NCBI GenBank assembly: GCA_963665775.2 | Contig: CAXXTF010000002.1 | Coordinates: 320,001-384,000, forward strand | DNA length: 64,000 nucleotides | Source: Dehalococcoidia bacterium | GTDB lineage: Bacteria > Chloroflexota > Dehalococcoidia > SM23-28-2 > RBG-16-64-32 | Direction of reading: 5' to 3' | Shown here: positions 1 to 64,000 of the stretch, piece after piece | How the letters are laid out: every line of letters begins with the position of its first letter | How positions within the stretch are numbered: the first letter of the stretch is position 1 | Position numbers and translations under genes: made by a program | The notes under the pieces: model-generated | What the model was told of the DNA's origin: nothing | Database searches by the model: none | What the model saw: only the letters and a program-made list of their open reading frames with translations

Positions 1-188
1 TCACGGTTGATGACCCGGATCTTGGCCCGGTCCGCATGCAGGGCATCGTTCCCAAGTTCTCCAAGACCCCCGGCCAGGTTCGCTGGTCCGGCGAGCGCCC
101 GGGCGCCCGAAACGAGGAGGTTTATGGCCAGCTCCTGGGCCTGGGCAAGAAGGAGTTGGCGGAGCTCCAGAAGGCCGAAGTCATCTAG
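1..188 (+). CDS. CaiB/BaiF family III CoA-transferase, 3' end (partial at window edge)
   Basis: Manual translation ...GPVRMQGIVPKFSKTPGQVRWSGERPGARNEEVYGQLLGL...VI*, paralogous to the C-terminus of the next gene. Confidence 0.85.
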   Translation, partial: TVDDPDLGPVRMQGIVPKFSKTPGQVRWSGERPGARNEEVYGQLLGLGKKELAELQKAEVI

Positions 189-240
189 CACCCGGCTAGA
201 TGAGAGTGACAAAGATGATCGGATTGTTAAGGAGAAGATC

Positions 241-1455
241 ATGACCACGGAGCCCAACCGTCAGGTCCTGGAAGGCTACCGTATTCTGGATGTGGGCCAT
301 ATCCTGGCCGGCCCTATGACCTCCAGCATGCTGGCCGACTTCGGGGCTGACGTCATCCATATCGAGAGTCCCGAGACGGGCGATTTCTTGCGACAGGTGC
401 AGGGCAGGGCCGGAGAGCCCCGGCAATCGCGCGGCTACGACCTGATAAACCGCAACAAGCGGAACATCACCCTGGACATGCGAACCGACAAAGGCCGCGA
501 GCTGTTTCACAGGCTGGTGGCCATCTCCGACGTGGTGACGGAGAACTTCCGTCCCTACGTAATGGACCGGTGGGGGAACGGCACGGAGGTCCTGAAGCAG
601 ATCAACCCCCGCCTGATCTACTGTCGCCTCTCCGGTTTGGGTCAGACCGGCCCCGACCGGCACCGGCGTGCCTACGGGATGATCGGCGAGGCCTTCTCCG
701 GCTGGTCCTGGCTGAACGGCTACGCTGACGGCCCGGTCATTCATTCAAGCTTCTCCCTGGGAGACACCAACCAATCTATCTGGGCGGCCACTGCCATCGT
801 GTCGGCCCTCTACTGGCGGGACGCCCGGGGCGGCGGCGAGGGGATGGTCATCGACCAGGCGCTGTTCGAGCCCAACCTGCGTAGCTGGGAGCAGCTGCTG
901 ATCACCTTCGATCAGAACGGCGTAGTCTCCGGCCGGTTGGGTTCCCATCATGAGGCGTCGCCTTACGCCGATGTCTGCAAGACCAAAGACGGCGAATACT
1001 TCTCCTATTCGGCCTTCACCTACGACGCCATTGAACGGCTTCTCCTCACCCTCGGCCTCAAGGATGACCCGCGTTTCAATGACTTGGACAGATGCATGGA
1101 GAACCGGGAGGCGTTCTGGGAGACGGCTGGACGCTGGTTCAAGGAGCGCACCCTGGCCGAAATCGTCGGACTGTTCGAGACGAATGAGGCGGTCGGCTGT
1201 CCCGTAATGAACGCCGAAACCCTGTATCACGATCCGCACATCAAAGCGCGGGAGATGGTCGTCAGCGTCCCCGATCCCGAGGGTGGCGCGAAGCCAATCG
1301 AGATGCAGGGGATCGTCCCCAAGCTCTCCGAGACGCCCGGAAAGATGCGCAACGCTACCGAGGACATGGGCAGCCGCAATGAGGAGATCTACAACGGCCT
1401 GCTGGGACTCAGCCGCGACGAGATCGCGGACCTGATGGCGGCCGGCGTCATCTAG
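241..1455 (+). CDS. CaiB/BaiF family III CoA-transferase
   Basis: RBS AAGGAG then ATG 241; LEGYRILD...AGP...LADFGADVIHIE, NRNKR, DVVTENFRP, LGD motifs. Confidence 0.93.
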   Translation: MTTEPNRQVLEGYRILDVGHILAGPMTSSMLADFGADVIHIESPETGDFLRQVQGRAGEPRQSRGYDLINRNKRNITLDMRTDKGRELFHRLVAISDVVTENFRPYVMDRWGNGTEVLKQINPRLIYCRLSGLGQTGPDRHRRAYGMIGEAFSGWSWLNGYADGPVIHSSFSLGDTNQSIWAATAIVSALYWRDARGGGEGMVIDQALFEPNLRSWEQLLITFDQNGVVSGRLGSHHEASPYADVCKTKDGEYFSYSAFTYDAIERLLLTLGLKDDPRFNDLDRCMENREAFWETAGRWFKERTLAEIVGLFETNEAVGCPVMNAETLYHDPHIKAREMVVSVPDPEGGAKPIEMQGIVPKLSETPGKMRNATEDMGSRNEEIYNGLLGLSRDEIADLMAAGVI

Positions 1456-1467
1456 GTGGCCAGGGAG

Positions 1468-2256
1468 GGTTCTGTCAGAGCTCAGGGCGCGGGGGTAAGC
1501 TTGTCTCAATGTAGGAGAGGAGCTACCGATGAACTGCCCACATTGCCGATCGAAAGCAACCAGCAAACGGAAGCACCGCTCCACCCTGGGCTACCATAGG
1601 TTCTCGTGTAGGTCTTGCCACCGTCGCTTTAACGAGCGCACCGGTACGCCCTACAACGACCTCCAGTTCCCCACCGACATCGTCCTGTTGGCGGTCCTCT
1701 GGCGGTTACGCTACAAGCTTGGGTTCCGCGATGTCGCCGAACTGCTCCTTCAGCGAGGCTATGAGGTCACGCACGAAACGGTACGGGCCTGGGAGATCCG
1801 GTTTGCTCCTCTTCTGGCCGAACGACTGCATGCCCGGCGCCGCGGCCAGACAGGAAGCCGCTCCTGGTATCTAGATGAGACCTACGTGAAGGTCAGCGGT
1901 CGCTGGCGTTACCTATACCGCGTCATTGACCGGGACGGCAATCTCCTGGACTCGATGCTGAGTGAGAATCGAGACAGGTTAGCGGCCCGCCTCTTTCTGC
2001 GGCGGCTGGCCGACGTCACGACCCACAAGCCGTTGCGCCTCACCACTGACCAGCATCCGGCCTATGGGAAAGCGATCCGCTGGATACTGGGACGGAAGGT
2101 CTTGCACCGGCAGAGTCGGTACCTAAACAACCGTATCGAGCAGGACCATCGTACATCAAACAGCGCTCCTACCCCATGCTGGGGTTCAAGCGTATGGAGT
2201 CGGCGAAGCGCTTCTGCGCGGCGTTCGAAGAGTTGCGTCAGTATTTACGTATCCGC
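1468..2256 (+). mobile_element. IS6-family element, frameshifted and 3'-truncated
   Basis: Left IR GGTTCTGTCAGAGCTCAGGGC; transposase from 1529 with WYLDETY...NNRIEQDHR then frame break; no right IR. Confidence 0.9.
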
Positions 2257-2351
2257 CGGCACGAGCGATGTAACCATCGAGCGTGAGGGCGAGGCTGGCG
2301 ACAAAGTCTGATTCGGGTTCGTAATGTTCCATGCAGCGATATTACTAGATC

Positions 2352-2515
2352 GAGGCGACGGACTACATTGAGGTGCGCGCGCACAGCGCTCTCGGCTACC
2401 GGCCGCCAGCACCGCAAGCGATCGTGCCATCGCCGGGCTCCACCGCGCCATCCCTGGAGACTACCGCGATGGCCACACTAACATATCGTGTGGTAGCTTA
2501 AAGGAGGGCAGGTCA
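2352..2515 (+). pseudogene. IS3-family transposase C-terminal remnant with right end
   Basis: Reads DYIEVRAHSALGYRPPAPQAIVP (cf. YNxxRPHSALGYRPP); ends ...GGAGGGCAGGTCA. Confidence 0.6.
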
Positions 2516-2857
2516 GCAGGTTCTGCACTATGCGGATGTCGGCGCCTCGGTCCAGTAAGTGAGTGGCGAAGCTGTGGCGCAGGGTGTGGGTATGGACTCA
2601 CTTTCGTAGGGCCTTCCGCCCATACTTGCTCACCGCCCGACCGACGAGGCATCGGGAGCCATGTCAGTCTGAATGATTCGCAGACTTCTCGCAGTCAAGA
2701 ACAAGTACGACCGGGCGAACATTTTCCAAATAAATCAGAACATTCCGCCCTCCAGATAAAGCGGGACTTAGTGAGCCCAGAGCTGAACCGACCAGGTGGG
2801 AGCGGTTGTCTACACAGCTCTCCAGTCTGGGTGGCGCACGCTAAAGGATCAACAGAC

Positions 2858-3208
2858 ATGAGCGAGGCGAGGTCAGAACAGGTAGCGATCGGGAGGCGGC
2901 TCCTACGGCGGGCGCGGCGGCTGGGCGTAATCGCCATAGGGTTCTTAGTCTTGACCATCGGGCTCATCCTTGCCGTACTGCCGATGATTCCGGGCGGCGC
3001 GGTCGGGATCCTTCTCGGCCTGACCATCCTATCAACCGAACTGGAGTGGGCGAGAAGGCTCAGGACGAGATTTATAACGACGGGCCGACGTTTTCTACCC
3101 CGGCTCTTCAGTCGAAGTCCGAACAACCGGATGAGGCTGCTGGGGCTCATCGTGATCATCGGGCTCGCGATGGCTGCGGTAATCGTGGCCGTGATGCTGA
3201 TCGCCTAG
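2858..3208 (+). CDS. Small membrane protein, PGPGW-like family
   Basis: LPMIPGG...LGLTILSTELEWARRL motif; AAAGGA RBS. Confidence 0.7.
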   Translation: MSEARSEQVAIGRRLLRRARRLGVIAIGFLVLTIGLILAVLPMIPGGAVGILLGLTILSTELEWARRLRTRFITTGRRFLPRLFSRSPNNRMRLLGLIVIIGLAMAAVIVAVMLIA

Positions 3209-3606
3209 ACGGACGTGGTAACGGCACCTTGGAAGCGCTGCGCCCTCACTTTCCGTAACCGCTGGAAAGCCAAATCGCCCTGCTGGAGGGCTTCTCGTCC
3301 ATAGTGCAGCGTCCTGCCCATATCACGTACGTATGGAGCTGCGCACGAAACTCATGCTGGCAAGGACAGTTAGATAGCTGCAACCAGCTCTCTCTTGCTC
3401 CTAGTTTCATGGTAAGGGCTTGTCACTGAAAGGCCCCTATAACCCCGAATAACCGCCGAATAAGCCATCATTAACGCCTCGCCGGGCGCGATACGGCCCC
3501 CTCTATGCGCCGGGCCCTGCTCTCGCGTCGGTCCCTGGTCTGACGCGCTCGTCAAAAGGGCCCCCGCTGAAACGGCTTGCCAGCGATCATGTCCTGAACG
3601 CGGTGG

Positions 3607-4584
3607 CTATTTCGCTATCACGGCGATTATGCCTTCGGGGCGCCAGCCGATGACAGCCGCACTCCCTTGGGTGATCTGATGAGCGCCTGAGCCGTCGGCC
3701 CTGGCCACCACTATGCCCAGTGTCTTCCTTCCTGGCTCGTAATCCGTGAAGGCCAGGGCTAGACCATCCGGGGACCAGGTGAGCCAGCCCCAGGCGGGCT
3801 CGGTCATGGCGCAGGTTGCCAATACAAGCGTCATGCTTTGGGAAAGGTCGGGGGACACCAAATCGATTTGGCAGTCGCCAACAACAGCCAGCCAGCTCCC
3901 ATCAGGCGACCATCGAGGGCGGAAGTACGGGAAGGCACCAACTTCCTCAAGAACCCATGCTGGCGCCTGGGCGATGAACAGCTGCCCTTCCCTCACAAGC
4001 GCAAGGCGCCCATCCCTCGACCACTCAATCATCCGTGGCCAACCTATCTCGCCCATGTCGAACCGCTTTCCTGTTTGCACTTCGACCACCACGAGCGTCC
4101 GGCCTTCCACGTCGGGAACGATCGCCGCCCAACGGCCGTCAGGCGATACATCGCCGACCCAACCCGGGCCGATATCTGTCACCGTGTCAGTGGTGGCGTC
4201 CACGACGCCGAGGTGGGGGCTGCCAAATCCAACAACGCCGAATCGGCTATCCGCCAATACGTGCGGAGCCCTTCCATCGAAGGTGGGCCGCTGCTCGTAC
4301 TCGCCGGTCTCGGGATTGACAGTGAACCAAGCCTCTCTACCATCGAGCTGAACAACGGAAATGTCCAACGGCACAGGGGTTGGCCCTGGTGTAGGCGTGG
4401 GCGTGGCAGGAGTTGGCGTCGGTATGGGTGTTGGCGTGGGAGCGGCGGTGGGCGGTGCGGTAGCTGCCGGTGTCTGCGTTGCGGTCAACGTCGGTGTAGA
4501 GGCGCTTTCTTCCGCGTCGCCGCAAGCGGCGGCCAGCAGCAGGGCCGCAAGGGCCAGGGCAAGCAGCGTGGCGAACTCTCGCAT
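3607..4584 (-). CDS. Lipoprotein with PT linker and PD40/TolB-like beta-propeller repeats
   Basis: Lipobox LAAAC; repeated (W)SPDG motifs. Confidence 0.8.
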   Translation of the reverse strand: MREFATLLALALAALLLAAACGDAEESASTPTLTATQTPAATAPPTAAPTPTPIPTPTPATPTPTPGPTPVPLDISVVQLDGREAWFTVNPETGEYEQRPTFDGRAPHVLADSRFGVVGFGSPHLGVVDATTDTVTDIGPGWVGDVSPDGRWAAIVPDVEGRTLVVVEVQTGKRFDMGEIGWPRMIEWSRDGRLALVREGQLFIAQAPAWVLEEVGAFPYFRPRWSPDGSWLAVVGDCQIDLVSPDLSQSMTLVLATCAMTEPAWGWLTWSPDGLALAFTDYEPGRKTLGIVVARADGSGAHQITQGSAAVIGWRPEGIIAVIAK

Positions 4585-4594
4585 GACAGTCCTC

Positions 4595-5782
4595 CTACGG
4601 CCCGAAGACCAATCGGATGATGTCGTCGTCCTGGGGGATGTAGCGACTCCAGTTGTCCATAGCCTGGCCGTTCACGAACACCTGAAGGATGCCCTCGGAC
4701 CCATCATCGCACTGATCGCCGTTTCGCACGGTCTCACTCTGGCCTGGGATGCGCATCTCGTCCTGGGTAAGCCGGCCGCCACCGTATTCGAACCAGCGGA
4801 CGAGCCGTGCCCCGGAACCCTCCTCCGAAGGCAGAAAGGGGTGCAGGTGAATGACGCCAGCGCTGTGGGTATGGACGCCACCTCTGAAGCTGGGGATGTT
4901 TGGCTGGCGCTTGCCGCAGATAGAGATCTCATACGTAGCGTGCCGGTGGTCGCCAATGGTAGGCCGCGACCCGGTCGTTAGCGTTGGCGCTTCGATCTCG
5001 ATCGGCTCGTTGAAATCGAAGAAGCTCATGGTTGCGGTGGCGGTGACTAGGGCTCCCGTGGGAATGGCCACGTCAGAAATCATGTCGCCAGGCTCAATCG
5101 ATTTCCCTGACAAGACAATCTTCAGTTGCCGCACTAAGTAGTCGTCCGTTCCGATCCATATGTGGTATGCGCCGGTCACCTCCGCCTCTTGGTCGATGAT
5201 CTCCGCCTGCATGTCCCGTCGCTCCTCCGGACCGGTGGCAGCATCCCTCGTCTCAGTCGACACTGCGGCAGGGTCGAAGCTGATCCAATAGTGCCAAGAT
5301 TCCTCGCCATCGATCGCCTCGTCGGGCAACTTGGCCACGTCCGGGCCAGGTGACTTCATGAACTCAAGAATTCTCCCGAGCGGGAAGGCGTTGAAGAACG
5401 CCGTTGCGAATGACGGCTCGCCGTCCGTGGACTCAATGACGTCCCATTCGGGAGATTCAGGGTCCTTCCGGTACAGCGTCCCACCGATGACTATGGTTTC
5501 GCTTCCGTTATCCGTCCAGACTCGCAACCGATCGGGGGCGACGTACTCGCCGCCGAATCCTTGCTCCATATCGATCTCCCCCACTCCTTCCACGGTAGTG
5601 GAGGTCGAGGCGAGGAAGCGATAGGAGGCGACATCCTTTGTTGCTGCGTAAGCCTCCTGTATCACAATGCCAGGAGCCGGTGCTGGCGTGCCACCGTTGC
5701 CGGAGCCACAGCCCGTAATGATTAAGCAGAGAACGACGGTAAGGGCAGGGATTGCCAGGAAAGCAAGGGAGCGTGGTCTCAT
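4595..5782 (-). CDS. Lipoprotein, LppX/LprAFG-like domain plus His-rich C-terminal domain
   Basis: Lipobox ITGC; YVAPDR, DFNEPIEIEAP; C-terminal DHRHA...GVHTHSAGVIHLHP. Confidence 0.7.
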   Translation of the reverse strand: MRPRSLAFLAIPALTVVLCLIITGCGSGNGGTPAPAPGIVIQEAYAATKDVASYRFLASTSTTVEGVGEIDMEQGFGGEYVAPDRLRVWTDNGSETIVIGGTLYRKDPESPEWDVIESTDGEPSFATAFFNAFPLGRILEFMKSPGPDVAKLPDEAIDGEESWHYWISFDPAAVSTETRDAATGPEERRDMQAEIIDQEAEVTGAYHIWIGTDDYLVRQLKIVLSGKSIEPGDMISDVAIPTGALVTATATMSFFDFNEPIEIEAPTLTTGSRPTIGDHRHATYEISICGKRQPNIPSFRGGVHTHSAGVIHLHPFLPSEEGSGARLVRWFEYGGGRLTQDEMRIPGQSETVRNGDQCDDGSEGILQVFVNGQAMDNWSRYIPQDDDIIRLVFGP

Positions 5783-5856
5783 CTTGGTTCTCTTGCACGC
5801 CGTCGCTGGAGAGGGGGCCCGACTTATTGTACCATTGCCTTGGAGCGTGATAAGGC

Positions 5857-6390
5857 ATGCGTTCTAGTCTCTTCTTAGTAGCGCTCGCCGTTGTGGTGGT
5901 TGCAATCGTCGCGGTGGCCATCGCCGTGGTGGTGCCTACTGACTCTGGCCAAGACAAGACACACATTGTTGCTGGTTCTGATAGCGACTTCGCAAGCGCC
6001 AGCGTGACATACTTTGAGGAAGAGCACATCTACTTGGTGCGTCTCGAAGACGGCAGCTTCATGGCTTTCTACGACCTGGACCCCCGGATGCAGGGGTTGG
6101 TGCAAACCGGAGCCGACAGGTACAGCCACTGTCGCGTCGAGTGGTCCTCCGAGCGCTACGGACACTTTGCCGACCGCTTGACCGTGCCCGGTTTCGTAGG
6201 GGGAGTCTTTCGGGAGCCTTGCCACGGTAGCACCTATGACGCTACCGGGCGGCTCGTCTTCGGACCTAGCCCCGGGGACCTCGACCCGCTGCCGATCACG
6301 ATACGGGGAGGCCGGGTTGTCGTGAATCTTGCTGACAGGCCATGCCCTGAGTTCTACGAGCCCCCTCGCGCCTGCGAGCAAATCCAATAG
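5857..6390 (+). CDS. Membrane-anchored Rieske-fold protein with degenerate cluster ligands
   Basis: N-terminal TM; FREPCHGSTYDATG...GPSPGDL matches Rieske box 2; box 1 CxH replaced by DPR. Confidence 0.7.
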   Translation: MRSSLFLVALAVVVVAIVAVAIAVVVPTDSGQDKTHIVAGSDSDFASASVTYFEEEHIYLVRLEDGSFMAFYDLDPRMQGLVQTGADRYSHCRVEWSSERYGHFADRLTVPGFVGGVFREPCHGSTYDATGRLVFGPSPGDLDPLPITIRGGRVVVNLADRPCPEFYEPPRACEQIQ

Positions 6391-6718
6391 GGGTTGGCCC
6401 CGCTGTGCCGGTCTACGCGGGTAGAACGCGCTGGCCCACGGGTCAACCGCGCATGGTGTACAAGAGGGTGTGAGCAGTCAGGCCGCCTGCCTCTAGTGCC
6501 TGCCTCGACGCCGGCTAATACCCCACGCGGACCAAGGCAAGCCCAAGCGCAGATGTGAACGACACCGCCTTCGCGAATGGCGAGTTGTGCGACGGTCTTT
6601 CTCTGGGCTGGGGGGCGCCGCCGGACTGGTGATTCGGCTGTAGTCCTATCGGGTACGCACTCTGTTTAGGGCTCCCGCTCCCCCGCATCTACCGGCTGCA
6701 TCAGGTACAATCAGCGGC

Positions 6719-9339
6719 ATGGAGAACGACCCGCCTCCTGCCGAGGTAGTGACCAAAGACGGTGTCACCTATCGCATCCGACGCCTGACAGAGGTCTCGC
6801 AGATTCTGCCACGCCTGGAGAAGGACCGCGCCTTCTGTGCCTACGCCATCTGCCAATTGGAGCCTGAGCGCTTCCCGCACACGAGATGGTACGTCGCGGA
6901 AGGCGAAGGTGGTGAGGCCCTCGTGATGCATGCCACCGGCAGCTTGAGGGGCAGCCTATACGGCTTTGGGGCGGACCTCTTCTGCGTGGGCCACGCTCAG
7001 GCACTCGATGCCATAGTGTCGCTTCATCCGGGCCCGCGCTATGTGTCGCGCCTGTGGGCTCAGGTCGAGCATGGCCCAATACTCAAGCGCCATTACTTCG
7101 TCTTGAGGGGCTCTCCCCTGTTATTCTTACAGTTTAGCCCGAATCCACCGAAGGACGGCCTTGGGGACAGTCCTTGAAGAAGCCATCGGGTGCTCCTCTG
7201 AATCTGGGATAATGGTTTTGGAACAGAAACCAGCCCGGAAACAAGGAGCACCCAATAGATGCTACCACAGAACAAACCCGACCGTATCCGCATCCTCTTT
7301 GACGACCATCGCCTGGTGGCCAATGCCGGCCTGCTCCTGCCAGCCACCCTAGCCCGGCACCTGGGCCTGCGGGAACTCGTCGACCATCACCTTGACCTCG
7401 GCGGAGCGCCGGGACGGGCGAACACTGGGGACAAGATGCTGACGCTGGTCGCTTCCGCGCTGGCAGGCGGCGACTGCATCGACGACGCCGATGCGCTGCG
7501 CGCTGGTGGGACGGTCGGTGTTCTAGGCTGCGTGGTCAAGGCGCCATCCACCCTGGGGACCTTCCTGCGCAGCTTTCGGTGGGGGCATGTCCGTCAACTC
7601 GACCGCGTGAGCCGCCAGTTGTTGGCCCGGGCCTGGGCCGCTGGGGCCGGACCCGGCGACTCGCCCCTGACCATCGACCTGGACTCGACCATCTGCGAGA
7701 CCTATGGACTGGCCAAGGAGGGAGCGCGCCACCACGGCTATACCGGCGCCCGCGGCTATCACCCGCTGCTGGCCATTGCCGCCGGCACCGGCGAGGTGCT
7801 GATGTCCCGGCTGCGCGAGGGCCGGGCCAACACCGCCCGTGGCGCCGCCCACTTCCTGCGTGAGACGGTGGGGCGGGTGCGCTACGGCGGGGCCAGGGGA
7901 CAACTCACGGTGCGGGCCGACAGCGGCTTCTACGCCCACACTGTCGTTGCCGCCTGCCGGGAAATGGATGTCCGCTTCTCTATCACCATCCGCCAGCGCG
8001 CCAGCCTGCGGGACCTGATCGAGGCGATACCAGAGGAGGACTGGACTCCCATTCCCTACTGGATGGACGGCGCCGCCGATGTCGCCGAGACGACTTACAC
8101 CCCGTTCCAGACCAAGCCGGACGCCGCGCCGGTGCGGCTCATTGTCCGGCGGGTGAAGCCGACGCCCGGTTCCCAGCTCGCCTTCTTCGCCAGATACAGC
8201 TATCACGCCTTCATCACCGACCGCGATGGGGAGACGCTGGAACTGGAGGCTGATCATCGCCGCCACGCCGAGGTCGAGAACGCCATACGCGACCTCAAGT
8301 ACGGCGTCGGGCTGAACCACATGCCGTCGGGGCGCTTCGCCGCCAACGGCGCCTGGCTGGCGGTCCAGGTGATGGCGCATAACCTGGCCCGCTGGACAGC
8401 CCGCATCGGCCTGGGTCAGCAGATCGTGACCACCAAGACCCTCAGGCGGCGGGTCTTCGCTCTGGTGGGACGGATCACCCGCTCGGCGCGCCGCCTCACT
8501 TTGCATCTCCCCCGGCGCTGGCCTTGGGAAACCCAGTTCAGTCGCGCCTTGGCCCGGCTGCAAGCCATTCCATTCCCGGCCTGACGGCCAGCCTGCAACT
8601 GACCCAACGTCCCCGCAATCTCGCGCCACCCCGGTCGCGAGAGTCCCCTGCTGCGTATCCTCTCGCCATCCCGCGCATCGCAACTCCCGCATAGGGCCTT
8701 AGGGGCCCTGTGCGGCGACTGAAGACCGTCCGCCGGCCTCCCATCTACCCCAAGACCCCAGGCCATCTCCCCTGTAGCTCCCTCACCCACCCCCTTCCGC
8801 TGTCCTCACGCCGTCCATCCGTGTCCTTCGGTGGATTCGGGTTTAGTACTAGCCCCGACCAGAGCCCAGATGGCAATCCGGCCAGGCGGCTTTCCGGTGC
8901 TGATATTGGCGAAATCAACCGTCTGCGTCGTGCAGCAGGCTACTTTGGGCTATTTCGCGGAGAGCTTATCAATCGGGGCCTCTGGTTCGGTTTGTTTGAG
9001 GACGGCCACCTGGTCGCGCTCGCTGGCACTGAGGTCATGTCGCCGACGTATGGAATCTCGCTGGGTGGCCGCACGCTGGTCCACCCTAATTACAGGGGTC
9101 GCCGCTACGCCGACCTAGTGGCAACAGCTGCGAGAAGCGAAGCAGACAGAAGAATCCGTATTCAGGTGGCTACAATCGACCCTGAGAACACTCCAGCCCC
9201 ACAGCGGAGAAGGCGCCTCAGTGAAGCAGCTGGGCAGGTGCTCGACACCTCGGCCCTCCGTCGCGACCCAGTGGGCCTGGCCAGCCTCATCCGGCGGGTG
9301 CTGGCACGGCGAAGGGCGCGTAACGGCGCATATCGGTAA
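6719..9339 (+). pseudogene. GNAT (FR47-like) acetyltransferase split by IS1380
   Basis: Removing the IS and one TTTAG restores FLQFSTSPDQSPDGNPARRLSGADIGEINR in frame; VHPNYRGRRYA motif A; paralog of 9384..10349. Confidence 0.85.
7138..8841 (+). mobile_element. IS1380-family element, 1704 bp, transposase 7259..8584
   Basis: TIRs CCCGAATCCACCGAAGGAC; 5-bp TSD TTTAG; DLDST, RADSGF, EVENAIRDLK motifs. Confidence 0.95.
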
Positions 9340-9383
9340 GCCTAAAACGCCCAGGCTCATCTACCAGGTGTACAATCGACGGC

Positions 9384-10349
9384 ATGGAGAATGACCCGCC
9401 TCCTACTGAGGTGGTGAGCAAAGACGGCGTTACCTACCGCATCTGGCGTCTGACTGAGGTCTCGCAGATTCTGCCTCGACTGGAGAAGGACCGCGCCTTC
9501 TGTGCCTACGCCATCTGCCAATTGGAGCCTGAGCGCTTCCCGCACACGAGATGGTACGTCGCGGAAGGCGAAGGTGGTGAGGCCCTGGTGATGCATGCCA
9601 CCGGCAGCTTGAGGGGCAGCCTATACGGCTTTGGGGCCGACCTCTTCTGCATGGGCGAATCGGCCGCTCTGGACGCCATGCTGTCCCTTCATCCGGGTCA
9701 ACGCTATCTGTCGCGCCTGTGGGCGCAGGTCGAGCACGGACCTGTACTCAAGCGGCATCTTCGATTGGTAGAGGATGGCCCCAAGCTTCTAATACGAGAT
9801 CGCAGCGAAGAGGTCGGGGCGATTGATCCTCCGGCAGTGCGACTGACCGGCGCCGATATCGGGGAGATCAATCGACTTTTTAGATCGGGTGGAGGCTCCT
9901 TGGGTCTCTATAGGCGTGAACTAATAGACCGCGGCCACTGGTATGGATGGGTTGAAGACGGGCGTCTTGTTGCCTTCCTGTCCTACGAGACCGTCTCGCC
10001 GAGCTGCGGGATTGCCATTCACGGCAGGGGCCTAACCCACCCCGAGTACCGGGGAAGGCACTATATTAGAGATCTCTTGGCCACCGCCAGGGGTAGAGAT
10101 TCCTCAGCAAAGTACCCTATGCGTGTGTTCACGGTTGACCCCGCAAATGCCGCTATGATGCGCCGGCGGAGCCGTCCGCGGCCGGGGCTGATTACTGAAG
10201 ATGTTGGGGAGGTCCTGGAGACGAGGGCCTACCGTCGCGACCCGGTGGGCCTGGTCAGCCTCATCCGGCGCGTCCTGGCACGACGAAAAGCGCGGAAGAG
10301 CGAGACTAGCGATGTCGCCGCAGTGGGGCATCGGGGCGGCCCAGATTAG
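9384..10349 (+). CDS. GNAT (FR47-like) acetyltransferase
   Basis: LTHPEYRGRHY acetyl-CoA motif; TACAAT 7 nt before ATG. Confidence 0.8.
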   Translation: MENDPPPTEVVSKDGVTYRIWRLTEVSQILPRLEKDRAFCAYAICQLEPERFPHTRWYVAEGEGGEALVMHATGSLRGSLYGFGADLFCMGESAALDAMLSLHPGQRYLSRLWAQVEHGPVLKRHLRLVEDGPKLLIRDRSEEVGAIDPPAVRLTGADIGEINRLFRSGGGSLGLYRRELIDRGHWYGWVEDGRLVAFLSYETVSPSCGIAIHGRGLTHPEYRGRHYIRDLLATARGRDSSAKYPMRVFTVDPANAAMMRRRSRPRPGLITEDVGEVLETRAYRRDPVGLVSLIRRVLARRKARKSETSDVAAVGHRGGPD

Positions 10350-10588
10350 CGCTTGGGTACGGACTCTGTTTCGGGCCCCCGCTCCACCCCGCCCCTCCCC
10401 CGAGGTCTCCCCAAGACACCGTGCCTTCCTGCTCCTGTGGCAGCAGTAGAGACGGGAGCGGTAGAGGCCGACCAAAATGTCCATTAGAAAACGGGCCGAA
10501 CAGTCCGAGAGTCGCTGAAGACTTACGGTTTCCCACCGTAGCATCTATATGTTATCAATTGACGGGTTGGACGAAAGGAGATAGCGCT

Positions 10589-11071
10589 ATGGCCAGCTCG
10601 TCAGTTACAGGCGAGCGAACGCCCGGAGCCACCGCCAGCATCCAGATCGAGGCGTCACCGGAAGCGGTCTGGGATGTCGTCTCGGATGGTAATCGACTGT
10701 CCGAGTGGCTGAAGCCGATCGCTGAGGTGCGGGGCGTAGCCGCGGCCGGCGAACTGGCGGCAGGAAGCGAAGTCAAGGTCAAAATGGTCGGTAGGGTCCC
10801 GCCGGGGCAGAAGTTCGCCACCTACGAGGCGGTGCCGGGCCAGAAGCTCAGCGCCAGGGTGGGGCCAGCCTTCGCCCATGCGCTGGGCATCGCGATGCGT
10901 GTCGAACTGACGCTGGAGCCCCGTGGACACGCAACAACCGCCACCGTTGGGTTCACCTGCACCCCGATCATGGGGCCGCTGCAGGCGAGGATTTCGGGCA
11001 TTAACCTCGATGAGCATGCCCAGAGCACGGTACAGCGGCTGAAAGAGGCGGCGGAGACGGCAGCCAACTAG
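10589..11071 (+). CDS. SRPBCC/polyketide cyclase family protein
   Basis: AAGGAG RBS; ASIQIEASPEAVWDVVSD...LSEW. Confidence 0.85.
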   Translation: MASSSVTGERTPGATASIQIEASPEAVWDVVSDGNRLSEWLKPIAEVRGVAAAGELAAGSEVKVKMVGRVPPGQKFATYEAVPGQKLSARVGPAFAHALGIAMRVELTLEPRGHATTATVGFTCTPIMGPLQARISGINLDEHAQSTVQRLKEAAETAAN

Positions 11072-11091
11072 TCACTTGGCGGAGCTAGACG

Positions 11092-13401
11092 ATGATTGCA
11101 TTTCGTCCCCCGCGACTTGACTCGATCGGATCAGCCATCGTCGATCTCGGCATACGCCGGCCGCGCTGGGTCATTACCGCGGCGATCGTCATCACTGTAA
11201 TTCTGGCTGCCGCAACAGTCCGGATTGAGATCGACACCGACCCGGAGAACATGCTCCCTAGCGATGATCCGGTGCGCGTCCTGAACGAGAGGATACGTGA
11301 CGACTTCGGCACCAGGAATATGATCGTACTCGGCATTGTGGACGAGGGCGGCGTACTCACGCCCGAGACTATCGGGGCCGCGTCGCCACTAGTCGATGAG
11401 ATTGCCACGCTGAACGGCGTGGTGTCTGAGGAGATCGTCAGCTTCAAGTCGGCCGCTGACGTCCCATCCGGTGAGCTTTCGCAGCAAGATGTCGACGGCA
11501 TTTCCGCCGCGGTCAACGAGAACGCGCTATTCGCGGGACGGGTCATCTCGCCCAACGAACAGGGGCTCGCTATATATGTTCCGCTGGAGAGCAAGGGTGA
11601 CGCCAACGACGTTTCGTCCTCCATCGAGGGCCTCGTAAACAATAGCGACCTGCCAGACACCGCGGAAACCTATCTAGCCGGTCTCCCCCTCGCGGAGGAA
11701 GCATTTGGCCGCGACATGTTCATCCAGATGGGCCTCCTCGCGCCCCTGGCCGGCGGCCTCATCTTTCTGCTAATGCTCTATTTCTTCCGAAGGCTTACGC
11801 TGATTGTTCCGGCCATGGTGGTCGCCATGTTCAGCGTCATCTGGACCATGGGGCTGCTTATCGGCACCGGGTTCACGGTGCATATCATGGCCTCCATGAT
11901 CCCCATCTTCTTGATGCCCATCGCCATCCTCGATAGTGTCCACGTCCTCAGCGAGTTCTTCGATCGCTATCCTCACTACCGGGACAGGCGCGAGACCTTG
12001 CGGGCCGTCTACAAGGAGCTGTTCGTCCCCATCACCTTCACGTCGATCACCACCGCGGTCGCCTTCGCATCTCTCGCCGTAGCGCCCATCCCACCCGTGC
12101 AGGTCTTCGGACTCTTCGTCGCCTTTGGGGTCTTCGCGGCCTGGCTGCTCACCATGCTGTTCATACCAGCCTTCGTGATGCTGCTGGACGAGGAGGGCCT
12201 CAAGCGCGGACTTTCCGGTAAGGTTGAGGGAGGCAGCCGTGTCTTGTCCGGCAGCCTGCGGTCGATTGGTGGCTTCGCAACCAGCAGGTCGCGCTTGATT
12301 CTCCCCGCCTTTATCCTGCTCAGCGTGGTCGCTGTCCCCGGTGTCCTCCAGATAACCGTCAATGACAACCCCGTCCGTTGGTTCAAGTCCGGGAGCGAGA
12401 TTCGTCAGGCCACCGAGGTGCTCACTGAGCACTTTCCCGGGACTTACAATGCGAGCCTCCTCGTCGAGGCTGATCGTCCCGGCACTTTGACTGATCCGGG
12501 CGTGGCGACTTCACTGGCAGAGCTCCAAGACAGGTTGGAGCGAAACGACGTCGTCGGCCTCACGACTTCGTACGTCGACGTGGTCACGACTGAGAGCTAT
12601 TTCGCCGGTGGCCGCGATGAGGCGTCGAGAACTATCCCCGAGGACCAGGCGGGAATAGAGCGATCCTTGGTCTCGGCCGCTGCCTCCCCTAACCTCGCGG
12701 CCGTTAGCAGCTTGATTACCAGTGACTATCGAAGGGCCAATATCCAGATCCTCATGAAGGATGGGGACAACCAAGCGATGCAGCGAGTAGTCGACGACGC
12801 CGAGGCTCACCTCAAACAGCAGCCGCTTGCCGCCGGCGTGAGTGCCGAATGGGCTGGAGAGACCTATCTTAACCTCGTCTGGCAGGACAAGATGGTCTCG
12901 GGTATGCTGACGGCCTTTCTTGGTACCTTTATCGTCGTGCTGGTGCTAATGATTCTTCTCTTCCGCTCGCTCCGTTGGGCACTATTAGCGATGTTACCCA
13001 TGTCAGTCACAATCCTGCTCGTATACGGTACTGTGGGCTTCATCGGTAAGGATTACGATATGCCGTTAGCGGTTCTCTCCACGCTGGTGCTGGGAATCGG
13101 AGTCGACTTCGCTATTCACTTCATTCAGCGGTACCGCGGGCTGCTGGCCGAGACCGGATCGGCCGCTGCCGCCCTGAGCCGGTTCTTCGAGGAGCCAGCA
13201 CGAGCGCTCACCAGGAATGCACTCATCGTCGCCATCGGCTTCGTCCCGCTGGTCTTCGCCTCGCTAGTACCCTACATAGTCGTTGGCGTGCTTCTGGCGT
13301 CGATCATGCTCCTCAGCTGGCTGACAACGCTTATCTTGCTTCCTGCGGTGATCTCGTTGCTCCAGCGTGAGGTGAGCTCAGGCGGGCCAGTCCAAGGGTA
13401 A
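11092..13401 (+). CDS. MMPL/RND-family transporter
   Basis: Two TM bundles with ILDSVHVL and GIGVDFAIH motifs. Confidence 0.92.
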   Translation: MIAFRPPRLDSIGSAIVDLGIRRPRWVITAAIVITVILAAATVRIEIDTDPENMLPSDDPVRVLNERIRDDFGTRNMIVLGIVDEGGVLTPETIGAASPLVDEIATLNGVVSEEIVSFKSAADVPSGELSQQDVDGISAAVNENALFAGRVISPNEQGLAIYVPLESKGDANDVSSSIEGLVNNSDLPDTAETYLAGLPLAEEAFGRDMFIQMGLLAPLAGGLIFLLMLYFFRRLTLIVPAMVVAMFSVIWTMGLLIGTGFTVHIMASMIPIFLMPIAILDSVHVLSEFFDRYPHYRDRRETLRAVYKELFVPITFTSITTAVAFASLAVAPIPPVQVFGLFVAFGVFAAWLLTMLFIPAFVMLLDEEGLKRGLSGKVEGGSRVLSGSLRSIGGFATSRSRLILPAFILLSVVAVPGVLQITVNDNPVRWFKSGSEIRQATEVLTEHFPGTYNASLLVEADRPGTLTDPGVATSLAELQDRLERNDVVGLTTSYVDVVTTESYFAGGRDEASRTIPEDQAGIERSLVSAAASPNLAAVSSLITSDYRRANIQILMKDGDNQAMQRVVDDAEAHLKQQPLAAGVSAEWAGETYLNLVWQDKMVSGMLTAFLGTFIVVLVLMILLFRSLRWALLAMLPMSVTILLVYGTVGFIGKDYDMPLAVLSTLVLGIGVDFAIHFIQRYRGLLAETGSAAAALSRFFEEPARALTRNALIVAIGFVPLVFASLVPYIVVGVLLASIMLLSWLTTLILLPAVISLLQREVSSGGPVQG

Positions 13402-13601
13402 GCATCTGGAATCGCGGCGAGCTCAGTGTGGGGCGCCAAAACACCCTCCGTATCTGCAGCGAGTCAAGCGCTTCGCGCACCCCCCTACTTTACGTAACCA
13501 GTATAGTTGAGAGGGTGCAAAACTAATTCGTATCTGAGGACGCGGATGGTGGATCGGAGGCCAGCTCTCGGGTAGCGTTCGCTACAAGGAGGATCTGGCC
13601 A

Positions 13602-13819
13602 ATGAATATCTACTCTCTTTGCTCATCGGCACCATAGGTAACGCCTTGCGAGCGCGGCAGGACGTCGAACGTGAGAACCTGGCCCTGCGCCATCAGCTCG
13701 CGATCCTGATACGCTCGGCGCGGCGCCCGCGCCTTGAACCGGCGGACCGCCTGCTCTGGTGCTGGCTCTCGCGCCGCTGGTCGCGCTGACGCTCAGCCGT
13801 TGTCGTCGTCCAACCCGAC
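13602..13819 (+). pseudogene. rve-type IS transposase N-terminal remnant interrupted by a related IS
   Basis: ENLALRHQLAIL...RLEPADRLLWCWLSRRWSR*; preceded by 30-bp ends at 13427 and 13508. Confidence 0.75.
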
Positions 13820-14991
13820 TGTAGGGGGCCAATTGTCATCCGTATTTGAAACAGGTCAAGCAGCCAGCCATTCGTACTCGTGATGTAGTCCCCCCAGCAC
13901 CGGCCGGGCAACGATCCGCCCGACCCGCGGCGGGCTAGCCCGTGCAGGTGGCCCGGTAGGAGTCTCAAGATCCAGAGTGCGATGAGGTCGCCCGTTGTTG
14001 TAGTGGACCTCGTACTCCCCCAGCACGGCACGAAGATGCCTCTCATTGATGATGATCAGGTGATCTAGGCACTCTCTGCGGAGTGTGCGTATCACGCGTT
14101 CGGCGATGGCGTTCGCCTTGGGAGCTCGGATCGGGGTGAGAATGACTTTGATACCCAGCCGGGCCGCCCTTGGGTTGAAGCTTTCGCCATAGCAGCAGTC
14201 GCGATCACGGATGAGGTGCTTCGGCTGCTTACCCCAGGGTGTGGCCTCGATGAGCGGTCGCCATACCCACGCGGCATTAGGGTGAGCAGTCACGTTCAGA
14301 TGAACCAACCGGCGCCGGCTATGAGAGATGAAAAGGAACACGTAAAGAGTCTTAAGGGCCAGCGTCTGAACAGTGAAGAAGTCGGCGGCCCAGATAGGGG
14401 GCGCGTGGTTCTTGAGAAAGGTTCGCCAGGACTGAGATGGCGGGCCGCGCCATCTTGATCGGCGGTAGCGCCGCACCGTTCGAGAGCTGATGTCGTAGCC
14501 GAGCTTGCGGAGTTCTCCCACTATGCGGAGGCTGCCCCAGCGGGGATTCTCGCGGGCCAGGCGTCGGATGAGGTCGCGGACCTGCGTCGGAATGCGTGAT
14601 CGGCCCGGAGATCTGTTGGACCGGCACTTCCAGGTCCAATACCGTCGCCAGGCGGTGCGTTGCCAGCGGATGACCGTCTCCGGCTGGACGAGAATCACCG
14701 CCGATTGCCAGCGAGACCAGAGCCTTGAGAGGAACGACCAGAACAGGCGGTCAGCGGGTTCCAGGCGGGTCATACGGTTGGCGGGAAAGGACGGCGAGTT
14801 GCTGTCGGAGGGCAATATTCTCCAGGACGAGGTGTCGCTGAGATCTAAGGGTGGCGCGCAGGGCAGAGCAGAGGAGCAGAGAGTACGTGATCAATGGCAG
14901 GCCTCCGTGGAGAAATATTGCCTCCACGTTGGCCAAATCAGATCAGTGCGTCAACCTCCTCTAGATACGGATGACATTTTGCCCCCCTACA
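13820..14991 (-). mobile_element. Integrase-core (rve, IS3/IS481-related) IS, 1172 bp, transposase ~14894..13856 with one frameshift
   Basis: TG...CA ends with ~30-bp imperfect TIRs; WAADFFTV, LIRDRD, ANAIAER, GGLHHEY motifs. Confidence 0.85.
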
Positions 14992-15089
14992 GTATTGAGC
15001 CCAGCCACCCCCTCACTCTTTCCTAGCGATTCCACTGTGGGCGCGTTCTACCCGAGTAGAGCAGCGCGCCGCTTTCGTATCTGCAATCT

Positions 15090-15112
15090 TGGAGGCGACG
15101 GTGGGAATCGAA
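15090..15112 (-). other. tRNA 3'-end fragment (Cys-like acceptor), putative att remnant
   Basis: Minus strand TTCGATTCCCACCGTCGCCTCCA = T-loop through CCA only. Confidence 0.6.
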
Positions 15113-15158
15113 AGCACGATCTGGGTCTTGCCCTCCCTTAGACTTTGAGATTCTGGCA

Positions 15159-16763
15159 TCATTCTCTCTGGCTAAGATGCCAGCTATCGTCCTCTTCGCT
15201 GTAGACGAACTTACTGTCGAACACCTGAAAAATCTTATCCCGCTGCGGCCGCTCTTTGCTGAAAGCTGAGACCCCTTCAGTATCCTTAGGCGTCGGTAGC
15301 CCCAGGATATCAGTCAAAGTTGGGCCGAAGTCTATATGCTGGTAGTCCACGTCGGACACATAGTTACCGAAGCCAGGAGCGCGGATCACCAACGGCACGT
15401 GCGCGATGAAGTCTGGCAGGGGTGTCTGCGGCCCAGGGACGACGGGCCGCGGTCCGTGGTCGCTTGTAAGGATAATGACGGCCTCATCGTAAATTCCCTC
15501 TCTCTTTAACTTGATCACCAGCTCGCCAACCAAAACGTCAACGTACATCGACTGTTGTCGATATTTCTCCGGCTCATAGTTCTCACCTTCGGGGCAAGGA
15601 CACCCAGTGCTGATGGCCTTCCCTCCTCTGTTGAAGGATAACGGGTGATGAGGCAATAACAGGTGCAACACATGGATGCGCCCTAACGCCTCTCGGCCCT
15701 TGATATCATCTAGAAACACGCTAAATTGTCTCTTGGTGAACGTATGGAACCCCTGGAAATCCGTGGACGGGTACGCCCAGCCCAGGCGATCCAGAAGCCA
15801 ACCCATTGGGCGGCTGATGACTGTCTCCACTGGTTTAGGGATTGCCTGGTAGAAAGATCGTAGAGCCAGGTTGCCCGGGACTTGCAGCTGATAGTTCTCG
15901 GTCAAGTAGCCATAGCCACGACACGTCATAATTTTGCCACAATCGTTGATGTACCCTTGCTCCACAAATCGGAACTGGGTGTAGAGCCTGATGTCAAAAT
16001 GCTCGGCCAGCGATTTGACTGGGTCGATTATGGTTGGGAGGACGTACAGAGTCCAATAGTCGTTGGTGGTAGCATTGGTAAACCAGATCCCGTCCTGTGC
16101 CAGTGCGGCGATGTTAGGGAAGCTCACCGCGTCCAGCTTACGCTCCTCAAGGAGCACGTCATAACCCAACTCGTCGAATACAAGTATGAAAACGGCCGGC
16201 TGAGATTCCGAGCGTGATGCTGTCACCACCTCCTGGCCGTGCGTCTCCGGGAGGCCGCCACCCGCTGTTACCTGAAATGGAATGAGGACCGTCATGGCTA
16301 TCGCCACTGGGAACATATAGGAGAAGAACAAGGCCACGCCTCTGAATAAACCGATCACGAGGCCGACTATAGCTGCAAGGAACGTCAGGTCGACAAGCAC
16401 CAGGAGGGCCAAGCTCGGTGATCTCACAGAATCCCTGAAGTCCTCCGCCGGACCCCAGTAGAGTTGCAACTGGCGCAGGATAAGTAGGAGGGCCATGGCA
16501 AATAGCACAGAGCGGAAGACCCGAAGACGCTTGCCTGAGCGGTCCCGCGCAGCAATGAGGCGATCAGTCGATAAGAGCACGAGAGCAGGCAAGACCTGCA
16601 CCAGAACGATTGTATAGACCACCGCGGTCTTCGGAACTAGCATTGCCTCTGGGATGGGAAAGGCATTCTTTATGAACTCGAGGGATGCGAGGCTTACGGT
16701 GCTGAAGATGATCAGCGCTGCGTACAGCAGCTCTCTATAGCCAGATAGCTCGCTCACTCTCAT
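15159..16763 (-). CDS. Membrane-anchored sulfatase/alkaline-phosphatase superfamily protein
   Basis: N-terminal TMs; VFDELG, HLLLPHHP, TSDHG, HIDFGPT. Confidence 0.85.
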   Translation of the reverse strand: MRVSELSGYRELLYAALIIFSTVSLASLEFIKNAFPIPEAMLVPKTAVVYTIVLVQVLPALVLLSTDRLIAARDRSGKRLRVFRSVLFAMALLLILRQLQLYWGPAEDFRDSVRSPSLALLVLVDLTFLAAIVGLVIGLFRGVALFFSYMFPVAIAMTVLIPFQVTAGGGLPETHGQEVVTASRSESQPAVFILVFDELGYDVLLEERKLDAVSFPNIAALAQDGIWFTNATTNDYWTLYVLPTIIDPVKSLAEHFDIRLYTQFRFVEQGYINDCGKIMTCRGYGYLTENYQLQVPGNLALRSFYQAIPKPVETVISRPMGWLLDRLGWAYPSTDFQGFHTFTKRQFSVFLDDIKGREALGRIHVLHLLLPHHPLSFNRGGKAISTGCPCPEGENYEPEKYRQQSMYVDVLVGELVIKLKREGIYDEAVIILTSDHGPRPVVPGPQTPLPDFIAHVPLVIRAPGFGNYVSDVDYQHIDFGPTLTDILGLPTPKDTEGVSAFSKERPQRDKIFQVFDSKFVYSEEDDSWHLSQRE

Positions 16764-16766
16764 GAG

Positions 16767-18043
16767 CTAACGGTACTTACGGGAAACCAGGTAGAGGATC
16801 CGCTCTGACTTGGGAATGCAAGCCACGTCAGTTATTTCAAAGTGCTCTCTGAGAGCTTCTTCGAAGGCGGCTTGCGCATAGCCGCTGTACACGTCTTGAC
16901 GGGTGCGCAGCAGCGCTTGCACCATCGGGTCACTCTTCGGTACGAATTCCACAACGCCCGCCTCAGCGATAGTGGAGAGCCACTCCACGATTTTACTGAG
17001 GGGAACGTTGCCTCTGATGGCCAGATGATGCACCAGGGCAAGGCAGAGGGCGAAATCGGCGACGCTGCGATCTTCCAGGGCCTGCCTCTCCTTCTGGGCC
17101 CACCCCTGGCCAGGCGAAGGGTTAAGAAAGTCAACTATCAACGGCAGGACATTGGTGTGTTGGTTCCTTATCCTCTCGTATAAGCTGCCAACCGCCGCCT
17201 CGTCGCTGTCCATGGCTACCACGTATTCAGCGCAGCGCGAAGCCATCACGCTATAGCGCCCCACATTGCAACCTAAGTCCCAAACCATTCGTGGCCTCGC
17301 CCTCGCCAGAGTATCCTCTACGAACCGGTCCTTGAATTGAAGCGCTTCCGGCTCATAGTGACACTGCTCCTCGTAGTTCAGCCAGGGAGAGGGAGCCACA
17401 CGTGGCCGTTTCAACCCAGTCACGCTCTTCTTCAATCTATTAGCAAGGCCCGTGATGACACCCTTGGGGATGCGTTGCTCTCGAAGGGACGGCACCTTAA
17501 TGCCGCGTGATGAATATCTCCGACTGAGCCACGCCTGGAGGACGACGTCGATAAAGACGCTCTTTCGCAGTTTGTGTCTCAGCGGCAGGAGTCTACTAAG
17601 GTGGGTTGGTTCAATCCCGTCCAGACAGCTACGCATCCACATCTGAAACGGGACGCCAGTGTAGGACTGGAGAAGTAACGGATTAAGAAACATGCGACAG
17701 AACTGGGAATAGCCGATCCACGGCATCCCCTCCTCGTATCGCTCAAAGGATCCCACGTCGATGAGCTGAGGGTTCGGGCCCACAAACTGGATGTTGTAAG
17801 GCGTTGCGTCCTTAAGGATGAAGTCCTCGTCCAAGGCCACTTGTAGAATTTCCAGGGAGCGGATTGCGGCCGCCCTTAACATCTCGAAGGGCCACTCCTC
17901 ACGAATGAGTCCAGGAGCCCGGTCTCAATCAAGGCCGTAAATTCCGCCGCGTGTTGGAAAGTGAAATAGCGGTATACTCGGCGATCGTCCAGCAAGACCC
18001 CTCCTGCCGGGTCTCGAAAGGAACCTGGGTCCGGATGTACCAT
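16767..18043 (-). pseudogene. NoeA-like SAM methyltransferase with internal deletion/frameshift near 17900
   Basis: 5' MVHPDPGSFRDPAG out of frame with EEWPFEML...LKDATPYNIQF...WDLGCNVG...LALVHHL. Confidence 0.8.
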
Positions 18044-18140
18044 CCGTTTTCAGCTCGCGCCAAGGGCTGGGATGACGTAACCAGGGGTAGAGCTTGGCAG
18101 AAACCGTGCCTTGGCCGAAGCGTGGCTTAGTTCCAGCCGT

Positions 18141-18356
18141 CTAACGGTGCGGGAAGGCCTCTTTCCCCTTCTCTTCACGTGGTTCCTCGCTGGTAGCCAA
18201 TGTCTCTTCGGTCTCTGGCGTGTATCTGCGGAACAGCGAGAAAAAACGCCCCCAGAGAAGCTTGATCGCCACTAGACCACCGACGATACCGCCAAGCAAC
18301 ATTTGGAGGCCCAGGCCCGCAGCCGTTGGATCAATATAGAGGACGTAGTCAGACAA
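18141..18356 (-). CDS. Small membrane protein (YIDP motif) heading the methyltransferase-sulfatase cluster
   Basis: GAGGTGAGG RBS; YIDPTAAG plus one TM. Confidence 0.7.
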   Translation of the reverse strand: MSDYVLYIDPTAAGLGLQMLLGGIVGGLVAIKLLWGRFFSLFRRYTPETEETLATSEEPREEKGKEAFPHR

Positions 18357-18445
18357 TCCTCACCTCGCTGTCAACCTTCATCTATCTACTATGTACAGGA
18401 GAAAGGCGCACTTACTGGACGAAGGATATCCTTATCGCGCCTTAG

Positions 18446-20149
18446 CCCGAATCCACCGAAGGACACGGATGGACGGCGTGAGGACAGCGGAAGGGGGTGG
18501 GTGAGGGAGCTACAGGGGAGATGGCCTGGGGTCTTGGGGTAGATGGGAGGCCGGCGGACGGTCTTCAGTCGCCGCACAGGGCCCCTAAGGCCCTATGCGG
18601 GAGTTGCGATGCGCGGGATGGCGAGAGGATACGCAGCAGGGGACTCTCGCGACCGGGGTGGCGCGAGATTGCGGGGACGTTGGGTCAGTTGCAGGCTGGC
18701 CGTCAGGCCGGGAATGGAATGGCTTGCAGCCGGGCCAAGGCGCGACTGAACTGGGTTTCCCAAGGCCAGCGCCGGGGGAGATGCAAAGTGAGGCGGCGCG
18801 CCGAGCGGGTGATCCGTCCCACCAGAGCGAAGACCCGCCGCCTGAGGGTCTTGGTGGTCACGATCTGCTGACCCAGGCCGATGCGGGCTGTCCAGCGGGC
18901 CAGGTTATGCGCCATCACCTGGCCCGCCAGCCAGGCGCCGTTGGCGGCGAAGCGCCCCGACGGCATGTGGTTCAGCCCGACGCCGTACTTGAGGTCGCGT
19001 ATGGCGTTCTCGACCTCGGCGTGGCGGCGATGATCGGCCTCCAGTTCCAGCGTCTCCCCATCGCGGTCGGTGATGAAGGCGTGATAGCTGTATCTGGCGA
19101 AGAGGGCGAGCTGGGAACCGGGCGTCGGCTTCACCCGCCGGACAATGAGCCGCACCGGCGCGGCGTCCGGCTTGGTCTGGAACGGGGTGTAAGTCGTCTC
19201 GGCGACATCGGCGGCGCCGTCCATCCAGTAGGGAATGGGAGTCCAGTCCTCCTCTGGTATCGCCTCGATCAGGTCCCGCAGGCTGGCGCGCTGGCGGATG
19301 GTGATAGAGAAGCGGACATCCATTTCCCGGCAGGCGGCAACGACAGTGTGGGCGTAGAAGCCGCTGTCGGCCCGCACCGTGAGTTGTCCCCTGGCCCCGC
19401 CGTAGCGCACCCGCCCCACCGTCTCACGCAGGAAGTGGGCGGCGCCACGGGCGGTGTTGGCCCGGCCCTCGCGCAGCCGGGACATCAGCACCTCGCCGGT
19501 GCCGGCGGCAATGGCCAGCAGCGGGTGATAGCCGCGGGCGCCGGTATAGCCGTGGTGGCGCGCTCCCTCCTTGGCCAGTCCATAGGTCTCGCAGATGGTC
19601 GAGTCCAGGTCGATGGTCAGGGGCGAGTCGCCGGGTCCGGCCCCAGCGGCCCAGGCCCGGGCCAACAACTGGCGGCTCACGCGGTCGAGTTGACGGACAT
19701 GCCCCCACCGGAAGCTGCGCAGGAAGGTCCCCAGGGTGGATGGCGCCTTGACCACGCAGCCTAGAACACCGACCGTCCCACCAGCGCGCAGCGCATCGGC
19801 GTCGTCGATGCAGTCGCCGCCTGCCAGCGCGGAAGCGACCAGCGTCAGCATCTTGTCCCCAGTGTTCGCCCGTCCCGGCGCTCCGCCGAGGTCAAGGTGA
19901 TGGTCGACGAGTTCCCGCAGGCCCAGGTGCCGGGCTAGGGTGGCTGGCAGGAGCAGGCCGGCATTGGCCACCAGGCGATGGTCGTCAAAGAGGATGCGGA
20001 TACGGTCGGGTTTGTTCTGTGGCAGCATCTATTGGGTGCTCCTTGTTTCCGGGCTGGTTTCTGTTCCAAAACCATTATCCCAGATTCAGAGGAGCACCCG
20101 ATGGCTTCTTCAAGGACTGTCCCCAAGGCCGTCCTTCGGTGGATTCGGG
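18446..20149 (-). mobile_element. IS1380-family element, transposase 18703..20028
   Basis: Near-identical to 7138..8841, same TIRs and 1704-bp length. Confidence 0.95.
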
Positions 20150-20431
20150 CTAAGCCTAGCCAAACCGTATCAACTCCCCCGCCGAAGATCAAGTATTGTA
20201 TTCGCGTCGGCCCATCCCAAGCCCTCTCGTACACCTTCTGCTACTGCGTCTGGGTAACGCGGAGGCAGGTTGCGTAAAGAAGCTGCCGAAGTAAGAAGTA
20301 AGATGATAACTGACCGCGTTTCGCTCGTCCTCCCCGTATCTGAGCCACAGCGCACAGGGCGAGATGCCTCCTAAGCAGCATCTTTGATCTACGGGCTGCC
20401 GCGACATCCGTGGCTGCCAAACACTATCAGG

Positions 20432-20690
20432 TCATGGTGTCCCGTTCCCGGCAGACGCACTGCCTACAAACTCACTTGACCAGTGAAGTGCGCCGCCCCA
20501 GTCGAAGTCGCTGTCCTCAATAAGCGGCAAGACGTCCCGGTATCTGCGACGTAGCTCGTCCCTATGAGTCCAGCCGTCATCGCGGCCGATGACTTTGAGC
20601 TGCGGGGGCGGCGATCGGCTAAGCGTCTCGTAGAAAAGAAACCTAGCGGCAAAATCGGCGGATGGAAGCGAGTAGCCTATAAAGATCACC
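20432..20690 (-). pseudogene. SIR2-like domain protein C-terminal remnant, clipped by IS6
   Basis: IFIGYSLPSADF motif; 5' end abuts the IS6 IR at 20691. Confidence 0.65.
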
Positions 20691-21069
20691 GGTTCTGTCA
20701 GAACTCAGGGCGCGGGGGTAAGCTTGTCTCAATGTAGGAGAGGAGCTACCGATGAACTGCCCGCATTGCCGATCGACGGCCACCAGCAAACGGAAGTACC
20801 GCACCGCCCTGGGCTACCATAGGTTCTCGTGTAGGTCTTGCCACCATCGATTCAACGAACGTACCCGTACGCCCTACAACGACCTCCAGTTCCCCAGCGA
20901 TGTCGTCCTGTTGGCGGTACTCTGGCGGCTGCGCTACAAGCTCGGGTTCCGCGATGTCGCCGAACTGCTCCTCCAGCGCGGTTATGAGGTCACGCACGAG
21001 ACGGTGCGAGCCTGGGAGTTCCGGTTTGCTCCTCTTCTGGGCGAACGACTGCATGCCCGGCGCCGCGGC
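20691..21069 (+). mobile_element. IS6-family element, 5' third only
   Basis: IR GGTTCTGTCAGAACTCAGGGC; MNCPHC...ARRRG then unrelated sequence. Confidence 0.88.
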
Positions 21070-21541
21070 GCACGACGCGCTCCTTGTTCCCCTTGCCGAT
21101 GACCCGCACGTAGTCGTAGCGGGAGCTGGGGTCAATCTGCATCGATAGAAACTCGGACGCCCTGAGCCCCGTGTCGAACAGCACCATGATGATGGTGTGG
21201 TCCCGCACTCCCATCTTCACCTTGATATCGCAGGAACGCAGTAGCGTTTGGACATCCTCGACAGTCAGCGCAGGTATGATGCGGTTCGGTATCCGAGGCG
21301 AGGGGATGGCTTTGACCGGATTGTCGGGCCGCTCGCCCTGAATCACGAGCCAGCCGAAGAAGCGACGTAGGGAACGATACCGTTGAGCCACGGTGGCGGG
21401 TGCCGGTTTCTTATCGCCAAGCTTGTACTCTTGCAAGAAGTGACGAATATGCTCAGCCGTCACGACTGTGGGGTCATCACCAGGTAGCCCCATCTCTGCC
21501 AAGAACGCCCGGAGCTGGTCAGAGGCCAACCGTTGGACCAC
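21070..21541 (-). pseudogene. Tyrosine recombinase internal fragment
   Basis: TVAQRYRSLRRFFGWL, RDHTIIMVLFDTGLRASE, GKGNKER; HxxR and Tyr region missing. Confidence 0.8.
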
Positions 21542-21614
21542 CTGCTGCTTACTCCGGGAGTCTAGCCATCAATGGCGGGGGCCACGGGGGCGCCAGCCCC
21601 TTACATCTAAGTGA

Positions 21615-21661
21615 TGGAGGGCCCGGTGGGATTCGAACCCACGACTCTCGGATTAAAAGTC
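21615..21661 (-). other. tRNA-Lys(TTT)-like 3' half, putative att core (copy 1)
   Basis: GACTTTTAATCCGAGAGTCGTGGGTTCGAATCCCACCGGGCCCTCCA; no 5' half. Confidence 0.85.
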
Positions 21662-21669
21662 ACGCTCTC

Positions 21670-21895
21670 GGGGCCTCATTGCTAAGGCCTCAAATTCGAA
21701 AACTGGGGTGAGACTGGGGTAAGAACAGGGTGAAATCGGGACCTCGCTGAGGGGCCCAATTGCTAATAGGCTGGATTCAAAACTGTGGTAAGCCTGCCGT
21801 GAATCTTCGGTGGATTTACGTGAGCGATCGCCTCCGCCGCGAGGGCCTTAATTGCTAAGGTAATTGTTAAGGCGCTAGATTCAGAATCTTCAGGC
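21670..21895. repeat. Blocks of ATTGCTAA box plus 11-bp phased repeats between integrase and att
   Basis: ATTGCTAA x3 plus ATTGTTAA; GGGGTGAGACT/GGGGTAAGAAC/AGGGTGAAATC; conserved at 39255..39500. Confidence 0.75.
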
Positions 21896-22906
21896 TAATC
21901 GGGCGTTCCCAGAAATCAGACTACCCTCCCCCAGCCTCCCTTTCAATCGATCTGCCGGGCTGAACAGGACGTGCGCCTGCGCCGCTTTTTCAGCGTCGTA
22001 GGTCGCCGTGTAGCGCCGTAGCATCGCCGGCGTGGAGTGGCCAAGAAGCGCCTGTACGTCAATCTCCCTCGCTTGCTGCTCGATGGCCCAGGTGGCGAAG
22101 GTGTGGCGGAAGCGATGCGGATGTACGTGATGTAGAGAGGCCTTCTGGTCCAGCCTCTGGAAGATGGTCCGCAGGGCAGTCCGGCACAGTTGTCCGCCCC
22201 GGCAGGTCAGAAATAGCGGCCCGGGGCCACCGCTTCGGAATCGTCCCAGGTAGTGCTGGATGGCCCGGCGCGCCTCATCCCCAAACCGGACCACCCGCTG
22301 TTTGTTCCCCTTCCCGTGACTGACGTGCATGCGCCCACGCTCAAAGTCGACCTCATCCAGCAGAAGGTTACACAACTCGGTCGCCCGGAGGCCGGTGTCC
22401 AGTAGGACAAGGATGAGGGCCCGGTCTCTGCCCCCTTTGTGGGTCGAGGGATCGCAGTAGGCGAGAAGGCGCAGGACATCCTCCTGGGAGAAGGGCCGAA
22501 TCACCTTCTGAGGCACCTTGATGTTCTTCACCTTGGAGAACGGGTTCGTGGCGACGTAATCGTGACGCAGGAGCCAGGAGAAGAATGCCCTGGTCTCCCG
22601 CTGCCTCCGCCACTGGGTCATGGCGGAAACGCCAGTATCGGCCACGCACCCCAGGAACTGGTAGACGTGGGCAGCAGTGAAGGAGGCTGGATCCTCGGGT
22701 AGTCTCTTCTGCCCGATGACATTCGTGAAAATACCAAGGGTCTCCCGATAAGACCGGATGGTCTCCTCCGACTTCCCCTTGATGCGACAGGAGGTGAGGT
22801 AGAGTTCGATGACCTCCGTCAGGTCCCGCTGGTGGCTGCCGTTGCCGTCGCCGTTTCTCTCTATGCTCTCCCCCACACTTAGATAAGAAGGCCGTGTTGC
22901 ATTCAT
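21890..22906 (-). CDS. XerC/D-like tyrosine recombinase (integrase), 338 aa
   Basis: TGLRATE, HGKGNK, HPHRFRH, LGH, RRY catalytic set; start taken at MNATRP. Confidence 0.92.
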   Translation of the reverse strand: MNATRPSYLSVGESIERNGDGNGSHQRDLTEVIELYLTSCRIKGKSEETIRSYRETLGIFTNVIGQKRLPEDPASFTAAHVYQFLGCVADTGVSAMTQWRRQRETRAFFSWLLRHDYVATNPFSKVKNIKVPQKVIRPFSQEDVLRLLAYCDPSTHKGGRDRALILVLLDTGLRATELCNLLLDEVDFERGRMHVSHGKGNKQRVVRFGDEARRAIQHYLGRFRSGGPGPLFLTCRGGQLCRTALRTIFQRLDQKASLHHVHPHRFRHTFATWAIEQQAREIDVQALLGHSTPAMLRRYTATYDAEKAAQAHVLFSPADRLKGRLGEGSLISGNARLA

Positions 22907-23123
22907 CACTCTGCTGCGGCGGCAAGTCAAGCGCAGGAGCGAATCGGGCGGATTGGCCCAATTCAGGCTGCCGGAGAGGGGTCGGCACACACTAGAACGA
23001 GCGAGGTGCGCACACAGGCGCGCTACCTTTTCAGCTTCGGATGTATTTTGGCCCCCCACAATCGCTCACTGCCCTTTAGCCGGATGTATGATTGTGCCAC
23101 CTATCTGTCCAAAGGAGGCTGCC

Positions 23124-23264
23124 ATGCAGGGTTACTGCCTGAAGTGCAAGGCGACCAGAGAAATGCGTGACGCAAAGGCGGTCACCCTCAAGAACGGACG
23201 GCCAGCAACCCAGGGGTCATGCCCGGTCTGTGGAGGCAAGATGTCCCGAATAGGCAAGGCGTAG
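23124..23264 (+). CDS. DUF5679-type small zinc-ribbon protein (46 aa)
   Basis: AAGGAGG RBS; MQGYCLKCK...KNGRPATQGSCPVCGGKMSRIG. Confidence 0.88.
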   Translation: MQGYCLKCKATREMRDAKAVTLKNGRPATQGSCPVCGGKMSRIGKA

Positions 23265-23383
23265 AGCCTTCCTCTAGCCGCCACACGACCCCAATCTAAT
23301 CCTGCCGGTCGTCACGGCCCATTCAGACAGTGTCGCGCTGGCTCTCCAGGCTTACGATAGCGACGGAGTATTACCCCCCACCC

Positions 23384-23412
23384 TTGACAATGCACAGCTA
23401 TATGCTTATACT
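23384..23412 (+). promoter_or_regulatory. Sigma70-type promoter, probably leaderless PadR transcript
   Basis: TTGACA-N17-TATACT, 6 nt before ATG 23419. Confidence 0.75.
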
Positions 23413-23418
23413 CGCCAC

Positions 23419-23778
23419 ATGCGAAGAAAACCGGGCGCCCTAATACCCCTTGAAATATCTATCCTAGGGGCAGGCATTGACCTGAAACTAGGTGGAGTGG
23501 AAGAGTTCCACGGGTTCGGTATCGCCAAGGAGATTAGGGATCGCAAGGGCGCGCGTTTGCTGACAGCCCATGGGACGCTGTATAGGGCCTTGGGCCGCAT
23601 GGAGAAGGCGGGCCTACTGGTCAGCCAATGGGAGGACCCGAACTTGGCCACCAGCGAGAACCGCCCGCGGCGTCGCATGTACCGCGTCACAGCGGCTGGT
23701 GAAGGGGCGCTCTCGAAGGCTCAGTCCGCGAGGCAGCGGCAGACGCTGAAGCTAGAAAGGGGACCGGTCACATCATGA
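23419..23778 (+). CDS. PadR-family transcriptional regulator
   Basis: HGFGIAKEI...GTLYRALGRMEKAGLL...RPRRRMYRVTAAG. Confidence 0.92.
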   Translation: MRRKPGALIPLEISILGAGIDLKLGGVEEFHGFGIAKEIRDRKGARLLTAHGTLYRALGRMEKAGLLVSQWEDPNLATSENRPRRRMYRVTAAGEGALSKAQSARQRQTLKLERGPVTS

Positions 23779-24407
23779 AGTCATTCACGAGCGCCTGGTC
23801 TATGAGACTCGTCCGTTGGTGGCTAAACCTCTACACCGCCGGTCTGCCTTCCGAGGTCAAATGTGAGCGACTGGCCGAGATCGAGTATGACGTCTGGGAG
23901 CATGAACGCAATGGTGAGGCAGAGGGTCAGCGCTCTGACGTGATACAGGGCGAGATATTCTTCCGGTTCCTAACGGGCATACCCGCCGACCTGCTGTGGC
24001 GGCGGGAGCAGGCAGGAGCCGAGAGACGCTCCAAAGAGGGCAACATGGTCTTAAAACAGAGTGGAAACGCGACAACGTCGATGGGTTTCATCCTCGCGGG
24101 AGTGCTTCTGGCGGCAATATATATGATCGGCGGCGTGTCGGTTTCGCTCGGATGGGCAAATAATGGTGACATACCAAGATTCTGGTGGGCGTTCATAGGC
24201 TTGCTACCAGGCGCCATGATTCTGGTGGGACTCTGGGCGAGTATGCGGTCACCACTGCTCGGCGGCATCCTGATAACGGTCGGAGCGGTGCCCCTGGCCA
24301 TTATGTTTTACTGGACCATAATCCTACCCCTCCTGGCCATGACGGTAGTGATATTTGGCGTCGTCAGAGCCATTGAGTTCGCCAGAGAACGTCGTACCCC
24401 ATCATAA
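23775..24407 (+). CDS. PadR-associated membrane protein
   Basis: ATGA overlap with PadR; WLNLYTAGLP...GIPADLLWR; several TMs. Confidence 0.8.
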   Translation: MKSFTSAWSMRLVRWWLNLYTAGLPSEVKCERLAEIEYDVWEHERNGEAEGQRSDVIQGEIFFRFLTGIPADLLWRREQAGAERRSKEGNMVLKQSGNATTSMGFILAGVLLAAIYMIGGVSVSLGWANNGDIPRFWWAFIGLLPGAMILVGLWASMRSPLLGGILITVGAVPLAIMFYWTIILPLLAMTVVIFGVVRAIEFARERRTPS

Positions 24408-24436
24408 CCTCGTCAGGAGGTCTCGCGATTAAAGGA

Positions 24437-25915
24437 ATGACCGCGGCACTCACGTGCGTCCTGCTGCTGGCGCTCGGCACGTTCGCCACCGCCTGCGGTG
24501 ACAGTGATGAACTTACACTTAAGGAGTACTTCCAGCGGGTTGAGGAGATACTTGGTGACTCCGATAACCGGGCCGAGGCGCTGGAAGGCGCGTTCCCCGG
24601 AGCCTTCGAGGAGCCCGCCGCAACTAGCGACTTTTTCAGGGCATCAGCAACCATCTTCGGCGAGGCCAACGATAAGATGGACGACATCGATGCGCCGACC
24701 GAGGTTCAAGAGGCCCATAACAAATTCGTGGCCGCCACGGTAGGTTTACTGGATGTCACAGAAAGCATCGCCGACGGGCTCGCAGATGTGGGTTTAGCCT
24801 CCGAGTTTGGAGGGCTGCTCGAGCTCAAACAGCCGGAGTTTGACGCGGCTAACGAACGGATGGAAGCCGCTTGCCGAGCGCTGCAGTCAATCGCTGACGA
24901 TAACGGCATCGCCATCGACCTGGGGAGCGTCGATCGGGACTGTGATGCCCTGCAAGTCGACGCCTCAGGAGCACCTGTCCCACTAGAGACCCCAGCGCCC
25001 CCGGTAGTCAGGCGAACACCGCCGCCTCAGCTCCTCATCGTTGGCAACCAGATACAGAACACTTATGGAGAGCGTGTGGTGTTGCGTGGGGTGGCCATTG
25101 ACCAGCCAACTCTCCTGGCTAATTCCCCGAGGGTGGGGCACTTCGCCGCTGAAGACTACCGTGTCCTGGCTGATGACTGGGGCGCCAACATTATCAGGGT
25201 ACCAGTTTATCCGCGTTCCTGGACATCGGACCCGCTGTACATGGAGAAGTATCTTGATCCTCTTGTCCAGTGGGGAGGGGAGTCCGGCATCTACATCTTC
25301 CTGGGCTGGCGCGCCCACGGCAACCCAGTGACTGGCCAGGAGGAGAAGCCTTATCTCAGTCCCGACCTGGAGCTAGCAGAGTCGGCCCTCACGGCCATGG
25401 CCGAACGATATCGGGACAAACCGTGGGTGCTCTACGGCACATTCAACGAGCCGACCTATATCTCTTGGTCAGAATGGAGGCCAGTAGCGGAACGGCTGGT
25501 TGATACCGTCCACGAGGTCAACCCCGAGGTTGTGGTCTTTGTCTCCGGTGTTGATTGGGGCTACGACCTCAAAGGGGCCATCAAAGACCCCGTACGCCGA
25601 AATAACATCATCTATGAGACGCATCCGTACCCCGGCAAGGGCGAAGGATGGAAGGGTGTACTGGACGAACTCAGAAAGACCACCCCTGTCTTCCTCGGCG
25701 AATGGGGATTTGAACCTGGCGCCGAAGATAGAAACCTTCGCGGAACCGCCGAGAAGTACGGAGACCCCTTGCTCCAATATGCAAAGGAACGCAACATCGG
25801 CTGGACGGCCTGGCAGTGGCGCCTCCGCTATTCCGAGCTTGGCATGCTGGAGTCCTGGGATGGCTACAAACCGACCGAATGGGGGCTCTTTATCAAAGAA
25901 GGCTTGTCTCAGTAG
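24437..25915 (+). CDS. Lipoprotein with C-terminal GH5 glycoside hydrolase domain
   Basis: Lipobox ATAC; WGANIIRVP, FNEP, ETHPY, FLGEWG, GWTAW. Confidence 0.88.
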   Translation: MTAALTCVLLLALGTFATACGDSDELTLKEYFQRVEEILGDSDNRAEALEGAFPGAFEEPAATSDFFRASATIFGEANDKMDDIDAPTEVQEAHNKFVAATVGLLDVTESIADGLADVGLASEFGGLLELKQPEFDAANERMEAACRALQSIADDNGIAIDLGSVDRDCDALQVDASGAPVPLETPAPPVVRRTPPPQLLIVGNQIQNTYGERVVLRGVAIDQPTLLANSPRVGHFAAEDYRVLADDWGANIIRVPVYPRSWTSDPLYMEKYLDPLVQWGGESGIYIFLGWRAHGNPVTGQEEKPYLSPDLELAESALTAMAERYRDKPWVLYGTFNEPTYISWSEWRPVAERLVDTVHEVNPEVVVFVSGVDWGYDLKGAIKDPVRRNNIIYETHPYPGKGEGWKGVLDELRKTTPVFLGEWGFEPGAEDRNLRGTAEKYGDPLLQYAKERNIGWTAWQWRLRYSELGMLESWDGYKPTEWGLFIKEGLSQ

Positions 25916-26019
25916 AAACCTACAAAGGGTTGTAAATGGCCATCAAACGCGCACTATGGCTGAATAGTGATCCGAGATGTGAATCGAGCTAAAGCTGGCT
26001 CCTGCTATATACTTCCGGC

Positions 26020-26475
26020 ATGATGTCGGAAGCCGAACACCGCTTGCGGATCGCCATCGACACCAATGTTCTCGTCGCGGCCTTAACTAACTCGGGCGGG
26101 GCCGCAGCGCGGGTCGTCGACGGCTGGGTGGAAGATCGGCTGGATGTCGTCTCCTCAGAGGCCACCCTCCGCGAAGCCAAACTCATTCTTGATTCGCAGT
26201 GGCTGAGACGGATCGTACCGCGCGGCAGGATAGACGCGCTTCTCGAGATGCTCTGGACGCGGTCGATACGGGTGAGTGGAGATCCAATCGAGGGGCTACC
26301 CCTCAAAGACGAAGGCGACCGGAAACTCGTGGAGGCGGCTATACAGGGCAGCGCCTCTTATCTTATTACGGCTGATGCAGAGCTGTTGAAGTATCGAGGC
26401 TACCGGGCGGCAGAGTTCATTAAGCCAACCGAGTTCCTGAAGCTATTCCAATTAGACGTGGCGCGTGAACCTTGA
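26020..26475 (+). CDS. PIN-domain protein (putative toxin)
   Basis: IAIDTNVLVAA...DEGDRKLVEAA...LITADAELL. Confidence 0.88.
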   Translation: MMSEAEHRLRIAIDTNVLVAALTNSGGAAARVVDGWVEDRLDVVSSEATLREAKLILDSQWLRRIVPRGRIDALLEMLWTRSIRVSGDPIEGLPLKDEGDRKLVEAAIQGSASYLITADAELLKYRGYRAAEFIKPTEFLKLFQLDVAREP

Positions 26476-27506
26476 GCAAGGTATCTCGGTTCGAGCGGCT
26501 AAAGAGTAGCCTCGGCAGCCTCCTGCTATCGGCCCTCGCCTTCGTGGCGCTTGTGGCTACAGCCTGCGGTAGTAACGGCACCGTCTCGACCCCGACCCCG
26601 TCGCTCAGCGCCACGCCCGCCACACCGGCGCAGGGCACTTGGCGGGAGTTGGCGCCGATGCCGACGCCGCGGTCTGAGGTGGCGGTCGCTGAGCTGGACG
26701 GTCTGCTCTATGTCGTCGGCGGATTAAACCAGGTTGGTGCTCCGACCGCCACGGTAGAAGTCTACGATCCGGCTACGGACACATGGATGGCGGTAATGCT
26801 ACTCCCGCGCCCTCGTCACCACGCGGCTGCAGCTGGATTTGGCGGCAGGCTCTACGTGATCGGTGGGTTCGAGCAGAGCTTTAGCGACCCCCAGGCGACG
26901 CTGTTCGTGTACGATCCGGCTTCCGACTTCTGGAATGAGAAGGCTCCTATGCCGACCGCCCGAGCCGCCCTCGTCGCCGCCCAGATCAACGGCCGGATCT
27001 ACGCTATCGGTGGCGTCGCTGTTTCCGGAGGCGCTAACTCGGATGCCGTCGAGGTCTACGACCCGGCTTCGGACACATGGATGGCGGCAGCGCCACTCCC
27101 GACGGCGCGGGATCACCTAGCAGTGGGCGTTGTGGATGGCAAGATCTATGTAGTAGGGGGCCGCGCCTCACTCGACTTCAACCGCAACCTAGGCCAGAAC
27201 GAGGAGTACGACCCGACGACGGATCTCTGGATCGAAAGAACGCCGCTTCCGACTGCCCGCAGCGGGATAGCAGCAGCGGTCGTGGACGGGCGCCTATATG
27301 TGGTCGGCGGTGAGGGCTCCCAGGGAACTTTTGACGAGAACGAGGCGTACGATCCAGCTACTGACTCATGGGAGGCGCTATCGCCGCTCCCGACGGCACG
27401 GCACGGGATGGGGGCGACCACTGTCGACGGCACCATGTACGTGCCAGGCGGCGGGCCCACGGCCGGCCTCTCGGTTACTGGTGCGAATGAGGCGTTCACG
27501 CCGTAA
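26472..27506 (+). CDS. Kelch-repeat lipoprotein
   Basis: Six LY(V/A)xGG...YDP..D.W repeats; lipobox ATAC. Confidence 0.92.
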   Translation: MSKVSRFERLKSSLGSLLLSALAFVALVATACGSNGTVSTPTPSLSATPATPAQGTWRELAPMPTPRSEVAVAELDGLLYVVGGLNQVGAPTATVEVYDPATDTWMAVMLLPRPRHHAAAAGFGGRLYVIGGFEQSFSDPQATLFVYDPASDFWNEKAPMPTARAALVAAQINGRIYAIGGVAVSGGANSDAVEVYDPASDTWMAAAPLPTARDHLAVGVVDGKIYVVGGRASLDFNRNLGQNEEYDPTTDLWIERTPLPTARSGIAAAVVDGRLYVVGGEGSQGTFDENEAYDPATDSWEALSPLPTARHGMGATTVDGTMYVPGGGPTAGLSVTGANEAFTP

Positions 27507-27609
27507 GCCTACGGTCTACACTAAGTTCCCATCGTGTTTGCCGCGGTAAGTGATATTGACGTTGTGAAGATTCGCCTGTTTAATTCATAAGGAGGAAGGA
27601 GGTCTCGTC

Positions 27610-27903
27610 ATGTTCGCGCAGTCAGTGAGAGTGCAGATTCAGCCTGGTAAGCTGGACGACGCGGTTCGCATCTTCACCGAATCCGTGCTGCCTGCTGCCA
27701 GGCAGCAACCGGGCTTCAAGGATGGCTACTTTCTGGTCGACCGGGAGAACAACAGAGCGATAGGATTAGCCCTCTACGAGACCAAGGCCGACGTAGAGGC
27801 GCTCGTGAACAGCGGCTTCTACCAGGAGAACGTTGCCAAGTTCGCCGCCGTCTTCGCGGGGCCGCCCGAGCGCGAGGTGTACGAGGTCGCGGCTCAGGCA
27901 TAG
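27610..27903 (+). CDS. ABM-like dimeric alpha/beta barrel protein
   Basis: Strong RBS; IQPGKLD...QPGFKDGYFLVD...PEREVYEV. Confidence 0.8.
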   Translation: MFAQSVRVQIQPGKLDDAVRIFTESVLPAARQQPGFKDGYFLVDRENNRAIGLALYETKADVEALVNSGFYQENVAKFAAVFAGPPEREVYEVAAQA

Positions 27904-27940
27904 GTCATGAGCCACGTGCGGAGGCAGGATCCGCGAGACT

Positions 27941-28098
27941 CAGGCGATCGAGAACGGTGTCCCGATCTACGTCTGAGGGGGCTGCTCGACTGCCCGTGGG
28001 GTGGTCGAGCCGACCTCCAGGGAAAGAACGCTAAGTTGACCAACCCTCAAGAGTCTGCCGACCTGGTCGCCGCGGCCGACCGGGTGGTTTCAACCTAG
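27941..28098 (+). pseudogene. DsrE-like selenoprotein remnant (UGA in UxxC), 5'-truncated, one frameshift
   Basis: QAIENGVPIYV-TGA-GGCSTARGVVE / DLQGKNAKLTNP...LVAAADRVVST*; hairpin 27985..28009. Confidence 0.65.
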
Positions 28099-28475
28099 GC
28101 CGCGGCCGAGCGAGGGGCCGCGCGCCTCGACTTTGCGGTTTTTTTGCGACCACTATTTGCAGGCGATCTAGCGCATAAGGGAATGCCTGCCCAACACTAT
28201 GTGTCGATAGTGTGCACGGCGGTTGGACTGCGGATTGCAGCATCAGGTGCGACCATGTCGCCTCCAAGCCCCTTCGCTTGTGTCTTGCTCAAGACCGGGG
28301 CCCACGCTACTGAGACACGGATTGGGCGACGGTGTCCTACAGATCGGGACTGCTCCCGCACGTTGGATGAAGATTAGGCTAGTAAGTTAGGGAAGCGTAA
28401 ACATATAATTAGAGACAAACCATAGCTACAGAGGGCGGCCCTTAAGGCTGACCAAAAGGTTAGAGGGAGTGTGGC

Positions 28476-30767
28476 GTGACGACGATAACCGAAGCCAAGG
28501 GACTAAGTGAATTCAGTGTAGTAGGCACCCGGCCTATCCGCCACGATGGCGTGGACAAGGTGACGGGCAAGGCCAGGTTCGCGGCAGATATCCATTTGCC
28601 TGGCATGCTTTTCGGAAAGATGCTGCGCAGTCCCCATGCCCACGCCCGGATTCGCTCCATCAACACCAGCAGGGCGGAGGCCCTGCCTGGAGTGAAAGCG
28701 GTAGCGACAGCCCAGGACTTCCCAATCATCGAGAATCGAGTTCTGGACGTCTCGGAGACCCAGCAGAACGTCCGGATGCTGGCCGAGAACGTTTTGGCCC
28801 ATAGCAAAGTGCTGTACAAAGGGCATGCGGTGGCTGCGGTGGCGGCCACAGACCCCTACATTGCCGAGGAGGCCATTAACCTCCTCGAAGTCGACTACGA
28901 GGTGCTCCCCAGCGCTCTGACACTGCAGGACGCCATGAAGCCGGATGCACCCCTGCTCTATGACGAGATGACGACAAGGTTTCGAATCGAGCGGTTTGGG
29001 CGCGGGGAGGACACTGGTGTCAAGAGCAACATTGCTGCCCACATCCAATTCAAGCGGGGCGACCTGGAGCAGGGATTTAAGGAAGCCGATGTGATCGTCG
29101 AGCGGGAGTTCACCACTCAGACTGTTCACCAAGGCTACATAGAGCCCCATGCCTCGACAGCCGACTGGGCGCCCGACGGCCACCTCACGATCTGGACCAG
29201 CACCCAGAGCAGTTTCGGCATTCGGGACGCCACGGCTGCCATTCTGGACATCCCCGAATCGAGCGTGAAGGTCATTCCGATGGAGATCGGCGGTGGCTTT
29301 GGCGGCAAGCTCATTACGTACCTGGACCCTGTAGCTGCGATTCTATCAAGAAAGAGTGGACGTCCCGTTAAGATCGCCATGAGCCGAAAAGAGGTCTTCG
29401 AAGGTTCCGGCCCAACATCCGCCGCCCACCTGCGATGCAAGATCGGTGCTACCAGGGAGGGGCGCATCACGGCGGCGCAGCTCTATCTGGCCTACGAAGC
29501 GGGGGCTTTCCCGGGATCGCCGGTCGGCAGTGGGGCTCTGGCAGGCCTCGGGCCTTACAAGCTAGACAATATGCTGGTGGACGGCTACGACGTCGTTTGC
29601 AACAAGCAGAAGGTGCAGGCCTATCGGGCACCGGGGATGCCCCATGGTTGCTTGGCCGTGGAGAGCGTCATCGATGAGCTAGCGGATAAGCTGGGGATGG
29701 ACTCACTGGACTTTCGGCTTAAGAACGTAGTCCATGAGGGGGACCGGATGCCTACCAATGTGGCATACCCCCGTATCGGCTGCGAGGAGTTAGAGATGGC
29801 GATGAAGGCTCACCCACACTACACTGCCCCTCTGGAAGGACCCAACCGGGGCCGTGGGGTGGCCGTGGGCTTCAGGCAAAACGGCGGTGGTGCTACCTCA
29901 GTCACCATGAACCTCAACAAAGACGGTACGGTCAGCCTCGTGAGCGGCGCCGTGGACATCGGTGGCAGCCGGGTCACTACGGCGATGGCCGCCGCCGAGG
30001 TCCTGGGGTTGCGGGCCGAGGACGTGATACCCAGCGTTGCCGACACCGACTCGGTGGGCAGGGCCGGGGTTACGGGGGGCAGCCGGGTCACCTTCGACAA
30101 TACCTGGGCAGCCACCCTCGCCGCTGAGGAGGTCGCAAGACAGGTGCAGGGACGGGCGGCCCTCTTCTGGGAGGTGCAGCCGGGCGATGTGGAGTTTAGG
30201 GGCAGCGTCTTCACCTGCACCAAGGATCCAGAGAAGCGAATGACCTTCAAGGAGGTGGCCGCTAACCTCATGAGCACAGGCGGTCCCATCACCTGCTCTA
30301 CCGTCAACAGGGAGACGGGTGTCGGCCCCACCTTCGGCGGCATGATCGTGGACGTAGAGGTTGATCCGGAGACTGGGAAGGTTCAGATCCTGCGCTGCAC
30401 CAGCTTCATGGATGTTGGCCAAGCTATTCATCCCAGCTATGCTGAGGGGCAACTCCAGGGCGGCGTCGTGCAGGGTATTGGCTGGGCACTCTGGGAGGAG
30501 TACTTCTACTCGCAGGATGGCACCATGCTCAACTCGAGTTTCCTGGACTACCGGATGCCCACAAGCTGGGATGTCCCTATGATCGATACGGTTTTGGTGG
30601 AGGTGCCTCACCATCGCCACCCCCTAGGGGTACGGGGAGTGGGCGAGATACCGATCGTAATGCCGCCAGCCGCAGTCGCGAATGCCGTTTCCGATGCCAT
30701 TGGCGTTCGCATGACGGCACTGCCCATGAATCCCGGTGCAGTATTACAGGCAATGGAGGACAGGTAA
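28476..30767 (+). CDS. Xanthine dehydrogenase-family molybdopterin-binding (large) subunit
   Basis: DKVTGKARF, HQGYIEPH, GGGFGGK, AYRAPG, GQLQGG, GVGE. Confidence 0.95.
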   Translation: MTTITEAKGLSEFSVVGTRPIRHDGVDKVTGKARFAADIHLPGMLFGKMLRSPHAHARIRSINTSRAEALPGVKAVATAQDFPIIENRVLDVSETQQNVRMLAENVLAHSKVLYKGHAVAAVAATDPYIAEEAINLLEVDYEVLPSALTLQDAMKPDAPLLYDEMTTRFRIERFGRGEDTGVKSNIAAHIQFKRGDLEQGFKEADVIVEREFTTQTVHQGYIEPHASTADWAPDGHLTIWTSTQSSFGIRDATAAILDIPESSVKVIPMEIGGGFGGKLITYLDPVAAILSRKSGRPVKIAMSRKEVFEGSGPTSAAHLRCKIGATREGRITAAQLYLAYEAGAFPGSPVGSGALAGLGPYKLDNMLVDGYDVVCNKQKVQAYRAPGMPHGCLAVESVIDELADKLGMDSLDFRLKNVVHEGDRMPTNVAYPRIGCEELEMAMKAHPHYTAPLEGPNRGRGVAVGFRQNGGGATSVTMNLNKDGTVSLVSGAVDIGGSRVTTAMAAAEVLGLRAEDVIPSVADTDSVGRAGVTGGSRVTFDNTWAATLAAEEVARQVQGRAALFWEVQPGDVEFRGSVFTCTKDPEKRMTFKEVAANLMSTGGPITCSTVNRETGVGPTFGGMIVDVEVDPETGKVQILRCTSFMDVGQAIHPSYAEGQLQGGVVQGIGWALWEEYFYSQDGTMLNSSFLDYRMPTSWDVPMIDTVLVEVPHHRHPLGVRGVGEIPIVMPPAAVANAVSDAIGVRMTALPMNPGAVLQAMEDR

Positions 30768-30769
30768 CC

Positions 30770-31716
30770 GGTTCTGTCAGAACTCAGGGCGCCAATGCCG
30801 CGGAGATGAATCTCGGTTCGAAATCCGAACCGATTACGCCGCTGCCATCTCCGCCGTCAACGCTTTCTATCTCTCTAGGAAGACTCGACGTCTCTCTGGC
30901 AACGACACCTGCTTGCCAATGGGCGGGCGGATGCGCAAGTACTGACGCAACTCTTCGAACGCCGAGCAGAAGCGCTTCGCCGACTCCATTCGCTTGAACC
31001 CCAGCATGGGGTAGTAGCGCTGTTTTATGGCCCGATGGTCCTGCTCGATACGATTGTTCAGGTACCGGCTCTGCCGGTGCAAGACCTTCCGTCCCAGTAT
31101 CCAGCGGATCGCCTTTCCGTAGGCCGGATGCTGATCGGTGGTGAGGCGCAACGGCTTGTGGGTCGTGACGTCGGCCAGCCGCCGTAGAAAGAGACGGGCA
31201 GCCGCTCTATCCCTTCGCTCACTCAGCATCGAGTCCAGGAGATTGCCGTCCGGGTCAATGGCGCGGTACAGGTAACGCCAACGACCGCTGACCTTCACGT
31301 AGGTCTCATCTAGATACCAGGAGAGACCTCTTGTCTGGCCGCGCCGCCGGGTACGCAGTTGTTCGCCCAGAAGAGGAGCAAACCGGAACTCCCAGGCCCG
31401 TACCGTCTCGTGCGTGACCTCGTAGCCTCGCTGAAGGAGCAGTTCGGCGACATCGCGGAACCCGAGCTTGTAGCGCAGCCGCCAGAGGACCGCCAACAGG
31501 ACGATGTCGGTGGGGAACTGGAGCTCGTTGTATGGCGTGCCGGTGCGCTCGTTAAAGCGACGGTGGCAAGACCTACACGAGAACCTATGGTAGCCCAGGG
31601 TGGAGCGGTGCTTCCGTTTGCTGGTTGCTGTGGATCGGCAATGCGGGCAGTTCATGGGTAGCTCCTCTCCTACATTGAGACAAGCTTACCCCCGCGCCCT
31701 GAGTTCTGACAGAACC
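30770..31716 (-). mobile_element. IS6-family element, 947 bp, late nonsense codon
   Basis: Both IRs; transposase 31655..30867 is 11 aa shorter than sister copies (W to TAG). Confidence 0.93.
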
Positions 31717-31804
31717 AAAAAAGTACTCCGCTTCTAAGGGCGCCCTAAAAGGACTCCGCACGGTGATATACTGAGTGGAGAGTCCGGCCGAACTGGAGGG
31801 TGTC

Positions 31805-31972
31805 ATGTTCAAGCCGATCGTGCGGCTGTTCCGAACGGTGATCGGGCACAGGCCTGACCTTAAGGAAAACCCAGAAGAGTATCACAGGGTCTTGGAGCAC
31901 CGGAGGAAGGCGGAGAGCTCGATGGACAGGGTCATGGCGGAGATTCGCGTCCGTCGCGGCCGCTTCTTCTAG
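31805..31972 (+). CDS. Small hypothetical protein (55 aa)
   Basis: GGAGG RBS and upstream TATACT; no family recognised. Confidence 0.5.
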   Translation: MFKPIVRLFRTVIGHRPDLKENPEEYHRVLEHRRKAESSMDRVMAEIRVRRGRFF

Positions 31973-32149
31973 CGCGCTCTTATTCACCCCCAGTTGGCAT
32001 TTCTCTGGCACTCCCCCTGCTTTGCGTAGCAAGCATGGTGCATGGGGATTTCGCTTCTTCTTTCTCTTACCGTTTCCTGGCCATCCTGTCGCCTGCCCGG
32101 CTAGGCCGCAATGGGTCGACGGGAACCCACGACGGAGTCCGTCAGCCTA

Positions 32150-32229
32150 CCGTAGACCTCCTCTTCCATCTGGCCAGCAACGCTGGCCAGGTGTTTAGCC
32201 GGGATGAGCTGACGGACGCGGTCTGCTAG
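32150..32229 (+). pseudogene. OmpR-type winged-helix fragment
   Basis: DLLFHLASNAGQVFSRDELTDAV. Confidence 0.55.
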
Positions 32230-32313
32230 ACTGACTCCTAGAGTCTTTGAGGCGGATAAGATAGCGCCAGCGCTGGCTATCAGACCAGAGCCGGCTAATA
32301 GAAGGAGCGTGGC

Positions 32314-33492
32314 ATGCGGAGCATGAGCCTGACGACGGCTGGCCTGGCCCTAGTTGCCGTGATCGGCGTGGTTGTGGTGGGGTTGGCGCTGGCCGTGTCC
32401 CCGGCGCGGGGCCAGGACGACATCACCTACAACGTGACTATAGAGAACCTCACAGGCGGACAGCCCTTCACGCCGCCACTGGTCGTGGCGCACTCCGACC
32501 AGATAGACCTCTTCAAGCTGGGCCTGGCGGCGACCGCTGAGCTGAAAGAGTTAGCCGAGAACGGCAACAACGATCCCCTTGTGGCCCTGTTCGGCGGCTC
32601 CGATGCGGTCTTCGACATGGAGACCGGCACGGGACCCATCCTCCCCGGCGAGTCGGCTATCATCACCGTCGAGGCTCCGGAGGGAAGTCTGCTATCTGTG
32701 GCCGCGATGCTCATCTGCACGAACGACGGCTTTACCGGCGTGGACTCCCGGCCGTTGCCTGCCAGCGGGTCGGACTCCATCGACGTTAACTCCTACGATG
32801 CGGGCACGGAGCTGAACACCGAGGATTTCGCCCATATAGTTCCGCCTTGCCAGGCGCTGATCGGCGTCACTTCTGATGACGAAGGCACGGGCATGAGCGA
32901 CCCGACGCTGGTCGAGGGCGGGTTCATCGCACCCCACATCGGAATCCTGGGCGGCACCGACCTGACCATGTTCGATCACGGCTGGACCGATCCGGTCGCC
33001 AGGATCACGGTCAACGTGATGCCTTCGCCACCCCCGGGGGGGGAGCCACCGGTGTTCAGCGCTGCTCGCTTTACCGGGACCGCCACCATCGATGGAGTTC
33101 CCCTGCCCGACAACCACCCGGGCATCGGCGCCCAGGTCAACGGAATCAACTGCGGAAGCGGATTGATCACCGGCGGCACCTACACCATTGACGTGGCCTC
33201 CGATCTCACAGGAAAGGAAGGGTGCGGCAAGCCAGGTGACACAGTAGTCTTCGTGGTCCTCGGAGAGGGCGATCCGGGCGGTCAGGAGTTCGACCAACAA
33301 GGAATCTGGGACAACACCAAAACGACCGAACTGAACCTGACACTCACCACGGAGCCAGGCGGGCTGCCCCCCACCGGTGGGCCTCCCGGTGGTGCCGATA
33401 GCGCCTCGCCTTTGGTTTATGTTCTCCTAGCGTTGGGCGGTCTGGCAGTACTGGTTGGCTCTGCTGGACTCTTCCGGCGCCTCAACCGGTAA
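32314..33492 (+). CDS. Secreted Spondin_N-domain protein with LPxTG-like sorting signal
   Basis: YNVTIENLT..QPFTP, AMLICTNDGF, YDAGTE; LPPTG + TM + RRLNR. Confidence 0.85.
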   Translation: MRSMSLTTAGLALVAVIGVVVVGLALAVSPARGQDDITYNVTIENLTGGQPFTPPLVVAHSDQIDLFKLGLAATAELKELAENGNNDPLVALFGGSDAVFDMETGTGPILPGESAIITVEAPEGSLLSVAAMLICTNDGFTGVDSRPLPASGSDSIDVNSYDAGTELNTEDFAHIVPPCQALIGVTSDDEGTGMSDPTLVEGGFIAPHIGILGGTDLTMFDHGWTDPVARITVNVMPSPPPGGEPPVFSAARFTGTATIDGVPLPDNHPGIGAQVNGINCGSGLITGGTYTIDVASDLTGKEGCGKPGDTVVFVVLGEGDPGGQEFDQQGIWDNTKTTELNLTLTTEPGGLPPTGGPPGGADSASPLVYVLLALGGLAVLVGSAGLFRRLNR

Positions 33493-33508
33493 GCTCATAG
33501 CGTCTCCA

Positions 33509-33541
33509 GCTAAACGGGCCCCTTTGCCGGGCCCGTTTAGC
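33509..33541. terminator. 13-bp perfect hairpin after the spondin gene
   Basis: GCTAAACGGGCCC-N7-GGGCCCGTTTAGC; no long U-tract. Confidence 0.55.
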
Positions 33542-33850
33542 ATGGTTCGGCTGTATCTGCCGGAGCGTCGAGCCACCCTTCGGCGTCCCACAGGCGGGCC
33601 TCGGCGGCCTCCAGCTCGCCGCCAAACAGTGACGCCCAGGCAACCCAAACGCTGAGCACGGGCCTAGGAGGGGCAAGCTCGTCTGGTAGCGTCTTCAACC
33701 AGCCAGACAACGTAGCTTCCTGTCCACCGGTGAACATCGATGGCGCTGCCAGCTCGACTAGGGCCGCCGCTCGCTCGAATTCCTTGGCGACAAGAGCATG
33801 GCGGACTGCATCGGCCCGCAGACCATTTGCTCGTACCACCCGCTCGCCCG
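33537..33850 (-). pseudogene. MalT-like LuxR regulator internal fragment
   Basis: NGLRADAVRHALVAKEFERAAALVE...WLKTLPDE...AEARLWDAE. Confidence 0.7.
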
Positions 33851-34031
33851 ACGACAATGTCTATCGGCAAGACGGGTAGACGCATCGAGTGGCCCCACAG
33901 AAACGGCAGCTTACATTGCTGCCTACATGCGGACAGGCTGCGGCGGGGTGAGCAGCGACACTATGCAGACTTAGTGTTGGTCGCCCAACCGTCTGATAAG
34001 GCCCTCGGTGACATGAACGAAGGGTATTTGG

Positions 34032-34577
34032 CTAATCTCTGCTGGCGCGGCGCGCTGCCTGCTCGTTGTCCCGTTGGACACTGCCGAAGCGAGTTAGTTC
34101 GTGTCTGAGGTCGAGGGGGGCCACCACGGCGCGGCTATCGAATTCGCCCCATCGGTCCCGGGGAACCATCCACATTACCTCGAACTCATTGCCATCGGGA
34201 TCGCGCCCATAGAGCGACTTGGTAGCCCCGTGATCGCTCTGGCCAGTGAGCGCACCTAGATCGGCCAGCAGGGAGGCAGCCTCGGCCAGATCCTCAATCT
34301 TGGCCACTTCCCAGGCCAGATGGTAGAGTCCGGTAGATCCGGGCGCCGGCTGCGCGGCCGTCGGTCCCACCTCCAGAAGCCCAAGGTCATGGTGGTTGCT
34401 GAATCCGCGGGAGCGCAGGAAGGCCATCTTCCCCGCTTCGCGGGCGATCTCTTGGAATCCGAAGGCTAGCTGGTAGAATTCCACCGACCGGTTCAGGTCC
34501 CGAACGTATAGGACGGCGTGATTCAATCGCGTAACCCGAACGAAAGTGGCGGACTCCTTGGTGTCCAAGTCACTCAT
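34032..34577 (-). CDS. VOC/glyoxalase family protein
   Basis: LNHAVLYVRDL, NHHDLGL, GLYHLAW, DHG..SLYGRDPDGNEFEV. Confidence 0.92.
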   Translation of the reverse strand: MSDLDTKESATFVRVTRLNHAVLYVRDLNRSVEFYQLAFGFQEIAREAGKMAFLRSRGFSNHHDLGLLEVGPTAAQPAPGSTGLYHLAWEVAKIEDLAEAASLLADLGALTGQSDHGATKSLYGRDPDGNEFEVMWMVPRDRWGEFDSRAVVAPLDLRHELTRFGSVQRDNEQAARRASRD

Positions 34578-34589
34578 AATATGCTCCTT

Positions 34590-35327
34590 TCAGATTCGGC
34601 CCTTCCATATCCCCACTGGTTTGAACTGCATTGGCACATCCACAAGGATGAGCTCGCTCCGATTAACCGCACGGATGCGAAGATCGGGTTCGTCCGTCAC
34701 CTTGGCCGCGTCGCCAGTATGCAGGTGCTCTTCGAAGAACCGGGCCGCGCCATTGATCAGATATGCATACACGCCACGGCGGGCGCCAATCTCGTGCGCG
34801 ACCTCAACGCCAGGCTCCAGCGAAGCGATGTGGACGGACGCGTCCTGATGAAGCTGGACACTGTCGCCTCCTTCGGGACCGATGACCTTCAGGAGCCTGT
34901 TGGTGCGGTCTTCGAGCGTAAAGACACGCTGCTCGACTCCTGGCTTGAGGTCAGGTGTGTCTGGGAGGATCCAAATCTGGACGAATCGCATCGGTTCGTC
35001 TTTCGACGCGTTCTGCTCGGAGTGGAGCGCCCCTGAGCCCAGCGTCATGCGTTGCACCGACCCGGCCGGTAGTGGTCCATATGAGCCTCCGACGTTGTCC
35101 TCGTGTCCGAACGTGCCTTCCACGACATAGGTGAGCCCTTCGACGTCGCGGTGTGGGTGAAGCGGCCAGGTGGCACCGGGGGTCAGGCGGTCGTCGTTGA
35201 ATACGCGCATCGCCCCGAAGCTTTCATTCTCGGGATCGTTGTACGTCTCAAACGAAAAGTGCCAGCGGGCGTGATACCAGTCGCCCACGACTTCGTAGAT
35301 TTCACTATTGCGACGAACTCTGATCAC
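34590..35327 (-). CDS. Pirin family protein
   Basis: WHFSF..Y.DP, RVFNDD, HPHRDVE, HSEQN, QIWILP; GTG start after GGGAG. Confidence 0.92.
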   Translation of the reverse strand: MIRVRRNSEIYEVVGDWYHARWHFSFETYNDPENESFGAMRVFNDDRLTPGATWPLHPHRDVEGLTYVVEGTFGHEDNVGGSYGPLPAGSVQRMTLGSGALHSEQNASKDEPMRFVQIWILPDTPDLKPGVEQRVFTLEDRTNRLLKVIGPEGGDSVQLHQDASVHIASLEPGVEVAHEIGARRGVYAYLINGAARFFEEHLHTGDAAKVTDEPDLRIRAVNRSELILVDVPMQFKPVGIWKGRI

Positions 35328-35572
35328 CGCGATCTCCCTTCCACCGTCCAGATCCGACGGACCCTGAAGGGCGGCGTGGTCCTCCCCCTCAAGCCCGTGC
35401 CGCCACGCTAGTGAGAAAGGATTATAGTACTCCCTTCCGCGCCTCGCAATGAGGGTCGGAATTGGCCACAACCCAAACTCTTGGGTAAAGTTGTCTGCCT
35501 AACCACACAGCCCCGATTCGGGACGGATTGTACGGTTGCCTCAGCGTGGTCTTGCGTCAAGCTGATTCCACC

Positions 35573-35714
35573 GGATCTGTCAGATCTCAGGGCTTAGGCG
35601 CCGCCAGGAACGCGGTCCTGGCCTCACGACGCCCGCCCTCAGATTCGGAGGGCGTCGATTTCTCGCCCTCCAGCATGCCCCGATATGGCTCGAGCCCTGA
35701 GTTCTGACAGATCC
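35573..35714. mobile_element. 142-bp MITE with IS6-type ends
   Basis: GGATCTGTCAGATCTCAGGGCT...AGCCCTGAGTTCTGACAGATCC; no transposase. Confidence 0.85.
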
Positions 35715-35715
35715 C

Positions 35716-36012
35716 TTTAGTCAGGGCTACGTCTCGTCCGAACTGCTGGTTGATAACGCTGATTACCGCACGGCCATCCGCGAGAAGATCGGCTCTGGCG
35801 CCCCCGGCTTCCAAGCTTTGTTCCCGGATGGCGGGATAGTGCCAGCCGACTATGAAGTCGTTTATGCGATCGTGGCCGAATGGGGCGATCGGACTCTTCG
35901 CGACCTCCCTTTCTTCAGCAAGATCAACCTTCGTAAGCATTCACGGAATCTGCGGCGACTGGGATTCAAGGTGACCCACGCTGCGGTGCAAGTTGTCAAT
36001 CCTGACCCATAG
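35716..36012 (+). pseudogene. TIGR04141/DUF6119-like protein C-terminal remnant
   Basis: FSQGYVSSELL...YEVVYAI...LPFFSKINL...RLGFKV; clipped by the MITE. Confidence 0.7.
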
Positions 36013-36096
36013 AAGCCAGAAAGACGGCGTCCGTAGGTTGACGAAATCTCGAACCACAGGTGTCAGCAGATCGAAAATATCCGCAGCGGTCAGGCC

Positions 36097-36170
36097 TGTG
36101 GGGTGCTAAAATTACATCCGTATCTGAAAACGTCATGCGGCCAGCCATTCGTACTCGTGATGTAGACCAC
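36097..36170 (-). mobile_element. rve-IS end with transposase 3' tail
   Basis: 30-bp end plus GLHHEYEWLAA*, same layout as 13820..13890. Confidence 0.8.
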
Positions 36171-36343
36171 TGTGGGGTGCCAAAACCTCATCCGTATCTG
36201 GAGATTCGGATCGGCCAGCCAAGGGATCTGGGTCTTAGATGGCCAGGAGCACCTGCGGAAGTGTCCAACTAGACTCCCTGCCCGGCAAGTAGGTGGTCCA
36301 GCGGCTGGCCTGTTACGTAGGGATAGGGTTTTGGATCCCCACA
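36171..36343. mobile_element. 173-bp MITE-like unit with rve-IS ends
   Basis: TGTGGGGTGCCAAAACCTCATCC...GGATAGGGTTTTGGATCCCCACA. Confidence 0.6.
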
Positions 36344-36348
36344 ATGCT

Positions 36349-36489
36349 CTACGCCTTCCCGATGCGGGACATCTTGCCTCCGCAGACCGGGCAAGGCCCC
36401 TGGGTTGCTGGCCGTCCGTTCTTGAGGGTCACAGATTTGGCGTCGCGAATTTCTCTCATCGCCTTGCACACCAGGCAGTAACCCTGCGT
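36349..36489 (-). pseudogene. DUF5679 paralog with ACG in place of ATG
   Basis: Same RBS AAAGGAGGCTGCC; (T)QGYCLVCK...CPVCGGKMSRIGKA*; TTGACA-N16-TATGAT upstream. Confidence 0.8.
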
Positions 36490-36694
36490 GGCAGCCTCCT
36501 TTGGATGGATAGGTGGCCCAATCATACGATGGCCAAGAGGGCTGTCAAGGGCTAAGCACGGCGGGGTGCCAAGATGTCATCCGTGTCTGATGGGCTAGCC
36601 ACATCTTAGGCGCTCGCGGCCAAGAACCCGGAGGGTGTAAAGCGGTGGGCGCTCGAGCGGTGCCAGCGGAGCGAACGGTAAGAGTTCGCACTGG

Positions 36695-36853
36695 CTCGAG
36701 TTCGACTATGCCGTCGTGGTGGATACGGACAAGTTTAACGCGAAGGAGTTCTACGTTGCTTCGACTCGCGGCACGAGCGGATTAACTGTTCTATCACCAA
36801 GTCCCGTAGTGAGGTTCGACGGTGTCTCGAACACTTTGGAGGAGTACCCATAA
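36695..36853 (+). pseudogene. UvrD-like helicase C-terminal remnant (GajB-like)
   Basis: LEFDYAVVVD...FYVASTRGTSGLTVL (helicase motifs V/VI). Confidence 0.65.
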
Positions 36854-37099
36854 GTTGGTCCGCTGCTCCGATAACAGCTATCAACCATTGTGGGGTGCCA
36901 AATTGTTATCCGTATCTGAACGATGTCCTGGATATACCAGTTGCCCGCCGTTCACGTGGCTCGCATGCCACAGGTCGTGAGTGGCTCGACGAGGGTTCCA
37001 GGGCAAGGGGGCAAATGAACGGCGACTCCGGGATTCTAACTCCGGGAGTCTAGCGGCCAGCCGCCGATTCGCTGTGGCCAGCCCTTTACATCTGAGTGA

Positions 37100-37144
37100 T
37101 GGAGGGCCCGGTGGGATTCGAACCCACGACTCCCGGATTTAAAG
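37100..37144 (-). other. tRNA-Lys-like 3' half, putative att core (copy 2, loop CTTTAAA)
   Basis: Same T-arm/acceptor as copies 1 and 3; one loop substitution; no 5' half. Confidence 0.8.
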
Positions 37145-37224
37145 TTCGGGGGCTGCCCGCGCCTTGAGTTGTCCTCCTCTTAAATATGGGAGGTAACCAC
37201 TTCTTGCGTGCAGTTATGCGCTGT

Positions 37225-38076
37225 CTACCTCGGATTTAGGCTCCAATTCCCGTCAGCCCGGACATCCCAATAACAGGGTCCCTCGGCGAACGAGACGACC
37301 GTGCTGCCGGTGACAGCCCCGATTTCATTTTGGACGAGGTCAAACCCACCAAAGCAGAACAGCCAGACGATGAAGTTACGCGATCCGTCATGGGATACCT
37401 CCCACGGTGCCGCATTCGTACTTGAGGGTATGAAGAGCCCGCTTATCGCGTCTCCAGATCCACCGAAGCTGGACGATGTCACTATCCCTATGGGCTTAAT
37501 CGTAGCCGTCCAGGAACCATCAGCATTAATTTCCAGGAAGAATGGTTCAGCCCCCACGATTGCGCGAGTGCCCTGGTATCGACCGATCTCGTTGACGAGG
37601 AGGTCCTCTTCTCCGTTCTGAAAGACCTTGACGATGAAGTTGCTCGGCCCGGCGTGAGTAAAGGTTATGGTCGAGATCGCCGACGGTGGAGTTATCGGGT
37701 CCGTCACGACTTGGCCGACTCCCTGCAGGACTATCGGTGTCGGTGCCGGCGTAGGCACCGGCGTTGGCGTCGGACTAGCGGTTGGAGTTGCGGTCGGAGC
37801 GATTGTTGAAGTCGGCTCCGGTGTCCGAGTCGGGGTAGCGGCTGGCGTGGCACCAGGAGTGGGACTAGGTGTGGCAGTGGGTGTGGCTGTTGCGCCCCCG
37901 ACGATCCCGTCCGATTCGTCGTCTCCATCTCCGGAGCCCGCCGCGATCGAGATAATGACAATCCAGAGTAGCCCGGTGCCGACCGCGGCACTGATCTGAC
38001 CCCATCTGAATGGTATAAACCGCCGCCAGACGGGTAGCAGGACCGTCCACTCAAGGATCAGTCGGATGCGATCCAT
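37225..38076 (-). CDS. Membrane-anchored PT-linker protein with two repeated beta domains
   Basis: TM, PT-rich linker, twice H.G..NFIV...LVxNEIG...ADG.W. Confidence 0.8.
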   Translation of the reverse strand: MDRIRLILEWTVLLPVWRRFIPFRWGQISAAVGTGLLWIVIISIAAGSGDGDDESDGIVGGATATPTATPSPTPGATPAATPTRTPEPTSTIAPTATPTASPTPTPVPTPAPTPIVLQGVGQVVTDPITPPSAISTITFTHAGPSNFIVKVFQNGEEDLLVNEIGRYQGTRAIVGAEPFFLEINADGSWTATIKPIGIVTSSSFGGSGDAISGLFIPSSTNAAPWEVSHDGSRNFIVWLFCFGGFDLVQNEIGAVTGSTVVSFAEGPCYWDVRADGNWSLNPR

Positions 38077-38343
38077 CGCTAGAATCCTGCCTTTACTGGC
38101 CAGCTATGTCGGCGCTTCGTATTCACTCCGCTTCAGCTCCTCGATCCAGGTGGTCATGTCTGCCACCGACCTCATTGACTCTACGACTACCCACAGCATC
38201 TGATCCGGCGGTGGGTGCTTGGCAAGGTAATCAGCAAGGCAAACGACCTCACGCCGCTGGCAATGCGCCGAAAAGGTGGGTGCCTGATGGCGGATGTGAA
38301 AACAGCCGGGGAACCTCGGATCTATGATGGCTACCTTTACGAT

Positions 38344-38715
38344 TCATTCTGCATTTCTAGGGCGCTCTATCAAAGGGAGATTGACCGACTCGTCATCAGT
38401 AACGGTGAGGGTAGCGACCTGTTTGCCATCGATAAGGAGGTCAACGTGATTGTCACCCCATCGAACAAAAACCCTGATGATGCCCTCCGGGCTGGGAACG
38501 GCAGCGCTTATAGACCCAGTAAGGATTAGTTCTTCTTTATGAAGTACGTTCGCCAACTTGACCTGAATCGTTCCATCAGGAAGCTTCGTGGGCTGTGCGC
38601 TTACCTCCGCGTGGATACGGGTCGGAAACCAGTAGCTGCTCCCGTTCTTGTGCCAGTCTTGGTGCGGGTGCTGCAGCCCCAGCATGATCGTTCCTGTGTC
38701 TCTTACATCTGCCAT
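38344..38715 (-). CDS. Hypothetical protein (beta-rich)
   Basis: GAGGGAG RBS; W..NHVDLLIDGKQVA resembles a LamG-like strand. Confidence 0.6.
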   Translation of the reverse strand: MADVRDTGTIMLGLQHPHQDWHKNGSSYWFPTRIHAEVSAQPTKLPDGTIQVKLANVLHKEELILTGSISAAVPSPEGIIRVFVRWGDNHVDLLIDGKQVATLTVTDDESVNLPLIERPRNAE

Positions 38716-38889
38716 CGTAGCTCCCTCTCTGTTCAGGTACTTCCCCGCTTCTTGCGAAGCGTGCCCTTGCTATGGCCATCTGTCAATATTTTTGGCCATT
38801 TGGCCATAGAGGTAGGTGCCTGATGAACCGTCGTCAAGCGCAGGGCGCGGTGATGGGCGATAGAAAAGAAATGCGCCCGGTCTACGATG

Positions 38890-39005
38890 TTCCTTTCCCT
38901 TTGATGCTCAGCTTCGCGTTCCTTTAGCGGTCGCTCCGTAATTCCGCCGTGCTTGATCTTGTTGCCTTCTTTGAACTCGTATTTCCTATAGGTTCTCGCC
39001 GGCCT
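38890..39005 (-). pseudogene. Small GIY-YIG-like protein remnant
   Basis: KYEFKEGNKIKHGGITERPLKEREAEHQ; start unclear. Confidence 0.45.
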
Positions 39006-39199
39006 GCATCCCCTGGCCCCGCGTGGAAGGCTTCCGGCCCGCCGTTGGTACACATGATAATTCTAGCGTCCTTCACTTGCCTATTGCCAGCCGTACCAGG
39101 CAAAGGTGGCAAACGAGCGGAGACCCCCGGATTCTCACTCCGGGAGTCTAGCCATCATTGGCAAGGACCACGGGGGGCCAGCCCGTTACATTTAAGTGA

Positions 39200-39246
39200 T
39201 GGAGGGCCCGGTGGGATTCGAACCCACGACTCCCGGATTAAAAGTC
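39200..39246 (-). other. tRNA-Lys(TTT)-like 3' half, putative att core (copy 3)
   Basis: Near-identical to 21615..21661. Confidence 0.85.
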
Positions 39247-39254
39247 ACACTCTC

Positions 39255-39500
39255 AGGGCCTAATTGCTAAGGCCTCAGATTCGATAATCGGGGTGAAACT
39301 GGGGTAAGAACAGGGTGAAATCGGGACCTCGCTGAGGGGCCCAATTGCTAAAAGGCTGAAATTAAATCTGCGGTAAACTTGCGGTGAATCTTCGGCGGAT
39401 TTACGTGAGCGATCGCCTCCGCCGCGAGGGCCCTAATTGCTAAGGTAATTGTTAAGGCGCTAGATTCAGAATCTTCAGGATACCTTCAGGGAATCTTCAG
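39255..39500. repeat. ATTGCTAA box plus 11-bp phased repeat array (second copy)
   Basis: As 21670..21895, with two extra 11-bp CTTCAGG units. Confidence 0.75.
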
Positions 39501-40513
39501 GCTAATCGGGCATTCCCCAAGATCCGACTCTCCTCCGCTAGCCTCCCCTTCAAGCGATCTGCCGGGCTGAACAGGACGTGCGCCTGCGCCGCCTTCTCCG
39601 CATCGTAGGTCGCCGTGTAGCGCCGCAGCATCGCCGGCGTGGAGTGGCCAAGAAGCGTCTGAACGTCAATCTCCCTCGCTTGCTGCTCGATAGCCCAGGT
39701 GGCGAAGGTGTGGCGGAAGCGGTGCGGATGTACGTTGGTTAGAGAGGCCTTCTGGCCCAGCCTCTGGAAGATGGTCCGCAAGGCGGTCCGGCACAGGGAC
39801 TGTCCTCTGCATGTCAGAAATAGCCGCCCGGGGCCCCGGCCTCGAAATCCCTCCAGGTAGTGCTGGATGGCCCGGCGAGCCTCATCCCCAAACCGGACCA
39901 CTCGCTGTTTGTTCCCCTTCCCGTGACTGATGTGCATGCGCCCAGTCTCAAAGTCGACCTCTTCCAGATCAAGGTTACATAACTCGCTGGCCCTGAGGCC
40001 GGTGTCCAGCAGGACGAGGATGAGGGCCCGGTCTCTGGCCCCTTTGTGGGTCGAGGGATCGCACCAGGCGAGGAGGCGAAGGACATCCTCCTGGGAGAAC
40101 GGTCGAATCACCTTCTGAGGCACCTTGATGTTCTTCACCTTGGAGAACGGGTTCGTGGTGACGTAATCGTGACGCAGGAGCCAGGAGAAGAATGCCCTGG
40201 TCTCCCGCTGCCTCCGCCACTGGGTCATGGCGGAAACGCCAGTATCGGCCACGCACCCCAGGAACTGGTAGACGTGGGCAGCAGTGAAGGAGGCTGGATC
40301 CTCGGGTAGTCTCTTCTGCCCGATGACGTTCGTGAAGATCCCAAGGGACTCCCGATAAGACCGGATGGTCTCCTCCGACTTCCCCTCGATGCGACAGGAG
40401 GTGAGGTAGAGTTCGATGATCCCCGTCAGGTCCCGCTGGTGGCTGCCGTTGCCGTCGCCGTTTCTCTCCATGCTCTCCCCCACACTTAGATAAGAAGGCC
40501 GTGTTCCATTCAT
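39497..40513 (-). CDS. XerC/D-like tyrosine recombinase, close paralog of 21890..22906
   Basis: Same length and catalytic R-K-HxxR-H-Y motifs. Confidence 0.92.
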   Translation of the reverse strand: MNGTRPSYLSVGESMERNGDGNGSHQRDLTGIIELYLTSCRIEGKSEETIRSYRESLGIFTNVIGQKRLPEDPASFTAAHVYQFLGCVADTGVSAMTQWRRQRETRAFFSWLLRHDYVTTNPFSKVKNIKVPQKVIRPFSQEDVLRLLAWCDPSTHKGARDRALILVLLDTGLRASELCNLDLEEVDFETGRMHISHGKGNKQRVVRFGDEARRAIQHYLEGFRGRGPGRLFLTCRGQSLCRTALRTIFQRLGQKASLTNVHPHRFRHTFATWAIEQQAREIDVQTLLGHSTPAMLRRYTATYDAEKAAQAHVLFSPADRLKGRLAEESRILGNARLA

Positions 40514-40754
40514 CACTCTGCTGCTGCGGGAAGTCAAGCGCCGTTGCAGAGAACGCGGGAGGAAACAGGAGCGAATCGGGCGGATAGGCCCAATTCAGGC
40601 TGCGGGAGAGGGGTCGGCACACACTAGAACGAGCGAGGTGCACACACAGGCGCGCTACCTTTTCAGCTTCGGATGTATTTTGACCCCCCACAATCGCTCA
40701 CTGCCCTTAGCCGGATGTATGATTGTGCCACCTATCTGTCCAAAGGAGGCTGCC

Positions 40755-40768
40755 ATGCAGGGTTACTC
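40755..40768 (+). pseudogene. DUF5679 5' stub cut by an rve-IS end
   Basis: Same promoter/RBS and ATGCAGGGTTACT, then CATTTTGCCCCCCCCACA. Confidence 0.75.
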
Positions 40769-40789
40769 CCATTTTGCCCCCCCCACACT

Positions 40790-40986
40790 GAGAGTTGCTG
40801 GCGGAGGGCCATATTCTCCAGGACGAGGTGATGCTGAGATCTAAAGGTGGCGCGCAGGGCAGAGCGAAGGAGCAGCAGGTGATCAATGCCGGGCCTCCGT
40901 GACTTCGTAATGTCCTAACGCTGGCCCAACTAGCTCAGTGCGTCAACCCTCCTAGATACGGATGACATTTTGCCCCCCCCCCCACA
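40790..40986 (-). mobile_element. rve-IS transposase 5' head and end
   Basis: Aligns by eye with 14800..14991. Confidence 0.8.
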
Positions 40987-41138
40987 CCCACAACTTCGGC
41001 TAACAGAACCCAGCTGTACAGATAGGGATGACATTTTGCCCCCCCCCACAGGTCCAGCAGCTGGCCTTTTGAATACGGATGAAGTTTTGGCACCCCACAG
41101 AGCGATTCGGGGACGCACCGCCCATGCCGAGGACGACG

Positions 41139-41879
41139 CTACGTTGCTGGCGTATCAAAGCGGCTATGGATCACTTTGTACTTGTTCCGTAGTCTCACAA
41201 AGTCCCAGAGCTCTCCGTGCTTCTCGCGAGTGACTATTATGATCCCGGCTTCTTTGAGTTCCTTCACGCCGCGAGTCCATGTGTCCTCAGAGAGTCCATA
41301 CTGCAAGCGCGCCCTGTCGGGTCTGACATGGGCGCCTTGTTCACGATCTTTCTCTCCCACCAGTTCTGACAGAATGAGGAGGAGGGCGATCGCGCGACCT
41401 GAGAGTCGAACGATCCACCCGTTCGTCCAGAACGTAACGGGAAGATTCACCCAGGTGCTCCTTGGGCGGGAGTATGGTTTGCCATCTCCGGTATGACTCC
41501 GTAGGTAGACTCGTCGCGGCCGGCCACGGCGTCGGTTATCTATGGAGATGAGTTTGTGCTGCTGCAACGAAGCAATAGCCTCGCTTACTCGGCGCGCACC
41601 GTTAATTTTAGGGCTAGGGAGGTTGAGCATCTCGGCCCACACCCGTGCCGGCTGGGGCCGAACATCGAATGGATCGCTGGTGGCTAGCAGGTTCATTGAC
41701 AGGAAAAGTTTCAGCCTCACCTCCCCTCCGCGGCCTCCGCGCATCAACGTGGCCAACGGAGGCGGCCGTCCGTCGTCGCGACGGATGAAGTCTTTTGCAA
41801 GGGGGACAACGCTGCGTCTTGATGTAGTAACCACCCAGTGGAGGAGACGGCGACCATCGGTAGTAACGGTGTTTTTCAA
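41139..41879 (-). CDS. Hypothetical protein with two predicted winged-helix domains
   Basis: AAGGAG RBS + TTG; WAEMLNL...ARRVSEAIASLQQHKLI and YGLSEDTWTRGVKELKEAGII...RNKY. Confidence 0.75.
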   Translation of the reverse strand: MKNTVTTDGRRLLHWVVTTSRRSVVPLAKDFIRRDDGRPPPLATLMRGGRGGEVRLKLFLSMNLLATSDPFDVRPQPARVWAEMLNLPSPKINGARRVSEAIASLQQHKLISIDNRRRGRPRRVYLRSHTGDGKPYSRPRSTWVNLPVTFWTNGWIVRLSGRAIALLLILSELVGEKDREQGAHVRPDRARLQYGLSEDTWTRGVKELKEAGIIIVTREKHGELWDFVRLRNKYKVIHSRFDTPAT

Positions 41880-42334
41880 ATTCGTGCTCCTTGTTGCGGG
41901 GGGAGCGGGGCTGCTGTGGTAGTGCTAGGCGTTGCAGGCGTTCCTCGGGTTGCAGGCATTATCGGTCCAATCGAATCCGTTTCCGCCGTCGGCGCCACCG
42001 CAATAGATGCATTGGTTTATTGGTACGCAACGCCAGGATAGTACCGCAACAATAGCATGTTACCCCCTACATATCCTCCTTGCGGTCCCGCCATAAAGGT
42101 GTCGCGGGTGTATTTGACCGGGTACGTTGCCGCCCGATAATAATCATAGACGAAAAGAGGCCTAGGACTGAAGCACCAGCCCTAGGTCTAGATAGATACA
42201 CCGCAGGGATGGGAATCACCTCAGGTGTCTCCGCGCTAATCTCCGATCCGTCTAGCGAACGACTTTTGCGAGCCTATGGATGTCAGGTGGGAGCGGGCCG
42301 CTGGGGTTGGCCTTCGCAGCATCCGAGGAAATCC

Positions 42335-42430
42335 ACTGCTCTCTGGCAGCAGATGGCCGCGATCTATCCGCCCTATAACGACTACCAGGCGCGCACCGAG
42401 CGCGAGATCCCAGTCGTCATTCTGGATCTG
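42335..42430 (+). pseudogene. Deazaflavin-dependent nitroreductase C-terminal fragment
   Basis: [28 protein letters not shown]. Confidence 0.7.
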
Positions 42431-42454
42431 GACCAGTTTGGCGGCGTGCTGTGT

Positions 42455-42625
42455 CTTGACGGTCTGGTGCAGTAGGTCGGGCAACGCGAATAGATCCCGG
42501 GTGCCCTGTAGAAAGAGCATCGGGACGGCGATATTCACTAAGTGAGCGTCTCGGATGCGTTCGGGCTTGCCGGGCGGGTGGAGCGGGTAGCCGAGAAACA
42601 CGAGACCCGAAGATGCCACTCTACA
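42455..42625 (-). pseudogene. Alpha/beta-hydrolase fragment
   Basis: [23 protein letters not shown]...[12 protein letters not shown]. Confidence 0.7.
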
Positions 42626-42706
42626 CCTCCCCGACAGCAAGGATGGCCGTGCTTCAATCGCCCCGCCCGGCACGGAGTCCCGCATGAGAAGCGCTATGCC
42701 GTATGA

Positions 42707-43387
42707 CTACTGGGACGAGCCACTGGACTGGACGATCCGCATGTACGCGCTCACCCCGAGGAGGGCACCAAGAGGCGGGCCAAGCCAGTAAACCCACTGA
42801 TCCTCGAATGTGAAAGTCGCGAGAGCGGGTCCAAGTGAGCGAGCTGGGTTCATTGAGCCACCGGTAAGGGGCCCAGCCAGGATTGCTCCAACGCATACGG
42901 CTCCACCAACTCCGAGAGCGGCAGTTACGGATGAGAGGTCCTGCTTTGAGATGACGATGGCGACGACGAGCGCCAATAGCGCAGTGATGGCGATCTCTAT
43001 AGTTAGCGCCTCTCCCAGCGTGACGGAGGGGACTGTCGCACCGAGCTGGACTTTGTTTCCGGCTAGGATCAGCAACAGGAGACTAGCCGCTACGGCTCCA
43101 CCAATCTGGGACGCGATGTAAGCCGGAATGTCACGGTATCGGAACCTACCGTAGACAGCAAGCGCGAAGCTTATCGCAGGATTAAAGTGAGATCCGGACA
43201 CATGCCTGGTAGCATAGACCATCAACCCAATGGCGAGCCCGAACACGATCCCAATTCCGAGGTTGCCTAAAGGCCAATCTGCTGACCCATCGAGAACGAT
43301 TGCCCCCGTGCCCGCAAACACAAAGGCGAAGGTCCCAAGGAACTCAGCCTGGCAGCGGCGAATTAGGGAATTTGTGCTCAAACGCAA
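42707..43387 (-). CDS. MIP/aquaporin channel
   Basis: AEFLGTF, SGSHFNPA, GGSMNPARS, WVYWLGP; start uncertain. Confidence 0.88.
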   Translation of the reverse strand: MRLSTNSLIRRCQAEFLGTFAFVFAGTGAIVLDGSADWPLGNLGIGIVFGLAIGLMVYATRHVSGSHFNPAISFALAVYGRFRYRDIPAYIASQIGGAVAASLLLLILAGNKVQLGATVPSVTLGEALTIEIAITALLALVVAIVISKQDLSSVTAALGVGGAVCVGAILAGPLTGGSMNPARSLGPALATFTFEDQWVYWLGPPLGALLGVSAYMRIVQSSGSSQ

Positions 43388-43567
43388 TTCTTCAAGCGGC
43401 TCCGGCCGAATCCATCCAAGCTCTTCCCGAATTGGATCAATGCGTGTGGAGACTGTTCGCTACCCCGGATAAAAAGTTAATCCTCCGATCCAAGTGCCAG
43501 CGATCGTCGGGGCTCCTCTGCTCGGCGGACGCAACAGGAGACGACCGTTGCCAGCACCTCGCTGAGA

Positions 43568-45760
<2,193 letters not shown>

Positions 45761-46167
45761 TTATTGACCGGCCCCTATTAACGGGTGAAACGTCTGGTCA
45801 CGCCTCCCGTGCCACGGGTTGGGGCAAACTGTGGTCGCAGCCGTATTTCATACCGCCCTGATTATGACTCTGCCGCTCCGCCAAGTGGCGCATGCAAAGT
45901 GTGGCACCGCAGCTCAGGCACAGAGCTACCGCCGTCAGTTCCTCGCCTCGCTGCGCGCAAACATAACAGTTCACGGTCCGCCGCCTTCTAAGACTAAGTC
46001 TGTGTTTAGAATCTGTGTATCGCGAAGGCTAATGGGGGGGAGGGTGGATGTCAAGGGGTAAACATGGTGAGCCCCTGATTAAGTTATGCTGCGCGATGGT
46101 CGCCAAACCGTTCTGCATATGGCATGATTCGCCGTGAGAAAACGTCCGGAGATCAGGAGTGAACGAG

Positions 46168-47367
46168 ATGGCGAAGATCCTTTGCGTGCTCTATGACGAT
46201 CCGGTGGGTGGCTACCCGACATCGTATTCGCGTGACGACATACCAACGCTTCACCATTACCCAGGTGGACAGACGCTACCGACTCCCGGCGCGATCGACT
46301 TTGTGCCGGGCGAGCTCTTGGGCAGCGTCTCGGGTGGGCTCGGGCTGCGCAAGTTTCTCGAAGGGCTTGGCCACACCCTGGTCGTAACCTCCGACAAGGA
46401 CGGCGCCGATTGCGAGTTCGAACGGGAATTGCCCGATGCGGAAGTCGTCATTTCCCAGCCGTTCTGGCCTGCATATCTGACCGCTGAGCGGATTGCCAGC
46501 GCGCCTAAACTAAAGTTAGCAGTGACCGCTGGCGTTGGCTCTGATCATGTCGACCTGCAGGCTGCGTTGGAAAGGGGCCTCACCGTCGCTGAGGTGACCT
46601 ACTCCAATAGTATCAGCGTGAGCGAGCACGTTGTGATGCTAATCTTGTCGCTTGTGCGAAACTATATCCCCTCCTATCGATGGGTTATAAATGGGGGCTG
46701 GAATATCGCTGACTGCGTCGACAGGTCATACGACCTGGAGGGTATGACAGTCGGAACCGTCGGTGCTGGCCGGATCGGTACAGCTGTCTTGAGGAGGCTG
46801 AAGCCGTTCGACGTCAATCTGCACTACACGGACCGACACCGGCTGCTGGAAGGCGTCGAGCGCGAGCTTCGGCTGACTTTTCATTCCGATGCGGAGTCGA
46901 TGGTGCGTGTCTGCGATGTCGTTACTGTCAACGCCCCGCTTCATCCCGAGACCGAGCATATGTTCAACGACGCCCTTATCGGCAAGATGAAGCGAGGCGC
47001 TTATCTCGTCAATACGGCCCGCGGCAAGATCTGTGACAGGGATGCCGTGGCCAGAGCACTGGAAAGCGGGCAACTTGCCGGGTACGCGGGCGACGTTTGG
47101 TTTCCCCAGCCACCACCGAAGGACCACCCCTGGCGGACAATGCCGAATCACGGCATGACGCCCCACGTATCCGGGACGTCGTTATCGGCGCAGGCCCGCT
47201 ACGCTGCTGGGGTGCGCGAGATCCTGGAATGCTGGTTCGACAGCCGTTCCATCCGCGAAGAGTATTTGATCGTCGACAATGGCAGGTTGGCCGGCGCAGG
47301 AGCTCATTCTTACAGCGCTGGCGACGCTACCCACGGCTCCGAGGAAGCCGAGCGATTCAGGCAATAG
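46168..47367 (+). CDS. fdh: NAD-dependent formate dehydrogenase
   Basis: MAKILCVLYDDP, SQPFWPAY, GAGRIG, GDVWFPQP, TPHVSG. Confidence 0.96.
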   Translation: MAKILCVLYDDPVGGYPTSYSRDDIPTLHHYPGGQTLPTPGAIDFVPGELLGSVSGGLGLRKFLEGLGHTLVVTSDKDGADCEFERELPDAEVVISQPFWPAYLTAERIASAPKLKLAVTAGVGSDHVDLQAALERGLTVAEVTYSNSISVSEHVVMLILSLVRNYIPSYRWVINGGWNIADCVDRSYDLEGMTVGTVGAGRIGTAVLRRLKPFDVNLHYTDRHRLLEGVERELRLTFHSDAESMVRVCDVVTVNAPLHPETEHMFNDALIGKMKRGAYLVNTARGKICDRDAVARALESGQLAGYAGDVWFPQPPPKDHPWRTMPNHGMTPHVSGTSLSAQARYAAGVREILECWFDSRSIREEYLIVDNGRLAGAGAHSYSAGDATHGSEEAERFRQ

Positions 47368-47937
47368 ACCGGGTGAGCGGGCCGACCCGATCGGACTGCT
47401 AGGGCGATCCCGTCGAACCCCATCCATTGTGGGGCGCCAAAACTCCATCCGCGGCGGTGAGGCCGCATCTCGCCGGAGAATAGTTGCCCCAAACGGGCTT
47501 CGCGGCGGCACTGATAATCGCGGTTAACTAAACGATGAGCCGCAACGTTTATATCATTTCTGTCCCTGCGCTCGGCTCCAACTGGAAGGTGCCGGTAGAT
47601 GCTTCGTAGATGCATGTTATGGTGGCACCATCTGACGTGCCGAACCTGCCGTTCTCTGCCGAATCGGTAGCCCTACACCTCACCCGGCAGCGCAGCCTTA
47701 CGTACGCCTAATGACCGTCCTAATGGCGCCAGAAGCGCAACTCATCCAACAAGTGAATCCCGTTGTAGGGCTCCTCTAGCAAACTCCTCACTCGGTCCGA
47801 ATCTCGGCTCATGTGGCTTTGGGTGTCGCTTCTTCATCGTTCAATACACTCCAGTCCTGAGCCTGTGCCCATTCCTGGAATGTATGCCAGCTAGCCTCGG
47901 GTGGGCTTTACGGAGCGTCTCGATGTCGGCGCTGTAT

Positions 47938-48465
47938 TGTGGGGCGCCAAAACCTCATCCGCTATAATCGGCCCTGTGATTACGGTTGTCGGCAGGTAGG
48001 TGTTGCCTCTTGCTCCAGAGCCTTCGTAATTGGCGGAACCGCCTCATGGCGCGTCTCGTCGACCGGCTCGACCTGGTTCTCGAGAACCTTGCGCTGCAGC
48101 ACCAGTTGAGAGTATAGGAACGCGGACGCCGTCTCCAGGGCAGCGATCGCCTTTACTGGTGTCTTCTTTCACGCTTCTGGCTGAGGTGGCGGGAGCCGCT
48201 AATGGTCGTTCAGCCGGCTACTGTCTGGCGCTGGCGCCGGACAGCCTGGTGGCGGCATCTAGGCCAGCGCCTTCACTTGGGCGGAAGGCCGCCGATCGAT
48301 CCAGATCTGCAGGCGCTGATTCAACGGATGGCGGCAGAGAACCGTCTGTGGGGCAGCATGCGCATCGTCGGGGCGTTACGGGCAGCTGGGCTTCAGGGTG
48401 AGCAACTCGACGGTGCGCCGGTACCGCGGAGGCAGCGCGCGACCACTGCCGACGCAGGGTTGGGC
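47938..48465 (+). pseudogene. rve-IS left end with degraded transposase
   Basis: TGTGGGGCGCCAAAACCTCATCCG; DLVLENLAL, VVQPATV, RMAAENRLWGSMRIVG with frameshifts. Confidence 0.8.
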
Positions 48466-48475
48466 GACCGCAGGC

Positions 48476-49285
48476 TCATTCTTCCTGGGCGTCAGGCTTC
48501 GGCGGGCGGATACGAAGGGTCTTGAGGGCGAAAGCAGTGGCCGCCATCGGCGGAGCCGCGCGCCACATGTCGCCCCAAGCGCCGCCCCCCGCCCGGTCGA
48601 GAACGGGTGCTACGTCGCGCAATAGGCGGAACATGGGCCGCACTAGGCCCCCGCTCTGCGAGCGACGCGGCGACTCGCCAGCCGCGATCGCATCCAGCGC
48701 GCCAGCAAGCGCTTTCGTGTCATTGGCCCACTGCGCACGGAAGAGGATCGTCCCGTCTTTGCCTAGAGCGTAGGCAGAGTTGGGTTTTGGACTCAGGGCA
48801 CGGTGGAAAGTGCCGTCGATGTCGTCCACCGCCACTTCGAACTTGAATTCGTGGAGGTCACGTAGCTGTCCCGCGTGCGCCATCTTCTCGTCGAGCGATT
48901 TGGGCTGGGGCACCGCCTTTCCGGGGTGCGCTTCACGGACGTCCACTATCACGAAGCGCACGCGGTCGCCCAAGCGCGCGTGCAGCTCTTTCAGGCCAGG
49001 GGCGGCGCTGTCCGTCACGGGGCAGGTGTAAGAGCCGAAGATCAGCAGCGCCGGTCCGGTCTCGCCGAGATCGGTGGACCGGAAGCGGCCTCCGCCCAAA
49101 GTCGGGAGGTCGAAGTCGGGCACGCGGTCGCCTGGCCCCGGATCATCTCTGCTGTAGTACAGGTCCTTCAACACGAGCGGCAGTGCGAGATGGTCGAAGC
49201 GGTAGCGTTGTCCGACGTCCTGGGAGTCGTCGCTTCGCTTCTGTCCTGAGGTGCCGATGTGAGTCTCGCCAGTTTCCTTTGTCAT
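48476..49285 (-). CDS. Deiodinase-like thioredoxin-fold protein
   Basis: PDFDLPTLGG, FGSYTCP, VREAHPG, PNSAY. Confidence 0.85.
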   Translation of the reverse strand: MTKETGETHIGTSGQKRSDDSQDVGQRYRFDHLALPLVLKDLYYSRDDPGPGDRVPDFDLPTLGGGRFRSTDLGETGPALLIFGSYTCPVTDSAAPGLKELHARLGDRVRFVIVDVREAHPGKAVPQPKSLDEKMAHAGQLRDLHEFKFEVAVDDIDGTFHRALSPKPNSAYALGKDGTILFRAQWANDTKALAGALDAIAAGESPRRSQSGGLVRPMFRLLRDVAPVLDRAGGGAWGDMWRAAPPMAATAFALKTLRIRPPKPDAQEE

Positions 49286-49400
49286 CTTCCAACTCCTTTC
49301 TTGGTCGGGCGTTGTCCTATAGGATTGCCCCCTCCCCTCAATTCTTAGGCTGGGCCGTGACGAGCCGGACGGATCCGGGTCCTTCGCCTCACCCCGAAAC

Positions 49401-50347
49401 GGTTCTGTCAGAACTCAGGGCGTCAATGCCGCGGAGATGGTTCTCGGTTCGTAATCGGGGCTGATTACGCTGCTGCCATCTCCGCCGTCAGCGCCTGCCA
49501 TCTCGATAGGAAGACTCGACGCCTCTCCGACAAAGACATCTGCCCGCCCATTGGCGTGCGGATGCGCAGGTACTGGCGCAGCTCTTCGAACGCCGAGCAG
49601 AAGCGCTTCGCCGACTCCATTCGCTTGAACCCCAGCATGGGGTAGTAGCGCTGTTTGATGGCCCGGTGGTCCTGCTCGATACGATTGTTCAGGTACCGAC
49701 TCTGCCGGTGCAAGACCTTCCCACCCAGTATCCAGCGGATCGCCTTTCCGTAGGCCGGATGCTGGTCAGTGGTGAGGCGCAACGGCTTGTGGGTCGTGAC
49801 GTCGGCCAGCCGCCGTAGAAAGAGACGGGCAGCCGCTCTATCCCTTCGCTCACTCAGCATCGAGTCCAGAAGATTGCCGTCCCGGTCAATGGCGCGGTAC
49901 AGGTAACGCCAACGACCGCCGACCTTCACGTAGGTCTCATCTAGATACCAGGAGAGACCGCTTGTCTGGCCGCGCCGCCGGGTACGCAGTTGTTCGCCCA
50001 GAAGAGGAGCAAACCGGAACTCCCATGCCCGTACCGTCTCGTGTGTGACCTCGTAGCCTCGCTGAAGGAGCGGTTCGGCGACATCGCGGAACCCAAGCTT
50101 GTAGCGTAACCGCCAGAGGACCGCCAACAGGACGATGTCGGTGGGGAACTGGAGGTCGTTGTAGGGCGTACCGGTGCGCTCGTTAAAGCGACGGTGGCAA
50201 GACCTACACGAGAACCTATGGTAGCCTAGGGTGGAGCGGTGCTTCCGTTTGCTGGTTGCTGTCGATCGGCAATGCGGGCAGTTCATGGGTAGCTCCTCTC
50301 CTACATTGAGACAAGCTTACCCCCGCGCCCTGAGTTCTGACAGAACC
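49401..50347 (-). mobile_element. IS6-family element, 947 bp, transposase 49465..50286
   Basis: Both IRs, full 273-aa ORF. Confidence 0.95.
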
Positions 50348-50549
50348 CGTCCAGTCCGGAGGCCAGCATGAGACCGCCGGCCCCGGCAGTGTGGGAGGAG
50401 CCGGACGTACGGGCCGGCTCACATCGCTCAGCCGCCGGCAACGCCTGTCCAGCGCGCCCGGATACGCCCCCGATCACCAGCAGGAGCAATGTGATCGCCG
50501 CAAAGGCGGCAAACAGCAACAGGTAGCTTCTTCTCAGCCTTTTTCCCAT
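50348..50549 (-). pseudogene. Inverted 5' end (signal peptide) of the matrixin-dockerin gene
   Basis: MGKRLRR+TM...ASGLD joins in frame to AMTDESDLVL at 52260 via duplicated GACTGGACG. Confidence 0.8.
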
Positions 50550-51086
50550 ACCCTCTGACACGGGGGATCCGGCAATCCATCTCGTACTGGAAGACGCGTG
50601 GCTTCGGGCGGCATTACTCGCGCTCCAAGATCGCGGCCCAGAAGGCACAAGTTGTTCTGCCCGCCGTAAGGCACCGCCGTCTCCACTCTAATATAACGAG
50701 ACCGAGCGGAAACCGTCCTCGACCTCATGTTCGGCCGCTCATTATATCGTGAATTTCGATCGAGCGCGCCCAATAAGGACCTCGGCAGGCCACCTTCCGA
50801 CCGAAGCGGGACGGAGCCTCGCCCCCAGCGATACGCTAGGGTTCAGCCGGTCCTCCAGTTTTGCGGCCGGACAGGCCATCGGCTGCTACACTACTCCTAG
50901 TGCTGGGCTGGCTACAAAGCTAGTTGACAGGAACCATAGGCGCTGTTTCAATACCTGCGGAGGCCTTTCGGGAAATTAGCGCCCGGGCGAGAGTGTGGGT
51001 GTCGCCCGCGGAGCTGATATTTCGGGGGGGGCAGCGGGACGCCTGAAACCGCCCGAAATAGTTTTGGCGAAGGCCTCTCACAGGGA

Positions 51087-51161
51087 GCGGGCGTAGCTCA
51101 GTGGTAGAGCATCTGCTTCCCAAGCAGAGGGCCGTGGGTTCGATCCCCATCGCCCGCTCCA
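51087..51161 (+). tRNA. tRNA-Gly(CCC)
   Basis: Full cloverleaf GCGGGCG...TCTGC TTCCCAA GCAGA...CGCCCGC T CCA, 75 nt. Confidence 0.97.
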
Positions 51162-51312
51162 AGTACAACTTGGCCGACATCCGGGAACGCTCCGGCTGTC
51201 TGGGATACAATCCATCAGCCTCAACATGGGCGGTGGCAGAGCGGTGCGCGAACGTCCGCCAGATACGGATGAAATGTTGACACCCTATAGCCAGGATGGA
51301 TCTGCTCGGCGC

Positions 51313-52259
51313 GGTTCTGTCAGAACTCAGGGCGCGGGGGTAAGCTTGTCTCAATGTAGGAGAGGAGCTACCCATGAACTGCCCGCATTGCCGATCGACA
51401 ACAACCAGCAAACGGAAGCACCGCTCCACCCTAGGCTACCATAGGTTCTCGTGTAGGTCTTGCCACCGTCGCTTTAACGAGCGCACCGGTACGCCCTACA
51501 ACGACCTCCAGTTCCCCACCGACATCGTCCTGTTGGCGGTCCTCTGGCGGTTACGCTACAAGCTTGGGTTCCGCGATGTCGCCGAACTGCTCCTTCAGCG
51601 AGGCTACGAGGTCACACACGAGACGGTACGGGCATGGGAGTTCCGGTTTGCTCCTCTTCTGGGCGAACAACTGCGTACCCGGCGGCGCGGCCAGACAAGC
51701 GGTCTCTCCTGGTATCTAGATGAGACCTACGTGAAGGTCGGCGGTCGTTGGCGTTACCTGTACCGCGCCATTGACCCGGACGGCAATCTCCTGGACTCGA
51801 TGCTGAGTGAGCGAAGGGATAGAGCGGCTGCCCGTCTCTTTCTACGGCGGCTGGCCGACGTCACGACCCACAAGCCGTTGCGCCTCACCACTGACCAGCA
51901 TCCGGCCTACGGAAAGGCGATCCGCTGGATACTGGGTGGGAAGGTCTTGCACCGGCAGAGTCGGTACCTGAACAATCGTATCGAGCAGGACCACCGGGCC
52001 ATCAAACAGCGCTACTACCCCATGCTGGGGTTCAAGCGAATGGAGTCGGCGAAGCGCTTCTGCTCGGCGTTCGAAGAGCTGCGCCAGTACCTGCGCATCC
52101 GCACGCCAATGGGCGGGCGGATGTCTTTGTCGGAGAGGCGTCGAGTCTTCCTATCGAGATGGCAGGCGCTGACGGCGGAGATGGCAGCAGCGTAATCAGC
52201 CCCGATTACGAACCGAGAACCATCTCCGCGGCATTGGCGCCCTGAGTTCTGACAGAACC
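51313..52259 (+). mobile_element. IS6-family element, 947 bp, transposase 51374..52195
   Basis: Both IRs; inverted near-identical twin of 49401..50347. Confidence 0.95.
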
Positions 52260-53793
<1,534 letters not shown>

Positions 53794-54098
53794 CGGGCTG
53801 TCCTCTGATCGGCCCAGCTGGGCCCTGACCCCCTCGGAGAAGCTGCTCCAGCGCCTGCTCCGCCACATCTCGGCGGGACGCTTTAGGGAACAGTCAACTC
53901 ATTTACGTCTTCCGGCGTCGTGGCCAGCCTACCCCAGGCCTGGGAGCGAGTCTAAAACACCGTCCGGCCCCATCAGTCCCTCGCCTTCTGTTCACCTAAG
54001 AAGAATCGTGCTACTATAGCCTGGCTCGCGTCAGCCGGGCCATGGGGAATTTGATCCATCACTGTATCAGCTAGCTACTCTGCCGAGGATGTCACGCA

Positions 54099-54683
54099 AT
54101 GCCTAATCTGACGTTGGATAGGAATACGACCGCCGTAATAGCGAGCGAGCTGAGCAAGCAGAACGTGGCGAATAGACAGACCGCTCAGGAGCGGAACATC
54201 ATCGGGAACGCGAGGAGAGTGATGGATGCCGCGAGGGCCGCCGGCATCCCCGTAATCCACGTGACGGTTGGCCTCCGCGAGGGCTATCCCGAGGTCAACG
54301 AACGGAACAAGCTGTTCGCCATGATCAAGGATAGGGGCATCCTGAGAGCCGGCAGCGAGGAGATGGAGATCCATGACGGAGTGAAGGCGGCCCCTGACGA
54401 AATCGTGATCAACAAGACAAGAGTCAGCCCCTTCTATGGCACGGAGCTAGAGTCCGTCCTCCGAGCCAGAAACGTAGACACTGTGGTCATCATGGGCATC
54501 GAGACGAACTTCAGTGTGGAGGCGGCAGTCCGTTACGCCGCCGACGCCGATTATCGGGTCATTCTTCTGGAGGACTGCTGCGCCGCCCAACGGCAGGAGG
54601 ATCACGACTGGACTGTTCAGAGCATCCTCTCGCGGCTGGCGGATGTGGCCTCCTCGGAGGACTTCGTGGCCAGTCTTTCGTAG
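54099..54683 (+). CDS. Isochorismatase/cysteine hydrolase family protein
   Basis: ARAAGIPVIHV, KTRVSPFYGTEL, GIETNFSVE, LEDCC. Confidence 0.92.
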   Translation: MPNLTLDRNTTAVIASELSKQNVANRQTAQERNIIGNARRVMDAARAAGIPVIHVTVGLREGYPEVNERNKLFAMIKDRGILRAGSEEMEIHDGVKAAPDEIVINKTRVSPFYGTELESVLRARNVDTVVIMGIETNFSVEAAVRYAADADYRVILLEDCCAAQRQEDHDWTVQSILSRLADVASSEDFVASLS

Positions 54684-54910
54684 CTGGATAGTGGATGAAG
54701 CGGAGACAGTACGGGCCGCGAGGCAACCGCGCTTACACCTTCAGACGGCGTTCTCGAAGGGTAGATCAAAACCCGTCCTGGTCTGAGGGTCGCAGGACTC
54801 TCGCCTATCCGATTGGCTCAGTGCGATGCCGCAGCCGGTGATATCGAGCTAGAACGACCCTACAGCGGCTACATACGCAGCGCTGGCCTCGTGACCAGGG
54901 AGGTGTAACG

Positions 54911-56554
54911 GTGGCAACCGTACCACAGCATTGGGAGCTGGAAGTCGACTTCGTCTCGATAGGTTCGGGCATCGGTGGCTTGACCGGGGCCATCGTCGCC
55001 CACGACGAGGGGCAACAGGTAGCTATCTTGGAGAAGACCGACAAGGTTGGTGGCGTGACCGCTTATTCCGGAGGCGACGTCTGGGTCGGCAACAACCATC
55101 TAGAGAAGGAACAAGGCATCGAGGATTCCGATAACAATGTCCAAGAGTACCTCAAGTTCTTGAGCGGTGGGGAATATGAAGAGGAAAATCTTACGGCCTT
55201 CATCGCTAATGCTCCTCTCGCTCTGAAGCACCTGATGGAACGGGCCGGCGTCCGCTTCGCGATCTCCAAGAGCATGAGCGACTACTACAGCGCCCGCGCG
55301 CCCGGAGGATTACGGGTAGGGCATCACCTTCACGTGGAGCCCTTCCCGGGGACCACGCTGGGTGAGTGGCAGCACAAGACAAGGACATCTCCTCACATAC
55401 CCCCCGGTGTCACCGCTGATGAGATGGCCAGCTGGGGATCGTTGGACAAATGGGATCAGGAGTTGCTGGCGAAGCGAATTGCCGAGGACATGCGGACTTC
55501 CGGCCCTGGCCTTGCGGCTTACCTGGTGAAGGCGGCCCTGGTGGACCGGGAGATCCCCTGTTACACAGGAACCCCTGCCGAGGAGTTTGTCACTCGAGAC
55601 GGCGTGGTTATGGGGGTTCGAGCCAAACGGGAGGGCAACGACTTTTTCCTGCGGGCCCGCAGGGGTGTCCTCATCGCCACCAGCGCCTACGATTACAACC
55701 AGAAACTGGTCGGGCTCTACGATCGGGCGCCTGAGTGGAATGCCGCGACCTTTCCCGGACTGACCGGCGACGGCCTCATCATGGGTACGGAGATCGGTGC
55801 GGCAGTGGGGGTTAGCGCTATCGATCATCTGCTGGCCAGTGTCCATGTATCGGGTGAAACCCATGAAGGCGTCCCTCTTTATAGATTCCTTCTGGGAGGA
55901 AATCCCGGCGATATTCTGGTTAATCGCGAGGGCAACCGTTTCACTGATGAGTCCTTCTACCGTGCTGTGGCCCAGGCCGCTCTGGAGTTTGACGCACGCA
56001 CAGAGAGATTCAAGAACTTCCCCTTCTACCTTATCTTTGACCGGGACCACAGGGAGAAGTTCCCTGTTGGCGGCGTGCTCCCTGGTCAACCCCTGCCGGA
56101 AGGGCTGGGAGCTCAGGCCGAGACCCTAGGGGACCTGGCCGAGAAGCTCGGCATCGACCCCAACGGCCTTGAGGAGACGGTAGCCCGCTTCAACGGGTTC
56201 GCTCGTCAGGGGAGAGATCTGGACTTTCACAGGGGGGAGTTATCGATGGCGGAGGAGGAGATCGGCGTGAAGCCCAGCCGAGGCCTGGGGCCTCTCGAGC
56301 GGCCGCCCTTCTACGGCATTCGACTCACGTTCGCTGCCGTAGGGGTAGGTAACGCGGGCCTGATGATCGACGGCAACGCCCGGGTGCTTCGTGCCCGGGG
56401 GGACGCCATTCCCGGTCTTTACGCTGCCGGCAACGCCGCCGCCCACCTGGAAACGAAACGAGGGTATGAGAACGGCCTCTCCAATGCCCGGGGGATGACC
56501 CATGGTTTCCTGGCGGCCCGGCATGCGGCCCGGCAGCCAGCGCGAGACCGCTGA
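54911..56554 (+). CDS. FAD-dependent oxidoreductase, 3-ketosteroid dehydrogenase (KstD)-like
   Basis: GSGIGG, GGVTAYSGG, TGDG, RFTDE, PGLYAAGN. Confidence 0.88.
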   Translation: MATVPQHWELEVDFVSIGSGIGGLTGAIVAHDEGQQVAILEKTDKVGGVTAYSGGDVWVGNNHLEKEQGIEDSDNNVQEYLKFLSGGEYEEENLTAFIANAPLALKHLMERAGVRFAISKSMSDYYSARAPGGLRVGHHLHVEPFPGTTLGEWQHKTRTSPHIPPGVTADEMASWGSLDKWDQELLAKRIAEDMRTSGPGLAAYLVKAALVDREIPCYTGTPAEEFVTRDGVVMGVRAKREGNDFFLRARRGVLIATSAYDYNQKLVGLYDRAPEWNAATFPGLTGDGLIMGTEIGAAVGVSAIDHLLASVHVSGETHEGVPLYRFLLGGNPGDILVNREGNRFTDESFYRAVAQAALEFDARTERFKNFPFYLIFDRDHREKFPVGGVLPGQPLPEGLGAQAETLGDLAEKLGIDPNGLEETVARFNGFARQGRDLDFHRGELSMAEEEIGVKPSRGLGPLERPPFYGIRLTFAAVGVGNAGLMIDGNARVLRARGDAIPGLYAAGNAAAHLETKRGYENGLSNARGMTHGFLAARHAARQPARDR

Positions 56555-57079
56555 CGGCCTCTGTGATCTCTTCGTCACCCTTACGCGGGTGCACCAGTCG
56601 TAATTGCCCAGCTCGTTAACCTGCTCTTCCCACTTCAGCGGGATCAAGCCGGCGTAGCTGATGCCCTTCTCAGGCATAGGGCTGGTGGAAGGCGACGCAT
56701 TCTGCTGTCCGGGTTGCGCGGAGGGCGGGCCCTGCAGCTGTACCTACGAGGGCGATCAGGCCCGCTACCCCCACAACGGCCACGGCGAACTGATGCTGGC
56801 CTTGGAGCGGCTTGAGGACGGGTTATGACGGGATCTCTAAAGGAAGCGGATGGCGCAGGACCGCGAATCCTCGAGCTTTTGGCCTGGGAACACGGGATTT
56901 GGGGTGCGCCACTAGCCAGCAGGTATGAGCGGCTGGTACAATCCGAAATTGATTGCAATTTTCGTGGTACCGAGTGTCGGCGTTAGGGGGGCGCGAAGGG
57001 CGACCTGAGCGATCAACCTCTACGAGACGTGAAGAAAGGATGGATCCTTGAGACGGTTCCTGAACAGACTTGGCCTTAG

Positions 57080-58783
57080 CCCGAATCCACCGAAGGACAC
57101 GGATGGACGGCGTGAGGACAGCGGAAGGGGGTGGGTGAGGGAGCTACAGGGGAGATGGCCTGGGGTCTTGGGGTAGATGGGAGGCCGGCGGACGGTCTTC
57201 AGTCGCCGCACAGGGCCCCTAAGGCCCTATGCGGGAGTTGCGATGCGCGGGATGGCGAGAGGATACGCAGCAGGGGACTCTCGCGACCGGGGTGGCGCGA
57301 GATTGCGGGGACGTTGGGTCAGTTGCAGGCTGGCCGTCAGGCCGGGAATGGAATGGCTTGCAGCCGGGCCAAGGCGCGACTGAACTGGGTTTCCCAAGGC
57401 CAGCGCCGGGGGAGATGCAAAGTGAGGCGGCGCGCCGAGCGGGTGATCCGTCCCACGAGAGCGAAGACCCGCCGCCTGAGGGTCTTGGTGGTCACGATCT
57501 GCTGACCCAGGCCGATGCGGGCTGTCCAGCGGGCCAGGTTATGCGCCATCACCTGGCCCGCCAGCCAGGCGCCGTTGGCGGCGAAGCGCCCCGACGGCAT
57601 GTGGTTCAGCCCGACGCCGTACTTGAGGTCGCGTATGGCGTTCTCGACCTCGGCGTGGCGGCGATGATCGGCCTCCAGTTCCAGCGTCTCCCCATCGCGG
57701 TCGGTGATGAAGGCGTGATAGCTGTATCTGGCGAAGAGGGCGAGCTGGGAACCGGGCGTCGGCTTCACCCGCCGGACAATGAGCCGCACCGGCGCGGCGT
57801 CCGGCTTGGTCTGGAACGGGGTGTAAGTCGTCTCGGCGACATCGGCGGCGCCGTCCATCCAGTAGGGAATGGGAGTCCAGTCCTCCTCTGGTATCGCCTC
57901 GATCAGGTCCCGCAGGCTGGCGCGCTGGCGGATGGTGATAGAGAAGCGGACATCCATTTCCCGGCAGGCGGCAACGACAGTGTGGGCGTAGAAGCCGCTG
58001 TCGGCCCGCACCGTGAGTTGTCCCCTGGCCCCGCCGTAGCGCACCCGCCCCACCGTCTCACGCAGGAAGTGGGCGGCGCCACGGGCGGTGTTGGCCCGGC
58101 CCTCGCGCAGCCGGGACATCAGCACCTCGCCGGTGCCGGCGGCAATGGCCAGCAGCGGGTGATAGCCGCGGGCGCCGGTATAGCCGTGGTGGCGCGCTCC
58201 CTCCTTGGCCAGTCCATAGGTCTCGCAGATGGTCGAGTCCAGGTCGATGGTCAGGGGCGAGTCGCCGGGTCCGGCCCCAGCGGCCCAGGCCCGGGCCAAC
58301 AACTGGCGGCTCACGCGGTCGAGTTGACGGACATGCCCCCACCGGAAGCTGCGCAGGAAGGTCCCCAGGGTGGATGGCGCCTTGACCACGCAGCCTAGAA
58401 CACCGACCGTCCCACCAGCGCGCAGCGCATCGGCGTCGTCGATGCAGTCGCCGCCTGCCAGCGCGGAAGCGACCAGCGTCAGCATCTTGTCCCCAGTGTT
58501 CGCCCGTCCCGGCGCTCCGCCGAGGTCAAGGTGATGGTCGACGAGTTCCCGCAGGCCCAGGTGCCGGGCTAGGGTGGCTGGCAGGAGCAGGCCGGCATTG
58601 GCCACCAGGCGATGGTCGTCAAAGAGGATGCGGATACGGTCGGGTTTGTTCTGTGGCAGCATCTATTGGGTGCTCCTTGTTTCCGGGCTGGTTTCTGTTC
58701 CAAAACCATTATCCCAGATTCAGAGGAGCACCCGATGGCTTCTTCAAGGACTGTCCCCAAGGCCGTCCTTCGGTGGATTCGGG
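57080..58783 (-). mobile_element. IS1380-family element, transposase 57337..58662
   Basis: Near-identical to the other two copies, 1704 bp. Confidence 0.95.
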
Positions 58784-59583
58784 CTAAGGCAAAAATCTTT
58801 CTTGGTAGCTGGCGGCCAGGCGAGAAGCACGTGGTCGAGCTGCCGTTGACTTGCCGGAGAACACCGCAGGCAGAGATTCGAAGTAGGATTCTCCGCGGGC
58901 TTCATCGCCTATACGAAGGTGGATTCAAAGAGGAGAACTGCCAATTCGATCTGGCGGGGATCGGATTTGAACTCGGTGTAACCGAAGACCTTGTGATACG
59001 GGCAGTCAACTTTCTCTATGGCCAGGGCTTGCTCGACGATGGTGGAGCGATCAGCCTACCCAGAAGGTGGGGAGAGTTCACGTGGACGCCGCAGGGGATC
59101 CAACATGTCGAAGCCGAATTGGTTCCTGTGGAGACATTTCTGCAGGAATTATACGGTTCTACACTGGGCAATCTCGCATCCCTGGATTCAAATCTGGAGT
59201 CCAGCCTGATCCACCTACGAGAATGTGCGGGATCAATTGGGACCGCACGAGAGGATCTCGTCGGGTTTGCCTCTATGGTCAGAGAATTCATCGAGCGACT
59301 CACTGATCACCTCTATGGGTTAACGGGCAACGCCGAGTCGATAGCCAAGAGCCGGACCATTAATAAGGTGAAGGCCATCACGGCGTCGGCTTCAGCGGCG
59401 TCAACGAGTGGTGGAGCGCACGTTCAAGCTCTCGCTGAGGTCGTTGACACGCACTGGCGCAGGCTGAATGACGTTCAGCAGAAAGGAGTTCACTCAGGAA
59501 CCGTGGAATCGCAGCGACTCTTTGCTTACACACTGCTATTTGTAGCTGACTTGATGGATGTTTGGGGATCGAAGGACCGGTAG
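58784..59583 (+). pseudogene. 5'-clipped protein: winged helix plus HEPN-like (Abi/pPIWI-associated-type) domain
   Basis: AVNFLYGQGLL...TPQGIQHVE; C-terminal LNDVQQKGVH...YTLLFVADL; frame runs back into the IS. Confidence 0.55.
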
Positions 59584-59670
59584 CCCTATCTAGGGAACAT
59601 AACTGCACGCAAGCTGTTAGCGTCCCCAGATACGAATACCCGGCTTCGCAGGCAATGATTTGGGGCCTAT

Positions 59671-59712
<42 letters not shown>

Positions 59713-59735
59713 TACACATTTCGGCTAAGGGCACC

Positions 59736-59779
59736 GGCTAGTTGCAAACGAAATTGCAAACGAACGGTTTGCAACTGCC
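59736..59779. repeat. Direct plus inverted TTGCAAAC repeats (arm-site-like or hairpin)
   Basis: TTGCAAACGAA x2 at 12-bp period, then GTTTGCAACT. Confidence 0.65.
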
Positions 59780-59954
59780 CGTCACCGGGCATCATGAGCG
59801 GCCAACCCCAGGCCAAAGTTCAGATACGAAATGTGGCTGAACAGGATCACCCGACACACTCCATCACGACAATGAAGGGACTCTCACTCCGCTCGCTGCC
59901 TCAGGCTAGACCCCCTGCTGGCTCGGCTGCGCGGAGGGCCCGTATAATTCACCC

Positions 59955-61148
59955 ATGCGGCTCCTCCGTCTACAGCTCTTCGACTATCGCAATTTCCACC
60001 GTCTGCATGTGGAGCTACCGCCGGGGCCGGCCGTGATTATCGGCGACAACGCTCAGGGAAAGACCAACCTCCTGGATGCCGTCTACCTGCTGGCCACCAT
60101 GCGTAGCCTGCACGTACAGACCGATGTTCAGCTCATCCGCCGCGAAGCTCTCGATGATGTCATGCCCGCCGCCCGCATCCTGGCCCATGTGGAGACCCTG
60201 GGAGGCCCTCTGAAAGTGGAGGTGGGCATCGCGGCGCGGGCGGGGCCCCAGGGTCCCATCGCCACCAAGGTAGCGCGGGTCAACGGCGTACCCAAACGTC
60301 TGTCTGACGCCGTGGGTCATCTCACAGCTGTCCTGTTCACCGCTGGTGATCTGAACCTCATCGGCGGCTCGCCGTCGCTGCGGCGACGACATCTAGACAT
60401 AATGATGGCACAGGTCGAGCCGCCGTATGCGGCCGCGTGGCAGCGTTTCGAGAAGGTACTTCTCCAGCGTAACCACCTGCTGAAGAGGATACGGGAGGGC
60501 CCGGGCCGGGCCGACGAGCTGTCTTTCTGGGATCAGGAGATATGTAGGGATGGGGGATTCATCTTCCAGCGCCGAGCCGTGGCCCTGGCTGAAATGGACC
60601 TGCTGGCCCACGAGGCTCACCTCGCTCTGGCCCCTGGTGAGGAGATGGCTCTGGTCTACCGTCCCCGGCTGGATATCGCCGCTTCGGAGCTGGCCAGCGG
60701 CGATCCGCAGGCGGCTGCCCAGGCCTATGCGATAGCGTTGAAGCGCGGCCTGTCCGGCGACATCGCCGCCGGCATGACCCTCCAGGGGCCTCATCGCGAT
60801 GATGTGATCTTCACGCTCGACGGCCTTCCGGCTGCGGGCTACGCCTCCCGCGCTCAGCAGCGCAGCATCGCCCTGTCTCTGCGGCTGGCGGAGGCCCGCT
60901 TCCTCCTGGCCCGCCGCGGCGAGCCTCCCGTCCTCCTCCTGGACGATGTCCTGTCCGAGATGGATGCCAGCCGTCGTCGCTCTGTGCTGGCTGCGGTGGC
61001 AGACTACGAGCAGATGCTAGTCACTAGTACCGACCTGGATCGGTTCCCGCCTGAGTTCCTGTCCCCTGCCTCCCTGTTCTCCGTAGAGGCGGGCTCGATT
61101 CAGCCCTGGGCCGGCGAGGCGGCTAGCCGGAGAACAGCGGAGAGCTGA
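59955..61148 (+). CDS. recF: DNA replication/repair protein RecF
   Basis: YRNF, GDNAQGKTNLL, LLQRNHLLK, GPHRDD, LLLDDVLSEMD. Confidence 0.97.
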   Translation: MRLLRLQLFDYRNFHRLHVELPPGPAVIIGDNAQGKTNLLDAVYLLATMRSLHVQTDVQLIRREALDDVMPAARILAHVETLGGPLKVEVGIAARAGPQGPIATKVARVNGVPKRLSDAVGHLTAVLFTAGDLNLIGGSPSLRRRHLDIMMAQVEPPYAAAWQRFEKVLLQRNHLLKRIREGPGRADELSFWDQEICRDGGFIFQRRAVALAEMDLLAHEAHLALAPGEEMALVYRPRLDIAASELASGDPQAAAQAYAIALKRGLSGDIAAGMTLQGPHRDDVIFTLDGLPAAGYASRAQQRSIALSLRLAEARFLLARRGEPPVLLLDDVLSEMDASRRRSVLAAVADYEQMLVTSTDLDRFPPEFLSPASLFSVEAGSIQPWAGEAASRRTAES

Positions 61149-62061
61149 GGCCGCGCGGGACCGCCACCCACACGGCTGCCGGCGCAACCGTCACCTCTGT
61201 GGCCGATTCCTCGATGGCTTCTCCGTCCAGCTGCACCGGTAGCGGCTCCTCCCAGGCCAGCTCCAGTCGCCGTACCCGTCTGTACCGCACTCGCCTCGAG
61301 CGGCGATGCTGACGCAGCATGGTTCTCGCCGCCTGCATGATGATGTCCGCCGTGCCGCGCCCCTCATAGACGCATACGTCCAGCAGACCGTCGTCCACGC
61401 GGGCCTCCGGTGTTACCTCCACGAGACCCGCGTAGTTACGCGAGTTCCCCGCCACCAGCATCAATAGGTCAGCCCTCTGCTCCTCTCCGTCCAGGCGCAG
61501 GGTCACGGGCGTACTCCGGTACCTCAACGACTCCCTCACCGCGGTAATCGCGTAGGCGGCCGCCCCTAGGCGGCGCTTTAGCGGCAGCGACACGTTGCCG
61601 GTGATGAGGCCGTCCAGGCCGTAGCCGGCCATCAGCAGGAAGTAGCGTTCACCGGCTCGCCCGAGGTCGATGTGCCTTCGCTCCCCCTCGATGCAGACGC
61701 GCACCGCGTCAACCGGTCGTCTGGGGATGCCCACCTCTCGCGCCCAGATGTTCGATGTGCCGCCGCGTATCGGTGCCAGGGCCGTCTCGCTCCCTGCCAG
61801 GCCGTTGGCCACTTCGCTTACCGTGCCGTCCCCGCCGCAAACGAAGAGCAGCGGCGTTCCCCTCTGCGCTACTCGTGCCGCCAACTCTGTGGCCTCTCTC
61901 GGCCGCGTGGTCTCCAGCCACTGGGTGCGCCATCCCTGCGCCTGAAGCCAGCGGTCGGCCTCGTCCAGCGACTCCCGCTTGGGCAGGTTGTGGGCTGCCG
62001 GATTGACGATGATGACGGTCTCGTGACGGGCATCGGATGGGTCCATGGCTGGCGAACTCAT
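61123..62061 (-). CDS. Diacylglycerol/lipid kinase family (YegS-like)
   Basis: IVNPAA, GGDGTVSEV, GTSN, DDGLLD, QLDGE. Confidence 0.93.
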   Translation of the reverse strand: MSSPAMDPSDARHETVIIVNPAAHNLPKRESLDEADRWLQAQGWRTQWLETTRPREATELAARVAQRGTPLLFVCGGDGTVSEVANGLAGSETALAPIRGGTSNIWAREVGIPRRPVDAVRVCIEGERRHIDLGRAGERYFLLMAGYGLDGLITGNVSLPLKRRLGAAAYAITAVRESLRYRSTPVTLRLDGEEQRADLLMLVAGNSRNYAGLVEVTPEARVDDGLLDVCVYEGRGTADIIMQAARTMLRQHRRSRRVRYRRVRRLELAWEEPLPVQLDGEAIEESATEVTVAPAAVWVAVPRGLSSPLFSG

Positions 62062-62216
62062 ATCAGGGTCATGCTAAGGGCCACCGATGGTGACTACAAG
62101 GGCGCCCAACCTGTATCATGGCTGGTGCCCGGAATGGGCCTCACCTGGTGTGAGCCGGTGCGATGCCTGCGACGGCGGTAGTAGTAGCGTTGTTGGCCCG
62201 ATAGGCGGCCAGCGGG

Positions 62217-64000
62217 CTAGGCGGCCTGGTGGCCCAGACGCTTGCGCTTCTGGGATACGTAGTCCACCAGGATGTACTGGCCCAGCCTTTCGGGCGTGGT
62301 GTAGAACACCCGGCCCTTGTTCATCCTAGCGATCTGATCGACGAACTCTTTCAGATAGTAGTTCCGGTCCAGCATGAAGGTGTTGATGACGATTCCCTTA
62401 CGTGTGCACCGTCGTACTTCCTTCAGGGTCTCTCGGATGGTGACAGGGCTGGGGGGGTAGGCGAAGTAGGAGCGGCCGTTCTCCAGGTGGGCTGTTGGTT
62501 CTCCATCAGAGATCATAATGATCTGGCGGGTGCTGGGGTTGTGGCGGGCCAGCAGCTTCTGGGCCAGCATGAGGGCGTGGTGCATGTTCGTCCCCAGGAC
62601 TGACTCATCCCAGCGGGCGTAGGGCAGCTCCTCCTGCCGCAGCTCCCGAGCGTAAGCGGCGAAGCCAATGATGTAGAGCTTGTCCTTGGGGAACTGGGTG
62701 CGGATCAGATTATTCAGGGCCAGGGCGACCTTCTTGGCGGCCTGAAAACTACCTCGCAGGGCCATCGACCAGGATAGGTCCAGCATTAGCACCGTCGCCG
62801 TTGTCGTGAGCGTCTCCGAGCGATAGACCTGGAAGTCGTCCTTCTCCAGGCGAACCGGCACTCTCGGTCCTTCCCGCACGACGGCGTTCATGATCGTCTC
62901 GCCTAGGTTCAGGTGGAAGGGGTCGCCGAACTCGTAATCCTTCGTCTCGTCGGCCCGCTCACCGCCAGCGCCTCGCTCCCGCAGGGGATGCTTGCCGTAG
63001 CTGGACTTCTTGAGCTGCGTGTATATCTCGCCCAGGGCTTTCTCCCCGATCTTGCGTACCCCTTTCGGTGTCAGCTCCCAGGAGCTGTCCTTTCGACGGA
63101 TGTAGCCGGCCTCCTCCAGGATCTCCAGGAAGTCTTTGAGCTGCTTCAGGGTTTCAGCCGCCTCTTCGCCAAGGAGCTGGCGCAGCTTCTCCTCGTCGAT
63201 CTCGTCCAGGTTGCCGCCGTACTGGGTGCGCTCCAGCTGCTTTCCCAGCTCGTCCAGCCCCTGCAGGTTGTCCATTACCTCCAACGCTTGTAGCAGGTCC
63301 AGCTCTTCGTCGCCGCGGAAGGGGTACTGACCGTGCTGCTCGCTATTGGGAGCCACGATGTCCAGGTTAATGGCCAGCTCCTGTAGCTCGCGCTGCAGCC
63401 CCGGGTCGCCTACTTTGTCCATCAGCAGGTCTTCTAGCTGGCGGCGCATCTCCGGCGGTAGGCTGTTCAGCAGACCTTGCATGGCGGCGATCCCCTGCTG
63501 CATCTGCTCCACGAGCTCTTCCAGGCTCTGGGGCGGGTTCGGCCCGAACATGTCGCCGTACTTCTGCATGAACCCCTGGAAGTCCGGCTGGTCGCCGGCC
63601 ATCTTCTCCGAGAGCATCTCGTTAATGTCTCGGATCATCTCTTTCATTCCGGCCATCTCTTCCGGGCTCATGTTGGCGATCTGCTGGTACATGTCCTTGA
63701 AGAAGGTGTCCATCATCGCCTTCTTCAGCATCTCCATGAGCTCCTGGAACTTGGCCGCCGCCTCTGGGTCCATGAACTCGTAGTTCTGGAGCTCCTTCAC
63801 CTGGCCGCCCACGTCTTCGGGAAGGTCCTCTAGGACACTCTTCTTCTTTTCCGTTATGCTCTTCAGCATCTCGGATAGCTGGCGCTCCTCTTCGGCCGTG
63901 CGTTGCTGGGTGGAAGGCTTCAACGCTTCCTCGAACGGCTGCAGGGGGTTCTTGGCGCCCTCCAGCACCTGGTTGGCCTCTTGCAGACGGCGGTCCAGGG
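62217..64000 (-). CDS. VWA-domain protein (5' end outside window)
   Basis: LDLSWSM MIDAS, GTNMHHAL, ISDGEPTAH; frame open to the window edge. Confidence 0.9.
   Translation of the reverse strand, partial: LDRRLQEANQVLEGAKNPLQPFEEALKPSTQQRTAEEERQLSEMLKSITEKKKSVLEDLPEDVGGQVKELQNYEFMDPEAAAKFQELMEMLKKAMMDTFFKDMYQQIANMSPEEMAGMKEMIRDINEMLSEKMAGDQPDFQGFMQKYGDMFGPNPPQSLEELVEQMQQGIAAMQGLLNSLPPEMRRQLEDLLMDKVGDPGLQRELQELAINLDIVAPNSEQHGQYPFRGDEELDLLQALEVMDNLQGLDELGKQLERTQYGGNLDEIDEEKLRQLLGEEAAETLKQLKDFLEILEEAGYIRRKDSSWELTPKGVRKIGEKALGEIYTQLKKSSYGKHPLRERGAGGERADETKDYEFGDPFHLNLGETIMNAVVREGPRVPVRLEKDDFQVYRSETLTTTATVLMLDLSWSMALRGSFQAAKKVALALNNLIRTQFPKDKLYIIGFAAYARELRQEELPYARWDESVLGTNMHHALMLAQKLLARHNPSTRQIIMISDGEPTAHLENGRSYFAYPPSPVTIRETLKEVRRCTRKGIVINTFMLDRNYYLKEFVDQIARMNKGRVFYTTPERLGQYILVDYVSQKRKRLGHQAA

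What the first reader, a model, noticed from the sequence alone, without database searches (positions are those of the whole stretch)
36097..41099. Nested rve-IS ends enclosing the integrase/att module as cargo
Seen: four left-facing 30-bp ends (36097, 36171, 36559, 36889) and five right-facing ends (40692, 40787, 40986, 41050, 41099). 36097-36170 carries the transposase 3' tail and 40790-40986 its 5' head, so one IS like 13820-14991 has its core replaced by ~4.6 kb that starts and stops at further ends. No clean target-site duplication was found. Inference: this family inserts into itself and builds cargo-carrying non-autonomous transposons that could move att platforms away from the tRNA locus.
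Basis: partly seen in the sequence, partly recalled or inferred. Interest (0 to 1): 0.7.

Follow-up and report, generated by a model that had tools for sequence, protein, structure and literature searches.

The report
Insertion-sequence scrapyard around integrase remnants
The clustered transposon ends are real, but they look like debris of an old insertion-sequence family piled into the remains of tRNA-Lys integrating elements, not a working cargo-carrying transposon.

Summary
Observation confirmed. Nine end-like 30-mers lie in 36097-41099, where 0.14 are expected, and there is also an 18-bp stump at 40770-40787.

The composite-transposon reading is not supported:
- No second copy of the unit exists in the genome.
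- End 40693 is an inherited scar inside a 1.65-kb duplication of 21536-23139.
- End 36560 sits beside an inverted copy of the same small gene.
- The genome has only one intact transposase gene.
- The missing target duplication says nothing, because 0 of 7 intact copies in three genomes have one.

The "cargo" is the far part of a tandem array of tRNA-Lys integrative elements: one intact Xer-like integrase and two attachment copies 2.1 kb apart. It is collinear with the array at the real tRNA-Lys gene about 1.07 Mb away.

One thing is unexplained. In two related genomes, ends of this family flank the same integrase-att module and face inward.

Short-read contigs from three studies bridge every end junction.

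The parts
36097..36170 (+). Left-end fragment of the rve-type IS: terminal repeat 36097-36126 plus the last codons of the transposase region, IS positions 1-72.
   Evidence: 89% to reference IS positions 18-72; 91% to C2 218214-218279; PWM 47.9.
36171..36344 (+). Complete 174-bp MITE of the same family. The left end abuts the IS fragment directly; the right end (36315-36344) is degenerate.
   Evidence: 36170-36344 vs C1 800024-800199 at 71%; 36169-36309 vs C2 1428926-1428785 at 92%; PWM 49.7 and 15.5; pair I9.
36343..36527 (-). Inverted copy of a small DUF5679 gene segment (ORF 36349-36525, 58 aa). It is cut off exactly at the MITE tip.
   Evidence: 88% to window 23270-23086; Pfam DUF5679 1.3e-15; alignment A1.
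36560..36589 (+). Solo end 32 bp from the DUF5679 copy. This is the same arrangement as ends 23061 and 40693 beside their DUF5679 copies.
   Evidence: PWM 35.0; alignment A1.
36590..36888 (+). Unique 300 bp holding a stop-bounded reading-frame fragment of about 70 aa with no family match.
   Evidence: No other genome copy; translation; Pfam finds none at E<=1.
36889..36918 (+). Solo end with the rare CCAAATTGT variant, 76 bp outside the arm of att copy c and facing it.
   Evidence: PWM 45.8; the same variant lies at the same side of the att module in G030 (L030 2244).
36995..37147 (-). att copy c. 37100-37147 equals the 3' 48 nt of tRNA-Lys(UUU), with one change in the anticodon loop. It is followed on the minus strand by an arm of about 100 nt with a hairpin.
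   Evidence: D2, D3; alignment with the tRNA-Lys gene at C2 1423856-1423930.
37148..39092 (-). Integrase-less remnant of an integrative element (ORFs 37225-38076, 38344-38715, 38733-39053). It is collinear with the element next to the true tRNA-Lys gene.
   Evidence: 37034-37189, 37197-37228, 38100-38175 and 39126-39246 match C2 1428709-1428552, 1425896-1425865, 1424297-1424222 and 1424002-1423884, in that order. No integrase domain. One weak PHROG hit.
39093..39247 (-). att copy b: tRNA-Lys 3' fragment 39200-39247 plus arm, in direct repeat with copy c 2.1 kb away.
   Evidence: D2 94%, D3 83%.
39253..39443 (.). Three copies of an 18-nt repeat between att b and the integrase stop codon. They may be arm-type integrase-binding sites (inference).
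   Evidence: D6; a similar motif lies next to the att fragment in G030.
39497..40537 (-). Intact Xer-like tyrosine integrase (346 aa).
   Evidence: Pfam Phage_integrase 1.2e-39; NCBIfam XerC/XerD models below their cut-offs; PHROG 1 integrase 7.9e-54.
40538..40693 (-). Conserved leader upstream of the integrase, ending in a degenerate family end (40665-40693). This is a scar inherited together with the integrase paralogues.
   Evidence: 39122-40770 vs 21536-23139, 90%; alignments (also C1 671605-671939); PWM 12.8.
40717..40770 (+). 5' stump of a second DUF5679 gene copy (ribosome-binding site plus first codons). It forms a 54-nt, 91% inverted repeat with 36474-36527.
   Evidence: I1; alignment A1.
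40770..40787 (-). Stump of a right-facing end: the outer 18 bp only.
   Evidence: Sequence; (D7).
40791..40984 (-). Right-end fragment of the IS, about positions 970-1172: the leader, the first codons of the transposase and the terminal repeat.
   Evidence: 82% to reference; 86.6% to C1 841881-842073; PWM 43.5.
40985..41050 (-). Solo right-facing end (41020-41050) with 35 bp of its interior. It abuts the next fragment.
   Evidence: D4, 94% to 40954-40984; PWM 43.6.
41051..41100 (-). Right 50 bp of a second MITE copy. Its end is 96% complementary to the end at 36170-36197.
   Evidence: 87% to C1 800148-800194; I3; PWM 42.1.

Best explanation
The region is a decayed mosaic, not a working element.

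Core (36.9-40.7 kb). This is the far part of a tandem array of integrative elements that use the 3' half of tRNA-Lys(UUU) as their attachment site. It holds one intact Xer-like integrase followed by att copy b, then a 2-kb integrase-less remnant followed by att copy c.

Invasion by an insertion sequence. An old, nearly extinct IS of the rve DDE type (1172 bp, about 30-bp terminal repeats, no target duplication) and its roughly 174-bp MITE inserted repeatedly into this mobile DNA and into each other.

Later deletions and copies (inferred steps):
- Deletions removed one side of each nest, leaving stacks of truncated ends that necessarily face inward. One deletion from the DUF5679 stump at 40770 into the innermost insert would explain the whole four-deep right stack.
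- A 1.65-kb segment (att, integrase, scar end, DUF5679) was copied between 21.5-23.1 kb and 39.1-40.8 kb.
- A short piece (DUF5679 plus end) was copied in inverted orientation to 36.3-36.6 kb.

What could still act. The integrase on the two direct att copies, and, in principle, the single intact transposase (13856-14815) on good ends.

Shown versus inferred. The anatomy, the homologies and the statistics are shown. The order of events, and deletion as the way partners were lost, are inferred.
For: The ends are real and the family is old.
- the end matches are far above chance.
- two full copies and many fragments at 68-98% identity.
- one intact transposase gene; the C1 copy carries a TAG stop.

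Internal ends sit in copied segments.
- 39122-40770 is 90% identical to 21536-23139.
- 36343-36527 is 88% identical to 23270-23086, inverted.
- The ends at 40693 and 36560 therefore travel inside larger copied segments.

The scar is inherited: the same scar plus leader lies upstream of an integrase stump at C1 671605-671939.

The core is array DNA.
- the att copies equal tRNA-Lys from the anticodon loop to CCA, plus an arm.
- the order att b, remnant, att c is collinear with tRNA-Lys, element, fragment at C2 1423.9-1428.7 kb.
- a 92% identical integrase lies further along that same array, at C2 1438462-1439454.
- the ORF just right of the stack (41139-41879) resembles a replication initiator, so the right stack sits inside mobile DNA.

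Nesting.
- 5 of 65 ends abut family DNA, against 0.23 expected.
- of 15 neighbouring pairs of ends <=600 bp apart, 10 face the same way, 3 converge (whole MITEs) and 2 diverge.

Stability: the same junctions appear in contigs of 4 of 4 runs from 3 studies. One run differs by about 25 substitutions or indels, so the arrangement is stable across slightly different strains.

Published background (PMC9330008, passages read): recombination between repeated IS and MITE copies is a common route to deletions.
Against: - No genome of the same genus was available, so neither an empty site nor the order of events could be checked.
- Five inward-facing ends on the right and four of five on the left is tidier than independent decay predicts (9 of 10 or better: p = 0.011 if independent). 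Stack geometry and the duplications explain most of it.
- The best-matching pair of ends in the region is 36170-36197 with 41073-41100 (96% complementary). One intact transposase gene exists, so mobilisation in trans cannot be excluded.
- Ends of this family flank the same integrase-att module in G030 and G027 far more often than chance. Pure decay does not explain this.
Confidence: 0.7

Rival explanations
1. The stacked ends bound a non-autonomous composite transposon, which the family's transposase moves in trans and which carried the integrase-att platform here from the tRNA-Lys locus.
For: - Good inverted pairs exist: 36170-36197 / 41073-41100 at 96%, and 36096-36123 / 41073-41100 at 89%.
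- One intact transposase gene lies 21 kb away.
- MITE derivatives show that the family can be moved in trans.
- There is precedent: an integron truncated by the same 439-bp MITE at both ends and thought to be mobilised by them (PMC3934969, abstract only).
- The lack of a target duplication is no argument against, because 0 of 7 intact copies have one.
- In G030, 3 of 4 IS copies have an extra same-facing solo end 1.4-2.1 kb away, enclosing other genes.
Against: - No second copy of the unit, or of any end-to-end sub-unit, exists in the genome.
- Ends 40693 and 36560 are scars inside duplicated segments. End 36171 already has its partner at 36344.
- The copy at 21.5-23.3 kb has only one end.
- In G030, integrase-att modules 96-99% identical to each other have different IS-end flanks, about 92% identical with indels. 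The ends were therefore not copied along with the modules.
- The two 99.9% identical IS copies in G030 moved alone.
- The arrangement is the same in the strains of three studies.
Confidence: 0.08
2. Site preference, not decay, explains the cluster. Either the IS family prefers to insert beside integrase-att modules and into its own relatives, or the integrase-att module integrates into or beside IS ends. Under this reading the stacks mark a hot spot.
For: - In G030, 5 of 5 full-length integrase copies have a family end 35-420 bp away facing the gene: 4 strong (PWM 42.6-53.5) and 1 weak (11.4). In G027 it is 1 of 1, with two stacked ends.
- At the genome-wide end density, the chance of >=4 of 5 is 2.5e-7. 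At ten times that density it is 0.002.
- The end fragments differ in type and in distance from the module, so the events look independent.
- The self-abutting excess is 5 observed against 0.23 expected.
Against: - Both kinds of element sit in the same plastic regions. 63 of 65 ends lie in 27% of the genome, though that zone was drawn after seeing the ends.
- Survival of insertions in dispensable DNA would give the same picture without any targeting.
- The distances from tip to module are not constant.
- No target motif was found.
- 0 of 12 loci with full-length integrase homologues in other genomes have a family end within 500 bp. Apart from G057 (no transposase match), those genomes were not checked for the IS family.
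Confidence: 0.17
3. The stacked ends are an assembly artefact at short repeats.
For: The genome is repeat-rich. No single listed contig spans the whole stretch, and 39.18-39.75 and 39.96-40.74 kb are covered only by short pieces.
Against: - Contigs from 4 of 4 runs (3 studies) bridge every end junction.
- The ends are only about 30 bp long and diverged from each other, so they are not long identical repeats.
- The one reported 'joint', 35715 to 40616, has 26 letters on its shorter side. It fits a paralogous locus at C2 196.6-197.0 kb, not a deletion.
Confidence: 0.03

Closest known systems
IS481 / IS3-type insertion sequences (rve DDE transposase) and their MITEs
   Same: - A single transposase ORF with an HTH and an rve_3 domain.
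- TGT...ACA termini with imperfect inverted repeats of about 30 bp.
- Length of 1172-1175 bp.
- Short non-coding derivatives with the same ends: 174 bp here, 136-238 bp in relatives.
   Different: - The transposase scores below the curated cut-offs of both models: IS481 102.9 of 224 bits, IS3 88.3 of 160 bits.
- No target-site duplication in 0 of 7 intact copies, including two that are 99.9% identical.
- That these families normally leave 3-15 bp duplications is recalled, not checked in a call.
Composite and MITE-flanked transposons, e.g. the integron bounded by two 439-bp MITEs in Acinetobacter (PMC3934969, abstract only); composite transposons, TMos and tIS as defined in PMC9330008 (passages read)
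   Same: Family ends in inverted orientation lie on both sides of an integrase plus attachment sites.
   Different: - The flanks here are not two like copies of an IS or MITE, only truncated stacks.
- There is no transposase inside, so it is not a tIS.
- There is no second copy and no sign of insertion as a unit.
- The inner ends are explained by duplications.
Tandem arrays of tRNA-targeting integrative elements (tyrosine integrase; att is the 3' part of a tRNA gene)
   Same: - The integrase is followed by a 48-nt copy of the tRNA-Lys 3' part.
- The att copies are direct repeats.
- The same order of parts is found at the real tRNA-Lys gene.
   Different: - No intact tRNA-Lys gene heads the array in the window; ARAGORN finds only tRNA-Gly at 51087.
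- The att copies carry about 100 nt beyond the tRNA end.
- The fragments are highly multi-copy and scattered: 7 aligned in this genome and at least 12 in G030.
Nested ('Russian doll') transposon insertions and solo-end debris in IS-rich genomes
   Same: New ends abut truncated interiors of older family members, and the stacked ends face the same way.
   Different: In every one of the 5-7 cases here, the host element's other half is missing. In a plain nested insertion both halves remain.

Membership tests
rve-type IS (IS481/IS3 group) | DDE transposase with an rve core domain | tested here: met
   Pfam rve_3 1.1e-12 (above its cut-off); HTH_32/HTH_21 below cut-off.
rve-type IS (IS481/IS3 group) | Reaches the curated IS481 or IS3 family model | tested here: not met
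   NCBIfam IS481 102.9 bits (cut-off 224); IS3 88.3 bits (cut-off 160). It is related to both but is a curated member of neither.
rve-type IS (IS481/IS3 group) | Terminal inverted repeats bounding a unit present in several copies | tested here: met
   Two full copies in this genome. 1174-bp copies bounded by the same repeats in G027 and G030.
rve-type IS (IS481/IS3 group) | Short target-site duplication at insertion | tested here: not met
   0 of 7 intact copies (2 in G000, 1 in G027, 4 in G030) show a direct repeat at the tips. This includes the 99.9% identical pair in L030 and L034.
MITE (for 36171-36344) | Short, non-coding, carries the ends of an autonomous IS, present in several copies | tested here: met
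   174 bp with both ends (PWM 49.7 and 15.5). Copies at C1 800025-800198 and C2 1428750-1428926.
Composite / non-autonomous cargo transposon (for 36097-41100) | The same end-to-end unit is present at another locus | tested here: not met
   BLAST of 35001-42500 and of the whole window against the genome finds only pieces, each in a different context.
Composite / non-autonomous cargo transposon (for 36097-41100) | Target-site duplication flanking the outer ends | tested here: inconclusive
   None for any of 21 end pairs. The family leaves none even in young intact copies.
Composite / non-autonomous cargo transposon (for 36097-41100) | Empty site in a relative, or a presence/absence difference between strains | not testable with these tools
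   The nearest genomes held belong to other genera and share no synteny. The four runs laid all carry the same arrangement.
Composite / non-autonomous cargo transposon (for 36097-41100) | A matching transposase is available in trans | tested here: met
   One intact gene at 13856-14815. The C1 copy has a TAG stop and the others are partial. Activity was not tested.
tRNA-targeting integrative element | Tyrosine recombinase next to the attachment site | tested here: met
   Phage_integrase 1.2e-39. The att fragment lies 250 bp past the stop codon.
tRNA-targeting integrative element | att identical to the 3' part of a tRNA gene, as direct repeats | tested here: met
   48 nt from the anticodon loop to CCA match tRNA-Lys(UUU). 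Copies b and c are direct repeats 2.1 kb apart.
tRNA-targeting integrative element | Array headed by the intact target tRNA gene | tested here: not met
   No tRNA-Lys gene in the window. The gene is at C2 1423856-1423930, where a collinear array exists.
Transporter IS (tIS) | Transposase and passenger genes lie together between one pair of ends | tested here: not met
   No transposase-like ORF lies between 36097 and 41100.

The most novel reading that the evidence does not exclude
The IS family and the tRNA-Lys integrase-att modules may be mechanistically coupled.

The pattern. In three genomes of this bacterial family (relatives' records are titled Dehalococcoidia or Chloroflexota), ends of an rve-type IS that leaves no target duplication lie 30-450 bp from the integrase-att module, on either side, and always face it. 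Attachment fragments are scattered in many copies far from the tRNA-Lys gene.

Two possible mechanisms:
- The transposase moves attachment platforms, using one good end plus a second or surrogate end.
- The integrase places its module into IS ends.

Either would seed new landing sites for integrative elements around the chromosome.
Probability: 0.12. Interest if true: 0.65.

Novelty: new member of a known kind. Interest (0 to 1): 0.3.

Why it matters
In itself the locus is ordinary: mobile-element debris in a plastic part of the genome. Three points go a little further.

1. It is a worked example of how inward-facing stacks of solo ends, which look like a composite transposon, can arise from nesting, deletion and segmental copying.

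2. The IS family appears to insert without a target duplication, which is unusual for an rve-type transposase. For this family the usual "look for direct repeats" test therefore fails.

3. The family's ends sit next to the same integrase-att module in three genomes of a poorly studied, mostly uncultured group. If that link is mechanistic, it would show how attachment sites for integrative elements spread away from their tRNA gene.

Tried and rejected
Empty-site test. Both flanks (32300-36096 and 41101-45700) were searched in 20 relatives. Only single conserved genes matched (katG at up to 84%), with no synteny, so the test was not possible.

Target-duplication test. Negative for all end pairs. 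It was then shown to be uninformative.

Same-orientation nesting resolved by homologous recombination. I considered this as the source of the stacks. In two of the five abutting cases (13819 and C2 1428066) the host element is in the opposite orientation, so it cannot be the general cause. That stacked ends face the same way is a geometric necessity in any case.

One split Russian doll. I considered pairing the left and right stacks as the two halves of a single nest. The expected partners of the two outer right-hand fragments are not found left of 36097 at PWM >=11.

33 plus and 32 minus. A global strand count is not informative for this question.

Joint 35715 to 40616 in the laid contigs. 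Rejected as a deletion form, because no such junction exists in the genome and a paralogous locus explains it.

Searches that found nothing further:
- Rfam on 35000-42000 finds only the T-arm of the two tRNA fragments, as sub-threshold tmRNA hits.
- Pfam on the 70-aa frame at 36641-36850 finds nothing. My by-eye impression of a helicase C-terminus is unsupported.
- Earlier findings of this scan: none.
- The literature search for IS481 with solo or nested ends returned only eukaryotic transposon papers.

Full report
SETTING

The window is C2:320001-384000 of a 2.35-Mb, two-contig genome with 63% G+C. Records of same-family relatives are titled Dehalococcoidia or Chloroflexota MAGs.

The reference element at 13820-14991 is 1172 bp long. 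It has TGT...ACA tips, imperfect terminal repeats of about 30 bp, and one minus-strand ORF (13856-14815, 319 aa). That ORF carries HTH and rve_3 domains. It scores below the curated cut-offs of both NCBIfam models: IS481 102.9 of 224 bits and IS3 88.3 of 160 bits.

The genome holds two full copies, the second being C1 786492-787666 at 96%. It also holds many fragments at 68-98% identity. Only the window's copy has an open transposase frame, because the C1 copy carries a TAG stop.

ARE THE ENDS REAL?

Yes. A fuzzy search with a consensus end gave 45 matches, against 0.33 in shuffles. A position matrix (PWM) built from 30 ends gave 63 hits at score >=12, against 1.0 in block shuffles, and 65 merged hits at >=11.

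Nine of the 65 lie in 36097-41099, where 0.14 are expected:
- Plus-facing: 36097, 36171, 36560, 36889.
- Minus-facing: 36343, 40693, 40982, 41048, 41099.

An 18-bp stump at 40770-40787 makes ten.

Genome-wide there are 33 plus and 32 minus ends. 63 of the 65 lie in three stretches that together make 27% of the genome. I drew that zone after seeing the ends, so it only describes the pattern.

ANATOMY, LEFT TO RIGHT

- 36097-36170: positions 1-72 of the IS, the left end plus the transposase tail.
- 36171-36344: a complete 174-bp MITE. It aligns over its full length with C1 800024-800199 and over 142 bp, at 92%, with C2 1428785-1428926.
- 36343-36527: an inverted, 88% identical copy of 23086-23270, a small DUF5679 gene. 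It is cut off exactly at the MITE tip.
- 36560: a solo end 32 bp further on.
- 36590-36888: 300 unique bp.
- 36889: a solo end.
- 36995-37147: att copy c, 76 bp after the end at 36889.
- 37148-39092: a 2-kb stretch with three unassigned ORFs.
- 39093-39247: att copy b.
- 39253-39443: three 18-nt repeats.
- 39497-40537: an intact Xer-like integrase.
- 40538-40664: the conserved leader upstream of the integrase.
- 40665-40693: a degenerate end.
- 40717-40770: the first 54 bp of another DUF5679 copy.
- 40770-41100: four right-facing ends stacked tip to interior. In order these are the 18-bp stump, IS positions about 970-1172, a solo end with 35 bp of its interior, and the right 50 bp of a second MITE.

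THE CORE IS ARRAY DNA OF TRNA-LYS INTEGRATIVE ELEMENTS

The att copies match tRNA-Lys(UUU) from the anticodon loop to CCA (48 nt). They continue with an arm of about 100 nt that contains a hairpin.

The only tRNA-Lys(UUU) gene is at C2 1423856-1423930; the window has none. That locus is itself an array, with fragments at 1428.6 and 1439.7 kb and a 92% identical integrase at 1438462-1439454.

The window's order of att b, remnant, att c is collinear with tRNA-Lys, first element, fragment at that locus. Four matching blocks occur in the same order, and att c shares both flanks with the 1428.6-kb fragment.

The ORF just right of the stack (41139-41879) gives weak hits to replication initiators. 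The right stack therefore lies inside mobile DNA, not at its border.

WHY THE COMPOSITE-TRANSPOSON READING FAILS HERE

1. No other locus holds the unit or any end-to-end sub-unit.

2. 39122-40770 is a 90% copy of 21536-23139. That segment includes att, integrase, leader, the degenerate end (23061 in one copy, 40693 in the other) and the start of DUF5679. The 21-kb copy has no partner left end. The same leader plus end also lies upstream of an integrase stump at C1 671605-671939. End 40693 is thus an inherited scar.

3. End 36560 sits at the corresponding place beside the inverted DUF5679 copy. It was most likely copied with that gene.

4. End 36171 has its own partner at 36344.

5. The two pieces of the "replaced IS" do not overlap, so whether they come from one copy cannot be tested. 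The right piece is closest to a different sub-lineage (86.6% to C1 841881-842073, against 82% to the reference).

6. Contigs of four runs from three studies show the same junctions. One run differs by about 25 small changes. The arrangement is therefore stable across slightly different strains.

TARGET DUPLICATIONS ARE UNINFORMATIVE

No pair of ends in the region has a target duplication. But neither do the two full copies here, the copy in G027, or the four copies in G030. Two of the G030 copies are 99.9% identical over 1174 bp and sit in different flanks. That makes 0 of 7 intact copies. The family seems to insert without a duplication, which is itself unusual for this kind of transposase. 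What is usual for these families is recalled, not checked in a call.

The family does nest in itself. By a BLAST criterion, 5 of 65 ends abut another family fragment within 8 bp. Family DNA makes up 8.3 kb, or 0.35% of the genome, so 0.23 such cases are expected. Even inside the post-hoc zone only 0.8 are expected.

Two further cases in the right stack are visible by eye. In every case the host element's other half is missing.

Of 15 neighbouring pairs of ends <=600 bp apart, 10 face the same way, 3 are whole MITEs and 2 diverge.

An end that truncates an older element must face the same way as that element's surviving end. Inward-facing stacks therefore follow from nesting plus loss of one side. 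A single deletion from 40770 into the innermost insert would give the whole right stack (inference).

Survival of insertions only in dispensable DNA could produce the same excess without any true targeting.

AN UNEXPLAINED PATTERN IN RELATIVES

G030, a one-contig genome of another genus, has four IS copies and at least 19 ends. It has five full-length copies of an integrase 65-69% identical to the window's.

Each G030 integrase lies in a module of about 1.2 kb. The modules are 90-99% identical to each other, and those of L030, L033 and L037 also carry the tRNA-Lys fragment.

All five integrase copies have a family end 35-420 bp away that faces the gene. Four score strongly (PWM 42.6-53.5) and one is weak (11.4). 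G027 has one such module, with two stacked ends.

At the genome-wide end density, the chance of >=4 of 5 is 2.5e-7. At ten times that density it is 0.002.

The end fragments differ in type and in distance from the module. Modules that are 99% identical have IS flanks only about 92% identical, with indels. The ends were therefore not copied along with the modules, which again argues against end-to-end transposition.

The solo ends at 36889 (window) and L030 2244 (G030) share a rare variant of the repeat and lie on the same side of the att arm.

0 of 12 loci with full-length homologues in other genomes have an end within 500 bp. Apart from G057 (no transposase match), those genomes were not checked for the IS family.

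G030 also carries at least 12 tRNA-Lys 3' fragments in several regions. In addition, 3 of its 4 IS copies have an extra same-facing solo end 1.4-2.1 kb away.

Co-residence in the same plastic regions is the simplest reading. A mechanistic link is my novel case.

COMPARISON WITH KNOWN KINDS

The pieces are all known kinds: an rve-type IS with MITEs, nested insertions and solo ends, and a tandem array of tRNA-targeting integrative elements.

Composite transposons, TMos, tIS and MITEs are as defined in PMC9330008 (passages read).

The locus fails the tests that could be made for a composite transposon. It lacks a transposase between its ends, so it is not a tIS.

VERDICT

The locus is a new, ordinary member of known kinds.

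Two side observations are worth a follow-up: the missing target duplication, and the recurrent flanking of integrase-att modules by family ends.

Noticed in passing
L030 4257-5430 and L034 2211-3384 (G030); window 13820-14991; G000 C1 786492-787666: This rve-type IS shows no target-site duplication in any of 7 intact copies. Two of those copies are 99.9% identical and sit in different flanks. This is unusual for a DDE/rve transposase.
   Followed up: partly
G030 loci L030, L033, L037, L038, L039; G027 locus L035: All five full-length copies of the related integrase in G030, and the one in G027, have a family IS end 35-420 bp away that faces the gene. In L030, L033, L037 and L035 the integrase is followed by the tRNA-Lys 3' fragment. 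The end fragments differ in type and distance.
   Followed up: partly
G030 C1 (about 12 places); G000 (7 places): The 48-nt tRNA-Lys 3' fragment is highly multi-copy and scattered over several regions, not confined to one array at the tRNA gene.
   Followed up: no
L029 2433 / 4536-5709; L030 2244 / 4257-5430; L031 2434-3601 / 5021 (G030): Three of four IS copies in G030 have an extra solo end 1.4-2.1 kb away, facing the same way as the IS end nearest to it. Each encloses unrelated ORFs and could be an 'IS plus cargo' unit.
   Followed up: no
window 7134-8841, 18446-20153, 57080-58787: A 1.7-kb IS with a DDE_Tnp_1_4 transposase (441 aa) is present in about 20 copies at >99% identity genome-wide, three of them in the window. 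It is clearly the active IS of this genome.
   Followed up: no
window 49397-50347 and 51313-52260 (also 1464-2260, 30766-31716): A repeat of about 950 bp occurs in about 8 copies. One inverted pair, 99.4% identical, brackets the tRNA-Gly(CCC) gene at 51087-51161, and a family end lies at 51289.
   Followed up: no
window 2354-2515: A 163-bp repeat occurs in about 17 copies at about 91-92% identity across both contigs. It is probably another MITE.
   Followed up: no
window 35572-35715: A 143-bp element with 22-nt terminal inverted repeats (95% complementary) has copies at C2 196618-196760 (94%) and C2 309792-309934 (84%). At C2 196.6-197.0 kb it lies 85 bp from a homologue of the integrase leader.
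   Followed up: partly
window 33961-35531: A 1571-bp segment (glyoxalase-like and pirin-like genes) is 98% identical to C2 978814-980383. This is a recent segmental duplication that ends 40 bp before the 143-bp element.
   Followed up: no
G000 C2 161193 / 161197 (outside the window): Two family ends lie back to back with their tips overlapping by 5 bp, like an abutted-end junction of two elements.
   Followed up: no
window 13427-13819: The reference IS itself abuts a 393-bp right-end fragment of a diverged relative, whose end is at 13427. The same relative abuts another IS left end at C2 1428066-1428537.
   Followed up: partly
window 36474-36527 and 40717-40770: A 54-nt inverted repeat (91%), made of two DUF5679 gene starts, brackets the 4.2-kb core. 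It could allow inversion of the core by homologous recombination.
   Followed up: no

Follow-up and report, generated by a model that had tools for sequence, protein, structure and literature searches.

Tandem tRNA-Lys 3' halves beside a Xer-like integrase gene in a Dehalococcoidia genome: a probable displaced fragment of an array of integrative elements

In this work, we present an analysis of a 64,000-nucleotide stretch of a Dehalococcoidia bacterium genome (the window), in which a Xer-like integrase gene is followed by two tRNA-Lys 3' halves bounding an integrase-less unit of 2.1 kb. The locus probably represents a piece of a tandem array of tRNA-Lys(UUU)-targeting integrative elements that has been displaced. 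We favour, and hold to be likely, an origin by tandem site-specific accretion in which one member is integrase-less and CIME-like, the whole being displaced and embedded in IS debris. All features described in the original prediction are present, either exactly in place or a few bases off:

20990-21541, minus: 183-aa N-terminal piece of another tyrosine integrase, 36.6% identical to the main one
21536-23139, minus: second integrase module (integrase 21890-22930, arm, half C, tail)
21614-21660, minus: tRNA-Lys 3' half C, in the second module
36097-36918, plus: four solo copies of a ~30-bp IS terminal repeat (TGTGGGGTGCCAAAA..ATCCGTATCTG; family D7), debris below the array
36349-36525, minus: third DUF5679 copy
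36995-37099, minus: tail B, palindrome at 37024-37050 (fold z -1.13)
37100-37146, minus: tRNA-Lys 3' half B, altered core AACTTTAAATCC, loop CTTTAAA
37147-39092, minus: body of the 2.1-kb integrase-less unit (three ORFs, 76-bp block, R1 end)
37147-37189: right end of this unit, R1
37225-38076, minus: 283-aa ORF with membrane anchor, Pro/Thr-rich linker and duplicated C-terminal domain
38100-38175: 76-bp block of this unit
38344-38715, minus: 123-aa ORF
38733-39053, minus: 106-aa ORF
39093-39199, minus: tail A, palindrome GACTCCCGGA-N7-TCCGGGGGTC at 39122-39148
39200-39246, minus: tRNA-Lys(UUU) 3' half A, anticodon loop to CCA, attR-type junction
39247-39496, minus: P arm, with repeats (three GGSCCTAATTGCTAAGG, TTTCACCC-type, CCTGAAG)
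39497-40537, minus: Xer-like tyrosine integrase (longest ORF 346 aa; Pfam, NCBIfam and PDB alignment)
40538-40770, no strand: integrase upstream region (repeat families D5 and D9), 97% identical to 22934-23139
40772-41099, minus: the same IS terminal repeat, oppositely oriented, in three to four copies (families D12, D16), debris above the array

The halves, whose starts lie 15485 and 2100 bp apart (70-nt repeat family D6), match the real tRNA-Lys(UUU) gene of this genome, located 1.06 Mb from the window at C2:1423856-1423930, from the anticodon loop through CCA; the predicted distance of 2100 bp between halves A and B is exact. Comparison of half plus tail with the whole genome and with relatives, suggested as a check, gave seven sites here, one being the real gene, and repeated halves in the relatives. 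Seven exact tRNA matches of 38-47 nt in the genome, against none with a reversed-pattern control, exclude chance. At all seven sites the identity begins at (G/A)ACTTTTAA and extends to CCA, and most sites of the relatives have their 5' boundary at the same loop position. Such a common start in the anticodon loop counts in favour of accretion, and supports the proposal that crossover takes place in or beside this loop. The presumed overlap at half B reads CTTTAAA in place of CTTTTAA, and the core arms are altered in half C and in the middle half of the tRNA locus (T-mid). No complete tRNA-Lys lies in the window, as had been predicted, the sole ARAGORN call there being a tRNA-Gly(CCC) at 51087-51161. 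Neither an attL-type junction nor an intact target tRNA gene is found in the window, which counts against our explanation; an intact target tRNA-Lys does head the other array of the genome, at C2:1423856.

Every site of this genome, that of the real gene included, carries a tail. It had been described as a conserved segment of about 75 bp: the conservation stands but not the length, as alignment and repeat families D8 and D11 extend it to ~105 nt beyond CCA. Tails A and B are 80% identical, tail A being 94% identical to the middle site of the tRNA locus and tail B 87.5% to the tail of the real tRNA; tail C terminates within the palindrome loop. The palindrome of tail A resembles the tRNA-Lys anticodon arm and folds as single-stranded DNA with -13.7 kcal/mol (z -4.27), and the fold is clear in only this one of four copies (the rest -1.13 to -1.76). 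Within 400 nt downstream of tRNA-Lys, the tail palindrome is absent from all ten loci of relatives, nine of them full single-copy genes. Judged from this distribution, the tail looks element-borne and not a native flank, in agreement with what had been proposed.

The predicted intact XerD-like recombinase on the minus strand is borne out by the 346-aa ORF, in which the MERNG methionine, about 23 codons in, is probably the true start. Its product carries Phage_integrase (PF00589, E 1.2e-39) and SAM-like N-terminal domains in Pfam, and its alignment with the XerA (4a8e) and XerD structures takes in the conserved R, K, HxxR, H and Y. The top NCBIfam models are XerC and XerD, both under cut-off. 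Prophage or phage satellite origin was considered and rejected: no phage domain occurs in the scanned ORFs, and neither the integrase nor the two att patterns have relatives or matches (0 for the patterns) in IMG/VR. Between the gene and half A, the expected repeat array was found as a 17-nt motif in three copies (81 and 92 bp apart), two GGGTGAAAC-type motifs and a 29-nt motif in three copies; these arm-type repeats between integrase gene and core are putative binding sites. The core-proximal ~100 nt of the P arm are kept beside integrases of this genome (G000), G019 and G037, which represent different genera from two families.

Two further copies of the integrase, at ~91% amino acid identity, lie at 21890-22930 in the window and at C2:1438462-1439454. 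The former belongs to the second module, ~90% identical to 39122-40770, so that the recurrence of the integrase, array, half and tail near 21551-23264 is confirmed (21536-23139, with DUF5679 on to 23264). With ~10% divergence, the three modules are not recent copies of each other, a point against our explanation. The second module has an intact divergent DUF5679 ORF (22953-23264); at the main one only its first six codons remain (40753-40770, plus strand), and homology between the two modules ends at 40770. The different 183-aa integrase fragment begins right after tail C, and an IS6-like fragment (20688-21069) interrupts it.

The 2.1-kb unit contains three co-oriented ORFs, where two to three had been predicted, and no recombinase of its own, as predicted: none of the three has a recombinase domain in Pfam, and tblastn of 37129-39229 gave no integrase-like match. 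It agrees with the definition of a CIME, an att-bounded unit free of recombination or transfer genes. The 106- and 123-aa ORFs have no Pfam match, and homologues in other genomes were found solely for the 283-aa ORF. A 4.7-kb integrase-less unit beside the real tRNA-Lys also has the 76-bp block and R1, the latter with these two occurrences altogether. Even near the core, R1 is unlike the integrase-proximal arm, and it lacks the arm motifs; being unlike the P arm and common to the 4.7-kb unit, it is not what a simple deletion derivative predicts, which counts against our explanation.

The real locus has the canonical layout, which favours our explanation: the tRNA gene with its tail precedes the 4.7-kb unit, and one half separates this from an 11.1-kb unit that finishes with integrase and arm and is closed by another half. 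By synteny, the native upstream flank is found at C2:142x kb and the native downstream genes adjoin the half at C1:818062, an arrangement that islands inserted between the tRNA gene and its original flank would produce. The 11.1-kb unit includes a glnA-glnA-amt block of which the protein is 99.8-100% identical to that of C1:326-331 kb; this recent 5-kb duplication indicates that arrays also acquire ordinary duplications, and is a further point against. The window itself holds at least nine IS copies or fragments, and 40772-41099 also contains the final ~190 bp of a 1.2-kb IS.

On the accretion reading, the core site of the Xer-like integrase would be the anticodon arm CTCCGGA-CTTTTAA-TCCGGGAG, with strand exchange in or beside the 7-nt loop and help from the repeat-rich P arm adjoining the integrase gene. 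An incoming element carrying its own tRNA 3' half and ~105-nt tail would restore the tRNA gene and displace the earlier half outward, and with this presumed order of insertion, repeated integration would produce a series in which halves and elements alternate. Within the window, half A would close one element ending in integrase and arm, and the 2.1 kb between halves A and B would be a second, integrase-less and 'cis-mobilizable' (CIME-like) element with three cargo ORFs, one of them coding for a membrane-anchored surface protein. This unit is probably immobile now because of the substitution in the crossover loop of half B. The array would have been separated from the tRNA gene, presumably by rearrangement, and would now lie amid IS fragments; the IS terminal repeats on both of its sides count in favour of displacement, and the lack of any target-site duplication at these bracketing ends counts against it.

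That the halves are merely decayed tRNA-Lys pseudogenes, arisen by gene duplication and unconnected to the integrase, is hardly credible. ARAGORN does call one junction in G022 a 77-nt tRNA-Lys (a half joined to R2, a ~115-bp right end of relatives' units), but pseudogenes account neither for the loop boundary common to the seven sites here and most of those in relatives, nor for the conserved integrase arm adjoining 12 sites in 5 genomes. Moreover, among 65 genomes of the order the 3' half motif has 129 matches in 47, with two or more in 28, against 32 matches of the 5' half motif in 31, which is hardly ever duplicated. Distinctly improbable, if less so, is the absence of any second element, the halves in 37100-39246 deriving from one att junction by IS-mediated or homologous segmental duplication or rearrangement that trapped 2.1 kb of ordinary DNA. 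IS ends bracket the region, one 1.7-kb IS has ~19 near-identical copies in the genome, the glnA-amt block was recently copied into the tRNA-locus array, and the half B and middle tRNA-locus junctions both have R1, half, tail and a 140-bp IS-end segment (36169-36309 and C2:1428785-1428926, 92% identity). However, no target-site duplication was seen at the bracketing IS ends, each of tails A and B is nearer to another site than to the other, which fits a recent local duplication poorly, and the spacing and layout are seen again in other genera.

We consider rather unlikely the originally proposed dedicated cassette system, in which short integrase-less units with conserved ends of their own, the 2.1-kb unit among them, would be excised from and inserted at tRNA-Lys-type sites by integrases acting in trans from separate integrase-arm-half modules. 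Equally doubtful is the form in which marine and sponge-associated Dehalococcoidia of the order would possess a two-part gene-capture system at tRNA-Lys(UUU): cassettes of 1-5 kb with 1-3 genes, no integrase and conserved ends of ~100-200 bp would be inserted and reshuffled in trans by separate ~1.2-kb integrase-arm-half modules, the tail palindrome GACTCCCGGA-N7-TCCGGGAGTC would be a second core site at which junctions also form, and the 2.1-kb unit of the window would be a fossil cassette. Integrase-less units between tRNA-Lys halves are indeed common in the order: among 34 intervals that separate successive co-oriented sites in the retrieved loci, 4 have a full-length integrase, 3 a fragment and 27 no integrase-like match, most of these 27 measuring 1.2-5 kb, but the proportion is biased by the choice of loci with several halves. 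Compared across successive sites, as had been advised, cargo differs, and some relatives keep conserved ends around unrelated genes. Neighbouring units of G022 (4.1 kb with MMPL and a binding protein; 2.1 kb with an ABC transporter) have only ~200 bp on the left and ~107 bp on the right in common, and the two integrase-less units of our genome share tail, 76-bp block and R1 but not genes. R2 is kept at 11 sites in 6 genomes with unrelated cargo, which makes it look like a dedicated end and counts against the accretion reading. Three sites of metagenome contig L096 are 1.2 and 1.35 kb apart, and G019 has the 1.2-kb integrase-arm-half module three times, at 97-99% identity, in unrelated flanks. 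G013 has four sites, yet its two tyrosine recombinase matches, taken from scores alone as the housekeeping Xer pair, are both distant from the array.

Against a cassette system, R1 occurs in no relative, R1 and R2 lack the arm motifs kept beside the integrase, and the overlap of half B and the core arms of halves C and T-mid are altered. Homologues of the 283-aa protein occur in 3 of 64 other genomes, with no half within 1.5 kb in the one checkable genome, the other two lying at contig ends. In metagenome units L104, L107, L109 and L112 the P arm is reduced to its final 14-30 nt, which points to decay, with integrase loss through deletion. Contigs of four runs break at the halves and list no 2100-bp skip or back-joint, that is, no excision product or empty site, although contigs cannot show rare forms. 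The claim that the 2.1-kb cassette is mobilised in trans is not supported; half B has the CTTTAAA overlap, and the right end of the unit is devoid of arm motifs. Neither is the integron-like label: integron-integrase models score far below cut-off (TIGR02249, 67.6 bits against 265; NF011946, 35.9 against 435), and the integrase lies within an att-bounded element, with no fixed platform. An integron was rejected also because, at the real tRNA-Lys, this module stands at the head or end of ordinary island-like units, and because the sites consist of a tRNA half with its tail, in place of attC-type folded sites, the palindrome folding clearly in one copy of four; a fixed platform, because the module occurs at several places, at the ends of att-bounded units (the real tRNA-Lys locus and L024 of G019).

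Tandem accretion with integrase-less members is an already published kind of structure, and a stack with an integrase-less island is a layout known from other bacteria. In Streptococcus, a history of tandem accretion together with deletion is reported for ICESt1, ICESt3 and CIMEs (Pavlovic et al. 2004): att-flanked integrase-less units are said to adjoin an integrase-bearing element, site-specific accretion and deletion being the origin proposed for them, the ICEs reportedly being conjugative and inserted at the 3' end of fda; here, no transfer genes were seen. Integrons combine IntI, a fixed attI platform and folded attC cassettes. Our locus is similar in having a tyrosine recombinase beside a row of short, co-oriented, recombinase-less units, each with a repeated site, but differs in its double-strand-type cores with arm sites and in 1-3 genes with intergenic DNA per unit.

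Dehalococcoides ssrA islands are tandem, lie downstream of a small RNA gene and have 3'-end direct repeats, and 15 of them without an integration module were discussed as CIME or accretion products (McMurdie et al. 2011; PMC3146451). They share with our locus the bacterial class, stacked islands and integrase-less members, but use a tmRNA T-loop target, a 20-bp repeat and the serine recombinase DsiB near attL, in contrast to the tRNA-Lys anticodon loop, the ~150-nt repeat (half plus tail), the Xer-like tyrosine recombinase near attR and some sites far from the target gene found here. Tycheposons of the marine Prochlorococcus are tyrosine-recombinase elements on tRNA genes, forming arrays with partial tRNAs in which successive integrations shift older elements inward, with fragmented integrases, niche-adaptive cargo and experimentally demonstrated circles (bioRxiv 10.1101/2020.12.28.424599). 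The likeness is one of description, and we identified no replication or helicase-primase module. In tRNA-gene islands of the Islander type, the split tRNA is restored and a displaced 3' fragment marks the far end (PMC4383910); relative to these, our identity block extends ~105 nt beyond the tRNA with a second core-like palindrome, and most units lack an integrase.

One tRNA gene is a lineage-wide landing pad, to judge from the excess of 3' over 5' half motifs in the 65 genomes, with an unusually long att region that includes an anticodon-arm mimic. Most of the order is known only via metagenome bins. Most stacked units carry accessory genes (transporters, surface proteins, radical-SAM enzymes) and no integrase. 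If such units were mobilised in trans, this would be cassette-type gene capture without integron machinery; otherwise, they would be a further example of islands made by accretion and decay. In both cases, the repeated sites are a likely reason why contigs of these assemblies break at them.

The host assembly comprises 2.35 Mb in two contigs (C1 and C2, the window lying at C2:320001-384000), and the nearest named relatives of the window are Dehalococcoidia metagenome bins. The original prediction described an integrase, its arm, tRNA halves with tails and a recurring module in a window devoid of tRNA-Lys, and these features were found as described, ARAGORN detecting no tRNA-Lys gene there. The tRNA-Lys(UUU) 3' halves and the integrase copies are located as follows:

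39497-40537, minus strand: tyrosine recombinase of 346 aa, carrying Phage_integrase (E 1.2e-39) and, N-terminally, SAM-like domains
Between the integrase gene and half A: repeat arm of 250 nt, with a 17-nt motif in three copies (spacing 81 and 92 bp), GGGTGAAAC-type motifs and a 29-nt family
39200-39246, minus strand: half A
37100-37146, minus strand: half B, exactly 2100 bp from half A
21614-21660, minus strand: half C
C2:1438462-1439454: third integrase copy (~92% amino acid identity), immediately upstream of the half at C2:1439707

Each of the three window halves is followed by a related tail of ~105 nt. Apart from T-arm-like tmRNA fragments, below threshold, at two halves, Rfam gave no match.

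Among NCBIfam models the integrase scored best with XerC (184.5 bits) and XerD (171.7 bits), both well under the cut-offs, and reached 67.6 bits with the integron-integrase model (cut-off 265). Its closest solved structures are XerA and XerD, with the R, K, HxxR, H and Y motifs falling within the alignment. The arm, holding TTTCACCCC repeats and GCCTTAGCAATTAGG, is conserved in this genome (G000) and in the relatives G019 and G037, which represent different genera. The integrase module (39122-40770), extending from the region upstream of the gene to the tail, has a second copy at 21536-23139 with ~90% identity. Directly after the tail of that copy comes the N-terminal portion of another integrase, interrupted by an IS6-like fragment. 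Because the three integrase modules differ by ~10% while IS copies differ by <1%, the modules are separate acquisitions or old copies rather than recent duplications. Immediately beyond the IS remnants that lie upstream of the integrase is an ORF of 246 aa (41139-41879) weakly matching HTH_36 (helix-turn-helix); it could be cargo left behind by the integrase-bearing element.

A BLAST search of the genome with the half plus tail, as proposed in the original prediction, yielded seven sites: the single tRNA-Lys(UUU) gene of the genome (C2:1423856-1423930), C2:1428595, C2:1439707, the three window sites and C1:818062. In their alignment identity starts at (G/A)ACTTTTAA, that is in the anticodon loop, and continues through CCA to CTAGACTCCCGGAGT, partly further. 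Since the third integrase copy adjoins the half at C2:1439707, the real tRNA locus reads in this order:

tRNA-Lys gene and tail
4.7-kb unit without integrase
half and tail
11.1-kb unit ending with integrase and arm
half and tail

This layout is the textbook outcome of repeated integration into one tRNA gene; the same grammar, minus the gene, is seen in the window. The 11.1-kb unit contains a glnA-glnA-amt block (9276-13942 of the fetched tRNA-Lys locus L001, i.e. C2:1430279-1434942) also present at C1:326502-331165 with 99.8-100% protein identity; thus arrays also acquire ordinary segmental duplications. About 100 nt past the last tail of this locus lies a tRNA-Gly(CCC)-like 3' fragment with anticodon arm, T arm and CCA (L001 18857-18960, C2:1439857-1439960); a second tRNA may also be used as an att site in this genome.

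The tail is present after the real tRNA-Lys gene too, hence its origin is undecidable from this genome alone. We therefore compared the loci of ten single-site relatives, nine with a full tRNA-Lys gene and one with the half only. The tail and its palindrome were absent from all ten (400 nt downstream scanned), each from a genus other than that of the host, which bears out the earlier proposal of an element-borne tail. The native flank of several genera opens instead with TTCGTATCTG-like sequence. Synteny places the two native flanks on different contigs: the genes that follow tRNA-Lys in G055 have their counterparts at C1:806-818 kb, adjoining the half at C1:818062, and the G015 upstream flank has its counterpart at C2:142x kb, indicating that inserted DNA split the original locus. 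If the right ends of both contigs join, a single array from C2:1423856 to C1:818062 would span ~108 kb; as repeats occupy three of the four contig ends, the join is hypothetical.

Every complete tail contains GACTCCCGGA-N7-TCCGGGAGTC, a palindrome occurring in exactly four places of the genome, each 49-51 nt past a tRNA-Lys 3' end. It equals the tRNA anticodon arm (GAGCTCCGGA-CTTTTAA-TCCGGGAGTC) save for small changes of the left arm and a different 7-nt spacer. The right arm is not intact in three of the seven tails, and the homology of the second module stops within the spacer. Copies of this palindrome with other spacers follow halves in G019, G043 and G004 (at +46 to +49), in G022 and G016 (at +166) and in 19 metagenome contigs. 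We infer from this arrangement that the palindrome may consist of two integrase core-type binding sites in inverted orientation or be the relic of a second att core. A transcription terminator is less likely than a protein-binding inverted repeat: there is no T-run, the arms vary independently with no compensation, and the single-stranded DNA fold is convincing in one copy and weak in the other three. One metagenome contig (L096, 6680 bp) carries three sites, at distances of 1.2 and 1.35 kb, that are separated by one or two small genes; the loop of its middle site, TTCTCAA, is a spacer also present in a G019 tail palindrome, so that this site joins a palindrome-type core to a complete T arm and acceptor end.

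The integrase-less 2.1-kb unit between halves A and B contains three ORFs, all co-oriented. One encodes a 283-aa protein with a membrane anchor, a linker rich in Pro and Thr, and a C-terminal domain in duplicate. Elsewhere in the order, 3 of 64 genomes have homologues of the C-terminal part. In the one checkable locus (3.5 kb) no tRNA half was found near the homologue; the other two homologues are located at contig ends. The 2.1-kb and 4.7-kb units differ in their genes and share the left-end tail, a 76-bp block of 93% identity (the terminal part of a tiny ORF that immediately precedes a signal-peptide protein gene) and the 43-nt right end, R1 (37147-37189 in the window). R1 is unlike the integrase arm, and its final bases, GCCCCCGGA, make a good left arm of the core. 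The idea that R1 is a diverged tail whose end is the left arm of the palindrome was rejected as too weak, with a semi-global z of 4.0 in 1 of 14 comparisons and of ~2 in several.

Half B, AACTTTAAATCC, has the loop CTTTAAA instead of CTTTTAA. Tyrosine recombinases require matching overlap sequences; therefore recombination between halves A and B should be impaired, to judge from the changed loop. Read as a tRNA, half B has the anticodon UUA (37138-37146), almost certainly through decay of a non-functional fragment rather than as a suppressor.

The array lies amid IS remains, which bracket it on both sides:

36097-36918: four solo 30-bp IS terminal repeats
40772-41099: three to four copies of the same terminal repeat, in opposite orientation

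A 1.2-kb IS contributes its last ~190 bp, including one of the upper copies, and has its first ~70 bp at 36097-36168. No target-site duplication was found for any pairing of the bracketing IS ends, and composite transposition by them is not supported; intact IS copies do not have a clear duplication either. Elsewhere in the window, a 1.7-kb IS (~19 genome copies, >99% identity) is present at 7128-8846, 18435-20154 and 57054-58792. The only intact tRNA gene of the window, tRNA-Gly(CCC) at 51087-51161, lies between two inverted IS6-like copies (49400-50347 and 51313-52260, 99.4% identical), and 49397-52260 resembles a composite transposon with a tRNA gene as its cargo. An IS6-like element has ~8 genome copies. 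The surroundings of the array contain one more recent duplication: 33961-35531 (1.57 kb), with pirin-like and glyoxalase-like ORFs, is 98% identical to C2:978814-980383.

In the order, a scan allowing up to 2 mismatches gave 129 matches to the 3' half motif in 47 of 65 genomes, 28 of them with at least two, and the 5' half motif, a pattern missing a few variant 5' halves, gave 32 matches in 31 genomes. Sites are scattered in complete genomes, with 12 on both strands in G019 and 7 in G037. We catalogued 60 sites and clustered them by the 120 nt upstream of each:

tRNA 5' half: 17 sites
Conserved integrase arm: 12 sites in 5 genomes
R2 end, ~115 bp: 11 sites in 6 genomes
Three pairs, including the R1 pair of this genome: 6 sites
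Singletons: 14 sites

The R2 end was found upstream of halves in the six genomes and one metagenome contig (L028, L030, L032, L033, L081, L084, L085, L094, L095 and L100). It holds a 12-bp hairpin, AATCCCCTCGTC...GACGAGAGGATT, plus CTCTCCGTATCTGG, and GGGGATTCG motifs recur in the left ends matching R2. In G022, ARAGORN calls R2 plus half a 77-nt tRNA-Lys. A radical-SAM gene in tRNA-Lys-bounded units of G022 (L028) and G031 (L032), members of different families, has 82% DNA identity across 1.1 kb, the two copies pointing in opposite directions with respect to the tRNA; this may reflect horizontal cargo transfer between families.

Taken together, we consider tandem site-specific accretion of tRNA-Lys-targeting elements, with a cis-mobilizable, integrase-less (CIME-like) member, the best explanation, with the balance of probability moderately in its favour. 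The array, now away from the tRNA gene, would probably be fixed. Structures of the same kind have been described in two reports, on Dehalococcoides ssrA islands, 15 of them without integration modules (PMC3146451), and on tycheposon arrays (bioRxiv 10.1101/2020.12.28.424599). In the literature searched on Dehalococcoidia tRNA/integrase islands no description of this particular tRNA-Lys system was found.

That integrase-less units are moved as cassettes by integrases acting in trans we regard as unlikely, even with conserved unit ends and prevalent integrase-less units in relatives speaking for it. R2-bounded units carry unrelated cargo, namely an ABC transporter (2.1 kb), MMPL and binding protein (4.1 kb) or radical-SAM enzyme and methyltransferase (3.4 kb), and adjacent units of G022 have in common only ~200 bp of the left end and ~107 bp of the right end. 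Between consecutive co-oriented sites, at loci picked for having several sites, 27 of 34 intervals lacked a match to the one integrase query (E 1e-4), four held a full-length integrase and three fragments. The 64% complete assembly of G013 has four sites and only two tyrosine recombinase matches, both far from the array. Some metagenome units end with an integrase arm trimmed to its last 14-30 nt, which is what integrase deletion would leave.

Mobility was assessed on 34000-43000 with Logan contigs from four runs (X19, X20, X21 and X24), each of a different study, in which 81-88% of sampled words were present. The 2.1-kb unit is present in the run contigs, one spanning 37110-39176, but contigs break at the halves, and among the joints listed for these there was no 2100-bp skip and no back-joint at 37146/39246, a result that speaks neither for nor against excision. 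The joints 36309>39132, 38175>37039 and 37225>38100 match other genomic copies at the tRNA locus.

Viral contigs yielded no relatives by integrase protein, R2 pattern or arm-plus-half pattern, and metagenomes no match to the half/tail junction of the type found in this genome. In G019 a 1.2-kb module of promoter region, integrase, arm and tRNA half occurs three times (L018, L023 and L024) with 97-99% identity and unrelated flanks; at L018 the half is followed by an apparently native flank instead of a tail.
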